A stretch of DNA of 36,055 bases, from the IMG/VR virus record IMGVR_UViG_3300045988_129084, one strand, 5' to 3'. The notes below the pieces were generated by a model. It saw only the letters and a list, made by a program, of their open reading frames with translations. It had not been told where the DNA came from and did not search any database. This document shows, piece after piece, positions 1 through 36,055 of the stretch. Each line of letters starts with the position of its first letter. Position 1 is the stretch's first letter. Origin of the DNA: a virus. A program made the translations under genes and the position numbers.

Positions 1-119
1 ATTTTTTTCTTCGGCATGGAGAGGAAAATGCAGGCCGCTGTAAAAAAACAGGGCTTGACCGTCACCGCAGTAAGCGCAGCCGGGAAAGAATACGACAAGG
101 AAAACCCCGCAATAAAGGC
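1..119. repeat. Terminal overlap (copy 1), identical to 35937..36055
   Basis: Direct comparison: atttttttcttcggcatggagagg...ccccgcaataaaggc occurs at both window ends. Confidence 0.95.
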
Positions 120-225
120 CGCCGCCCTGTATAACCAGCGTATGCTTCACATCTTGCGCGAAATGGGGCTGACAACGGCAACTTGCAGGCCGCCAGAAAC
201 CGACGGAAGCGGCGACCTGGGATGA
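1..225 (+). CDS. terS: Terminase small subunit (P27-like), 3' part; the 5' part is 35838..36055 across the circular junction
   Basis: Frame 1 is open from base 1 and runs to TGA 223-225. It continues the ORF that starts at TTG 35838. The stop overlaps the terL start (ATGA). Position is between the HNH gene and terL. Confidence 0.8.
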   Translation: MFFFGMERKMQAAVKKQGLTVTAVSAAGKEYDKENPAIKAAALYNQRMLHILREMGLTTATCRPPETDGSGDLG

Positions 226-1883
226 ATCCAAGAATACAAGCCTATATTGACATTGTGGAAAGCGGCGAAATACCGATGTGCCGCGAACAGCTGCTGCTTA
301 TCAAGCGTGTAAAGGCTGCGTTTGAGAATGAGAAAATACACGTTGACGACGAACAGCTGGAACGTTATATGGGCCTGCAAAAATATTTTGAATACAAACT
401 TTTGCCATGGGAAGAATTTGTTTTTGCGCTGCATAACTGCACATACACCGAAAGCGGCGCACTGCGCTGGCCTATTCTGTTTATTGAGGTTGGACGCGGC
501 GCTGGAAAAAACGGCTACCTGGCCTATGAAGATTTTGCACTTGTCACCCCCATAAACGGGGTAAAGCATTACAACATTGACATTTTCGCCACGGCGGAAG
601 ACCAGGCCCGCGCGACCTTCGACGACATATACGAATTGCTGGACGGGAACAAGCCTTATTTTCAAAAATTCTTTACCTGGACAAAAGAAGAAATTGTCAA
701 TAAAGCAACCATGAGCCGGATAAAATACCACACCAGCGCCCCAAAGACAAAAGACGGCGGGCGGCCCGGCAAGGTAGATTTTGACGAACTGCACGCCTAC
801 GAAAATTCTAAGCTAATCGACGTTGCGGTGGGCGGCCTGGGCAAGCGACGCCTTCCCCGCCGCACGTTCATAACCACACAAGGCGACGTGCGCGACGGCC
901 CGCTGGACAAGTACACGGCCAGGGCTGAAAAAGTCCTTGAAGGCAACACCCCGGACAGCGGCTGGCTGTATTTTATATGCCGCCTGGACAGCGATGCGGA
1001 AATTATGCAGCCGGAAATGTGGGGCAAGGCAAACCCGTCTTTGTACGACCCAGCACGCACCGAACTGCTGGAAGAAATCAAACTTGAATTTGAGGAATAC
1101 AAGGAAGACCCGGCGGGGCACGGCGCTTTCGCAACCAAACGCATGAACCGCCCGCAGGGCGACAAGGAAGCCGAAGTCACCAGCTGGGAAAATATTCTTG
1201 CAGCTTCCCGGCCTATCCCGGAAGGAATCGGCCTGGAAACGCACCCGGCGGTTTGGGGCGTTGACTACGCCAGCACGCAGGACTTTGTTGCCGCTGGCGT
1301 GCTGTGGGAAATCCAGGGAACTTATTACTGGATAACGCACACATGGGTTTGCGCACAAAGCAAGACACTTTCGCGGATCCAGTTTCCGCTTGCCGAAGCC
1401 GAAGCGCGGGGAGAATTAACGATGGTAGACGCGCCAGAGATCGACCCGGAAACGCCAGTCAACTGGATAGTAGAACAAAGCGAAAAATACAATTTGTTGC
1501 TGGGCGGCATTGACCATTACCGCTATACCCTGCTGTCAAAAGCCTTCGCTTCGGCGGGATTCAGCACCGACAAGCGCACCGGCAACGTAAAGCTAACATA
1601 CACGCCGGAACAATCCCAGGTTGCGCCCATCATTACAAGCGCGTTTACAAGCCAACGCATTGTTTGGGGCGACAGTATGCTAATGCGCTGGTACACGAAC
1701 AACGCCTGCCGCCTTATCGACAAGCGCGGCAATATATCGTTTGGAAAGTATGAGCCTAAGAGCCGGAAAACGGACGGCTTTATGGCAATGGTTGCGGCCT
1801 TCGTGGCTGCCGTTATCAAGCAGGACGAAATGCAGGCGGCGGACTATTCTTCCGCCGACCTGCCGGACGTTTACACCTACTAA
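222..1883 (+). CDS. terL: Terminase large subunit (Terminase_1-type ATPase/nuclease)
   Basis: 553 aa from ATG 222 (ORF-track start 183 trimmed). Walker A-like VGRGAGKNG. Size and position are typical of TerL, and the start overlaps the terS stop. Confidence 0.9.
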   Translation: MNPRIQAYIDIVESGEIPMCREQLLLIKRVKAAFENEKIHVDDEQLERYMGLQKYFEYKLLPWEEFVFALHNCTYTESGALRWPILFIEVGRGAGKNGYLAYEDFALVTPINGVKHYNIDIFATAEDQARATFDDIYELLDGNKPYFQKFFTWTKEEIVNKATMSRIKYHTSAPKTKDGGRPGKVDFDELHAYENSKLIDVAVGGLGKRRLPRRTFITTQGDVRDGPLDKYTARAEKVLEGNTPDSGWLYFICRLDSDAEIMQPEMWGKANPSLYDPARTELLEEIKLEFEEYKEDPAGHGAFATKRMNRPQGDKEAEVTSWENILAASRPIPEGIGLETHPAVWGVDYASTQDFVAAGVLWEIQGTYYWITHTWVCAQSKTLSRIQFPLAEAEARGELTMVDAPEIDPETPVNWIVEQSEKYNLLLGGIDHYRYTLLSKAFASAGFSTDKRTGNVKLTYTPEQSQVAPIITSAFTSQRIVWGDSMLMRWYTNNACRLIDKRGNISFGKYEPKSRKTDGFMAMVAAFVAAVIKQDEMQAADYSSADLPDVYTY

Positions 1884-1906
1884 GCCAACGGAAAGGGGGT
1901 GAAATA

Positions 1907-3070
1907 TTGAAATTTGCAAACTTTGTAAGCAGTTTGCTGGACCTGGCCCCGCGCGACGCTTCGGGAAACATCGTCCTGCAAGGTGCAACCGCAGAGCAGC
2001 GGTTGAATGTCGAAGAACTGGCTATTTTTTCGACCATTGACCTGATTGCTTCGGCAGCTTCCTTGTGCGAGTGGCGCACCTACCAGGCCGGAGAGCGTAA
2101 GAAGGGCGAAGACTGGTACAGCTTCAACGTGGAGCCGAACCAAAACCAAAACGCTGCGGAATTCAAGCGCCTGCTTGTGGCCCGCCTGCTGCGCTTCAAC
2201 GAAGCGCTGGTTTTCGAGCGCGGCGGCGCGCTGTACCTGGCCGACAGCTTCACACGAACCGAGTACGCCTTCCGCCCGTGCGTGTATACCGGCGTTACCT
2301 GCAACAATTTAACGCTTTCCTACACGCTTACGGAGCCGGACGTGTTTTATTTCCGGCTGGCAAACCAGGACGCTGCCGCACTGCTGGCGAACCTGCGCGG
2401 CCTGTACAGCGAAGCAATGAAGGAAGCACTGGACAAGTACAAGAAGTCGGGCGGGCGCAGCGGTATACTGGAAATTTCCGGCCAGGCCCGTGGCAAAAAG
2501 ACGTTTGAAACCGATCTGGACAAGCTGATGAACGAGCGATTCAAAACGTTTTTCGAGAACAAGAACGCCGTGCTTCCCCTGCTTGATGGCTTCCACTACG
2601 TCCCGCAGGACGGAGCAGCCACGCAGAAGGGCGCAAACGAAATAAGCGACTTGGACAGCCTTATCAAACAGGCCCAAGACCGCGCCTGCAACGTCTATCA
2701 CGTCGCACCCAGCCTGCTGCGCGGCGAAGTCACAAACATTGACGAAGCTATCCGCAGCACGCTGTCCTTCGGCGTAAAGCCGCCGCTGCGGCTGATTGAA
2801 ACCGAAATCAACCGAAAAGCCTACGGCAAGGACGTGCTGAACGGCTGGAAGATGATGGTTGACACTACGCACATTCGCCTTGTGGACGTTTTCGACGCGG
2901 CGGCGCAGGCCGACAAGCTGGTGCAGGACGCGCTTTATAGCGTCAACGAACTGCGCGAAAAGTTTGAAGACGACCCGATCCCCGAAAGGTGGGCAAGCGA
3001 ATACAACCGCACCAAAAATATGGAAAAAGTACAGCCGCAGGCTGCGGCACCGAAAGGAGGTGAGAAGTAA
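1907..3070 (+). CDS. Portal protein, HK97 family
   Basis: 387 aa, TTG start preceded by RBS GAAAGGGGG. It immediately follows terL and precedes the prohead protease. Sequence resembles HK97-family portals. Confidence 0.85.
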   Translation: MKFANFVSSLLDLAPRDASGNIVLQGATAEQRLNVEELAIFSTIDLIASAASLCEWRTYQAGERKKGEDWYSFNVEPNQNQNAAEFKRLLVARLLRFNEALVFERGGALYLADSFTRTEYAFRPCVYTGVTCNNLTLSYTLTEPDVFYFRLANQDAAALLANLRGLYSEAMKEALDKYKKSGGRSGILEISGQARGKKTFETDLDKLMNERFKTFFENKNAVLPLLDGFHYVPQDGAATQKGANEISDLDSLIKQAQDRACNVYHVAPSLLRGEVTNIDEAIRSTLSFGVKPPLRLIETEINRKAYGKDVLNGWKMMVDTTHIRLVDVFDAAAQADKLVQDALYSVNELREKFEDDPIPERWASEYNRTKNMEKVQPQAAAPKGGEK

Positions 3071-3073
3071 AAA

Positions 3074-3889
3074 ATGAGAATCGGAATGGAAGCAGTTATG
3101 CAGGCCGGAACGACTGGGAAGGCGTTCAATTTTTGGCTGGTGGACACTATCGCCCCCGACCAAAAAACGCGGAACTGGTACACCGGCGAGGAAACCACCG
3201 TGGAGAGCAAGACAAGCCAGCGCTACTTCGTCGATAACCTGAACGGCGCGGCGGCTGGCGACACCGTGAACCTGTATATCAACAGTGTGGGCGGAAGCGT
3301 AAAGGAAGCGCTGGGAATTTACAGCACCCTGCGCCGCTGCCCCGCCACTGTAGTGGCATACATTGACGGATACGCCGCTTCTGCGGCTTCTGTCATTGCT
3401 ATGGCGGCGGACAAAATTATCATGCCGCGCAATACTTGCATGATGGTACACAACGCCGCCGGTCCGGCCTACGGCAACGCAACACAGCTGCGCAAGGCTG
3501 CCGACGACATGGAAGTTATCAACCTGGCGGCAATTCAATCCTACATGAACAAGGCGGGCGACAAGCTGCCCGCCGACAAACTGGCAGAACTGCTGAACGC
3601 GGAAACCTGGCTGACTGCCGAAGACTGCATAGAGTACGGCCTGGCCGACGAATACGCCGACACGGACGCAGACCTTGACGAAGCAATTCGGCAATACCGC
3701 GCCGCGATGGAAGCCGCCCCGCAAATGCAGCTTGAAAAGGCAATGCCCAGTTTCATGCCTGCCGCAAAAGCCCCCGAAACCGCCCCGCCGCCCCCGGCGG
3801 AACCTTCCCACGCTTCCCCGGCGGAAGCCGCCGAAGGGAAAAAGACCAGCGCAATTTTTATGCTGCTGGAATCCATGACAAAGGAGTAA
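3074..3889 (+). CDS. Prohead (head maturation) serine protease, ClpP/S14-like
   Basis: 271 aa with RBS AAAGGAGG. ClpP-like core INSVGGSV...YIDGYAASAASVIAMAADKIIMPRNTCMMVHNA. The Pro/Ala-rich C-terminal tail may be scaffold-like. Confidence 0.88.
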   Translation: MRIGMEAVMQAGTTGKAFNFWLVDTIAPDQKTRNWYTGEETTVESKTSQRYFVDNLNGAAAGDTVNLYINSVGGSVKEALGIYSTLRRCPATVVAYIDGYAASAASVIAMAADKIIMPRNTCMMVHNAAGPAYGNATQLRKAADDMEVINLAAIQSYMNKAGDKLPADKLAELLNAETWLTAEDCIEYGLADEYADTDADLDEAIRQYRAAMEAAPQMQLEKAMPSFMPAAKAPETAPPPPAEPSHASPAEAAEGKKTSAIFMLLESMTKE

Positions 3890-3896
3890 AACAACA

Positions 3897-5117
3897 ATGA
3901 GAAGCAAAGATCTTATCGCAAACGCCAAGAAGGCGAACGCTGCGACGCTGGCCGCCGCCTTCCAGACCGGCGACGAAACCAAAATGACCGAGGCCCTGGC
4001 GACCTTCTGCGGCGACATCGAGGAAGCCGTTCTGCAGCAGGCCCAGCAGGAAGCCGACGAACGCAACCAGGACACTGCCATCATGGCCGCCCGTGGCGTT
4101 CATGTGCTTACCAGCGCGGAAATGAACTATTACACCGAACTGGGCAAGTGCGTCAAGTCGGGCGATCCCAAGATGGCCATTACCAACTTCAAGGTTGCCA
4201 TGCCCGAAACTGTGATCGACGGCGTTATCGGCACCATCAAGAAGGAACACCCCCTGTTGGACCGTATCAGCTTCGTGAACACCAGCTACCTGACCCGCTT
4301 CGTCGTCAATGCCGCCCCCGCTTCCGCTGCGACCTGGGGCAACATCACCGACAAGATCTCCAAGGAACTGACCGGCGCGCTGAAAGACTTCAACATGACC
4401 CTGCTGAAGTTGTCCGTGTTTATGTGTATCAGCCAGGACCTTGTTGATCTGGGGCCGCAGTACCTTGACCAGTACGTCCGCGAGAGCCTGTCGGAAAGCA
4501 TCGCAATGGCCCTGGAAAGCGCCATTGTGGACGGCGACGGCAACGGAAAGCCCATCGGCATGACCCGCGATATTTCCGACACCGCCAGCGTCGTGGGCGG
4601 CGCTTACCCGCGTATGACCGCCGTAAAGCTGGAAAAGCTGGACCCCGCGCCCCTGGGCAACATCGTGGCGAAGCTGGCCCGCGACCCCGTGGACGCTACC
4701 AAGGCCCGCGCCATCGACCCCGGCGACCTGATCTTCCTGTGCAACCCGTTTGACTACTGGCAGAAGATTATGCCCGCCACTTCCTTCCGCCGTCCCGACG
4801 GCACCTGGGCGCACGACATTCTGCCCATTCCCGCAGAGACTATGCAGACCGCCGCCCTGGAAAGCGGCAAGGCCGTGCTGGGCATTGCGTCCCGCTACTT
4901 CGCGGGCCTGGGCGCAACCGGCAAGGACGGCACCATCGTGCAGGACGACAGCGTGCGCTTTTTCGAGGACGAGCGCGCCTACAAAGCAAAGTTGCAGGGC
5001 AACGCCCGCCCCTTGGACGCTTACGCCTTCGTCCTGCTGGACATTTCCGCCCTTGACACCAACCCCGCCACGCTGGTGCAGGTTGTCGCCCCTGTCGTCA
5101 CCAAAGCAGAAAGCTGA
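3897..5117 (+). CDS. Major capsid protein, HK97 family
   Basis: 406 aa with RBS AAAGGAG. It follows the protease, has a helical N-terminal delta-like region, and its size is typical of this family. Confidence 0.85.
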   Translation: MRSKDLIANAKKANAATLAAAFQTGDETKMTEALATFCGDIEEAVLQQAQQEADERNQDTAIMAARGVHVLTSAEMNYYTELGKCVKSGDPKMAITNFKVAMPETVIDGVIGTIKKEHPLLDRISFVNTSYLTRFVVNAAPASAATWGNITDKISKELTGALKDFNMTLLKLSVFMCISQDLVDLGPQYLDQYVRESLSESIAMALESAIVDGDGNGKPIGMTRDISDTASVVGGAYPRMTAVKLEKLDPAPLGNIVAKLARDPVDATKARAIDPGDLIFLCNPFDYWQKIMPATSFRRPDGTWAHDILPIPAETMQTAALESGKAVLGIASRYFAGLGATGKDGTIVQDDSVRFFEDERAYKAKLQGNARPLDAYAFVLLDISALDTNPATLVQVVAPVVTKAES

Positions 5118-5135
5118 TAACGCGGAGGGCCTACC

Positions 5136-5453
5136 ATGAACGAAACAGCGGAGACCGCAGCGCAGGTAAGCGACCAGCTGTACCAGGCTGTACTTAACCG
5201 CATGAACATAACGTGGGAGCCTGACGAAAAAACCGAACGCAACACAAAAAACGCCATAGAAGAAGCCCTGGACTACCTGCGAGATACTGCCGGAAGCCCA
5301 GGGCTTTCGTTTGAAAGCGGGGAACTTCGCCAGCTGCTTATAACGGCGGCCTGGTACTTTGTGAATAGCAAACGCGCCGACTTCATCGAAGAATACAGCG
5401 GCGAATTAAATATGCTTCGGTTTCGGGAGGGCTTCGGCTGTGGCAAAGAATAA
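5136..5453 (+). CDS. Head-tail connector protein (gp6-like)
   Basis: 105 aa, first gene after the capsid gene. Resembles gp6-like head-tail connector proteins. Confidence 0.65.
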   Translation: MNETAETAAQVSDQLYQAVLNRMNITWEPDEKTERNTKNAIEEALDYLRDTAGSPGLSFESGELRQLLITAAWYFVNSKRADFIEEYSGELNMLRFREGFGCGKE

Positions 5454-5805
5454 AATCAAATTTGAAACTTTTCTTGACGGGCTTTGCAGTGTGTGGCGGC
5501 TGGACGACAAACAGCGGCCTGTACCGGTAATCAAAAATATGCGCTTCCAAGACCGCATTATCGGCACCCGGCGGAACTACGAAGCGGAACAGGCGGGCCA
5601 CAAGGTTGAACGTCTTATCCGCATACCGCGCGCCGACCAGGTGGAACGCGGCGCTTTTGTAGTTATCAGCGGAAAACAGTACGGCATTGCGCAAACGCAG
5701 ATCATCAAGGACACGCTGCCCGAATGTACGGACTTGACCCTGGAGCAGCCGGAACTTCTGCTCGACTTCGACGACACGGAGGTGGGCGGCGGTGGCCGAT
5801 TTTGA
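5440..5805 (+). CDS. Head closure / head-tail adaptor protein
   Basis: 121 aa, GTG start with RBS GGGAGG, overlaps the preceding stop. Position and size fit a head-closure protein. Confidence 0.6.
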   Translation: MAKNKIKFETFLDGLCSVWRLDDKQRPVPVIKNMRFQDRIIGTRRNYEAEQAGHKVERLIRIPRADQVERGAFVVISGKQYGIAQTQIIKDTLPECTDLTLEQPELLLDFDDTEVGGGGRF

Positions 5806-6154
5806 TTTTTCGGCGGCACTTACCGCGACGCTAAGGACATACGCCAACGGCGTGGCCGAAGCCGTGGACGAAGCTGCCGAGAAGTGCGCAAAGGGACTTG
5901 CCAAGGAACTGCGCGGCACCGCCCCGAAGCGGACGGGCGCATACGCAAAAGACTGGACTTCCAAGCAGACGGGCGCGAACGCACGCGGCGCGAAGACGTA
6001 CACCGTGTACAACAAAGCCCATTACCAGCTTACACACCTTTTGCAGAATGGCCATAAAGGCCCTGCCCCTGCCCCGGCCTACCCGCACATTGACCGCCCG
6101 GCGGAAAAGTGGCAGCAAGAATTCGTTACCGAGTGCGAGGAAGCGACCAAATGA
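5792..6154 (+). CDS. HK97 gp10-family tail-joining protein
   Basis: 120 aa, GTG start with RBS GGAGGTGG. The motif region ...GTAPKRTGAYAKDW...YTVYNKAHYQLTHLLQNGH resembles the HK97 gp10 family. Confidence 0.7.
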   Translation: MADFDFSAALTATLRTYANGVAEAVDEAAEKCAKGLAKELRGTAPKRTGAYAKDWTSKQTGANARGAKTYTVYNKAHYQLTHLLQNGHKGPAPAPAYPHIDRPAEKWQQEFVTECEEATK

Positions 6155-6480
6155 AAAGAAGCACCATACTTGCCCGGCTTGCTGAAACCGGGATCCGGCA
6201 GGAAGCGGAAAAGGTTGTGCCAGCGAACGGCGCACCTGTGCCGCTTCCCTATCACGTTGTCCGCGCGGACGAAGTGGAAGACGGCGACGACCTGGGCCGC
6301 GTGAGAATTAAAACGCTTACCTGGGCCGTTGCCCTTTTTACAAAAAACAAAGACTTTGCACTTGAATGCAAAATCCTGGCCGCCCTGCAAGGCTGCGGCC
6401 CCGTGAACGTAGACCACTTCCCCGACGGCACCCCCTATCAAACACTTTTTTCATTCACGACAAGAGAGGTACACACATGA
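6151..6480 (+). CDS. Tail completion / tail terminator-like protein
   Basis: 109 aa from ATG 6151 (ATGA overlap with the upstream stop; track start 6109 trimmed). It lies just upstream of the major tail gene. Confidence 0.55.
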   Translation: MKRSTILARLAETGIRQEAEKVVPANGAPVPLPYHVVRADEVEDGDDLGRVRIKTLTWAVALFTKNKDFALECKILAALQGCGPVNVDHFPDGTPYQTLFSFTTREVHT

Positions 6481-7046
6481 AAGAGATCGACAACAGCGAA
6501 AATATTATCCTGGGCAGCGGCGACCTGTATATCGTCGAGTTTAACGACGCTGTGCCCGAAGACGCAACCATCGAGATCGACGACAACCGCGCGGGCAACA
6601 TCAAGGGCGGCGCAACGCTGGAATACACAGCGACCAGCCAGACCGTGAAGGACGACAAGGGCCGCGTTTCTAAAACCATCGTCACCGAGGAAGACGTGAA
6701 ACTCAAAACCGGCCTTATCACCTGGTCCCCCGCCTACCTGCAGGCGCTTATCGAAACCGCCCGCGTGACCGAGACCGGGAAAAGCGGCCAGCACAAGCAC
6801 CGCACTTACAAGCTGGGCGGCCTTGCCAACAAGACCGGCAAGCGCTACCTGTACCGCTTCGTTCACACCCGCGACGACGGGCGCAAGCTGCGCATTACCG
6901 TAACGGGCAAGAACAGCGGCACCATCAGCATTGCCTTCCAGAATGACAACCCCACGCAGGTGGACGCAGAGGTGACCGCGCAGAGCCTGGACAGCGACGG
7001 CACCCTGGTTATCATGGACGACGAACTGACCGAGAACGCAACCTAA
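6477..7046 (+). CDS. Major tail protein
   Basis: 189 aa from ATG 6477 (ATGA overlap; track start 6366 trimmed). Position is before the chaperone pair and the tape measure. Confidence 0.75.
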   Translation: MKEIDNSENIILGSGDLYIVEFNDAVPEDATIEIDDNRAGNIKGGATLEYTATSQTVKDDKGRVSKTIVTEEDVKLKTGLITWSPAYLQALIETARVTETGKSGQHKHRTYKLGGLANKTGKRYLYRFVHTRDDGRKLRITVTGKNSGTISIAFQNDNPTQVDAEVTAQSLDSDGTLVIMDDELTENAT

Positions 7047-7064
7047 CGGAGAGGGGGCAAAAGT

Positions 7065-7367
7065 ATGTTTGTGCTTTCGGGCGTAAAAAAGCGCTACTAT
7101 GAATTCCAGGCACCCGACAACAAGCAGGTGCTTCACATTGAGCCGCCGAAGCTGAAAACCCTTAACCGCATGAATGACCTGTCCCGCCCGGATTCTACGC
7201 CGAAGGAAGCGGCGGAAGTCGTGGCCCGCGTTATCGCCAAAAACAAGGAACACCGCAAAATTACTGCGGACACGGTTATGGAGTGGATGGACATGGACCA
7301 GCTGGCCGGTTTCGTTCTGGATTTTGTCAGCTGGCTTTCTAACGAAAAGAAGAACGACCCAAACTAA
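7065..7367 (+). CDS. Tail assembly chaperone (G-like)
   Basis: 100 aa with RBS GAGAGGGGG. It sits between the major tail and tape measure genes. The 3' end contains the GAAAAG slip motif. Confidence 0.7.
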   Translation: MFVLSGVKKRYYEFQAPDNKQVLHIEPPKLKTLNRMNDLSRPDSTPKEAAEVVARVIAKNKEHRKITADTVMEWMDMDQLAGFVLDFVSWLSNEKKNDPN

Positions 7368-7402
7368 CGCCCCCCTCTTACCCAGAAACGGACGGAGAGG
7401 GG

Positions 7403-7642
7403 GTGCCGTTTGCGCTGTGCAGCGCAAGCGAAAAGCTGGTTTCCGAATACGCGGGCATTCCTCTGCCTGCCGTCTATGACCTGGACATTATTACATTCTG
7501 GGCGCTTCTGCGCGATGGTGTGATATACAACCGGGCGCAGACGGAAACGGGCAGGAAATGGCTGCGCAATGCGTGGAGAATCACACAGACGGAGCCGGAG
7601 ACCGAAAAACTGAAAGCAAAATACGGAGAAAGGGGGAATTGA
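7403..7642 (+). CDS. Tail assembly chaperone, T-like part (possibly made as a -1 frameshift fusion with 7065..7367)
   Basis: It is in the -1 frame relative to 7065..7367. That frame is open from 7343, overlapping the upstream gene's last 22 nt. It also has its own GTG 7403 with RBS GGAGAGGGGG. Confidence 0.6.
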
Positions 7643-7644
7643 CG

Positions 7645-9945
7645 ATGGCGGCCAAAACATTAAAAGGCATTACCGTTGAAATCAACGGCAAAACAACCGG
7701 CCTTGCAAACGCCTTAAAGGACGTTACAAAGACTTCCACGGCCCTGTCCAGCAACTTGAAGGAAATCAACAAGGCGCTGAAACTGGATCCCGGAAACACC
7801 GAACTGCTGAACGAAAAGCAGAAAATTCTTTCCGAAAGCGTAGCCGCCGCGCGCAAGGAATTGGAAACCCTGGAAGGCGTACAGAAACAGGTTTCGGACC
7901 AGTACGCCAACGGCGACATTGACCGGGGCGCGTGGCTGGAATATCAAAACAAACTGCAAAAAGCCAAGCAGCACCTTGAAGACCTGGAAAAAGCGCAGAA
8001 AGACTTCGGCACCGCCGCCGCCCAGGCCATAAAGGAAGCCGGCGCGAAAATCGAGGAATACGGCGGCAAGGTAGAGGGAGTCGGGAAAAAGCTCATGCCC
8101 GTTTCCGGCGTGGCCGCAGCGACGGGCACAGCGCTTACAAAAATGGCCTGGGACTTTGAAGACGGGATGGCCAAAGTTTCGACCATTGCAGACACCACGG
8201 AAGTGCCTATTTCCGACCTTGAAAAGCAAATCAAGCAGTTGTCCGACAGCACCGGCGTGGAAGCCGGAGAAATTGCGGAGAACGTATACAACGCAATCAG
8301 CGCCGGGCAAAAGACCGGCGACGCTGTAAACTTTGTATCGAAGGCAACAGACCTTGCGAGGGCCGGCTTTGCAGAGACAGGCGACGCGCTGGACGTTCTG
8401 TCCACGATTATGAACGCCTACGGGCTGGAAGCATCGGAAGTCGACAAGGTTTCTAACGACCTTATCATGACGCAAAACCTGGGCAAAACCACGGTTGCCG
8501 AACTTTCCAGCAGCATGGGGAAGGTTATCCCGACAGCGAAAAGCACAGGCGTAAACCTGGACGAATTGTGCGGAGCCTATGCGGTAATGACTTCTAACGG
8601 CGTTGCTACCGCTGAAACCACAACATACTTGAACAGTATGCTTAACGAATTGGGGAAGCAAGGCTCTACTGCGGCGAATGCGTTTGCGGCAGGAACGGAA
8701 CACATCAAAGAAGGCGGCCTGACAATGGCCGAAGCGATGGAACAGGGCTGGTCTTTGTTCGACGTTCTAAGCGTTCTTGATGAACAGGCCGCCGCAAGCG
8801 GCACAAGCATAAACAATATGTTTTCCAGTGCCGAAGCCGGAAAAGCCGCGAACATTTTGTGGGACAATGCCGAAAAATTCAACGGCGCAGTTGAAGAAAT
8901 TCAAGGGAGCACAACGGCCACAAGCGACGCGCTGGGAAACCTGGAAACCAGCGGCCACAAAACCGAGGTTGCAATAAACCAAATCAAAAACGCGGGGCTT
9001 GAATTCGGGCAAACAATCAGCGCAATGCTGGCCCCCGCCCTTCAAAAGCTGGCCGAATATATCCGAAACGCGAAGGAAAAGCTGGACGGAATGGACGACG
9101 GCCAAAAGCAAGCCATTGTTACCATTGGCCTGATTGTGGCTGCAATCGGTCCGGCCCTTGTGATTATCGGCAAGGTAATTACAGCCGTGGGAACCATTAC
9201 CACGGGCGTGGGCAGCCTTGTGGGCTTTGTGGGCGGCACGGTTGTGCCACTTATTACAGGCACCGTAATGCCCGCGCTGTCGGGCCTGTGGGCGCTTATG
9301 CTGGCAAATCCTATATCTATTGTTATTGCAGCTATTGCGGCCATTGTGGCCGCGTTTGTGCTGCTGTGGAACAAGTGCGAAGGTTTCCGCAATTTTTGGA
9401 TTAACCTTTTTTCTTCTGTCAAAAGCACGGTTGTGGACGCGAAAAACAACGTTCTTTCCACCTTCGACGGAATCAAAAACGGAATTTCGAGCCGCATTGA
9501 GGGCGCGAAAAACAGCGTACACAATGCCATTGAAAACATTAAAGGCTTTTTCAATTTTAGCTGGTCCTTGCCGCACCTGCAACTTCCGCACCCGTATATT
9601 TCCGGGCGCTTTTCCCTAAACCCGCCCAGTGTGCCCAGCTTCGGTATTAACTGGTACAAAGAAGGCGGCATTTTGTCCGGCGCGCAGATTTTCGGGCAGA
9701 TGGGGGGCAATCTTTTGGGCGGTGGCGAAGCGGGCCAGGAAGCCGTTCTGCCGTTGTCCGATTTTTACAGCCATCTGGACGGGATTCTGTCGCGGTACAT
9801 GAACAACACGGCCAGCGGCCTGGTTATCCAGCTGAACATTGAACGCTTCGAGAACGGCGGATCCGAAGACATTAAGGAAATCGCCCGCCGCGTGGGCATT
9901 GAGGTGCGCCGCGAAGTGGAAAAGAAACGGGGGGCTTTTGAGTGA
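7645..9945 (+). CDS. Tail tape measure protein
   Basis: 766 aa from ATG 7645 (track start 7558 trimmed). Coiled-coil N-terminus, a TP901-type TMP core, and a hydrophobic Gly/Ala/Ile/Val segment. It is the longest gene after the chaperones. Confidence 0.9.
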
Positions 9946-10655
9946 TTAACACGTTCTATCTGGACGCGGAAAGCGCCGAAGCCTACGGCCTTATAATGCT
10001 GGCCCCGCCTGACCACGTTGTCGCGGAAAGGGACATCGAGCGCAAGGAAGTGCCCGGACGTTCGGGGGACGTGATTATCGACAACGGCAGGTATAAAAAC
10101 GTAACTGTAAAATACAGCTGCGCGATTCTGCCGGAAGACGGCGTCCCCTACCGCACTACGGTTGCGCGGGCTGTCCAGTTTTTGAAATCCGGCCCCGCGT
10201 ACAAACAGCTGCGCAACACCTACGACCCAGACCGCTTCCGCGAAGCACGGGTGCAGGGCAGCTATTCGGTGGAAAGCATTGTCGAACAAGCTGGAAAGCT
10301 GGAAATTGCATTTGACTGCAAACCGCAGTTTTGGCTTGCGTCCGGCCTTGAAACGCTGGACCTGCGCGAAGGCGCAACCCTGCTGAACCCGACCAACCAA
10401 CCAGCGAAGCCCATTATTACCGTTTACGGCACCGGCCCCGGCGTTCTGACTGTGGGCGGAACACAATGCCGTATTTTGAAACTGGCGGACTATATAACGC
10501 TTGACTGTGAAAACGAAACGGCCCGGCGGGAAACCGCGAACAAAAACAGCGCTGTTTCCGTGGCCGAATTTCCCACGCTGGAAGGCAGCGTGGGCGTTTC
10601 ATGGGAAGGCGGAATTGACCGCGTAGAAATAGAACCGAGGTGGTGGACCCTGTGA
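9942..10655 (+). CDS. Distal tail protein (Dit)
   Basis: 237 aa, GTGA overlap with the TMP stop. N-terminus [17 protein letters not shown]... resembles siphovirus tail-family (Dit) proteins. Confidence 0.8.
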
Positions 10656-13600
10656 AGCCGAGACTGTACCCCGAAAACGAAACCAACTTTGAAAGCAACG
10701 GCCTGGGGCCGCTGTCTGACGCGCTGGCCTGCACCATCGAGGAAAACCGAAACGGCGCATTTGAACTGTCGATGGAATACCCGGTCACGGGCGTGCTGTT
10801 CGACGAACTGAAACACGGCAGCATTATTTTTGCCCCACCGAACGACAGCAGCGAACCGCAACCCTTCCGCGTGTACGGTAAAAGCACCCCGCTTTCGGGC
10901 GTTGTGACCGTGCGCGCCAAACACATAAGTTACCAGCTGTCGCACATCCCCGTTTCGCCGTTTACGGCAGGCAGCTGCGCGGCGGCCCTGCAAGGGCTTA
11001 AAACCAACGCCGTGGAGCCGTGCCCCTTCGACTTCTGGACCGACAAGGAAACCGTTGCAACCTTCACCGTAAAGGAACCGGCGTCAGCGCGTTCCCTGCT
11101 GGGTGGCGTAGCCGGGTCGGTGCTGGACGTGTACGGCGGCGAATACGAATTTAACCGCTACACGGTGAAGCTGCACAAGGCACGCGGAACCGACAGCGGG
11201 GTGGTTATCGCCTACGGCAAAAACCTGGTTGACATCGACCAGGAAGAAAGCATCGAAAACACGATAACGGGGGTTTACCCCTATTACAAGGACACCGACG
11301 GCAACGTGCTGGAACTGCCGGAAAAAGTGGTTTCCAGCGCGTCGGCGCATAACTTCCCCTACCCGCGAACGGTCCCGCTGGACTGTTCGCAAGAGTGGCA
11401 GGAAACACCGAGCGTCGAACAGCTGCGCGCCTATGCTGCGGCTTATGTCACAAGGGAAGGCATAGGCGTGCCGGCTGTATCGCTGAAAGTGTCTTTTGTC
11501 CCCCTGTGGCAGACCGAGGAATACAAGGCCATTGCCCCGGCGGAACGCTTAAACCTGTGCGATATTGCAACAGTGCGCTTTGAAAAGCTGGGCGTAAATG
11601 CGCGGGCCAAGGTTGTGCAGACCGTTTACGACGTGCTGGCCGGGCGTTATGAAAGCATTACGCTGGGCGAAGCAAGCACTAATCTGGCGGACACCATCGT
11701 AGCCCAGGACAAGGCCATAAACGCGAAGGCAGACACCAGCGACCTTGAAGCCGCTGCGGCCAACGCTTCGGCCTGGATAACCGGCAACAAGGGAGGCTAT
11801 GTTGTTTTGCGGCGCAATGCCGACGGCCAGCCTTATGAACTGCTTATCATGGACAAGCCGACCATTGAGGAAGCAACGAAAGTGTGGCGCTTCAACAAGT
11901 CGGGCCTGGGTTATTCGTCAACGGGCTATAATGGCACCTACGGTCTGGCAATGACCCAGGACGGGCAAATCGTTGCCGACTACATCACAACCGGCACGCT
12001 GTCGGCCAATCTGCTGCGCGCGGGCGTGCTGCAAGACAAAACAGGGAAAGTTTTCAAGCTGGACCTGGACGCGGGCACACTGGACGCGAATTTCACAAGC
12101 CTGCAAGTTTCCGGCAAGACCCCGGAACAGATTGCGGCGGAACAGGCCAAGGAAGCCGCAGCAGCGGCAGAGAAGGCCGCCAAGGAGGCCGCAGCAGCAG
12201 ACTTGAAAGAATACCAGGCCGCCGTTGAAAAGACCGTGCAGGACTTGCAGGGCCAAATTGACGGCAATATTACAACCTGGTTTTACCCCTATGCACCGAC
12301 GGCAGAAAACAAACCAGCAAGCGACTGGACGACGGAAACGGAACGGGAAGCCCATGCGGGCGATCTGTTCTACAATACCGACCAGGCCAGCGGCAAAGCA
12401 TACCGCTGGGCCATTGTGGGCGACGTTTGGCAATGGCTGTTGCTGGAAGATACCGACGTCGCAAAAGCCCTTGCAAACGCCAAGACCGCCCAGGACACCG
12501 CCGACGGCAAGCGCCGCACCTTTATTTCCACGCCCGTGCCCCCGTATGACGTGGGCGACCTGTGGGCGCAGGGAAAGGATGGCGCACTGCTGGCCTGCAT
12601 CAAGAAAAAGACCGGCAGCCAACTGTATAGTGCCGACGACTGGACGGATGCGGCCAACTACACCAAAGCCGCCGAAGCAATGCTGAAGGACTACGCAGAC
12701 ACCGTAAACGAACAGCTGGAAGGACTGGGCAGACAGATTGACGGGAAAACGGAAACCTGGTTTTACCCCTACGACCCTACGGCAAAGAACGAACCCGCAA
12801 GCGGTTGGAAAACAGAGGAAGACCGCAAGGCCCACGAAGGCGATCTGTTCTACAACACCGACCCGGCCAGCGGGAAAGCATACCGCTGGGCAAAGGACGG
12901 CGACGCATGGGCCTGGGCGCTTCTGCAAGACGCGGACGTGTCCGCAGCCCTTGCAGCGGCCAAGCAGGCCAAGGACACCGCCGACGGCAAGCGCCGCACC
13001 TTCATTTCCACGCCCGTGCCCCCGTATGACGTGGGCGACCTGTGGACACAAGGCGACGCGGGCGAACTGCTGGTGTGTACAACTGCCAAGGCCAGCGGCG
13101 CAGCATTTGCCGCAGGCGACTGGGCAAGCGCGGCAGACTACACGGCGCAGGCCGCCGAAGCCGGGCGGAACCTGATTTCTAATTCGGCTTACATCGGCGT
13201 AACTTCGACGTATACAGGATTCGACTTTACAGGAAACCAGGTAAAAATAACACTGACCGACGGAAACAGCGCGCGCAACGTAACAAGGCGGCTGACCGAG
13301 TACGGAATCCAAAGCCTGCGAAACAGGAAAATAACGGTTTCCTATGACTACAAAATTACCGAAGCGATAACTTACGCAGAGAACTACAGCGGCACGCCTG
13401 GCGCCTTGGGCCGCCTTGAAATCACTTTCGCGGACGGAACAAAGCAGCACATAAGCGCACCGCGCAACGACTTCAAGGCCCTGGGAACGGCGGCAATGGA
13501 CGACTTCGCCCGCGTTACCGCAACCGCAACCGTGCTGGACAGGGAAGTAACGGCGGCTGTTTTCAAGGTATTTTTCCAAGGCGCAACCGGCGCAATCATC

Positions 13601-14212
13601 TACAAAAATCCGAAGGTTGAACTGGGCGGAATCGCAACCGCCTGGACCCCTGCCCCGGAAGACACCACCCTGGCCGCCACTGCCCCGGCGCTTACACAGC
13701 AGGAAGTTTTTAACCGGCTGACAAACAACGGGCAGCTGCAAGGGCTGTACATGAGTGACGGCAAGCTGTACATCAATGCGCAGTATATCGCTGCCGGAAG
13801 AATTGCCAGCGTTGACGGGAAAAGCTATTTTGACCTTAACACAGGAAATGCCGTGCTGCGCGGATCCTTTTCCACCCTTGAACGGACGAATTCGACGGGA
13901 ACATACCGCGTTTTCTTCGATTCGGGAAATATCGCTTGCCAAAAGAAGAACGGCGATAACTGGGACAGCATAGGCTTCCTGTCCTGGAACTACGGCGTAA
14001 GCCCCCCGGAAACCTGGATAAAAGCGTCGCGCGTTGACGTACTAAATTCTTTGGACACCCCTGCGGTATGGCTGAGTGGCACAGGATACGGAAAGGCTTT
14101 GTATGCAGAAGACGGGCAGCGAAAGTTGTACGTTGACAACATAAACGGCCGCAGCGTGCAGTGGTATTGGGATTCTGCAATTTCTAAATGGGTCCTTGGC
14201 GCAAACGCTTAA
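10652..14212 (+). CDS. Tail-associated lysin/tip protein (Tal; prophage-endopeptidase-tail N-domain) with a long C-terminal extension
   Basis: ~1186 aa. GTG 10652 has RBS GAGGTGG and a GTGA overlap with the Dit stop; GTG 10640 is an alternative start. N-terminus ...LYPENETNFESNGLGPLSDALACTIEENRNGAFELSMEYP is typical of siphovirus Tal. Confidence 0.85.
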   Translation: MKPRLYPENETNFESNGLGPLSDALACTIEENRNGAFELSMEYPVTGVLFDELKHGSIIFAPPNDSSEPQPFRVYGKSTPLSGVVTVRAKHISYQLSHIPVSPFTAGSCAAALQGLKTNAVEPCPFDFWTDKETVATFTVKEPASARSLLGGVAGSVLDVYGGEYEFNRYTVKLHKARGTDSGVVIAYGKNLVDIDQEESIENTITGVYPYYKDTDGNVLELPEKVVSSASAHNFPYPRTVPLDCSQEWQETPSVEQLRAYAAAYVTREGIGVPAVSLKVSFVPLWQTEEYKAIAPAERLNLCDIATVRFEKLGVNARAKVVQTVYDVLAGRYESITLGEASTNLADTIVAQDKAINAKADTSDLEAAAANASAWITGNKGGYVVLRRNADGQPYELLIMDKPTIEEATKVWRFNKSGLGYSSTGYNGTYGLAMTQDGQIVADYITTGTLSANLLRAGVLQDKTGKVFKLDLDAGTLDANFTSLQVSGKTPEQIAAEQAKEAAAAAEKAAKEAAAADLKEYQAAVEKTVQDLQGQIDGNITTWFYPYAPTAENKPASDWTTETEREAHAGDLFYNTDQASGKAYRWAIVGDVWQWLLLEDTDVAKALANAKTAQDTADGKRRTFISTPVPPYDVGDLWAQGKDGALLACIKKKTGSQLYSADDWTDAANYTKAAEAMLKDYADTVNEQLEGLGRQIDGKTETWFYPYDPTAKNEPASGWKTEEDRKAHEGDLFYNTDPASGKAYRWAKDGDAWAWALLQDADVSAALAAAKQAKDTADGKRRTFISTPVPPYDVGDLWTQGDAGELLVCTTAKASGAAFAAGDWASAADYTAQAAEAGRNLISNSAYIGVTSTYTGFDFTGNQVKITLTDGNSARNVTRRLTEYGIQSLRNRKITVSYDYKITEAITYAENYSGTPGALGRLEITFADGTKQHISAPRNDFKALGTAAMDDFARVTATATVLDREVTAAVFKVFFQGATGAIIYKNPKVELGGIATAWTPAPEDTTLAATAPALTQQEVFNRLTNNGQLQGLYMSDGKLYINAQYIAAGRIASVDGKSYFDLNTGNAVLRGSFSTLERTNSTGTYRVFFDSGNIACQKKNGDNWDSIGFLSWNYGVSPPETWIKASRVDVLNSLDTPAVWLSGTGYGKALYAEDGQRKLYVDNINGRSVQWYWDSAISKWVLGANA
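12203..13162 (+). repeat. In-frame tandem duplication inside Tal: two 480-nt (160-aa) units, 12203..12682 and 12683..13162
   Basis: Register offset is exactly 480 nt (cctggttttacccct at 12276 and 12756). The stretch gacaccgccgacggcaagcgccgcacctt-atttccacgcccgtgcccccgtatgacgtgggcgacctgtgg occurs at 12493 and 12973 with one mismatch. Confidence 0.9.
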
Positions 14213-14229
14213 AAGGGGGTGAGAAAAAA

Positions 14230-14937
14230 ATGGAAGAACAGCAGATCCTTCAAAAAATCAACCTTGATTTTGCGCGGGCCGGAATCCCGCCGCGCGTCTT
14301 TGCAAAGCAGGGCGACAATAATATGCGCGTTGTGGCCGTGTCACTGTATAACGACGGGAAAGCCTATAAGGTCCCCGGCGGCTATGCCGTGAACGTGAGC
14401 GCCAAAAAGCCGGACGGCAAAAGCGTGTACAACCCCGCCACGGAAGTGGCCGGGAACGTCGCCTATATCACCCTTACCCAGCAAATGCTTGCCGTGCGCG
14501 GCATTGTCTCCGCCGAAATTGAAGTCGTGCGCGGGGCTGACACGCTGAAAACGGAAAAGTGGCAAATCAACGTTGAAGAATGCGCGAACCCGGAAAACCA
14601 GGTTGAAAGCACTGACGAATACAAGACCATACAGCAGCTTCTTGCCGAAACCGAAGCGGCCAAGACTGCGGCGGCTGAGTCTGCAAGCGCTGCGGCCAAG
14701 AGTGCGCAGGAAGCCAAAGACGCGGCGGCACAGGCGGCAGCGGACGCGAAAAAGGTTATTGACGAAGGCGTAAACGACAAACTGCAACAAATGCATAAAA
14801 TTCAAACCGACGTAACCGCCAAAGCCGACAAGGTAAGCACCGACGCGGCCAAAGTGGAAGGGTACGCCAAAGCTGCGCAATACCTTATCGGCTACAACAA
14901 AAAGAATATTTTAACCGTTTTCCTCTATGAGGAATAA
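14230..14937 (+). CDS. BppU-like baseplate upper protein (N-terminal BppU-type domain plus Ala-rich coiled coil)
   Basis: 235 aa from ATG 14230 (track start 14188 trimmed). N-terminus ...INLDFARAGIPPRVFAKQGDNNMRVVAVSLYNDGKAYKVP... resembles BppU_N. The A/E/K-rich helical stretch is typical of fibre stalks. Confidence 0.65.
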   Translation: MEEQQILQKINLDFARAGIPPRVFAKQGDNNMRVVAVSLYNDGKAYKVPGGYAVNVSAKKPDGKSVYNPATEVAGNVAYITLTQQMLAVRGIVSAEIEVVRGADTLKTEKWQINVEECANPENQVESTDEYKTIQQLLAETEAAKTAAAESASAAAKSAQEAKDAAAQAAADAKKVIDEGVNDKLQQMHKIQTDVTAKADKVSTDAAKVEGYAKAAQYLIGYNKKNILTVFLYEE

Positions 14938-14953
14938 CAGAAAGGACAGAACT

Positions 14954-16645
14954 ATGGGACTTACTGAATACGGGCACATTGCAACCGAGGAAACCCAGCT
15001 GCGCGTTGCCGACCTGCTGCAAGCAATCGCAGCGGGAAGCGCTGGCCCGGAATACACCGACGCGACCTTCAAGGCCCTGCTGGACGACACGAACACAACG
15101 GAGATTTTTTCCGCCTGGTGGCCGCTGTCCGCAGCATCGAACGACAGCAAATACAAGCGCCTGCTGCGCTTCTTTACCATGCTGCAAACCGACAAAACCT
15201 ACACCGTGAAATTTCCCAGCCCTGCCGTGTCCACAAACCCGGCGGGCACCCCGGCGGACGATCTGGCAGGAAAGAGCGCGGCAGCCTTGGCAACCGACAG
15301 CACAAACCCGGAAGACTGGGCGGCGGAAGACCGCATGACCTGGTATATTCGCGCCAACGCTGTGAGCCTGGCAGACGGAACTATGGACGTTCTTGCCATT
15401 GAGGGCGAAGAAGAATTTGACATCACCGGCACGCTGGCCCCTGTCTACACCTTCGCCCCTGCTCTGCTGCGCCGCGTTATCGACGACGGCAGCTACCTGT
15501 CGAAAAGCTGGCGCAGCACCTTGGCCGATGGCTTCACGCCCTACGCCGAAAACGTGGCACCGAATGGCAAGCGCCGCGCAATGACCTGGCACGCTACCTT
15601 CCCCGGCGGCTTGAACGCAAAGGGCGCACTTACCAGCGGCGCGGGCCTGCCTGTGGCGAACTTCAACAGCGCGGCCACGGGTCTGGCCCTGGCCCGCAAG
15701 CAAACTGCTTACGATTCTGTGTGGGGCGACTGTGACAGCCTGTATATGCTGGATATGTGGCAGCTGCGCCATTTCAACCTTGAAAATAGCCGCATTTTGG
15801 AAGGCTGCACCAGCTACAACCTGCAATATAAGGTTGCAGCCGCCGAAACCGGCGTGAAGCGTGTGCTGCTGACTGCTTCCCAGGCTTCGGGCTTCATTGT
15901 CGGCAGCACCGTTTCTGTGGGCGACAAGGGCAGCAACAGCAGCGTAGACCGTTACAATACATGGATGCGTGACATTGCCGACAGGGTAAAAGTTAAGAGC
16001 ATTGAAACCGTTACCGTCGGCGGCACCGACTATTCGGCGGTAAATTTGGACGTTGCGGACAGCTTCGACGTGCCCGAGACTGCCTATATCAGCTCTATGC
16101 CCTGGCACAGCGGCGCAACGGAAGCCCTGCCCGGCCATAGCGACGGCGCACCCGGCAGCCTGACGAACGGCAAATACCCGTGCCGTTGGGCTGGCGTTGA
16201 AATGCTGAACGGTGCCTACGTTATCGGCCTTGACCCGCTGTGGAACGTCACAACCGTGGACGGCGGCGTGACCTATACCGCTATGGCCTGCCGCGATTCG
16301 GAGAAAGAAGCCAGCAGCGTGACGGCCAACCATGTGAAAGTCGCAGAAAAGACCTTTACCAGCGTGAACGCCTGGAACTACGAACTTTCGATGCAGAACG
16401 ACAGCACCGAAAGCCTTCTGCCTGACAAGACCGGCGGCGGCGACACCGTGGGCATGAAGTCCGCGTTTTCTGTCAATGGCTCTGCGGGGGTCCGTTGCCC
16501 GTGGCGTTATGGCTCTTTGAGCCATGCTGGCGCTGCTGGCGCTGCCTGCGCGGCTGGCAACTTTTCCCCGGCGAGTTCGGACTGGCATGGCGTTCCCCGG
16601 CTTAAAGGATCGGGCAAAAAGCGGGGTGAATGGGCGGGCTTTTGA
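14954..16645 (+). CDS. DGR target protein: putative receptor-binding tail fibre/tip protein with a C-terminal variable region (C-type-lectin-fold type expected)
   Basis: 563 aa from ATG 14954 (RBS AAAGGA; track start 14927 trimmed). It is the last structural gene after Tal and the BppU-like gene. The VR occupies codons near the C-terminus (...SAFSVNGSAGVRCPWRYGSLSHAGAAGAACAAGNFSPASSDWHGVPR...). Confidence 0.85.
   Translation: MGLTEYGHIATEETQLRVADLLQAIAAGSAGPEYTDATFKALLDDTNTTEIFSAWWPLSAASNDSKYKRLLRFFTMLQTDKTYTVKFPSPAVSTNPAGTPADDLAGKSAAALATDSTNPEDWAAEDRMTWYIRANAVSLADGTMDVLAIEGEEEFDITGTLAPVYTFAPALLRRVIDDGSYLSKSWRSTLADGFTPYAENVAPNGKRRAMTWHATFPGGLNAKGALTSGAGLPVANFNSAATGLALARKQTAYDSVWGDCDSLYMLDMWQLRHFNLENSRILEGCTSYNLQYKVAAAETGVKRVLLTASQASGFIVGSTVSVGDKGSNSSVDRYNTWMRDIADRVKVKSIETVTVGGTDYSAVNLDVADSFDVPETAYISSMPWHSGATEALPGHSDGAPGSLTNGKYPCRWAGVEMLNGAYVIGLDPLWNVTTVDGGVTYTAMACRDSEKEASSVTANHVKVAEKTFTSVNAWNYELSMQNDSTESLLPDKTGGGDTVGMKSAFSVNGSAGVRCPWRYGSLSHAGAAGAACAAGNFSPASSDWHGVPRLKGSGKKRGEWAGF
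16459..16600 (+). repeat. DGR variable region (VR)
   Basis: Aligns without gaps to 16743..16884 (offset 284). There are 14 mismatches, 13 of them opposite TR adenines. Homology ends abruptly after ggcgttccccgg. Confidence 0.92.
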
Positions 16646-16653
16646 CCGCCCAG

Positions 16654-16675
16654 AGGGGCAGCAGGCCCCTTTTTG
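16654..16675 (+). terminator. Rho-independent terminator after the DGR target gene
   Basis: AGGGGC-agcag-GCCCCT stem followed by TTTTT. Confidence 0.6.
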
Positions 16676-16687
16676 AATAGAAAACAA

Positions 16688-16725
16688 ACCACCGGCCTTC
16701 CACGAACGGAAGGGCGGTGGTTTTT
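16688..16725 (+). terminator. Strong rho-independent terminator between VR and TR
   Basis: ACCACCGGCCTTCC-acgaac-GGAAGGGCGGTGGT gives a 13 bp stem with one G.G mismatch, followed by TTTTT. Confidence 0.75.
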
Positions 16726-16742
16726 GGGTAATACGGCGCTGG

Positions 16743-16884
16743 GTCCGCGTTTTATGTCAATGGCTCTGCGGGGGTCCGTTGCCCGTGGCGTTATGGCAAT
16801 TTGAACAATGCTGGCATTGCTGGCGCTGCCTGCGCGAATGGCAACAATTCCCCGGCGAATTCGAACTGGAATGGCGTTCCCCGG
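16743..16884 (+). repeat. DGR template repeat (TR)
   Basis: Non-coding copy of the VR. It contains 23 adenines, all at codon positions 1 or 2 when read in the VR frame. Twenty of them sit in ten AAY codons. Confidence 0.92.
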
Positions 16885-17095
16885 TCTACTGAAATTTTAA
16901 GGCACAGCCCAAAGCTGTGCCGCATTGCGTTGTGTTATCCGTGCCGAAAGCTAAAATCATGTGAGACCGACACCGCGCCCGGTTTCGGGCGGGGCTATGC
17001 GCTGCGGGCGCATGGCGGGGCAAGTAGTAGAACACCGAGACCCTGCACGAAGGGCCACGGCAACCGAAAGCCCTTGCACATCAGTAAGTATTTTT
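16885..17095 (+). ncRNA. DGR spacer region (structured RNA between TR and RT, part of the TR-RNA)
   Basis: No credible ORF. There are several GC-rich hairpins: 16901-16921 (GGCACAGC/GCTGTGCC), 16976-16991 (CGCCCG/CGGGCG) and 16994-17016 (9 bp with one G.U). Confidence 0.55.
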
Positions 17096-18376
17096 ATGAA
17101 ACAAAGATATAAAGAACTATCCCATAACCTGTGTTTGCGCGCGGTTTTGGAGTGCTTCGAGAAGAAATGGCACCGCCAAGATTTTGTCGCGGTTGCCGAA
17201 AAGTACGGGGGTGTTTCCAATGTGGAGATAAGGCGCGACGAAGCGCAAAGTGCAGTTGTCAAAAAGCTGGAAGCTGCGGACGGAATAGCGCTGGAACTTG
17301 AGCAGCGAATTCTTGACCTTGAAGACGGAGACCCGGAAGCGCTGGACCTTGACCCGGTAACGGAACGGCCCCGCATTGACGGCATAAGCATGAAATGCCG
17401 AAATGTTGCAAATTGTTGTGTATTTCATCAATGCTTCGGCCATCTTGCTTTCCTGGGCCTGGAACCGCTTCTGCGAGCCAGAATTCTGCCCTACCAACAC
17501 GCAAGCATACCGCACCGAGGGCAAAGCGGGTGCAGGCGGCAGGTGCAGCGCTTCCTTCGCCGTAAGGCGCTGGGAATCAAGTACGCCCGCAAGCTGGACA
17601 TTCGCCACGCCTACGAGAACACCAAAGCGGGCGTAATCATGGGAATTTTGAAAAAAGAAATTCCCGCCGCAAAGTGGCTGCTGCTGTTGGTGGAAGCCCT
17701 GCTGAATATGTCGCCGCGCGGTTGCCTTATTATAGGCGGCTACTTGGACGCATGGCTGTTTAACCTGGTTATGTCCTACGTTTTGCGGTATATGCTGTCG
17801 CTTGAAAAGGTGCGCAGGGGCACGCGGCAACGCCTTGTTGTGGCACTGGTGGCCTATGCGGACGACGTTGCCATAATGGGCCGAAGGCTGGCAGACCTGC
17901 GCAGCGCGGCAAGGACGGCAGCAAAATGGACGCTGAAAACCTTCGGCCTGACATTCAAACCGGGCGGCGACGAAGTGGCCTTTTTGAGCATCGAAGAAGA
18001 ACACCGCCGCAGGCACCTGACGCGGCCAGCGGCGCGCGGCTGCCCTGGGCTTGATATTGTGGGCTTCGTTATCCGCCGAACCTATACAACCGTGCGCCGG
18101 GCCATTTTCCGGCTGGCGCGGCGGCAATACCTGCGGGCCGGGCGCGAAGTTGACAAAAGCGGCACGGTGCCGCTTTTTCGCGCGTACAAGCTGGCGAGTT
18201 ACTACGGATATTTTACGCAGACGAATTCCCGGAAATGCAGCACAACGCTGCGGACCGAGAAAATAAAACCGCTTGCCTGCCAAGTAATCGGGTGGGCAAC
18301 ACGACAGAAAGAGAGGATACACAATGAAAAATGCAAGCATTATGCTGGACCACCAGCCGCCTGCCGTTGTCTTTGA
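17096..18376 (+). CDS. DGR reverse transcriptase (divergent)
   Basis: 426 aa from ATG 17096 (track start 16961 trimmed; no obvious SD). RT motifs seen: ...KLDIRHAYEN (motif A), IIGGYLDAWLFNLVMSYV (motif B region), LVAYADDVAIMG (YADD, motif C), LKTFGLTFKP, LDIVGFVI. Confidence 0.88.
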   Translation: MKQRYKELSHNLCLRAVLECFEKKWHRQDFVAVAEKYGGVSNVEIRRDEAQSAVVKKLEAADGIALELEQRILDLEDGDPEALDLDPVTERPRIDGISMKCRNVANCCVFHQCFGHLAFLGLEPLLRARILPYQHASIPHRGQSGCRRQVQRFLRRKALGIKYARKLDIRHAYENTKAGVIMGILKKEIPAAKWLLLLVEALLNMSPRGCLIIGGYLDAWLFNLVMSYVLRYMLSLEKVRRGTRQRLVVALVAYADDVAIMGRRLADLRSAARTAAKWTLKTFGLTFKPGGDEVAFLSIEEEHRRRHLTRPAARGCPGLDIVGFVIRRTYTTVRRAIFRLARRQYLRAGREVDKSGTVPLFRAYKLASYYGYFTQTNSRKCSTTLRTEKIKPLACQVIGWATRQKERIHNEKCKHYAGPPAACRCL

Positions 18377-18677
18377 GCGCCTGCCGGACGGCGACGCCGT
18401 TGTCCGGCTGTACGACAACATCAAGGACGCGGCAGACGTTGCACAGCCCGGCGAGACTGACCCGGAACAGGAACCGGGCAGCGCGTACCTGGCCGACGAA
18501 GTTATGTTTATGCTTCCCGCCACCCGCGCCGCAGAGGAAACCCAGGAAAGCATTGCAGCGGATTTTTCCGGCTGGTGGAAGTACGGCGAAGCATGGGAAG
18601 GCCAGGAGAAAGCCCCGACTGTCGAGGAGCGCCTGGCCGCAATGGAAGATTTTATGGTCGCAATCATGGAGGGCTAA
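18324..18677 (+). CDS. Hypothetical acidic protein (XkdW-position protein)
   Basis: 117 aa, overlaps the RT 3' end by 53 nt. It precedes the XkdX-like gene, as in PBSX-type tail/lysis junctions. A start at ATG 18342 is also possible. Confidence 0.55.
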   Translation: MKNASIMLDHQPPAVVFERLPDGDAVVRLYDNIKDAADVAQPGETDPEQEPGSAYLADEVMFMLPATRAAEETQESIAADFSGWWKYGEAWEGQEKAPTVEERLAAMEDFMVAIMEG

Positions 18678-18682
18678 CACAC

Positions 18683-18844
18683 ATGAGCAAATACTATACC
18701 ACCGCGCGGCTGCTGTATCGGCTGCACAAAATCACCGCCGACCAGGTGTGGGCGTACACCGAAAGCGACCCGCCCAAAATCACCGAAGACGAAGCGCTGG
18801 CAATCTGCGGCCCGCGCGCCAAAGATGAAACCGCCGGAAGCTGA
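18683..18844 (+). CDS. XkdX-family small phage protein
   Basis: 53 aa from ATG 18683 (RBS GGAGGG; track start 18575 trimmed). MSKYYTTARLLYRLHKITADQVWAYTE...ITEDEALAICG resembles the XkdX family. Confidence 0.7.
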   Translation: MSKYYTTARLLYRLHKITADQVWAYTESDPPKITEDEALAICGPRAKDETAGS

Positions 18845-19004
18845 AAGCTGGCTGCATGAAACGGCGGCCCTGCTGATTGACGCAATGGACCTTGCAGTAA
18901 AGCAGCAGCGGCGGCTTGATCTTCACGCGGACAGCAAGACAAAAGACGAATACACGGCCCTGCTGGCGCGTTATGAGCGCTTCACGCAGGCCGCCGACAA
19001 ATAG
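18825..19004 (+). CDS. Hypothetical small protein (59 aa, below the ORF-track cutoff)
   Basis: Hand translation of ATG 18825...TAG 19002-19004 gives MKPPEAESWLHETAALLIDAMDLAVKQQRRLDLHADSKTKDEYTALLARYERFTQAADK. It fills the gap between the XkdX-like gene and the lysin gene. Confidence 0.5.
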   Translation: MKPPEAESWLHETAALLIDAMDLAVKQQRRLDLHADSKTKDEYTALLARYERFTQAADK

Positions 19005-19017
19005 GAAGGTGGAACAA

Positions 19018-19815
19018 ATGAAAATTTACGGCATCGACGTTTCGCACCACCAGGGCGCTATTGACTGGGCCAAGACCGCTTCGGAGCTGCGCCGCGTGAA
19101 CGGCGGAACGTCGCCCGGCTTTGCAATTCTTCGCGTGGGATATTCTGCGCGGCACGGCAAAGGCGGCTTGTACATGGACGGCCAATTCCTTAACAACCTG
19201 GCCGCTTGCGAGAAGTACGGCGTCCCCGTGGGCGTTTACTTCTACTGTTACGATACCAGCCCCGCCGCCGCAAGAATCACCGCCCAGCAGGTTGTAAAAA
19301 TGCTGTCGGGCCACAAATTCGCGTACCCCATTTACTACGACGTGGAGTACGAAAAATATAACTTGAACTGCGGCAAGGCGCAGAACACGGCCATTATTAA
19401 GGCTGCGCTGGAAACCCTGGAAGCGGGCGGCTATTATGCCGCCGTGTACTGTTCCCGCGACTTCTTCATCAACCAAACCAATCTGCCGGGCCTTGCCAAC
19501 TTCGACAAGTGGGAAGCTGCTTACACCAAAACCGACACTGCCACGGTGCAGAATGGCTTGTGGCAGTATTCCAGCAAGAACGCGCTGGGAATTGCAGGCT
19601 TCGGCAATAGCCTGGACTGCGACGTCTGCTACCGCGACTATCCCGCCATTATGGAGAAGAACGGACTGAACGGCTACACCAAAACCGAGCAGGCCGCCCA
19701 GCCGAAAGCAACCGAATACATGGTGACGGCTGGCCCCATGAGCGCGGGCGACAAAAACACCATTAAGGCGCAGGCCGAAGCCCTGGGCCTTCCCGTAACC
19801 GTAAAGGAGTGTTAA
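19018..19815 (+). CDS. Endolysin, glycoside hydrolase family 25 muramidase
   Basis: 265 aa from ATG 19018 (RBS AGGAAGGTGG; track start 18916 trimmed). N-terminus MKIYGIDVSHHQGAIDWAK is the GH25 signature. Confidence 0.88.
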   Translation: MKIYGIDVSHHQGAIDWAKTASELRRVNGGTSPGFAILRVGYSARHGKGGLYMDGQFLNNLAACEKYGVPVGVYFYCYDTSPAAARITAQQVVKMLSGHKFAYPIYYDVEYEKYNLNCGKAQNTAIIKAALETLEAGGYYAAVYCSRDFFINQTNLPGLANFDKWEAAYTKTDTATVQNGLWQYSSKNALGIAGFGNSLDCDVCYRDYPAIMEKNGLNGYTKTEQAAQPKATEYMVTAGPMSAGDKNTIKAQAEALGLPVTVKEC

Positions 19816-19818
19816 ACA

Positions 19819-20451
19819 ATGGATATGCTTTTCTCTAACTACTTGCACACGCTGACCGGCAACCTTTTTGTGCGCCTGGTGCTTTGGTGCGTTGTGCTGG
19901 ACACCGCCCTGGGCTGCCTGCGCGCCGTCAAATATCGGAAGTGGAATTCCAGCGTGGGCATTGACGGCGGCATTCGTAAGGTTGCCATGGTCCTGTCCGT
20001 GCTGTTTCTTGCCCTTGTGGACGATATGGTGGGCGTGGACGTGCTGGCCTGGGCAAACGCCGATGCAAGGGCGGTGCTTACGTCAATGGGCATTAAAAGC
20101 CTGGGCCTTGCAGAATTCTTCTGCGTTGTGTATGTACTCTATGAAGCTACCAGCATTATGAAGAATATGCTGCTTTGTGGCCTTCCCTTGCCCGCTGGCC
20201 TGCGCGAAAAGGTGGCCAAATTTCTGGACACAATGACCGACGAAACAGCAATCAATATGCAGGCGGAAATTTCGGGCACAAACAAAGGGCACACCGTAAC
20301 CGGGCACCTGGACACGGCACAGCTTGAAACCATGAGCCTGGAAGCCTTGCACAAACTGGCCGACGGCCTGGAAGTCGAATACACCGAAGACACGCCCCTC
20401 AAACAGTTGGCGGAAAAAATTGCCGCCGTTGAGGTAACAACCGAGATTTAA
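19819..20451 (+). CDS. Holin (phage_holin_4/TIGR01593-like) with a long soluble C-terminal extension
   Basis: 210 aa with RBS AAAGGAG. Several hydrophobic helices lie in the first ~140 aa (LVLWCVVLDTALGCLRAVKYRKWNSSVGIDGGIRKVAMVLSVLFLALV). It is adjacent to the lysin. Confidence 0.8.
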   Translation: MDMLFSNYLHTLTGNLFVRLVLWCVVLDTALGCLRAVKYRKWNSSVGIDGGIRKVAMVLSVLFLALVDDMVGVDVLAWANADARAVLTSMGIKSLGLAEFFCVVYVLYEATSIMKNMLLCGLPLPAGLREKVAKFLDTMTDETAINMQAEISGTNKGHTVTGHLDTAQLETMSLEALHKLADGLEVEYTEDTPLKQLAEKIAAVEVTTEI

Positions 20452-20454
20452 CAA

Positions 20455-20496
20455 AAAGCCCCCGCAAGTGCGCCGAAGCGTACCTGCGGGGGCTTT
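20455..20496. terminator. Bidirectional rho-independent terminator between the convergent holin and integrase genes
   Basis: 12-bp stem AAAGCCCCCGCA/TGCGGGGGCTTT with A-run and T-run flanks. Confidence 0.75.
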
Positions 20497-20528
20497 GCTT
20501 GTTCCCTGCTTTGCATTTGACTGCAAAC

Positions 20529-22106
20529 CTACCAGCGGGAACCCCTGGCGACGCAAATTCCAAACGTACCACAAAGGAAAAAGACCAAAGCAGCAGGGTT
20601 TGTATTTGCGGTATTTGGTGCCCCTAACGTGTCCAAATACGAACCCGGCGGGACTTCCGAAGGCGTGGCGGCCTGGGCGGCTTCATAAGGAACAACGGCG
20701 GCCCCGGCACTGTCCACATTAAAAATAATCTTCAGATAATCGTCATACACAAAGACGGAATGAACAAGCGCCCCGAACACCTGGCGGCGGAAGTCTGGAT
20801 CCGTCCTATCACCCCGGCGGAACCCGTCAAGCCAGCAGGCCACGGCTTCGGCCTTGACGACAAGCGCGGCCTGCACCTTCGCGCGGTCTATCTGCTGGCG
20901 CAGGGCCGTGCGGTCCGCTTCGGCTTCTTCCAGTAATTCCTTCGTGGTTTCTGTTATAATTCCCTGTGCAATGGCATTGCCTATATTTTTTAGTCGGCGC
21001 TGCACTTCTTCCATCTGGGCGTTTAAGCTGGCGAGAAGTGCGGCGCTGTCGCTGTTTTCGGCGCACCGTCTTTCCACTTCGGTGGAAATATAGGCTATAT
21101 TTTCATCGGTGAGAATATCAAGCGCAGACCGCAGCACGGCTTCCTCTATCAAATCAAGGCGCACGTTCTTCTTTTTGCAGGTTTTCGCCCGGCGATTATT
21201 GCAAATGTAGTAATAATGCCGCGCCCCCGTGTGGCTGGTGCCTGCCGTGCCCGTCATGGGCGCACCGCACAGGCCGCAGAACAGCTTCCCGCTTAACAGG
21301 TACGGCACTTCGGCCTTGTATGCGCCGGGCCGGTGCCTGTTCGCGGAAAGCCGCCGCTGCACGGTAAAAAATAATTCATCTTCAATAATACGCGGGCAGC
21401 CGCCTTCTATTCGCACTTCCCCGCCGTAGCTGTACACGCCTATATATTTTTCGTTGCGCAAAATGGAATTGAAGCTGCTGCGGGTGTAAAGCGTGCCGTT
21501 TGTTGTGCGGTGGCCTTCTTCGTTCAGCTGGGCGGCAAGCTGGCCCATGGCCTTGCCGCTGGCGTACCATTCAAAAATCCGGCGCACCAATTCAGCCCCC
21601 ACGGGGTCTATTTGCCAGCGCTTGTTCGGGCCTGCCCGATAGCCAAGCGGTGCGCGCCCGACGATCTGGCAATGCTGGGCGGCCTTATTCATGCCCCGGC
21701 TGACATCTTCGGACAGCTTTGCGCTGAAATATTCGGCAACGGTTTCAATCATGCCTTGCGTAATTATGCCGGCACTGCCTTCCGGTATGTATTCGGTAAC
21801 GCTGATTAAATGCACCCCGGCGGCTTCCAGCTGCTTGCGATACAGGGCGCTTTCGGCACGGTTGCGGAAGAAGCGGTCATACCGCCATACAAGAACGCAA
21901 TCAACCACGCCCGTGGCCGCGTCGCGCATGAGCCGCCGGAAGTCGGCGCGGTTTTCCGTCTTGCCGCTGCGCGCCCGGTCTGCGTACTGGCCGACTACGG
22001 TTATATTGTGCTTGTCGGCGTATTCCTGGCAAATATCCCGCTGCCCTTCTATGCTAAGCTCTTGCTGCTTATGGCTGGAAAATCGGCAGTAAATAAAAGC
22101 CCGCAT
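20529..22106 (-). CDS. int: Large serine recombinase (integrase)
   Basis: 525 aa. N-terminus MRAFIYCRFSSHKQQELSIEGQ (resolvase catalytic Ser domain), a recombinase domain, a Cys-containing zinc-ribbon region (CGLCGAPM...YYICNNRRAKTCKKK) and a coiled coil. Confidence 0.92.
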   Translation of the reverse strand: MRAFIYCRFSSHKQQELSIEGQRDICQEYADKHNITVVGQYADRARSGKTENRADFRRLMRDAATGVVDCVLVWRYDRFFRNRAESALYRKQLEAAGVHLISVTEYIPEGSAGIITQGMIETVAEYFSAKLSEDVSRGMNKAAQHCQIVGRAPLGYRAGPNKRWQIDPVGAELVRRIFEWYASGKAMGQLAAQLNEEGHRTTNGTLYTRSSFNSILRNEKYIGVYSYGGEVRIEGGCPRIIEDELFFTVQRRLSANRHRPGAYKAEVPYLLSGKLFCGLCGAPMTGTAGTSHTGARHYYYICNNRRAKTCKKKNVRLDLIEEAVLRSALDILTDENIAYISTEVERRCAENSDSAALLASLNAQMEEVQRRLKNIGNAIAQGIITETTKELLEEAEADRTALRQQIDRAKVQAALVVKAEAVACWLDGFRRGDRTDPDFRRQVFGALVHSVFVYDDYLKIIFNVDSAGAAVVPYEAAQAATPSEVPPGSYLDTLGAPNTANTNPAALVFFLCGTFGICVARGSRW

Positions 22107-22117
22107 ACAATCACCCT

Positions 22118-23092
22118 TTATTCGTCTAACATATCATAAAAAACATTTTCCGGGATAATAGACAAGTCTGCGCCGCCCAAAATATACTTTTCGGCTTTTT
22201 TATGTTTGGAACTCTTGCCGTCTTTGATTGAGGAACACAGGTCATTATTTCCCAAAACAAGGAAGTTGGTTTTCTTTGTAACGCTGTCGGCATTGATTCC
22301 GCCGAGGTCCGCAACCAACTGCATGGCTTCCTTGCGCGTCATTTTTTCCAGCGCACCGGTGAACACCACAACGCGGCCATACAGGGGGCTATCCGTCCGA
22401 AGCGCTTCGGGGTTTCCGACAATATCCGAAGCGCGCAAATTTCTTTTGCCGTGGGCGCGCTGCAGAACATCTTCCAAATTGTTATCGCGCGCGTACTGAA
22501 TCATATATTCATAACACAGCGCAGCGGTTTCCGCGTCCGCTTCGGCACGGTGGGCGCAATCCTGGGAAACACCGCACTTTTTGGCAACAGTAGCAAGTTT
22601 GTGATTCGGAAGATCGGGGAAGACACGCCGGGAAAGGCGGCAAGTGTCTATATAATCATTTCCGAACTTCGGAAGCCCGCAGGAACCGCAAGCGTCATAT
22701 ATAAAATTCACGTCAAAAGCGACATTGTGCCCGACAAGAACATCGGATCCGACAAAATCCAAAAAGGCCGGGAAAACCTTTTCCGCAGAAGGGGCAGTTT
22801 CCAGCATTGCGGGAGAAATACCGGTCAATGCGGTAATGTATTCATCGACCTGGGACATATCGGACGGGCAGATGAGAGAGGAAAAGCGGTCAACGATCTG
22901 GCCGCCGCGCACGCGAAGGGCAGAAACTTCAATTATTTCGTTGTACACAGGAGAAAGGCCGGTGGTTTCAACGTCAACGCTGACATAATCAGATAGAAGC
23001 GCAAGAATGCTTGCGCCGCGTCCCGGGCGCGCGGTTTTTCGCCCGTTGAGAATTTCAACCTTACCAGCAGAAAAAACAATTTCAATAGCCAT
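22118..23092 (-). CDS. DEDDh 3'-5' exonuclease (DnaQ/epsilon-like) fused to a C-terminal BRCT domain
   Basis: 324 aa from ATG 23092 (RBS GGAGG; track start 23164 trimmed). Exo motifs [17 protein letters not shown] and HRAEADAE. C-terminal [27 protein letters not shown]...FLVLG is BRCT-like. Confidence 0.8.
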
Positions 23093-23135
23093 GATACTTG
23101 CCTCCACACACCCGCCGCCCGGCGGGCTTATTTTT

Positions 23136-23498
23136 TTATGCCGGGGAAATAGACGATTTTGCATTTTCTTGAAGCGTGGACTGATACTCGAAATCCAAAC
23201 TATTCAAAATACGAGCCTGGGCCATGATATCTAAAGCATGGAATTTTAGAAGAAGTTCAGAGTCTTCAATAGATAGTTGCGAGGGAGCAATATTTTCAAA
23301 TCGAGAAGGAACGCCTAAGAGATGGTCGGTAGAAACATGAAACAAATCAGCTATACGGCATAACGTGTCAAAATTTGGTTCTCGGCGACCGCTTTCCCAT
23401 AATCCAACAGCGGATTGGGAAACGCCAAGAATATCAGCAAGTTTGTACTGCGATAGACCATTTTTTTCACGAAGCTTCTTCAATTCAATCCTAAACAT
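23136..23498 (-). CDS. XRE-family HTH repressor (CI-like)
   Basis: 120 aa from ATG 23498 (RBS AAGGTGG; GTG 23510 is an alternative). [30 protein letters not shown]. It is divergent from a cro-like gene. Confidence 0.85.
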
Positions 23499-23530
23499 AG
23501 AAAGCCCCACCTTCGTGTCGTTTTATTTAT

Positions 23531-23559
23531 ATAATAATTGCAGAAAGTAATAAAATCAA
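23531..23559 (-). promoter_or_regulatory. Candidate sigma-70 promoter for the repressor/lysogeny operon
   Basis: On the minus strand, TTGATT-N17-TATTAT lies ~30 nt upstream of the repressor RBS. Confidence 0.45.
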
Positions 23560-23587
23560 TACATAGGCAAAAATATTACATAACGTA

Positions 23588-23616
23588 TTGACAATTTCAC
23601 TCAGCCGTTGTATTAT
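23588..23616 (+). promoter_or_regulatory. Candidate sigma-70 early (lytic) promoter for the cro-like operon
   Basis: TTGACA (23588-23593), a 17-nt spacer, then TATTAT (23611-23616), ~38 nt upstream of ATG 23654. Confidence 0.6.
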
Positions 23617-23653
23617 GATTGAAGTTAGTAATCAAAGGGGATGACAAGGAGAA

Positions 23654-23848
23654 ATGATCGCAGTTAAGGAATTAAGGGAAAAATCCGGAATGACGCAGGC
23701 ACAGCTTGCCGAGAAGATGGGAACATCACAGGGAGCTGTCGCGCTTTGGGAAACTGGCGCAAGAATGCCGCGCGCCGACAAGCTGCCGAAACTGGCCGAA
23801 GTTCTGGGGTGCAGCGTTACAGACCTTTTCAACACCGAAAGCGCGTGA
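23654..23848 (+). CDS. Cro-like XRE-family HTH regulator
   Basis: 64 aa. HTH MTQAQLAEKMGTSQGAVALWETGARMP. It is the first gene of the rightward early operon. Confidence 0.85.
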   Translation: MIAVKELREKSGMTQAQLAEKMGTSQGAVALWETGARMPRADKLPKLAEVLGCSVTDLFNTESA

Positions 23849-23858
23849 GGTTGAAAGT

Positions 23859-24020
23859 ATGCGAACGCTGAACAAAGAACAGGCCGACCCGCTTGTCGCG
23901 GCAATCTGTCGCGGCCAGCTGTGGGCCATGCCGGAAGAAACGGCGGCCTGGCTGAAAACCGAAACCGGGCAGCGCATTGCTGCGCTGATAGAACGCGAAC
24001 GCAAAAACGCGGTTGCATAA
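23859..24020 (+). CDS. Hypothetical small protein
   Basis: 53 aa from ATG 23859 (RBS GAGG 8 nt upstream; track start 23706 trimmed). Confidence 0.55.
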   Translation: MRTLNKEQADPLVAAICRGQLWAMPEETAAWLKTETGQRIAALIERERKNAVA

Positions 24021-24046
24021 AAGCAGAAAGGCGAAACTTTCACACA

Positions 24047-25015
24047 ATGACAGCGGACGAATATATCCAAGCTGCGCCGACACTTGTTTTGTACGACAGT
24101 CTTACCAAAACAAGAAGCGTGTTAGAACAATATCAAAATGTGCTTGTGTCCGTGTCCGGCGGTGCAGACAGCGACGACATGGTAGACGTTGTAGAACACC
24201 TAAAAACAAAAAGACAGCGCATTACATACGTTTGGTTTGATACCGGCATAGAAATGGCCGCAACAAAGCGACACCTTGCCGATCTGCAAGAAAAATACAA
24301 AATCGAAATCAAGCGCGAAAAGGGCGCAATGCCGGTTGCGGGTGCCGTAAAAAGTGTAGGTTACCCGTTCTACTCTAAAAATTTTTCGGAGTCCATTTAC
24401 AGACTTCAACGCCACGGCTTTGAATGGGAAGACGAGCCATTCGACGTTTTGCTAAAGAAATACCCGAATTGCCGGGCGGCGCTTCGCTGGTGGTGCAACA
24501 ATTACAAGGACGGCCCACACAGGCCGCTTCAAACAGAAATAGGATCCGCGCGAGGAATGAAGGAATTCATGGTAAAGAATCCGCCGAATTTCCTAATATC
24601 AAAACGGTGCTGCGATGAAGCCAAGAAAAAAGCCGCTTACATGGCCGGACGAAAGTATTCGGCAGACATACAGTTTACGGGCCTGCGGCGTTCAGAAGGC
24701 GGCCCGCGTTCGACAGCGATTAAAAGCTGTATGGCAGACGGTGCGCACGGGAAACGACATTATCCATTGTTTTGGTGGAGAGATAGTGACAAGAAAGCGT
24801 TTGAGGTTGCCTACGGCATTGTTCACAGTGACGCTTACACGGTTTACGGCTGCACGCGCACAGGCTGCGCAGGGTGCCCGTTCGCAGGGCATTTTGAAAA
24901 AGAACTTGAAATGCTTCACAAATACGAACCACACCTCGCAGTTGCCGTCGAGAACATCTTTAAGCCCGCATACGAGTACACGAGAAAATACCGCGAATTC
25001 AAAAATTCGCTGTAA
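24047..25015 (+). CDS. PP-loop ATP-pyrophosphatase / PAPS-reductase-family protein with a C-terminal Cys cluster
   Basis: 322 aa from ATG 24047 (track start 23921 trimmed). SGGxDS PP-loop motif (VLVSVSGGADSDDM). C-terminal CTRTGCAGCPFAG is Fe-S-like. Confidence 0.75.
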   Translation: MTADEYIQAAPTLVLYDSLTKTRSVLEQYQNVLVSVSGGADSDDMVDVVEHLKTKRQRITYVWFDTGIEMAATKRHLADLQEKYKIEIKREKGAMPVAGAVKSVGYPFYSKNFSESIYRLQRHGFEWEDEPFDVLLKKYPNCRAALRWWCNNYKDGPHRPLQTEIGSARGMKEFMVKNPPNFLISKRCCDEAKKKAAYMAGRKYSADIQFTGLRRSEGGPRSTAIKSCMADGAHGKRHYPLFWWRDSDKKAFEVAYGIVHSDAYTVYGCTRTGCAGCPFAGHFEKELEMLHKYEPHLAVAVENIFKPAYEYTRKYREFKNSL

Positions 25016-25034
25016 GCTGCAAAGGGAGTAAAAA

Positions 25035-25181
25035 ATGAAAAGGCCATATAAAACGCTGCTTATTATCCTGGCTGTGGTAGCCATTGACGCGCTGTTCTAT
25101 TTCTGCCTGCTGTGGGTGCTGCGGACTGTGGCCGCCGCCCTCTGCCTGCTGGCCGGGCTGGTGGCAGGCATACAGCTGTAA
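25035..25181 (+). CDS. Small two-helix membrane protein (48 aa, below the ORF-track cutoff)
   Basis: Hand translation with RBS AAAGGGAG 6 nt upstream of ATG 25035 gives MKRPYKTLLIILAVVAIDALFYFCLLWVLRTVAAALCLLAGLVAGIQL. Stop is TAA 25179-25181. Confidence 0.55.
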   Translation: MKRPYKTLLIILAVVAIDALFYFCLLWVLRTVAAALCLLAGLVAGIQL

Positions 25182-25205
25182 GCCGCAAGAAGGGAGAGAA
25201 AGAAA

Positions 25206-25595
25206 ATGGAAACAATCTGCCTGCACTTTGAACTGCCCGCCCCGGCGGAACCCATGGCCGAGCCGAACCGGACCGCCCGGCGGCTTGCAAGAGAAAACAG
25301 GATCCTGCGCCGCACCTGCGCGGCCTGTCTGGCCGTCATGTTTGCCGCGCTGGCGTGGTACGCATGGGACGGCCTGCGAACCCGTAAAACCTACGACCTG
25401 TTAAAGACCAGCGCCCGGCAGACGGCCCAGGCCGCCGAACAGCGCGCACAGGACTACCGCGCCGAAGCTGACCGCCTGCAATGCCAACTTGACGGAGCCA
25501 ACCAGCGCGCCGAAGAATACCAGACAGAAGCCGAAGACTTACAGCGCCAGCTTGACGCGGTAACGGCTGCATACATGGAAGGGACGGAACAATGA
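25206..25595 (+). CDS. Hypothetical membrane-anchored coiled-coil protein
   Basis: 129 aa with RBS GGGAGAG. One hydrophobic helix (CAACLAVMFAALAWYAW) followed by a Q/A/E-rich coiled coil. Confidence 0.65.
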   Translation: METICLHFELPAPAEPMAEPNRTARRLARENRILRRTCAACLAVMFAALAWYAWDGLRTRKTYDLLKTSARQTAQAAEQRAQDYRAEADRLQCQLDGANQRAEEYQTEAEDLQRQLDAVTAAYMEGTEQ

Positions 25596-25825
25596 GAACC
25601 ACCGAAAAGGAAGCGCTGCAAGCCGGATTGAGCCGGGAAGCCTTCATTGAGCCGATACCGCTTGACCGCCAGCCGCCCATTAAACGCCGGTATATCTGGA
25701 ATATGCCGCCGGAAGAATGGCCCACGGGCGTGACGGCACAGGACGTTAAGGAAATGAAGGCCCGGCACAACAAGCAGCTGCGCGAAAAGAAAACAGGAAG
25801 AAGGCCGGCAAATGACCGTACTTGA
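25592..25825 (+). CDS. Hypothetical protein
   Basis: 77 aa. ATGA overlap with the upstream stop suggests translational coupling. Confidence 0.6.
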   Translation: MRTTEKEALQAGLSREAFIEPIPLDRQPPIKRRYIWNMPPEEWPTGVTAQDVKEMKARHNKQLREKKTGRRPANDRT

Positions 25826-26093
25826 ATATTTGCAAAGCCTTGACCTGGAAACGCGGGTGGCCGTTGTGGGTTGCGCGGACAACGCGCTGCGGGGCATTCG
25901 CAACCTTGACGAACAGACAGCAGCGGCGGCTTCGTTTGGCTTGTGGGCCTGCCCAGACTACCTGGCGCAGCAGTTGGGCCTTGCATTTAACTGCAATTAC
26001 CCCGCCAACGCGGACGCCAAGCGCTGCACCCGCTGCGCCGCCGCTTTCCTGCGCAGGAAAATGCACGGAAGGCGGCACGGCTATGGCAGATGA
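25812..26093 (+). CDS. Hypothetical protein
   Basis: 93 aa. It overlaps both neighbours by a few codons, and coding-like composition continues through the operon. Confidence 0.55.
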   Translation: MTVLEYLQSLDLETRVAVVGCADNALRGIRNLDEQTAAAASFGLWACPDYLAQQLGLAFNCNYPANADAKRCTRCAAAFLRRKMHGRRHGYGR

Positions 26094-26361
26094 ACGCACC
26101 GACCTTATAAAGCGGCTTGCCCCTCTGGTGCTGGAAGATCGAAGCCGCACCGCCGCCGACAAGCGCAGCACCGATATACCTTGGTATTTTATCAACATCA
26201 ATCACCCGGCAATGCGCCCCTTTTACAACAGTTGGTTGCAATCGCGCGGGCGCTTGTTTCTGCCCGGCGACATTGACCGGGCAGAATTTGAACTTTCGCT
26301 ACTGTCAAACAAGGCCCTGGGCTTTGTGGCAGATAAATACAAGAGAGAAGGCCGACTATGA
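26083..26361 (+). CDS. Hypothetical protein
   Basis: 92 aa from ATG 26083 (track start 25822 trimmed). The stop overlaps the next start (ATGA). Confidence 0.55.
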   Translation: MADERTDLIKRLAPLVLEDRSRTAADKRSTDIPWYFININHPAMRPFYNSWLQSRGRLFLPGDIDRAEFELSLLSNKALGFVADKYKREGRL

Positions 26362-27176
26362 ACGAGAACGAACGCACCCCGGCGGAAACCGCCGCCGACT
26401 ACGCGGTACACTTTGCCGACGGCTTCTTCGTCCCCTGCCCCTGCTGCGGCAAGGAAGTGGAAAGCCCCGACAACGGATTCACCAGCGAAAAGGAAGCAAT
26501 GGAATGGGCGCTCGGCGCGTGTGACTGCGCAGGCGCAAAAGCATGGCAGCAGCAGCGCCCGGCCCTGCGCATGGACAGCCCCTGCGTGGCCGGGAAGATG
26601 AAGGCGGGCCGCTGCGGGCATACCGCTTATACGGCCCGCTGTACGGAATCCGCCTGCAGTGCATACCACCCGGAACTATACGCCCCGGAACTGTATGCCC
26701 GCGCCTTCGACCTGTACGCCAAGCGCAAGGCCGACGAAAAGGAATGGGCGGAATTCCACCCGGCGGCCACAATTATGCGGTACTGCCGCCAGCTGGCCGC
26801 GCCTGCACCCTACTGGGAGCCGCCGACCCACAAAACAGGAAGCTGCTGCTTCTGCGGCCAGCTTCGCGTTTTGCCCTTCGCGGCACCGACGCAGGAAGAA
26901 GCGGACCGGTACGCAACCGACAAATGCGACTGCGAAATCGGCAAAGCCTGCCGCCGCCAGCGGGAAGAACGGGAAATCATTGCGGGGCTGTTCGCTGAAT
27001 TTGAGCCGGACACCCTGCGCCTGCTGGGAACCATTGCCGACACGGTCCGCAATGACTACATAAAAGGCGGCACGGCCATTAAGCTGGCCGAAAACGTGAC
27101 GGCAAAATTCAAAGTTAAAGAGGGCACGGTGATTGTGACCCGCGCCGAAAAGCACGAACGCCAGCACAGCCTTTAA
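26358..27176 (+). CDS. Hypothetical Cys-rich protein with two copies of a CxCCG...CDC...KA motif
   Basis: 272 aa. The motif pair is CPCCGKEV...SEKEAMEWALGACDCAGAKAWQQQR and CCFCGQLR...TQEEADRYATDKCDCEIGKACRRQRE. Confidence 0.7.
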   Translation: MNENERTPAETAADYAVHFADGFFVPCPCCGKEVESPDNGFTSEKEAMEWALGACDCAGAKAWQQQRPALRMDSPCVAGKMKAGRCGHTAYTARCTESACSAYHPELYAPELYARAFDLYAKRKADEKEWAEFHPAATIMRYCRQLAAPAPYWEPPTHKTGSCCFCGQLRVLPFAAPTQEEADRYATDKCDCEIGKACRRQREEREIIAGLFAEFEPDTLRLLGTIADTVRNDYIKGGTAIKLAENVTAKFKVKEGTVIVTRAEKHERQHSL

Positions 27177-27197
27177 GCGGGAAGGGAGTTGTTTTTT

Positions 27198-27362
27198 ATG
27201 AAAATAAGCCGGCACTGCCCCTTGTATGACTGCCCGAACTGTGGAAAATGCGGAGCCTGCAAGCACGGCCAGCAATATGAGCGCATGGCATCGAAAATCC
27301 AGCGTTTACAGAACGAAACCAGGCGGCTGAAACGTGAAGCTGCCGCCAAGAAGGGAGCGTAG
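27198..27362 (+). CDS. Small Cys-rich (zinc-ribbon-like) protein (54 aa, below the ORF-track cutoff)
   Basis: Hand translation with RBS GAAGGGAG 9 nt upstream of ATG 27198 gives MKISRHCPLYDCPNCGKCGACKHGQQYERMASKIQRLQNETRRLKREAAAKKGA. Stop is TAG 27360-27362. Confidence 0.55.
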   Translation: MKISRHCPLYDCPNCGKCGACKHGQQYERMASKIQRLQNETRRLKREAAAKKGA

Positions 27363-27366
27363 CAGC

Positions 27367-27990
27367 ATGAACACGGGAACAAGCACCAGCTTTGCGGAAC
27401 AGGAAGCTGCCGCAATGGAAAAGAACCGGGAAGCCTTTATGGCGCTGTGGAATGAATACGTCAAAGGCCGCAAGGGCGACAAGGCCGTGCTGCGCTATCT
27501 GGAAGAAGCGGGCTTTTTCACGTCGCCCGCGTCCACGAAATACCACGGAGCCTTCCCCGGCGGGCTGTGCTACCATAGCGTCAACGTTGCAGCCGAGGTG
27601 CTGGGCCTGCTGGCGCAGCACCAGCTTGAAGACGAAAACATGAACGCCAGCGCCGTAACCTGCGCCCTGCTGCACGACATTTGCAAGGTGGGCACATATC
27701 GGCAAACCACAAAGCGCCAGCGCGGCAAAGACGGCAAGTGGCAGGACGCGCCCGCCTATGAGTACGACGACAGCGGCCTGCCGCTTGGCCACGGAGAAAA
27801 AAGCCTGTTCCTGCTTCAACGTCTGGGCATGGAACTGACAGACCAGGAAGCGGCAGCAATCCGCTGGCACATGGGCGCATACCGCGACCATGACTGCTAC
27901 AACGAAATGGGCAGGGCGTTTGAACGTTACGCACTGGCCCTGTTCCTGCACCTGGCCGATATGACGGCAACATACTGGTGGGAATCGTGA
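27367..27990 (+). CDS. HD-domain metal-dependent phosphohydrolase
   Basis: 207 aa from ATG 27367 (track start 27334 trimmed). Motifs KYHGAFPGGLCYHS, LLHDICK and LGHGEKS are typical of HD-superfamily hydrolases. Confidence 0.7.
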   Translation: MNTGTSTSFAEQEAAAMEKNREAFMALWNEYVKGRKGDKAVLRYLEEAGFFTSPASTKYHGAFPGGLCYHSVNVAAEVLGLLAQHQLEDENMNASAVTCALLHDICKVGTYRQTTKRQRGKDGKWQDAPAYEYDDSGLPLGHGEKSLFLLQRLGMELTDQEAAAIRWHMGAYRDHDCYNEMGRAFERYALALFLHLADMTATYWWES

Positions 27991-28000
27991 GGGCGGCGCA

Positions 28001-28459
28001 ATGGATAACTGTATTTTGTTGAGTATCCGCAAGAACTGGGCGGCGGCGATCCTGTCCGGCGAAAAAAGGCTGGAAATTCGGAAATGTGCGCCCAGTTACA
28101 ACCCCAACACAGAAAAACGCGCAGAATATCCCCTGCGCGTTGTAATGTATGAAACAAAAGCACACGGCGGCGCGGGGGCCGTTGTCGGCTTCTTCGACTG
28201 CCCCGGCTACATCGGAACCGCAGATCCAGCCGACGAAGTGATGGCGACGCTGTCCGGCCTGTCCGTTGAACAGCTGGAAGAATACCGCGACGGCGGCTGG
28301 CTGTACGGCTTGAAAGTACGGAATCCCCGGCGGTTGCCGGAGCCTGTGCCGCTGGAAGCCCTGCACCTGGACTACCCGCCGCAAAGCTGGCGCTGGCTTG
28401 ACAGCATAAACGCCGACGGTTTGGCAGAAATCGCGGCGGCCCAGGGGGTGAAACTGTGA
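28001..28459 (+). CDS. ASCH-domain protein
   Basis: 152 aa. N-terminus ILLSIRKNWAAAILSGEKRLEIRK resembles the ASCH/PUA-like fold signature. Confidence 0.65.
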   Translation: MDNCILLSIRKNWAAAILSGEKRLEIRKCAPSYNPNTEKRAEYPLRVVMYETKAHGGAGAVVGFFDCPGYIGTADPADEVMATLSGLSVEQLEEYRDGGWLYGLKVRNPRRLPEPVPLEALHLDYPPQSWRWLDSINADGLAEIAAAQGVKL

Positions 28460-29532
28460 AAGCCCCCGCAGCGCTTCCCTTCTACTTGTACGACTTCGGC
28501 GCGATACGGCCCGACAGTTTTCTGCAGGGCGACAGCTTCAAGCTGCTGGAAGGGGTGCAAACCGAGACCGTGGACATGGTTTTTATTGACCCACCATATT
28601 TCATCAAGAAGGCCGAGTGGGACACCTTCGAGAACCAGCAGGAATATAACGACTTTATGGCCCGCGCCTTTTGGGAAGCAGAACGAATTCTGAAGCCGAA
28701 CGGAACGCTGGCCTTTTGGCACAATGACCTGCAACAAGTGGCCCGCCTGCTGTGCTGGTTGGAAAACTGGACACAGTTTGTTTTCAATTCCTGGGCCGTA
28801 TGGGTGAAGCCGAATTTTCGGAAGAAGCTATGGGCGAACCCAGGAACCGGGAACACCTTGCGAAGCTGGTTTAACATTACAGAATTTTGCATTGTACTGG
28901 TAAAGGCCGAACCGGGCACGGCCTGGAACAAGTCGGGGCTGGCGCTGGCAAAGCTGGACATGAACAACTTCGGCCCGCTGCGTGAATATTTCCGCGCCGC
29001 GCAGAAGTACACCGGCAAAACCAAAAAGCAGATAATCGACGCTTGCGGACAAGCAGCAGACCACTGTTTCCGTTGGGGAAGCAGTCAATGGCTTTTGCCA
29101 ACGCGGGAAACCTACCTGGACATTGTGGCGAAGTTTGAACTGGACAGCTGGGAAGGATACCGAGACTTCGACAGCCTGCTGGAAGAACAGGCCAGGCTTG
29201 TGAAGCAATACGACGAACAGATACAGGCGGCAGACAATGCCCGCTTTGTCCACAACCTTGACGCGAACCATTGCAATGTTTGGCTGTCGAATGAACCGAC
29301 GGGGGGGCATTCAATCCACCCAACGCAGAAACCCGTTGACCTGTTGGAACGCGCAATACGAACGCACACCAAACCGGGCGCGGTTGTCTGTGATTTTTTC
29401 GCGGGCAGCGGCAGCACCGGCGTGGCAGCCCTTAAAGCCGGGCGGCGGTATATCCTTATCGAACAAAGCGCCAGCTACCACGAAAAGGGGCTGGCATGGC
29501 TTGAGGAAACAAAAAGCGCCCTTTGCACTTGA
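28456..29532 (+). CDS. DNA methyltransferase (N6-adenine or N4-cytosine, beta-class motif order)
   Basis: 358 aa, GTG start with RBS AGGGGG and GTGA overlap with the ASCH stop. Catalytic motif IV is FIDPPYF near the N-terminus. AdoMet motif I is VCDFFAGSGSTGVAALKAGRRYILIE near the C-terminus. Confidence 0.85.
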   Translation: MKAPAALPFYLYDFGAIRPDSFLQGDSFKLLEGVQTETVDMVFIDPPYFIKKAEWDTFENQQEYNDFMARAFWEAERILKPNGTLAFWHNDLQQVARLLCWLENWTQFVFNSWAVWVKPNFRKKLWANPGTGNTLRSWFNITEFCIVLVKAEPGTAWNKSGLALAKLDMNNFGPLREYFRAAQKYTGKTKKQIIDACGQAADHCFRWGSSQWLLPTRETYLDIVAKFELDSWEGYRDFDSLLEEQARLVKQYDEQIQAADNARFVHNLDANHCNVWLSNEPTGGHSIHPTQKPVDLLERAIRTHTKPGAVVCDFFAGSGSTGVAALKAGRRYILIEQSASYHEKGLAWLEETKSALCT

Positions 29533-29546
29533 CTGCAAAAGGCGAT

Positions 29547-29605
29547 AAAGAAAGCCGCCCCTGTGGAGAGGGGCGGCCTACAACGTGCCGAGGTAAAAAT
29601 ATAAC
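29547..29605 (-). ncRNA. Candidate ~59-nt small RNA (consensus promoter to intrinsic terminator)
   Basis: The predicted TSS lies ~6-7 nt downstream of the TATAAT box. The transcript runs into the 29577-29554 hairpin plus U-run. No ORF fits within it. Confidence 0.45.
29554..29577. terminator. Hairpin terminator shared by the methylase operon (+) and a candidate minus-strand sRNA
   Basis: 9-bp stem GCCGCCCCT/AGGGGCGGC with a 6-nt loop. The U-run (TTTCTTTAT) is on the minus strand only. Confidence 0.6.
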
Positions 29606-29611
29606 ACCTTC

Positions 29612-29640
29612 ATTATAAAGGAATTGCGGCGCGTTGTCAA
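29612..29640 (-). promoter_or_regulatory. Perfect-consensus sigma-70 promoter on the minus strand
   Basis: The reverse complement of 29611-29640 reads TTGACA-acgcgccgcaattcctt-TATAAT-g. Both hexamers match consensus exactly and the spacer is 17 nt. Confidence 0.65.
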
Positions 29641-29896
29641 ACCTTCGCAGGCGGCCAGAGCCGCCATGAAGGGCTTGTATGGGGTAGTAAAATAGCGACG
29701 GTTATTTCCTGCCGGGGAAAGGGGTGCAGGGGAAAACAGAGGGCGGCCAAGCAAGACCACGGAAAGCAGAGACTAAGACAGGCCGCCCGGCGTTGTCCCT
29801 TGCAAGCGTTCCCTTTTCGTTTGCCTACCCAGAAAGAAGAAAATTCTATCCACCTACCGAAAGCAGAACCTTCCGGGAAATGCAGAAAGGCAGAGT

Positions 29897-30742
29897 ATGG
29901 GCACAAAATCTTTTCAACGTGAGCGCCGCTTCCTGTGCGGCACAAGTAAGAACGCCGCGAATTACCAGGAAGTCGAAATTTACCCCATGAACGGAACAGA
30001 GCAAAGCCGAACGCTGGACCAGGAACTGGCGCGGGCTGCCGACCTGCGCAGATCGTCGAAGGCGCAGCAGAACCAAAACGCCAAGAACGCCCGGCGACTG
30101 TTCCGCCAGCTGGTAAATACCAACTTCACCGAGGAAGACACCCACACAACGCAAACCTATGCGCCAGAGTATCGCCCGGAAACCGAAGAACAGGCGTGGG
30201 CAGATTTTCGGAACTTCTACCGCCACATAAAAGAGAAATGCAGGGCGCGGGGACTGCCGAAGCCGGAATGCCTTGCCGTGATGGAGTGGGCAGAGGAAAA
30301 CCCAGACACCGGGCAAAAGGCCGTTGCCCCGCATTTTCACACGATTTTGCGGTGCGAGTTAAGCCGCGACGAAATAGAAAGCTGCTGGCACCGCAAGGGC
30401 GTGCGCCTGGGCCGCGTGAACACTGACCGCCTGCAAATGGACAAGAACAGCCTGGAAGCCCTGGCAAACTATATGCTGAAATACCCGAAACGAAAGCACC
30501 GATATTTCCGAAGCCGAGGAATCAAAAACCCGATAACACCGCCCCCGGCGGACGGGAAATGGACGCGCCGCCAAGTGCAAAAAATCTGCACCGACGGGCG
30601 GCTGTACGACCCAGAATTCTGGGCGAAAAAATACCCAGGTTGGGACTTGAACGAAGCCAGCGCCGGCTATAACGAATTCATGGGCTGGCACATAAGCCTA
30701 AAACTTCGACGAAGGGGGCCGTGCCGTGGGAATCGACATTGA
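29897..30742 (+). CDS. HUH-superfamily rolling-circle replication initiator-like protein (two-tyrosine type)
   Basis: 281 aa with RBS GAAAGG. HUH motif is APHFHTIL (nt 30332-30340 encode HFH). The tyrosine motif LANYMLKYPKRK is of YxxxY type, as in phiX174 gpA and P2 gpA. Confidence 0.6.
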   Translation: MGTKSFQRERRFLCGTSKNAANYQEVEIYPMNGTEQSRTLDQELARAADLRRSSKAQQNQNAKNARRLFRQLVNTNFTEEDTHTTQTYAPEYRPETEEQAWADFRNFYRHIKEKCRARGLPKPECLAVMEWAEENPDTGQKAVAPHFHTILRCELSRDEIESCWHRKGVRLGRVNTDRLQMDKNSLEALANYMLKYPKRKHRYFRSRGIKNPITPPPADGKWTRRQVQKICTDGRLYDPEFWAKKYPGWDLNEASAGYNEFMGWHISLKLRRRGPCRGNRH

Positions 30743-31208
30743 ACGCCTGGGGCCTGCCGCACAAAAGCAGGTGCGCGAGGAATTGGAGCGCAGGCGCAGG
30801 GTGGCAGCTGCCAAGGACAGGCAGCAGAAAGCCAGGGACGGCCCGGCGCTTCGGCCCGGCGGGTCTGATCGTGGCAGCGCACTGGAAGAAGAACACTACC
30901 GGGCATATATATGGCCCAAAGAACTGGCCGGAACCGTGGCGAATGTGGAACGGCACAAGAAATTTGAACTTCTGCCGAAAAGCGATTATTGCGGCCTGCG
31001 CCTGCCCGCTGCACACTACACGCCGGATTTTGTAATCGAATACACAAACGGCACTGTGGAAGTTGTCGAGGTAAAGCACGAAGCAATCCGCGCCTTGCAG
31101 GGGTCCTATGTGTACCGCCGCCGCCTTTTTATCGAGAAGTACGCCCGGCCAAATGGCTGGATATTCACCGAGTACATAAAACACGAAGGAAGGAAATGCA
31201 ATGAATGA
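30726..31208 (+). CDS. DUF1064-like PD-(D/E)xK nuclease-fold protein
   Basis: 160 aa, GTG start overlapping the Rep 3' end. The motif YTPDFVIEYTNGTVEVVEVK is PD...ExK-like. Confidence 0.6.
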   Translation: MGIDIERLGPAAQKQVREELERRRRVAAAKDRQQKARDGPALRPGGSDRGSALEEEHYRAYIWPKELAGTVANVERHKKFELLPKSDYCGLRLPAAHYTPDFVIEYTNGTVEVVEVKHEAIRALQGSYVYRRRLFIEKYARPNGWIFTEYIKHEGRKCNE

Positions 31209-31566
31209 TTTACAAAAGGCTTTAAGCCTTATCGAAGCACAGCAGAAGAAAGCCGGAGCAGGAACGCCCGCCTGGTGCGTAGGCCAGCAGCTTGCCGACA
31301 TTCTGAACGGCCAGCCTGCCGCCGCGCAGATTGTTGCCGAAGACCTGGGAACCACGGGCATGGGGATTGCAGACTGCGAAAAGAAAATCGCGGAATTTGC
31401 CAGCAAGAACCGCACGGGCAATGTGGGCTTTTGCGGCCCTGCGGACGCTGACCGCATTATCCGGGAATTTTACGGAATCCCGAAACTGGAAATTGTCACC
31501 GCCAAAACACAGGCGGCCCCGGCGGAACACCGCCGCAAGGCAATCCGCCTTGAAGATTTTCTGTAA
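31201..31566 (+). CDS. PcfK-like protein (tentative)
   Basis: 121 aa, overlaps the upstream stop. The region IADCEKKIAEFASKNRTGNVGFCGPADADRIIREFYGI resembles PcfK-like proteins. It is followed by a PcfJ-like gene, as in pCF10-type pairs. Confidence 0.5.
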   Translation: MNDLQKALSLIEAQQKKAGAGTPAWCVGQQLADILNGQPAAAQIVAEDLGTTGMGIADCEKKIAEFASKNRTGNVGFCGPADADRIIREFYGIPKLEIVTAKTQAAPAEHRRKAIRLEDFL

Positions 31567-31578
31567 GGGGGCGCGAAT

Positions 31579-33252
31579 ATGGACATACTGGCAGCATTGC
31601 CGAAAACGCCGGGAATGGCCCCGGAAGCGCTGTGGGCGTGGCTGAAACGCAACGGGAAAGTACACCCGCAAGAACTGATTCGGTACAAAACCACAAAGCT
31701 GGCCGACCCCCTAACGGGCATACGGGAAAAATATGCAGCCTGCAACTGCACGGCCTGCGGGGAATCGTGGCATACAACAATAGCATTGCCGGGTGAGGGC
31801 GGCGTATACCCGTACTTTGACACCGAAGAAGGGCCGAGACGCAACGGTGAAACAATACACTGCCCGAACTGCGGCACGGCGGCGCTGGTGGCGCACGAAA
31901 AGCGCCTTGACCGCTGGCCCATCGTAAAGAAGGCATACCCATGGGAAATCCGCGAAGCGGACGGCTGTGTTATGTTTATCTGCTGGGCCGTAATTCACGA
32001 AACCGGGTACGACTGGGAAAGCACAATCGTGGAGCAGCGCAACGCCTATGTTATCGACCCCGGCGGGCACTGGCACCGATTCACGGCAATGGACCGCAGC
32101 GGCTATTCCAGTATGTCAACTATGTATTATACGGGCTGCTGGTACGAAATGGCCCGCTTCCAGGTTGCCGACGGCAATTTTTCAGCAATCCTTCCGCACC
32201 CTGCCGACGTGTACGAGGGTACACCGCTGGAAAACGCAAAGCTGGAACTGCTGGAAGAACAGGCGCAGGGCATTGACCTGCTACACTATGCCCGGATATA
32301 TATGCGGCACCCGGAAATTGAAAACATTGCCCGCAACAGCCCGGCACTGTGCGCGGCGCTGGTTGGCTTGACCGCCGGCCAAAACGGCGGCCTGTCCGTC
32401 ACCGGCCTGGACTGGGTAAACTGGAAGGCGAAGAAGCCGCACGAAGCCTTGTACATGAGCAAACCGGAATACAAGGCCGCCAGCAAAGCCCAAGGCCGCA
32501 GAGCGCGGGACATTGGGGTGCAGCAACACGCCGTTGCCGTCTGCCTGCGCAACGGGGCGCCCAGGGAGTACGCCAACACGCTGGGCGGCGAAGGGGTGGC
32601 TTTTGCGGACAAGTACAAGAACCTTTGGACTGTGCAGCGCTTCGGCCTGGTGCGCGTATGGAACTACATACGGAAGCAACAAGAGAGTGCCCGCAAAATT
32701 CACAGCATAGGCGGCACGGTGGGCTTTTGTGTGGACTACTGGAAAGACGCAGAACGCGCGGGCCTTGACCTTAAAAGCGAAGTTGTGGCCTTCCCGCACA
32801 GCGTAACCGAAGCCCAGGCCCGGGCAACGGCTGCAATCCGTTACAAGGAAGACGCAGCCCTGCGCGGCAAATTCGAGAAAATGGCAAAGCGCCTGCAAGC
32901 ACTGTGCTGGGAATACATGGGGCTTATTATCACCCCGGCGGAATCCGAAGAACAGCTGATCCTTGAAGGCAAGGCGCTGGGCCATTGCGTCGGCGGCTAT
33001 GGCAAGGCGCATTGCAACGGCGAAAGCATTTTCTTTATCCGACGCACCGAAAGCCCCAGAGAATCCTATTTCACGTTGCAGCTGGACACGGCCACGGGCA
33101 AGGTTTTGCAGAACCGTGGTCGGCACAACTGCGCAAGAACCCCAGAAGTGGAAGCATTTGAACAGGCATGGCTTTGCCAAGTCGTCAAGCCATGGCTGGA
33201 CCACAAACAGAAGACCGTAAATCCGAACCACGCCAAGACGGCGGCAGCATAA
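31579..33252 (+). CDS. PcfJ-like protein
   Basis: 557 aa with RBS AAGGGGG. C-terminal LILEGKALGHCVGGYGKAHCNGESIFFIRR matches the PcfJ-domain signature by recognition. N-terminal Cys pairs (CNCTACG...CPNCG) are also present. Confidence 0.65.
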   Translation: MDILAALPKTPGMAPEALWAWLKRNGKVHPQELIRYKTTKLADPLTGIREKYAACNCTACGESWHTTIALPGEGGVYPYFDTEEGPRRNGETIHCPNCGTAALVAHEKRLDRWPIVKKAYPWEIREADGCVMFICWAVIHETGYDWESTIVEQRNAYVIDPGGHWHRFTAMDRSGYSSMSTMYYTGCWYEMARFQVADGNFSAILPHPADVYEGTPLENAKLELLEEQAQGIDLLHYARIYMRHPEIENIARNSPALCAALVGLTAGQNGGLSVTGLDWVNWKAKKPHEALYMSKPEYKAASKAQGRRARDIGVQQHAVAVCLRNGAPREYANTLGGEGVAFADKYKNLWTVQRFGLVRVWNYIRKQQESARKIHSIGGTVGFCVDYWKDAERAGLDLKSEVVAFPHSVTEAQARATAAIRYKEDAALRGKFEKMAKRLQALCWEYMGLIITPAESEEQLILEGKALGHCVGGYGKAHCNGESIFFIRRTESPRESYFTLQLDTATGKVLQNRGRHNCARTPEVEAFEQAWLCQVVKPWLDHKQKTVNPNHAKTAAA

Positions 33253-33267
33253 CAGGAGGAACAGACA

Positions 33268-34302
33268 ATGGAAGACACGAAGCAGCTTACCCTTGTGGGA
33301 AATGAAACGCCGGAGCAGGCGGAAGCCATCGGCCTGCACTATGAAATCGTGAGCGCCGCACAGGCCGCCGCCAGCAGCCTGCTTGACCTGGGCCGCAAAC
33401 TAAAGCGTATGCGCGACAGCGGCAAATATAAGGCGCTGGGCTTTGAGACCTTCGGAGACTACACAGAGCAGGCCGTCCACATTCGCCAGCGCCAGGCTTA
33501 TACTTACATCAGCGTTGTGGAGAAGCTACCCGCGCAGCTTATTGAAGAAAACGCGGCGGCGGGCGTTACGAAGCTGGCACTGCTGGCAAAACTGGGACCG
33601 CAGGACCGGGAAGAAGTGGCCGGAGACCTGGCAAATATCACCGTTACCGAGTTGCAAAAGCTGATTGACGAAAAGAACGACATGGCCGAGCAGCTTTCCC
33701 TTCTGTCCGCGCCGCCTGCCGCCGAAGCGGAAGCCCATGAAGTTGACGTTGAAGCCGAATTGAAAAAGGCCACCGACCAGGCACGCGCGGAAGCCGAAGC
33801 CAAAGCGGCGGCAGACCTGGAAGCCCTGCGAGAGCAGCACCGCAAGGAACTGGAAGAATCCGAAGCCAAGCAGGAAGAACGACTCCAGACAGCCCGGCGG
33901 GAAGCTGAAAAGGCCGCCGCCGAGAAAATCCGCCAAGCCAAGCGGGACGCAGAAGCCGACGCGGTAAGGCGTGAAGCAGAAGCCGCAGACAAGGCCCGCA
34001 AAGCCGCCGAACGGACGCAGAAGGAAAGAGACCGCGCCGAACTGGAAAAGGCCCAGCAGGCCGCCGCAGAAGCCCAGGAACAGGCCGAAGCCCTGCAAAA
34101 GAAATTGGGAATTCAGCAAAGCCCGGCGGGCGCGAAGTTTGCCCTGCTGTTTGAGGACGTACAGCAAAAGGCAGCGGCAATTATGGACCTGGCCGACGAA
34201 ATGCGCGACGGCGGGCAGCAGGAACTTGCGGACAAATTCACCGGAGCGCTGGCCGCTGCGCTTCGGGCGCTGGCTGACCAGGCCGAAGGGGGCGAAGCAT
34301 AA
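33268..34302 (+). CDS. DUF3102-like protein with a long Glu/Ala/Lys-rich coiled coil
   Basis: 344 aa with RBS AGGAGG. The N-terminal region ...LGRKLKRMRDSGKYKALGFETFGDYTEQAVHIRQRQAYTYISV resembles DUF3102. Confidence 0.65.
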   Translation: MEDTKQLTLVGNETPEQAEAIGLHYEIVSAAQAAASSLLDLGRKLKRMRDSGKYKALGFETFGDYTEQAVHIRQRQAYTYISVVEKLPAQLIEENAAAGVTKLALLAKLGPQDREEVAGDLANITVTELQKLIDEKNDMAEQLSLLSAPPAAEAEAHEVDVEAELKKATDQARAEAEAKAAADLEALREQHRKELEESEAKQEERLQTARREAEKAAAEKIRQAKRDAEADAVRREAEAADKARKAAERTQKERDRAELEKAQQAAAEAQEQAEALQKKLGIQQSPAGAKFALLFEDVQQKAAAIMDLADEMRDGGQQELADKFTGALAAALRALADQAEGGEA

Positions 34303-34586
34303 TGCAGCAGTTATTCGTGCAAGGGTTTGTTTGCACCCTGCGCCTACTTGCAGGGCTGGCGGGCGCGCTGGCCGCGCTGGCCGTCGTCCTGCTGGCGGCC
34401 TGGCTGATTGTTCGCGCACTGGGCAGGCTGGCCGCTGCCGCCTTCGACGGAGCAACCGCCGCGCTGGCAAAGCTATGGAACAGGACGGGCTACAAACCGA
34501 AAACCAAATGGGGGCGGGTAATCGCCGCAGGGGGGCAAACAGGTGGAGAGCGCAAAGAAAAAAGAGATTCTGAACAGCTACCTTGA
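34302..34586 (+). CDS. Hypothetical membrane protein
   Basis: 94 aa. TAATG overlap with the upstream stop. One long hydrophobic segment (LLAGLAGALAALAVVLLAAWLIV). High GC makes this call less secure. Confidence 0.45.
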   Translation: MQQLFVQGFVCTLRLLAGLAGALAALAVVLLAAWLIVRALGRLAAAAFDGATAALAKLWNRTGYKPKTKWGRVIAAGGQTGGERKEKRDSEQLP

Positions 34587-34959
34587 AGCGTTGAAAGAGT
34601 GGCGTTACTGGAAGGACGAAACAGAACGGCTTATGGCAGCGGCCACCGGCGCTTCCCCTTCCCTGTCGGGTATGCCGCACGGCGGCAGTACAGGCACAAG
34701 CAAGGTTGAACTTGCCGCTGAATCTCTGGAAGACGCGCGCCGGGAACTGGCCGCAGCTGCCAACGCAATGAGCAAGGCGCGCCGCCAAGTGCTGGCCGTT
34801 ATCAAAACCGCACCGACAGCGGACCAGCGCATAGTCCTGCGCCGCCGCTATATAAACGGCATGAACTGGGAACAGATCGCGGAAGCCTGCGGGAAGTCGC
34901 GGCAATGGGCCACAATGACACACGGCGAGGCTTTGAAAAAAATATTTTTGACAAGTTAA
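34543..34959 (+). CDS. Late-gene transcriptional activator, DUF1492/RinA/ArpU-like (sigma-70 region-4-type HTH)
   Basis: 138 aa, GTG start with RBS GGGGG. ...SGMPHGGSTGTSKVE... is followed by DQRIVLRRRYINGMNWEQIAEACGKSRQWATMTHGEALKKI. It is the last early gene before the HNH/terminase block. Confidence 0.65.
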   Translation: MESAKKKEILNSYLEALKEWRYWKDETERLMAAATGASPSLSGMPHGGSTGTSKVELAAESLEDARRELAAAANAMSKARRQVLAVIKTAPTADQRIVLRRRYINGMNWEQIAEACGKSRQWATMTHGEALKKIFLTS

Positions 34960-35059
34960 AACCCGCATAACAGTGCGGAAAACGCGGCTTTTCACTTGTC
35001 AAAAGTTTACAAAACTTTACATTACTTGCTTTTTGTTTACATTCGGTTTGTGATATATT
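34946..35059 (+). promoter_or_regulatory. Candidate late-operon control region
   Basis: An 11-bp inverted repeat, TTTTGACAAGT (34946-34956) and ACTTGTCAAAA (34994-35004). Three TTTACA boxes at 35006, 35016 and 35036. An extended -10-like TGaTATATT at 35051-35059. Confidence 0.4.
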
Positions 35060-35067
35060 CAAACTGC

Positions 35068-35096
35068 AAAAGCCAGGCGGGAAAGCCTGGCTTTTT
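35068..35096 (+). terminator. Rho-independent terminator
   Basis: 11-bp stem AAAAGCCAGGC/GCCTGGCTTTT with loop GGGAAA, followed by a T-run. Confidence 0.7.
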
Positions 35097-35272
35097 CTAT
35101 ACCCAGAAAAGAAAGAAGGCGGGCCGCATAAAGAACACCAAAAAACAGAAAGAGAAAGAAAAACGCTGCGCCGCCTGCGTATGGCGCGACAGGAAAACGG
35201 CAACACCCCTTTGCGCACTGCCGCGCTGCATATACGAGGAACGAAAACCCCGGCGGGACAAAGTGAAACGCT

Positions 35273-35614
35273 ATGGCGAAGTATAACCCGGATTCGTGGC
35301 CCGCTGTATGGGTTTTGCAGTTGATTGCAAACGGCAACCTGCATAGCTTCTACACAAGCCGCGAATGGAAACGCCTGCGGCGGGAAGTATTAAAACATCA
35401 GCGCCGCCGTTGCTGGGATTGCGCACACAAAGCGCCGGCGGTGAATAAACGCGGCGTTACTGTACACCATGTCAAGCCGCTGCGCGAACGGCCAGACCTG
35501 GCCCTGTCCGAATACGACGAAGCCGGGAACATCAACCTTGTTTGCCTGTGCGCTTCCTGCCACTGGGACCGACACCACAAGCGGGCCGCACCTGCCACGC
35601 CGGAACGCTGGTAA
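35273..35614 (+). CDS. HNH endonuclease (terminase-associated)
   Basis: 113 aa. Motifs CWDCAHK...VHHVKPL...NLVCLCASCHWDRHH. It lies immediately upstream of terS/terL. Confidence 0.88.
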   Translation: MAKYNPDSWPAVWVLQLIANGNLHSFYTSREWKRLRREVLKHQRRRCWDCAHKAPAVNKRGVTVHHVKPLRERPDLALSEYDEAGNINLVCLCASCHWDRHHKRAAPATPERW

Positions 35615-35837
35615 TTTTACAGCATACCCCCCGCCCCGTGAAATCAAAATCCCCCGGCGGGCGGAGACCGAGGAACAGCCCCGACAAAGCCGCGAGGTTG
35701 CGCGCGCGAGGAAAAAATGGGCCAGCAAAAGGCCGCCAACAAATACGCCCGTGCGCGGGTACCTTATATCCGCAATTTTTAGGGGGTGCTGCAAAAAGCC
35801 GAAAAAATCACGCATTTTTGGAAAGAGGGTGCAGAAA

Positions 35838-36055
35838 TTGACGAAGAAGGAAAAGGAAATCCGGGCAAGCCTGGAAAAACAGCTGAAGGACTGCGGAGCC
35901 GATCTTCTGCACTATCAAGAACTTTTGGACGATTATATTTTTTTCTTCGGCATGGAGAGGAAAATGCAGGCCGCTGTAAAAAAACAGGGCTTGACCGTCA
36001 CCGCAGTAAGCGCAGCCGGGAAAGAATACGACAAGGAAAACCCCGCAATAAAGGC
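35838..36055 (+). CDS. terS: Terminase small subunit, 5' part (continues at 1..225 through the circular junction)
   Basis: TTG 35838 with RBS GAAAGAGGG 8 nt upstream. The frame runs into MERKMQAAVKK..., which is identical to 16..225. Confidence 0.75.
   Translation, partial: MTKKEKEIRASLEKQLKDCGADLLHYQELLDDYIFFFGMERKMQAAVKKQGLTVTAVSAAGKEYDKENPAIK
35937..36055. repeat. Terminal overlap (copy 2), identical to 1..119
   Basis: Same 119-nt string as bases 1-119. It lies inside the terS reading frame, so it marks circular closure or permutation, not an att site. Confidence 0.95.

Follow-up and report, generated by a model that had tools for sequence, protein, structure and literature searches.

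An apparently active, Avd-less diversity-generating retroelement targeting the last tail protein of a gut Clostridia phage

A 36,055-nucleotide stretch of virus DNA (IMG/VR record IMGVR_UViG_3300045988_129084; hereafter, the window) carries a 142-nt direct repeat at the end of its tail genes, followed by a gene for a reverse transcriptase (RT). This locus raises two questions: whether it is a working diversity-generating retroelement (DGR) and, if so, what might serve it in place of the accessory protein Avd. How DGRs function without Avd is a question already raised by Wu et al. 2018. We conclude with high confidence that the window contains an active Avd-less DGR and that its carrier is a temperate phage of the siphovirus type whose hosts are gut Clostridia, probably from the Oscillospiraceae/Faecalibacterium group. 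The element is real, active, and of a known kind, as tail-protein DGRs of gut phages have already been catalogued by the thousands. Coordinates below refer to the window, and all features lie on the + strand.

A repeat search of the window reported a single repeat, with one copy at 16459 to 16600 (the variable repeat, VR) and the other at 16743 to 16884 (the template repeat, TR), at a spacing of 284 and with 90% identity; two copies were found, compared to zero expected by chance. A recount from the sequence reproduced, to the base, the gap-free geometry and all 14 mismatches listed in the original prediction. Thirteen mismatches occur at TR adenines, a bias that is highly significant given 23 adenines in 142 nt (hypergeometric p = 1.7e-11), and the sole non-adenine mismatch in the window is T16817 to C. 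Identity falls to chance level on both sides of the repeat. At the 3' end, the TR/VR homology stops at 16600, directly after the GC-rich GGCGTTCCCCGG, in agreement with the sharp boundary described earlier.

The VR spans codons 502 to 549 of a 563-amino-acid protein encoded at 14954 to 16645, placing it at the C terminus of the last tail gene, as had been proposed. All 14 mismatches take codon position 1 or 2 of this open reading frame (ORF), and the codons altered in the window VR are nine AAY, one TAT, and an ATT that became GCT, the last of which carries the non-adenine change. Read in the target frame, the 23 TR adenines belong to 10 AAY, 2 TAT, and 1 ATT codons, and none occupies a third codon position. 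Because randomization is limited to the first two positions of these 13 codons, stop codons cannot arise, while approximately 3.7e13 protein variants are accessible.

Evidence for activity comes from natural variation. Assemblies of 11 phage contigs with flanks 94 to 100% identical to the window were compared, and each of these near-identical contigs has a distinct VR, varying at sites opposite TR adenines. The TR, on the other hand, shows 100% identity in 11 of the 12 related contigs, whereas their flanks differ by 1 to 3%. Over the 11 VR copies, 133 of 134 VR/TR differences are at TR adenines, all 23 of the 23 adenines vary, and the substitution spectrum is broad (A>G, 49; A>T, 45; A>C, 39). 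Every contig was also recovered via the invariant TR, the lone single-match contig being one that is cut within its VR, and so the pattern search could not have masked non-adenine changes in the VR. The prediction that VR polymorphism would be confined to adenine-templated sites was thus borne out, with a single exception, in this between-assembly comparison.

Downstream of the TR, as originally described, is an intact RT ORF (17096 to 18376; 426 amino acids) with a YADD catalytic motif at 17855 to 17866. The protein matches an RT family in PHROGs (phrog_1423; E = 8e-41). A profile of the RT clade has BPP-1 bRT as its top PDB match (8ub7_A; E = 5e-11), whereas group II/retron-type and R2 RT entries score E values of at least 0.095, and hhalign of the clade against BPP-1 Brt gives 97.1% over 238 columns. 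These clade-profile matches support the assignment of the enzyme to the DGR type, rather than to the group II, retron, or Abi RTs. Motif 4, at 17732 to 17755, reads IGGYLDAW, in which the SQ of the signature [I/V/L]GxxxSQ is replaced by DA, as it is throughout the clade. This signature is conserved in ~90% of DGR RTs but is not absolutely necessary (PMC3521204). The near-invariant [I/V/L]G is retained, including the Ile equivalent to I181 of bRT, a residue that tunes adenine mutagenesis (PMC7826257). DA is absent from the listed motif 4 variants (SP, SH, NQ, PA, AQ, and VQ). The closest RT from a cultured phage, that of FP_Epona, is only 25% identical. In human-gut data the element is abundant, the 90%-identity cluster of the window RT having 2,493 member sequences.

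The idea that this RT belongs to another class (group II intron, retron, Abi, or defense) and sits beside an ordinary duplication has a negligible probability: it could appeal to the missing SQ dipeptide, to a Pfam RVT_1 score of 19.3 bits (under the 29.6-bit threshold), and to a group II RT/maturase model (TIGR04416; E = 3.7e-6) as the sole NCBIfam match, but that match reaches 26 bits against a 300-bit cutoff, BPP-1 bRT outscores every other class in the profile search, PADLOC returned weak generic RT matches (≤24.6 bits), Rfam had no match to a group II intron RNA or a retron msr/msd, and plain duplication would not explain why 133 of 134 changes coincide with adenines in a single copy.

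A decayed DGR, in which the VR/TR differences are old and diversification has ended, is also very improbable. A relic might account for the one non-adenine difference, T16817 to C, and the YADD of this enzyme departs from the YMDD of most of its clade. However, each of the 11 phage genomes has its own VR and an unchanged TR, and the RT, with its YADD, is intact in all of them. Distinct VRs, a constant TR, and an intact RT together require repeated recent diversification by the YADD enzyme. Judging from these between-assembly differences, the DGR appears to be active in nature, continually changing 13 target codons that encode the tip of the tail protein. The DGR reading of the locus is upheld by adenine-specific VR/TR differences, adenine-confined hypervariability in the population, the type of the RT, the location of the VR at the C terminus of the target, and a post-VR hairpin that is described below.

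What the element diversifies is probably a receptor-binding or tail-fiber protein. The target had been called the distal tail protein, which proved incorrect: the gene order is Dit (9942 to 10655), Tal, a BppU_N protein, and then the target, which closes the tail module and holds the receptor-binding-protein position. The target belongs to phrog_17147 (E = 5e-127). Its AF2 model (pLDDT, 78.8) resembles many predicted phage tail-fiber proteins in BFVD, with E values down to 2.8e-32. The proposal that a structural model would reveal a C-type-lectin fold fared less evenly. The top PDB fold match is indeed a DGR variable protein, TaqVP (5vf4; E = 0.015; probability, 0.90; TM, 0.23 to 0.32; 13% identity), but the VR segment of the model has a pLDDT below 50 (residues 520 to 545). 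The target has no Pfam match and no detectable sequence similarity to Mtd. Thus, the model hints weakly that the VR domain may adopt a C-type-lectin fold.

Considering its position and fold, the target likely varies the ligand specificity of receptor binding, which would allow the phage to track or broaden its host range. Alternatively, the diversified protein might bind a nonreceptor ligand, such as mucus or environmental glycans, which we consider unlikely. For some DGR targets of gut phages, roles as adhesins or in capsid decoration have been suggested (PMC11792537; PMC10743442). Nevertheless, the gene sits in the receptor-binding slot of a Dit-Tal-BppU baseplate module, and its model resembles tail-fiber proteins, both of which argue for receptor binding.

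The cassette runs from target and VR to TR to RT without Avd. Pfam found neither Avd (PF05635) nor HRDC in the 110 window ORFs of 85 to 200 amino acids, phmmer with BPP-1 Avd returned nothing below E = 1, and hhalign of the RT clade against Avd gave 0.1 to 0.3%. The gap between VR and TR, at 142 nt, is too small for an avd gene. Similar cassettes occur in 26 genome loci and in other contigs of the clade, all of which have the order VR-TR-RT and 13 to 20 mismatches, nearly all at TR adenines. Prophages with this RT clade were found in genomes of Faecalibacterium, Subdoligranulum, and Oscillospiraceae, while the isolated phages in the collection included none with this RT clade, the target family phrog_17147, or the small ORF discussed below. 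The architecture had been described as atypical, but this does not hold: the layout is invariant in ~40 related cassettes carried by gut Clostridia prophages, and Architecture A, which has no accessory gene (A1 being TR-RT), accounts for 29% of DGRs in the set of Wu et al. 2018 (PMC5758913). The layout appears to be the published Avd-less Architecture A1, although the small acidic ORF conserved in these cassettes might itself act as an accessory gene.

Around the VR, conservation at the DNA level points to candidate recognition elements. The GC-rich end of the VR and a near-invariant block that follows it, GGATCGGGCAAAAAGCGGGGTGAATGG, form a candidate IMH-like target-recognition sequence at 16589 to 16631. 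Across lineages with RTs 38 to 64% identical, alignment A6 contains invariant DNA columns in this region, synonymous sites included. Next is a hairpin or cruciform, GGGCGG/CCGCCC (16632 to 16651), whose loop holds the TGA stop codon of the target (16643 to 16645). Its pairing is evidenced by covariation: 93.7% of cells are paired, compensatory changes occur in five of six pairs, and the score is 0.631, compared to 0.168 in shuffles (0/500). The hairpin has a 6-bp stem and an 8-nt loop, which is not a GRNA tetraloop of the BPP-1 type, and it begins 31 nt past the VR, within the 4- to 34-bp range reported for post-VR hairpins of phage DGRs (Guo et al. 2011).

Two terminator-like hairpins, each followed by five T residues, lie between the target gene and the TR (16655 to 16725; hairpins at 16655 to 16674 and 16686 to 16725), and the first of these (AGAGGGG...CCCC) is kept in relatives. 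The RNA fold of 16590 to 16745 has an energy of -70.8 kcal/mol (z = -3.35). A search of the surroundings of the TR, upstream of which are these two hairpins, revealed no sigma-70-type promoter.

The TR itself is enclosed by RNA structure. Three nucleotides upstream of it, GGGUAAUACGGCGC (16726 to 16739) pairs at 14 of 14 positions with 16927 to 16940. Across 17 lineages, 94.1% of cells in this long-range duplex are paired, compensatory changes are seen at 11 of 14 pairs (49 cells), and the covariation score is 0.695 versus 0.263 (0/500). Covariation thus shows a 14-bp RNA duplex around the TR. The 3' strand of the duplex lies within a multihelix spacer RNA that extends from the TR to the RT (16885 to 17095). 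Its predicted helices are H1 (16901-16908/16914-16921), H3 (16976-16981/16986-16991), H4 (16994-17003/17007-17016), Pa (17017-17021/17070-17074), Pb (17035-17037/17058-17060), and Pc (17041-17044/17051-17054). Sequence blocks of the spacer are kept across 19 lineages, and the unpaired stretches AGUAGUA and CAACCGAAA are conserved. RNAalifold detected covariation in Pa (GC:9/CG:8) and Pc, and spacer sequences folded singly gave the same helices from differing sequences. The spacer has no match among Rfam families.

The small acidic ORF is the least familiar part of the cassette. It encodes 117 amino acids (pI 4.05) at 18324 to 18677 and shares 53 nt with the end of the RT gene, stop codon included. 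A homolog of 88 to 156 amino acids is present in every related cassette examined (~40 loci), and the overlap with the RT stop is found almost everywhere among them. Homologs even reach cassettes with RTs ~25% identical (hhalign, 97.7% and 90.3%), including that of an 84.7-kb phage. The ORF is thus a fourth, conserved component of the cassette. Neither Pfam nor PADLOC matched it, and a fold search gave no significant match, with SSB-like entries at E values of at least 0.25. That the ORF is a form of Avd itself was considered and rejected (hhalign versus Avd, 0.1 to 0.3%).

We consider two roles for this protein, to which we assign equal and somewhat less than even chances. First, it might be a DGR accessory factor that replaces Avd and acts with the RT and the structured RNA. 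Its presence in all ~40 cassettes, the near-universal RT overlap, and the lack of Avd or HRDC fit this role, and among 50,697 phage records, it matched only the record with a close RT. Moreover, in two loci (L037 and L042) the ORF takes the avd position between target and TR. Wu et al. 2018 (PMC5758913) also report CH1, a small acidic accessory protein that is confined to Avd-less DGRs. However, the protein is acidic, unlike the basic, nucleic acid-binding Avd, and none of its fold or family searches point to nucleic acid binding. Also, the target family and the small ORF are found together in exactly the same loci, and so synteny cannot separate a partner of the RT from a partner of the target.

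Second, and with the same probability, the protein might be a chaperone, an assembly factor, or a structural partner of the target, with TR and RT merely lying between them. Phage tail-fiber genes often have small assembly genes downstream. The constant co-occurrence with the target family is consistent with this role, as is the placement directly 3' of the target gene in the two loci mentioned above. Nevertheless, the ORF is translationally coupled to the RT in nearly all loci, downstream of terminator-like hairpins, which is a poor fit to a partner needed in structural amounts, and no match to a known tail-assembly family was detected.

Returning to the first role, we propose, tentatively and with slightly less confidence than in either role alone, that the small acidic protein is an unrecognized accessory and that Avd is replaced by this protein, the structured RNA flanking the TR, and an RT whose motif 4 is of the DA type. 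If true, this large clade of DGRs in gut Clostridia phages would use a mechanistically distinct, Avd-independent form of mutagenic retrohoming.

In the mechanism that we envision, RNA spanning the TR and its flanks would fold so that the 14-bp duplex encloses the TR, with the multihelix spacer next to it. The RT would then copy the TR into cDNA, misincorporating at the 23 template adenines; the mutational outcome of this step is observed, while its enzymology is modeled on the homologous BPP-1 bRT. By analogy to BPP-1, the cDNA would then replace the VR at the 3' terminus of the target gene, and homing would probably be directed by the GC-rich end of the VR, the post-VR invariant block, and the downstream hairpin.

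The locus is valuable as a clear-cut case of an Avd-less DGR whose activity is evident. An Avd-independent retrohoming mechanism has been inferred for Avd-less elements (Wu et al. 2018, PMC5758913), and RNA elements have been examined by cryo-EM of the BPP-1 RNP in Avd-containing DGRs only. The cis elements defined here (a covarying duplex that encloses the TR, a multihelix spacer RNA, and a post-VR hairpin preceded by an invariant block), along with one candidate protein partner, provide testable parts for reconstituting Avd-independent cDNA synthesis.

Comparison with known systems places the element among several relatives. TaqVP of Thermus aquaticus, a DGR variable protein that folds as a C-type lectin, is the best solved-structure match of the target model, though it is a marginal one with a low-confidence VR loop. 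The Architecture A1/Lineage 3 elements of Wu et al. 2018 (PMC5758913) share the TR-RT core, the upstream target, and the absence of avd, HRDC, and MSL; CH1 from that study, however, is 160 to 169 amino acids long and restricted to Bacteroides relatives, whereas the ORF described here is shorter and comes from Clostridia phages. DGRs of gut Firmicutes and Faecalibacterium phages and prophages (PMC11792537; PMC8144416) likewise belong to temperate phages of gut Clostridia and target tail proteins, and their activity was also inferred from VR variation among cognate genomes. This group of relatives includes viral DGR clades 1, 4, and 6 of Roux et al. 2021 (PMC8144416). The nearest cultured-phage RT is the distant one of FP_Epona.

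The BPP-1 DGR (mtd-avd-TR-brt) differs in having Avd, an RT of 328 rather than 426 amino acids, IGSLTSQL as motif 4, a 4-nt GRNA hairpin loop rather than 8 nt with a stop codon, and a target, Mtd, that is dissimilar in sequence. In the window, the TR comes directly after the VR, past two terminator-like hairpins, and a conserved small acidic ORF overlaps the end of the RT. Nevertheless, the two systems share adenine-specific transfer from TR to VR into the C terminus of a tail receptor-binding protein, a homologous RT, a GC-rich 3' VR end followed by a hairpin, a stem-loop directly after the TR, a long-range duplex between the two flanks of the TR, comparable to the cPRT-Stop duplex, and a cassette situated between the tail and lysis genes.

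A direct repeat of 142 nt, the only one in the window, links positions 16459-16600 and 16743-16884 at an offset of 284 nt, without gaps and with 90% identity; the gap between the two copies is also 142 nt. Recomputing the comparison returned the same 14 mismatches that the original prediction had listed, of which 13 fall on adenines of the downstream copy, the template repeat (TR). Because the TR holds 23 adenines among its 142 positions, at least 13 of 14 mismatches on adenines has a probability of 1.7e-11. The sole exception, T16817>C, shares a codon with a mutated adenine. All mismatches sit at first or second codon positions of the open reading frame (ORF) ending at 16645, in which the upstream copy is the variable repeat (VR), and the TR codons hit are nine AAY, one TAT, and one ATT. 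The sharp end of homology was confirmed as well, as identity drops to chance level directly beyond both repeat ends, the GC-rich 3' end being GGCGTTCCCCGG. A degenerate pattern, made by replacing every TR adenine with N, matches twice in the window, at the VR and the TR, where 0 matches are expected by chance; neither this pattern nor BLAST of the TR detected a third repeat copy or a second VR in the window. The exact VR/TR pattern had no match among 185,579 species-representative genomes, and megablast of 14000-19000 found none among 50,697 phage records. The observation stands, and its interpretation as a diversity-generating retroelement (DGR) is correct in substance.

Natural populations of the phage provide evidence that this DGR is active. 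A scan of IMG/VR with the degenerate TR pattern, together with contigs encoding a 99%-identical reverse transcriptase (RT), recovered the same phage as 11 contigs, with flanking segments 94 to 100% identical to the window. Eleven of the 12 TR copies are 100% identical, and no two VRs among the contigs are alike. Together, the 11 VR copies show 134 differences relative to the TR; 133 lie at TR adenines, and the last is the window's own T>C. Every one of the 23 TR adenines varies in at least one genome, and the substitution spectrum is near random (A>G, 49; A>T, 45; A>C, 39). Although the search pattern fixed the non-adenine positions, non-adenine changes in a VR could not have been hidden by it, because each contig was also caught through its invariant TR; the one contig with a single pattern match is cut off inside its VR. 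Moreover, the repeat's initial 27 nt, which were left free in the search, change at adenines only. All of these genomes have an intact RT with its YADD motif. The hypervariability confined to adenine-templated sites that had been predicted is therefore seen, by comparison between assemblies rather than between reads. An active DGR randomizes 13 codons of a putative receptor-binding protein, for which about 3.7e13 variants are possible. In one contig (L011; IMGVR_UViG_3300045988_055331), the TR copy at 1614-1755 (-) carries four substitutions that are the same as in its own VR, while the other TR copies are invariant; either the assembly fused the two repeats into a chimera or the VR sequence converted the TR.

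The window is the genome of a temperate phage of the siphovirus type. Genes for the large terminase (183-1883), portal (1907-3070), protease (3074-3889), and major head protein (3897-5117) are followed by those for the tape measure protein (7558-9945), Dit (9942-10655), a Tal-like tail protein (10640-14212), a BppU_N protein (14188-14937), and the DGR target (14954-16645). Then come the TR (16743-16884), the RT (17096-18376), two small ORFs 3' of it, a GH25 endolysin (18916-19815), and a holin (19819-20451). The temperate lifestyle is confirmed by the gene content of the lysogeny and early region at 20529-25015, which comprises a serine integrase (20529-22106, -), an exonuclease/polymerase-like protein (22118-23164, -), a CI-like helix-turn-helix repressor (23136-23510, -), and a PAPS-reductase-like protein (23921-25015, +). 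An HNH endonuclease lies at 35273-35614. Two long antisense ORFs, of 600 aa opposite the target (14885-16687, -) and 516 aa opposite the RT (17117-18667, -), are probably artifacts of a GC-rich coding strand.

Naming the target the distal tail protein was a misnomer, as Dit is the product of 9942-10655 and the target is encoded by the final gene of the tail module. In the Dit-Tal-BppU baseplates of siphophages of Gram-positive bacteria (TP901-1 type), that position belongs to the receptor-binding protein. The target matches phrog_17147 (E = 5e-127); it has no match in Pfam, and as a single sequence it retrieved nothing useful from the PDB. Dozens of predicted tail-fiber proteins of phages match its AlphaFold2 model (pLDDT 78.8), with E values down to 2.8e-32. 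Among solved structures, the top match to the model is the C-type lectin DGR variable protein TaqVP, a marginal hit (E = 0.015; probability, 0.90). The VR domain may thus have a C-type lectin fold, although the VR segment (residues 520 to 545) is modeled at a pLDDT below 50.

Profile comparison places the RT with DGR enzymes. By itself, the RT matches RVT_1 weakly (19.3 bits; threshold, 29.6), and as a single sequence it has no match in the PDB. With a profile of 40 homologs, however, the top solved relative is 8ub7_A (E = 5e-11), a chain that carries the sequence of bRT, the RT of Bordetella phage BPP-1, while the next classes (R2 and group II/retron-type) appear at E values of 0.095 or higher. 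Likewise, hhalign of the RT clade against BPP-1 brt gave 97.1% probability over 238 columns that cover fingers, palm, and thumb. A grouping with group II intron, retron, or Abi RTs, which would have spoken against a DGR, was not found: the group II maturase model gives 26 bits where its cutoff is 300, PADLOC defense-RT models score at most 24.6 bits, and Rfam shows no intron or retron RNA at the TR flanks. DGR RTs normally read [I/V/L]GxxxSQ at motif 4, whereas the entire clade of the window's RT reads IGGYLDAW; about 90% of DGR RTs carry the SQ signature, which is not strictly required (PMC3521204). One Ile of bRT tunes adenine misincorporation (PMC7826257), and its equivalent is kept in the window's RT. 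The public gene call P0001 (459 aa) begins the RT at ATG 16997 and so traverses the TR-RT spacer, but the family alignment puts the conserved start at MKQRY (17096), and the stretch upstream is conserved as structured RNA, not as protein.

This RNA extends to both sides of the TR. A strand 3 nt 5' of the TR, GGGUAAUACGGCGC (16726-16739), pairs at 14 of 14 positions with GCGUUGUGUUAUCC (16927-16940), 42 nt 3' of the TR. Across 17 lineages, 94.1% of cells in this duplex are paired, and compensatory changes are seen at 11 of the 14 pairs (49 cells). Its covariation score of 0.695 was reached by 0 of 500 shuffles (0.263), and slid registers all score far lower; the 3' block, picked as the best complement in a 30-nt window, matches the conserved block aligned by MAFFT. 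The 211-nt spacer between TR and RT is a conserved RNA with multiple helices, namely, a hairpin directly 3' of the TR (16901-16921), two further hairpins (H3 and H4), and a domain at the 3' side (17017-17074) whose closing helix covaries (GC, 9; CG, 8) and which has two conserved unpaired stretches, AGUAGUA and CAACCGAAA. H3 and H4 come from per-sequence folds only, without formal covariation counts; RNAalifold on raw MAFFT alignments recovered the spacer structure in part, with H3 and H4 out of register. No Rfam family matches the TR flanks or the spacer RNA.

Two terminator-like hairpins keep the target gene and the TR apart, and a scan found no sigma-70 promoter near the TR. In two related loci (L030 and L027; alignment A6 around the VR), a TATAAT-like hexamer lies 5 to 10 nt 5' of the GGGU duplex strand, a hint that the TR RNA may begin at this point; in the window, the equivalent site is occupied by a terminator-like hairpin. 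Where the early region ends, ahead of the HNH endonuclease and terminase, an ORF of 138 aa (34543-34959, +) matches sigma-70 region 4 just under the Pfam thresholds (Sigma70_r4_2, 24.9 versus 25.7 bits). This protein may activate late phage genes and so could account for the missing sigma-70-type promoter near the TR.

DNA elements also follow the VR. A covarying hairpin at 16632-16651 begins 31 nt past the VR end, with the stop codon located in the loop. Its cells are 93.7% paired, five of its six pairs show compensatory changes, and 0 of 500 shuffles reach its score. The block between VR and hairpin (..AAGCGGGGTGAAUGG; the AAGCGGGGTGAATGG block) is invariant as DNA, at synonymous sites too, and we infer that it is a recognition element. 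RNA-guided recognition through pairing of this block with the spacer RNA was rejected, as duplex energies lie within the shuffle range and positions are inconsistent over 16 lineages.

A small acidic ORF (18324-18677; 117 aa; pI 4.05) overlaps the end of the RT gene, stop codon included, by 53 nt. Every related locus has a homolog, including two distant cassettes (hhalign, 97.7% and 90.3%), and the overlap with the RT end recurs nearly everywhere. At two loci (L037 and L042), the ORF sits instead between target and TR, where BPP-1 has its accessory gene avd. Against the 50,697 phage records, it has a single match, in a record that also has a close RT. The ORF may be an RT accessory or, about equally, a partner of the tail protein; because the target family is present at the same loci, synteny does not separate these readings. 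The obvious comparison is CH1 of Wu et al., which is small, acidic, and restricted to Avd-less DGRs (PMC5758913). The predicted structure of the small acidic ORF's product (pLDDT 80) has a beta sheet and C-terminal helices and matches no PDB fold significantly, SSB/OB-like matches (probability of 0.25 or lower) being no evidence. PADLOC gave no match for it, and identification as Avd (hhalign, 0.1%), a relative of BPP-1 bbp4 (0.2%), or an XkdW-like or other Pfam family (nothing at E <= 1 above noise) was rejected. In BPP-1 (L053; NC_005357), bbp4 (82 aa; 1527-1775, -) likewise overlaps the brt stop codon. Close relatives have a further ORF of about 53 aa after the small acidic ORF, which corresponds to about 18683-18844 (+) in the window, as inferred from 7687-7848 of a related locus (L001); at distant loci, ORFs of 44 to 73 aa follow.

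Avd itself is missing. The VR and the TR lie just 142 nt apart. Among 110 window ORFs of 85 to 200 aa on both strands, none matches PF05635 (Avd) or HRDC, phmmer with BPP-1 Avd found nothing, and an Avd-like domain within the RT was rejected (hhalign, 0.1 to 0.3%). The window's RT falls in a 90%-identity cluster of 2,493 sequences, and prophages with RTs of this clade occur in GTDB representative genomes of Faecalibacterium, Subdoligranulum, Oscillospiraceae, Fusicatenibacter, Hominifimenecus, Bulleidia, and unclassified Clostridia. Every locus with sufficient flank has the same order, with the VR at the 3' end of a target homolog followed by TR, spacer, and RT. TRs of related loci measure 141 to 160 nt and spacers 187 to 255 nt, and each VR/TR pair differs at 13 to 20 positions, nearly always TR adenines. 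Two uncultured gut phages, MT836575 and MT835477, have distant cassettes of the same layout, with RTs about 25% identical. The module of target/VR, TR, RT, and small acidic ORF spans 1667-5807 in the former (L054; MT836575.1) and 1167-4492 in the latter (L055; MT835477.1), whose genome of 84.7 kb is more than twice that of the window's phage. The occurrence of the four-part module in so much larger a phage, with such divergent RTs, argues that it moves between very different phages.

The architecture had been described as atypical, but a layout without Avd is already known: DGRs without accessory genes form Architecture A, which accounts for 29% of the DGRs in the set of Wu et al. 2018, with TR-RT as A1 (PMC5758913). 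Wu et al. also found Lineage 3 to be without avd and inferred Avd-independent retrohoming (PMC5758913). Viral DGR clades are dominated by gut-phage DGRs aimed at tail proteins (Roux et al. 2021, PMC8144416), and Faecalibacterium prophages also carry documented tail-targeting DGRs (PMC11792537). The window's DGR thus belongs to a well-known kind with a previously described layout, and its overall interest is moderate to low. What is worth following is the mechanism by which DGRs function without Avd, for which this abundant family supplies one candidate protein and a set of defined cis elements in RNA and DNA. The detail of its cis elements (duplex, spacer RNA, and post-VR hairpin) is new for this DGR family. 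The post-VR hairpin agrees with the requirement for a hairpin/cruciform in phage DGR targets and with its spacing of 4 to 34 bp (Guo et al. 2011). Also, the duplex that encloses the TR resembles the cPRT-Stop duplex of BPP-1, in which upstream and downstream TR flanks pair over a mean of 13 bp and which was detected in 207 DGRs, all of them Avd-containing (Handa et al., bioRxiv 10.1101/2023.10.23.563531).

Follow-up and report, generated by a model that had tools for sequence, protein, structure and literature searches.

The window examined here, meaning the whole 36,055-nucleotide stretch IMGVR_UViG_3300045988_129084, is a complete temperate Clostridia phage from the gut that carries a DGR cassette in which a tail-fibre target gene with its VR is followed by three hairpins, a TR, a 211-nt noncoding spacer, and a gene for a 426-aa reverse transcriptase (RT) (Table 1). 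With an RT gene adjoining the TR and a VR at the 3′ end of a protein-coding target, the locus has the anatomy of a DGR system. Residues 440 to 559 of the target additionally give a weaker match to a "tail protein" PHROG. As the first-pass annotation of this DNA had it, 97 nt separate the target stop codon (16645) from the TR, with TR homology beginning at 16743, and the interval between TR and RT is entirely noncoding. Downstream of the RT, a small acidic ORF is followed by an XkdX-like ORF whose pattern also occurs in gp61 of FP_Epona, annotated as "XkdX family protein"; neither PHROG nor tblastn searches gave a match for the ORF of the window. No sigma-70-like promoter that could drive the TR RNA came up in a promoter and terminator scan.

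Table 1. Features of the DGR cassette and its immediate surroundings in the window
Feature	Position	Strand	Evidence
BppU_N protein, directly upstream of the DGR target	14188-14937		
DGR target gene, 572 aa, tail-fibre/receptor-binding type	14927-16645	+	ORF; phrog_17147, E = 5e-127
VR	16459-16600	+	TR alignment; 3′ end of target gene
Three G+C-rich hairpins, VR-TR interval	16631-16722	+	RNA fold
TR, 23 adenines	16743-16884	+	Alignment to VR; near-invariance among 11 same-lineage contigs
TR-to-RT spacer, conserved noncoding RNA	16885-17095	+	Alignment of 19 diverse spacers
DGR-type RT, 426 aa	17096-18376	+	phrog_1423, 8ub7 match, AF2 model, family alignment
Small acidic ORF (117 aa; pI 4.05), its first 53 nt shared with the RT gene	18324-18677	+	
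XkdX-like small ORF, 53 aa, context	18683-18844	+	Pattern common to ORFs 3′ of the acidic ORF in relatives

A megablast search of positions 14900 to 18700 against 50,697 phage genomes returned no match, and the relatives reached through the BppU-like neighbor belonged to the same phage lineage only, with no DGR-free sister phage among them. As a measure of the abundance of the clade, its 99%-identical protein cluster alone comprises 2,493 sequences, and relatives are encoded in 375 IMG/VR stretches.

The TR and VR of the window differ at 15 positions, 14 of them TR adenines and the remaining one a T>C change at VR position 16533. The last 12 nt of the VR (16589 to 16600, GGCGTTCCCCGG) are free of adenine and identical to the TR, with divergence beyond them, and may form an IMH-like boundary. 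Among 11 contigs from near-identical phages (RT identity of 98% or more), the TR is nearly invariant and each VR is different, and 131 of the 132 TR-VR mismatches among them lie at TR adenines (A>G, 46; A>T, 43; A>C, 42), every one of the 23 adenine positions being substituted in at least one VR. This demonstrates that the DGR is active in nature and drives adenine-specific diversification in natural populations. A second lineage (L005 to L008), with an RT 64% identical to that of the window, combines one identical TR with four different VRs, and across 58 family loci 660 of 688 TR-VR mismatches are at adenines. Next to adenines, a few changes of other bases occur (the T>C of the window; C>T, C>G, and GC>TT for L005 to L008), so that the spectrum of mutations may deviate a little from that of BPP-1.

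We place the RT start at the ATG at 17096 and not at the mechanically called GTG at 16961; all relatives begin MKQRY. The lack of a Shine-Dalgarno sequence at this start codon, already remarked upon in the first-pass annotation, is seen throughout the lineage of the window, and several relatives have GGAGG there. The Pfam RVT_1 (PF00078) match of the protein amounts to 18.9 bits (E = 1.3e-3), below the gathering cutoff of 29.6 that some of its relatives do reach, and NCBIfam gives only a weak match to group_II_RT_mat (E = 4e-6). The protein matches the phrog_1423 RT (E = 8e-41), its sole PDB sequence match is the BPP-1 bRT 8ub7 (E = 3.5e-11), and its AF2 model (pLDDT 91) has 8ub7_A as the best fold match (E = 5e-13; target-normalized TM, 0.80), ahead of group II, G2L4, DRT9, and retron RTs. 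By PDB sequence and fold matches alike, the RT is nearer to known DGR RTs than to other RT classes. The subthreshold Pfam score and the missing SQ of motif 4 might be taken to mean that the RT is degenerate or not of the DGR type and that the TR/VR pair is a relic. We regard this as extremely improbable: the family conserves an intact catalytic D168 and Y(A/M)DD, the high-confidence model resembles bRT, and the abundant, ongoing adenine-specific VR diversification in the population data refutes it.

Motif 4 of the RT, which had been described as lacking the (I/L)GxxxSQ signature, reads LIIGGYLDAWLFN (17726 to 17764), a sequence that retains the I-G and has D-A in place of SQ and so departs from the canonical [I/V/L]GxxxSQ. 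The corresponding sequences of FP_Epona (PLGFYISQWLAN) and Arawn establish the register. Across 85 loci the SQ positions read [DES]A and never SQ, and the D/E-A variant spans a large RT clade in prophages of Faecalibacterium, Oscillospiraceae, and Lachnospiraceae. The variant and the gene order recur in about 150 independent loci and thus are not products of chance. Judging from the alignments, the RT appears to belong to a distinct sub-clade of DGR RTs in which [I/L/V]GxxxSQ became IGGY(L)(D/E)AW. The finger region contains K100/R102 (17393 to 17407) and the CVFHQ motif that the first-pass annotation had pointed out (17417 to 17431), the catalytic YADD lies at 17855 to 17869, and the family alignment shows no variation at R102, I213, D168, and D256-D257. 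The first two of these are the equivalents of Arg74 and Ile181 of the BPP-1 bRT (HMM alignment to 8ub7 together with PMC7826257), residues that experimentally promote adenine mutagenesis (PMC7826257). As this clade demonstrates, adenine mutagenesis in nature can do without the "SQ" half of the signature, in agreement with the Q187P substitution in BPP-1, which leaves adenine mutagenesis unaltered (PMC7826257).

No Avd or HRDC homologue accompanies this RT, which bears out an earlier claim made from the ORFs of the window. A Pfam scan of 190 six-frame ORFs of 65 to 330 aa found neither Avd (PF22296/PF05635) nor HRDC in the window, and among the families listed, which comprised all but eleven weak + strand ones with E between 0.016 and 0.05, there was no MutS-like Pfam match. 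A purpose-built Avd HMM with 104 seeds, which scores positive-control Avds at 1e-61 and 5e-44, matched none of the stop-to-stop frames of at least 45 aa in the window even at E ≤ 10. The first-pass annotation, which had recommended such a profile search of all six frames, had also raised the idea of an Avd-like fusion in the N-terminal ~110 aa of the RT. In hhalign profile-profile comparison, which is how the RT was compared with Avd, residues 1 to 110 scored a probability of <1%, and values did not exceed 0.9% for the RT N terminus, the RT C terminus, and the acidic ORF (0.1% for the last of these); the N terminus is modeled as an N-terminal extension plus DGR-RT fingers, with helices packed on the fingers in a bRT-like fold. 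About 160 related loci likewise contain no Avd or HRDC homologue, and neither family occurs among the precomputed Pfam matches of neighboring genes in related contigs. Taken with the clade-wide loss of SQ and the ongoing diversification, these results support the initial suggestion of a divergent DGR lineage without Avd, and the absence of Avd homologues points to Avd independence. Avd-less DGRs are already documented, with 26% of DGRs lacking avd and "Lineage 3" lacking it altogether (Wu et al. 2018, PMC5758913), and Cornuault et al. 2018 (PMC5883640) remarked on the absence of Avd from Epona and other Faecalibacterium phages; the novelty of the present case is therefore modest.

Avd or another accessory factor could still act in trans, encoded on the host chromosome or in a DGR prophage of the same host. 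The window comes without a host genome, and several DGR prophages often coexist in a Faecalibacterium genome, Avd-positive ones such as Lagaffe and Mushu among them (PMC5883640). We nevertheless consider supply in trans quite improbable, given that at least 38 species-level genomes (Oscillospiraceae, Lachnospiraceae, and others) have prophages with the same Avd-less layout, which also occurs in virion-derived contigs, that no Avd lies within 5 to 7 kb in the about 160 related loci, that profile searches of avd-less genomes by Wu et al. gave no remote avd (PMC5758913), and that complex formation between Avd and RT is specific in BPP-1 (PMC6182149).

The region from 16600 to 16745, which contains the VR-TR interval, folds at −64.4 kcal/mol (z = −3.9), and none of 200 shuffles folds as well. 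Hairpin 1 (16631 to 16652) spans the target stop codon, and hairpins 2 (16653 to 16671) and 3 (16686 to 16722) are each followed by a T-run; the three are absent from the output of a simple terminator scan, and we suggest that they may act as a terminator or a homing hairpin. On the other side of the TR, the alignment of 19 diverse spacers reveals the invariant motifs GCTAAAATC (about 16951 to 16962), AGTAGTA (17023 to 17030), and AACCGAAA (17061 to 17069), with a structured core at 16995 to 17074. RNAalifold proposed 10 pairs only on the full, gappy spacer alignment, and a sub-alignment gave the 25-pair, five-helix model that was tested. This model is 82.7% paired, against 67% in shuffles (0 of 500 as high), has 83 compensatory cells against 32.5, and scores 0.467 for covariation, where slid controls do not exceed 0.183. 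No Rfam family matches the spacer, which by these alignments is a conserved, covariation-supported RNA that is new here.

The small ORF overlapping the 3′ end of the RT gene had been put down in the first-pass annotation as acidic and not Avd-like. This description is correct, but the ORF was set aside too quickly, since it belongs to a cassette-linked gene family. Members of this family, 87 to 156 aa in length and from Clostridia phages, sit at the RT 3′ end and overlap the RT stop codon by 4 to 77 nt in 145 of 152 loci, and tblastn against the 50,697 phage genomes finds them in RT-bearing loci only. Their alignment contains no conserved run of 7 to 10 columns. Any likeness to XkdW (PF09636) is one of position alone, with no similarity in sequence or fold and only a spurious Pfam match at E = 0.046. 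The family, which is new here, seems to be confined to the inside of DGR cassettes. The AF2 model of the protein (pLDDT 76) has four strands and about four helices, an alpha/beta arrangement and not a helical bundle. A profile of the family had 0 matches to PDB sequences at E ≤ 10, the model found nothing among PDB folds at E < 0.2 (alpha-crystallin and SSB came at E > 0.2 with a TM of about 0.2), and a BFVD fold search returned uncharacterized gut siphovirus proteins only. The protein may serve as an accessory factor or as a chaperone of the fibre.

As a functional accessory factor, the acidic protein would substitute for Avd or resemble CH1, binding or regulating the RT. The overlap with the RT stop codon fits such a role, as does the presence of the ORF beside canonical-SQ RTs that are only 23 to 29% identical to the RT of the window (FP_Epona gp60, Arawn, MT835666, MT835477, MT835469, and MT835485) and the persistence of the RT-acidic ORF pair where the flanking genes differ (L099/L103; L106, a 176-kb phage; and L164, with no XkdX after it). 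The restriction of the family to RT-bearing loci points the same way, the Avd-positive phage Lagaffe has no such ORF 3′ of its RT, and acidic CH1 (pI 4.7) is known from some avd-less DGRs and only from these (PMC5758913). We hold this role to be possible but rather doubtful, as a pI of about 4 makes Avd-like nucleic-acid binding unlikely, the alpha/beta fold has no informative structural match, and the slot is that of small proteins such as XkdW after fibre genes, with which a chaperone is equally consistent. In L157 and L139, the order is target, acidic ORF, XkdX, TR, and RT, which places the acidic ORF beside the fibre gene and XkdX and not beside the RT, and these DGRs are still adenine-mutated (18 and 13 adenine-only mismatches). 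The same order rules out an invariable translational coupling between acidic ORF and RT. Two RT-acidic ORF fusions considered as Rosetta-stone evidence were rejected, since they are best explained by indels (a homopolymer +A indel in one and an indel-type junction in the other).

The acidic ORF might instead be a mere tail-module gene for a fibre chaperone or assembly factor, with the DGR running on RT and RNA alone as in Architecture A, and to this we give a little less than even credence. It lies between the fibre gene and the XkdX/lysis genes in most loci, directly 3′ of the target in L157 and L139, and target homologues co-occur with its homologues. However, in the collections searched it is never found beside an RT-free fibre gene, it almost always overlaps the RT stop codon, and it stays with the RT in L164 and L106. 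A broader proposal, that the protein encoded across the RT stop is an unrecognized DGR accessory factor defining a large Avd-independent class in Clostridia phages (RT, structured spacer RNA, and acidic partner), with an RT sub-clade that mutates adenines normally without "SQ," strikes us as unlikely.

The best explanation for the locus is, in our view, probably an active Avd-less DGR of a temperate Clostridia phage. We hypothesize that a transcript containing the TR and the roughly 210-nt structured spacer would be bound by the 426-aa RT, that the RT would copy the TR into cDNA while misincorporating opposite adenines, and that the tail-fibre gene would receive the cDNA in place of its 3′-terminal VR, altering receptor specificity. 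Priming would presumably take place in cis on the spacer. The scaffolding role of Avd would most likely be covered by about 100 extra RT residues, by the longer conserved spacer RNA, or by both; the cassette-linked small acidic protein may be a further contributor.

Current understanding is not overturned by this element, which is a DGR with a known Avd-less state and a variant RT. Models of how DGRs work derive almost entirely from the BPP-1 RT-Avd-RNA complex, and about a quarter of DGRs have no Avd; an abundant, compact, and visibly active clade with cultured relatives (FP_Epona and Arawn) makes a practical system for asking what replaces it. DGR finders that use motif or Pfam thresholds may miss such RTs, and a two- or three-part Avd-free DGR could serve as a tool for directed evolution.

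Among known systems, group II intron RTs (GsI-IIC RT and others) are the next-best fold matches of the RT, but unlike them it has no intron RNA, maturase/endonuclease context, or QGxxxSP motif and is accompanied by a TR/VR pair. The nearest solved structure by sequence and fold is the RT of BPP-1 (mtd-avd-TR-brt), which shares with the window adenine-specific TR-to-VR transfer into the C terminus of a receptor-binding protein, a structured spacer between TR and RT, and the Ile181 and Arg74 equivalents. Whereas BPP-1 requires Avd, a basic, pentameric helical bundle encoded between mtd and the TR, the window has no avd and so differs from the BPP-1-type Architecture B (avd-TR-RT); its RT is longer (426 versus 328 aa), as is its spacer (about 211 versus 144 nt), and SQ is replaced. 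In the BPP-1 complex, the surrounding RNA encloses bRT and extends over Avd (bioRxiv 10.1101/2023.10.23.563531). In layout the window resembles the Avd-less DGRs of Architecture A and "Lineage 3" (Wu et al. 2018, PMC5758913), with a TR-RT core free of avd, HRDC, and, among the Pfam families listed, MSL, to which it adds the conserved acidic ORF, perhaps an accessory gene; in the set of Wu et al. the avd-less state is lineage specific (PMC5758913). CH1, compared here by description only, is 160 to 169 aa long and belongs to Bacteroides lineage 3a with short RTs, whereas the acidic family of the window comprises proteins of 87 to 156 aa from Clostridia phages. The DGRs of FP_Epona (gp58 to gp61) and of the Butyrivibrio phages Arawn and Idris likewise have no Avd. 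Their RTs are only about 25% identical to that of the window and keep the canonical signature (GIPLGFYISQWLAN and GLPLGNYTSQWFAN), in contrast to the D/E-A of its clade. All three of these phages share with the window the order of target, about 400 nt of noncoding TR and spacer, RT, overlapping acidic ORF, XkdX-like ORF, and lysis genes.

The 36-kb window reads as the complete genome of a temperate siphovirus-type phage, and no close DNA-level phage was found among 50,697 phage genomes. Prophage-borne relatives of its reverse transcriptase (RT) occur in Faecalibacterium, Subdoligranulum and other Oscillospiraceae, Lachnospiraceae (Fusicatenibacter, Coprococcus), Butyricicoccus and Lawsonibacter, and in Clostridia MAGs from rumen or deer gut. 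The 1190-aa tail protein, whose counterpart in the related locus L001 has a Prophage_tail Pfam match, includes in translation a long segment that occurs twice in nearly identical form ('...TWFYPY.PTA.N.PAS.W.TE..R.AH.GDLFYNTD.ASGKAYRWA...TADGKRRTFISTPVPPYDVGDLW.QG...').

Features of the phage genome and its DGR, in gene order
Feature	Coordinates	Remark
Small and large terminase, portal, ClpP-type protease, capsid genes		first in gene order
Tape measure	7558-9945	
Tail protein, 1190 aa	10640-14212	
BppU_N protein	14188-14937	DGR next in order
Target ORF	14927-16645	stop at 16645
VR	16459-16600	
TR	16743-16884	
Spacer	16885-17095	211 nt
RT	17096-18376	426 aa
Acidic ORF	18324-18677	117 aa
GH25 lysin	18916-19815	after DGR
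Holin	19819-20451	
Serine recombinase	20529-22106	minus strand
Repressor-type HTH genes, replication genes, HNH gene		last in gene order

The DGR of this phage is real and active; it belongs to a known Avd-less type, and its RT has a variant signature. VR and TR give a gap-free alignment with 15 mismatches, 14 at TR adenines and one a T>C change. Across 11 contigs with an RT at least 98% identical to that of the window, the TRs are nearly invariant while all 11 VRs are different; 131 of 132 TR-VR differences fall at adenines, each of the 23 TR adenines is substituted in at least one contig, and the three substitution types are nearly even in number (A>G 46, A>T 43, A>C 42). Loci L005-L008, a lineage at 64% RT identity, have one TR and four VRs, and adenines account for 660 of the 688 mismatches across 58 family loci.

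The remaining mismatches in the family, ∼4%, fall on non-A bases. Some lie directly beside mutated adenines, as with the T>C in the window (VR 16533 versus TR 16817) and the C>T, C>G, GC>TT and G>T changes in the L005-L008 VRs, and either ordinary drift or an effect of the RT on neighboring bases may underlie them. In a near-identical phage (L020, IMGVR_UViG_3300045988_055331) the TR itself (∼6648-6790 of the locus) carries four A>N changes, at TR positions 56, 57, 62 and 74, to the same bases as in its own VR. Either VR-to-TR gene conversion, a process that would erode the adenines of the template, or chimeric assembly of the two repeats could account for these changes.

The 97 nt between target stop and TR, a distance on which we agree with the first-pass annotation, fold as three strong hairpins (z = -3.9), two of which are followed by T-runs (16631-16722). 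A promoter scan of the window detected no sigma-70-like promoter upstream of the TR, and the TR-spacer-RT transcript may come from read-through or from a noncanonical promoter.

Three independent tests bear out the earlier report that Avd and HRDC are absent. A Pfam-A scan of all 190 six-frame ORFs of the window between 65 and 330 aa, with models including 23S_rRNA_IVP, HRDC and PF22296 (the precomputed family of nearly all Avd homologues listed), returned ordinary phage families and no Avd or HRDC at E<0.016 on the plus strand or E<0.05 on the minus strand. The second test used an Avd HMM made for the purpose from 104 full-length homologues of the Avds of BPP-1 and the Faecalibacterium phage FP_Lagaffe; with every filter disabled, it was searched against 20,768 stop-to-stop fragments, each at least 45 aa long, from the window and ∼160 related loci (1.75 Mb). 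The two positive controls scored E=1.6e-61 and 5.5e-44, no other fragment matched below E=0.3, and the window gave nothing at E≤10. In profile-profile comparison with the Avd alignment, RT residues 1-110 and 318-426 and the acidic-ORF family all stayed below 1% probability. An Avd fused to the RT N terminus, the other possibility to be checked, is likewise not seen; residues 1-110 model as a bRT-like N-terminal extension plus fingers. Neighboring genes of relatives in long contigs contained no Avd Pfam match.

The RT begins at the ATG at 17096; the mechanically called GTG at 16961 was rejected because all 22 aligned relatives begin MKQRY. The reported lack of a Shine-Dalgarno sequence is true of the window lineage, where a conserved TCAGTAAG motif stops 10 nt short of the ATG; in several relatives GGAGG stands at the corresponding position, 6 to 12 nt upstream of the start in sister lineages (spacer alignment A8, columns 330-360). 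RT translation in the window lineage may be kept deliberately low or be coupled to RNA structure.

Both unusual motifs noted in this RT, the variant motif 4 (LIIGGYLDAWLFN) and the finger motif CVFHQ, are present as described. The RT had 249 relatives among 5.8 billion proteins searched, its 99%-identical cluster has 2,493 member sequences, and IMG/VR holds 375 stretches encoding relatives. Among 23 aligned members (42 to 69% identity), K100, R102, Q112, D168, I213, G214, Y216, W220, L221, F222, N223 and D256-D257 are invariant, and across 85 loci motif 4 reads L[IL]IG[GS]Y[LIVS][DES]AW[LM]FN, with SQ in none. The window RT is a conserved variant rather than a decayed gene. The related Avd-less RTs of the Faecalibacterium phage FP_Epona (PLGFYISQWLAN) and Butyrivibrio phage Arawn (PLGNYTSQWFAN) retain SQ, unlike the window clade, and share with it the G, Y, W, L and N positions; the register is thus unambiguous, and SQ has been replaced by D/E-A. 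Misincorporation at adenines by the BPP-1 RT is promoted by Arg74 and by Ile181, the residue that opens the motif, and Q187P left it unaltered (PMC7826257); Q187 touches the base of the incoming nucleotide in a cryo-EM structure (bioRxiv 10.1101/2023.10.23.563531). The equivalents of Ile181 and Arg74 are invariant in the window family, so that adenine mutagenesis without SQ is unsurprising.

Pfam RVT_1 scores 18.9 bits on this RT against a cut-off of 29.6, and the only PDB sequence match of the family profile is bRT, the BPP-1 RT (8ub7, E=3.5e-11). The N-terminal part of the AF2 model (pLDDT 91), four helices (10-76) and then a beta-hairpin (89-106), packs in the way of an RT N-terminal extension and fingers; the best structural match of the model is again bRT (8ub7_A, target-normalized TM 0.80, E=5e-13), above group II intron RTs. 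In the Arawn group, one canonical SQ-type RT (L123, MT835666.1, 4788-6083) appears to have its motif 2/3 region replaced and to carry a ∼60-aa helical insertion ahead of motif 4, with an acidic-family ORF still following.

The spacer has no Rfam match, and its single-sequence folding signal is modest (z = -2.0). Nineteen diverse spacers share the invariant motifs GCTAAAATC, AGTAGTA and AACCGAAA, and covariation supports a structure of 25 pairs in five helices (window 16995-17074): 82.7% of cells are paired versus 67% in shuffles (0 of 500 reach the observed value), compensatory cells number 83 versus 32.5, and the covariation score is 0.467 versus at most 0.183 with partners slid. The equivalent RNA in BPP-1 wraps bRT and overlies Avd. 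Given that the window spacer is ∼1.5 times as long as that of BPP-1 (211 versus 144 nt) and the RT ∼100 residues longer, we infer that the scaffold role of Avd may have been taken over by the RNA and RT extensions.

The first-pass annotation had set the acidic ORF (pI 4.05, 53-nt overlap with the RT 3' end) aside as not Avd-like. That description holds, its AF2 model being alpha/beta (pLDDT 76), while the ORF proves to be a conserved cassette member: in 145 of 152 loci a family HMM placed a member at the 3' end of the RT, and most of the loci that seem to lack it have a frameshifted RT or reach a contig end. Nor can the ORF be shown to be XkdW, with no Pfam, PDB sequence or PDB fold match. The family remains with the RT where flanking genes change, follows SQ-keeping RTs only 23 to 29% identical (including those of the cultured phages Epona and Arawn), and occurs in RT-bearing loci only (tblastn, 50,697 phage genomes); the Avd-positive Lagaffe DGR lacks it. 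Its product could act as an accessory factor or, alternatively, as a chaperone for the fiber being diversified.

Two related loci from rumen Ruminococcaceae/Clostridiales MAGs, L157 (4120-4574) and L139 (4105-4574), have the order target, acidic ORF, XkdX-like ORF, TR, RT, lysin, and their VRs are still diversified (18 and 13 adenine-only mismatches). This order suggests that TR-spacer-RT is the moving unit, and it ties the acidic ORF to cassette and target, not necessarily to the RT. RT and acidic ORF share a single reading frame in two independent cases, L045 (6959-8566) and protein P0037 (520 aa); the L045 fusion is due to an additional A within an A-run ∼80 nt ahead of the RT stop and is probably a sequencing or assembly indel. 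In a 176-kb phage contig (L106, MT835469.1), a 169-aa RNase H-like ORF (3111-3620; '...AFTDGAYSQNKNKAGYGVV...') separates a collagen-repeat target gene from the RT in a distantly related DGR, with an acidic ORF after the RT, and could be an additional accessory gene of that lineage.

The original interpretation of an Avd-less, divergent DGR lineage is correct and, because such DGRs are already documented, not new. Of the 372 DGRs of Wu et al., only 74% had avd and 29% were of the accessory-less Architecture A; the same study noted a 'Lineage 3' without avd, detected no remote avd in profile searches, and described a small acidic protein, CH1, confined to avd-less DGRs (PMC5758913). Among Faecalibacterium phages, Cornuault et al. 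found Avd in Mushu and Lagaffe only, and suggested another small protein in those lacking it (PMC5883640). The interest of the present element is moderate and lies mainly in its being a tractable system for how Avd-less DGRs work; to the known systems the analysis adds a clade-wide change of SQ to D/E-A in a demonstrably active RT, a spacer RNA with covariation support, and the systematic linkage of an acidic ORF to Avd-less DGR cassettes.
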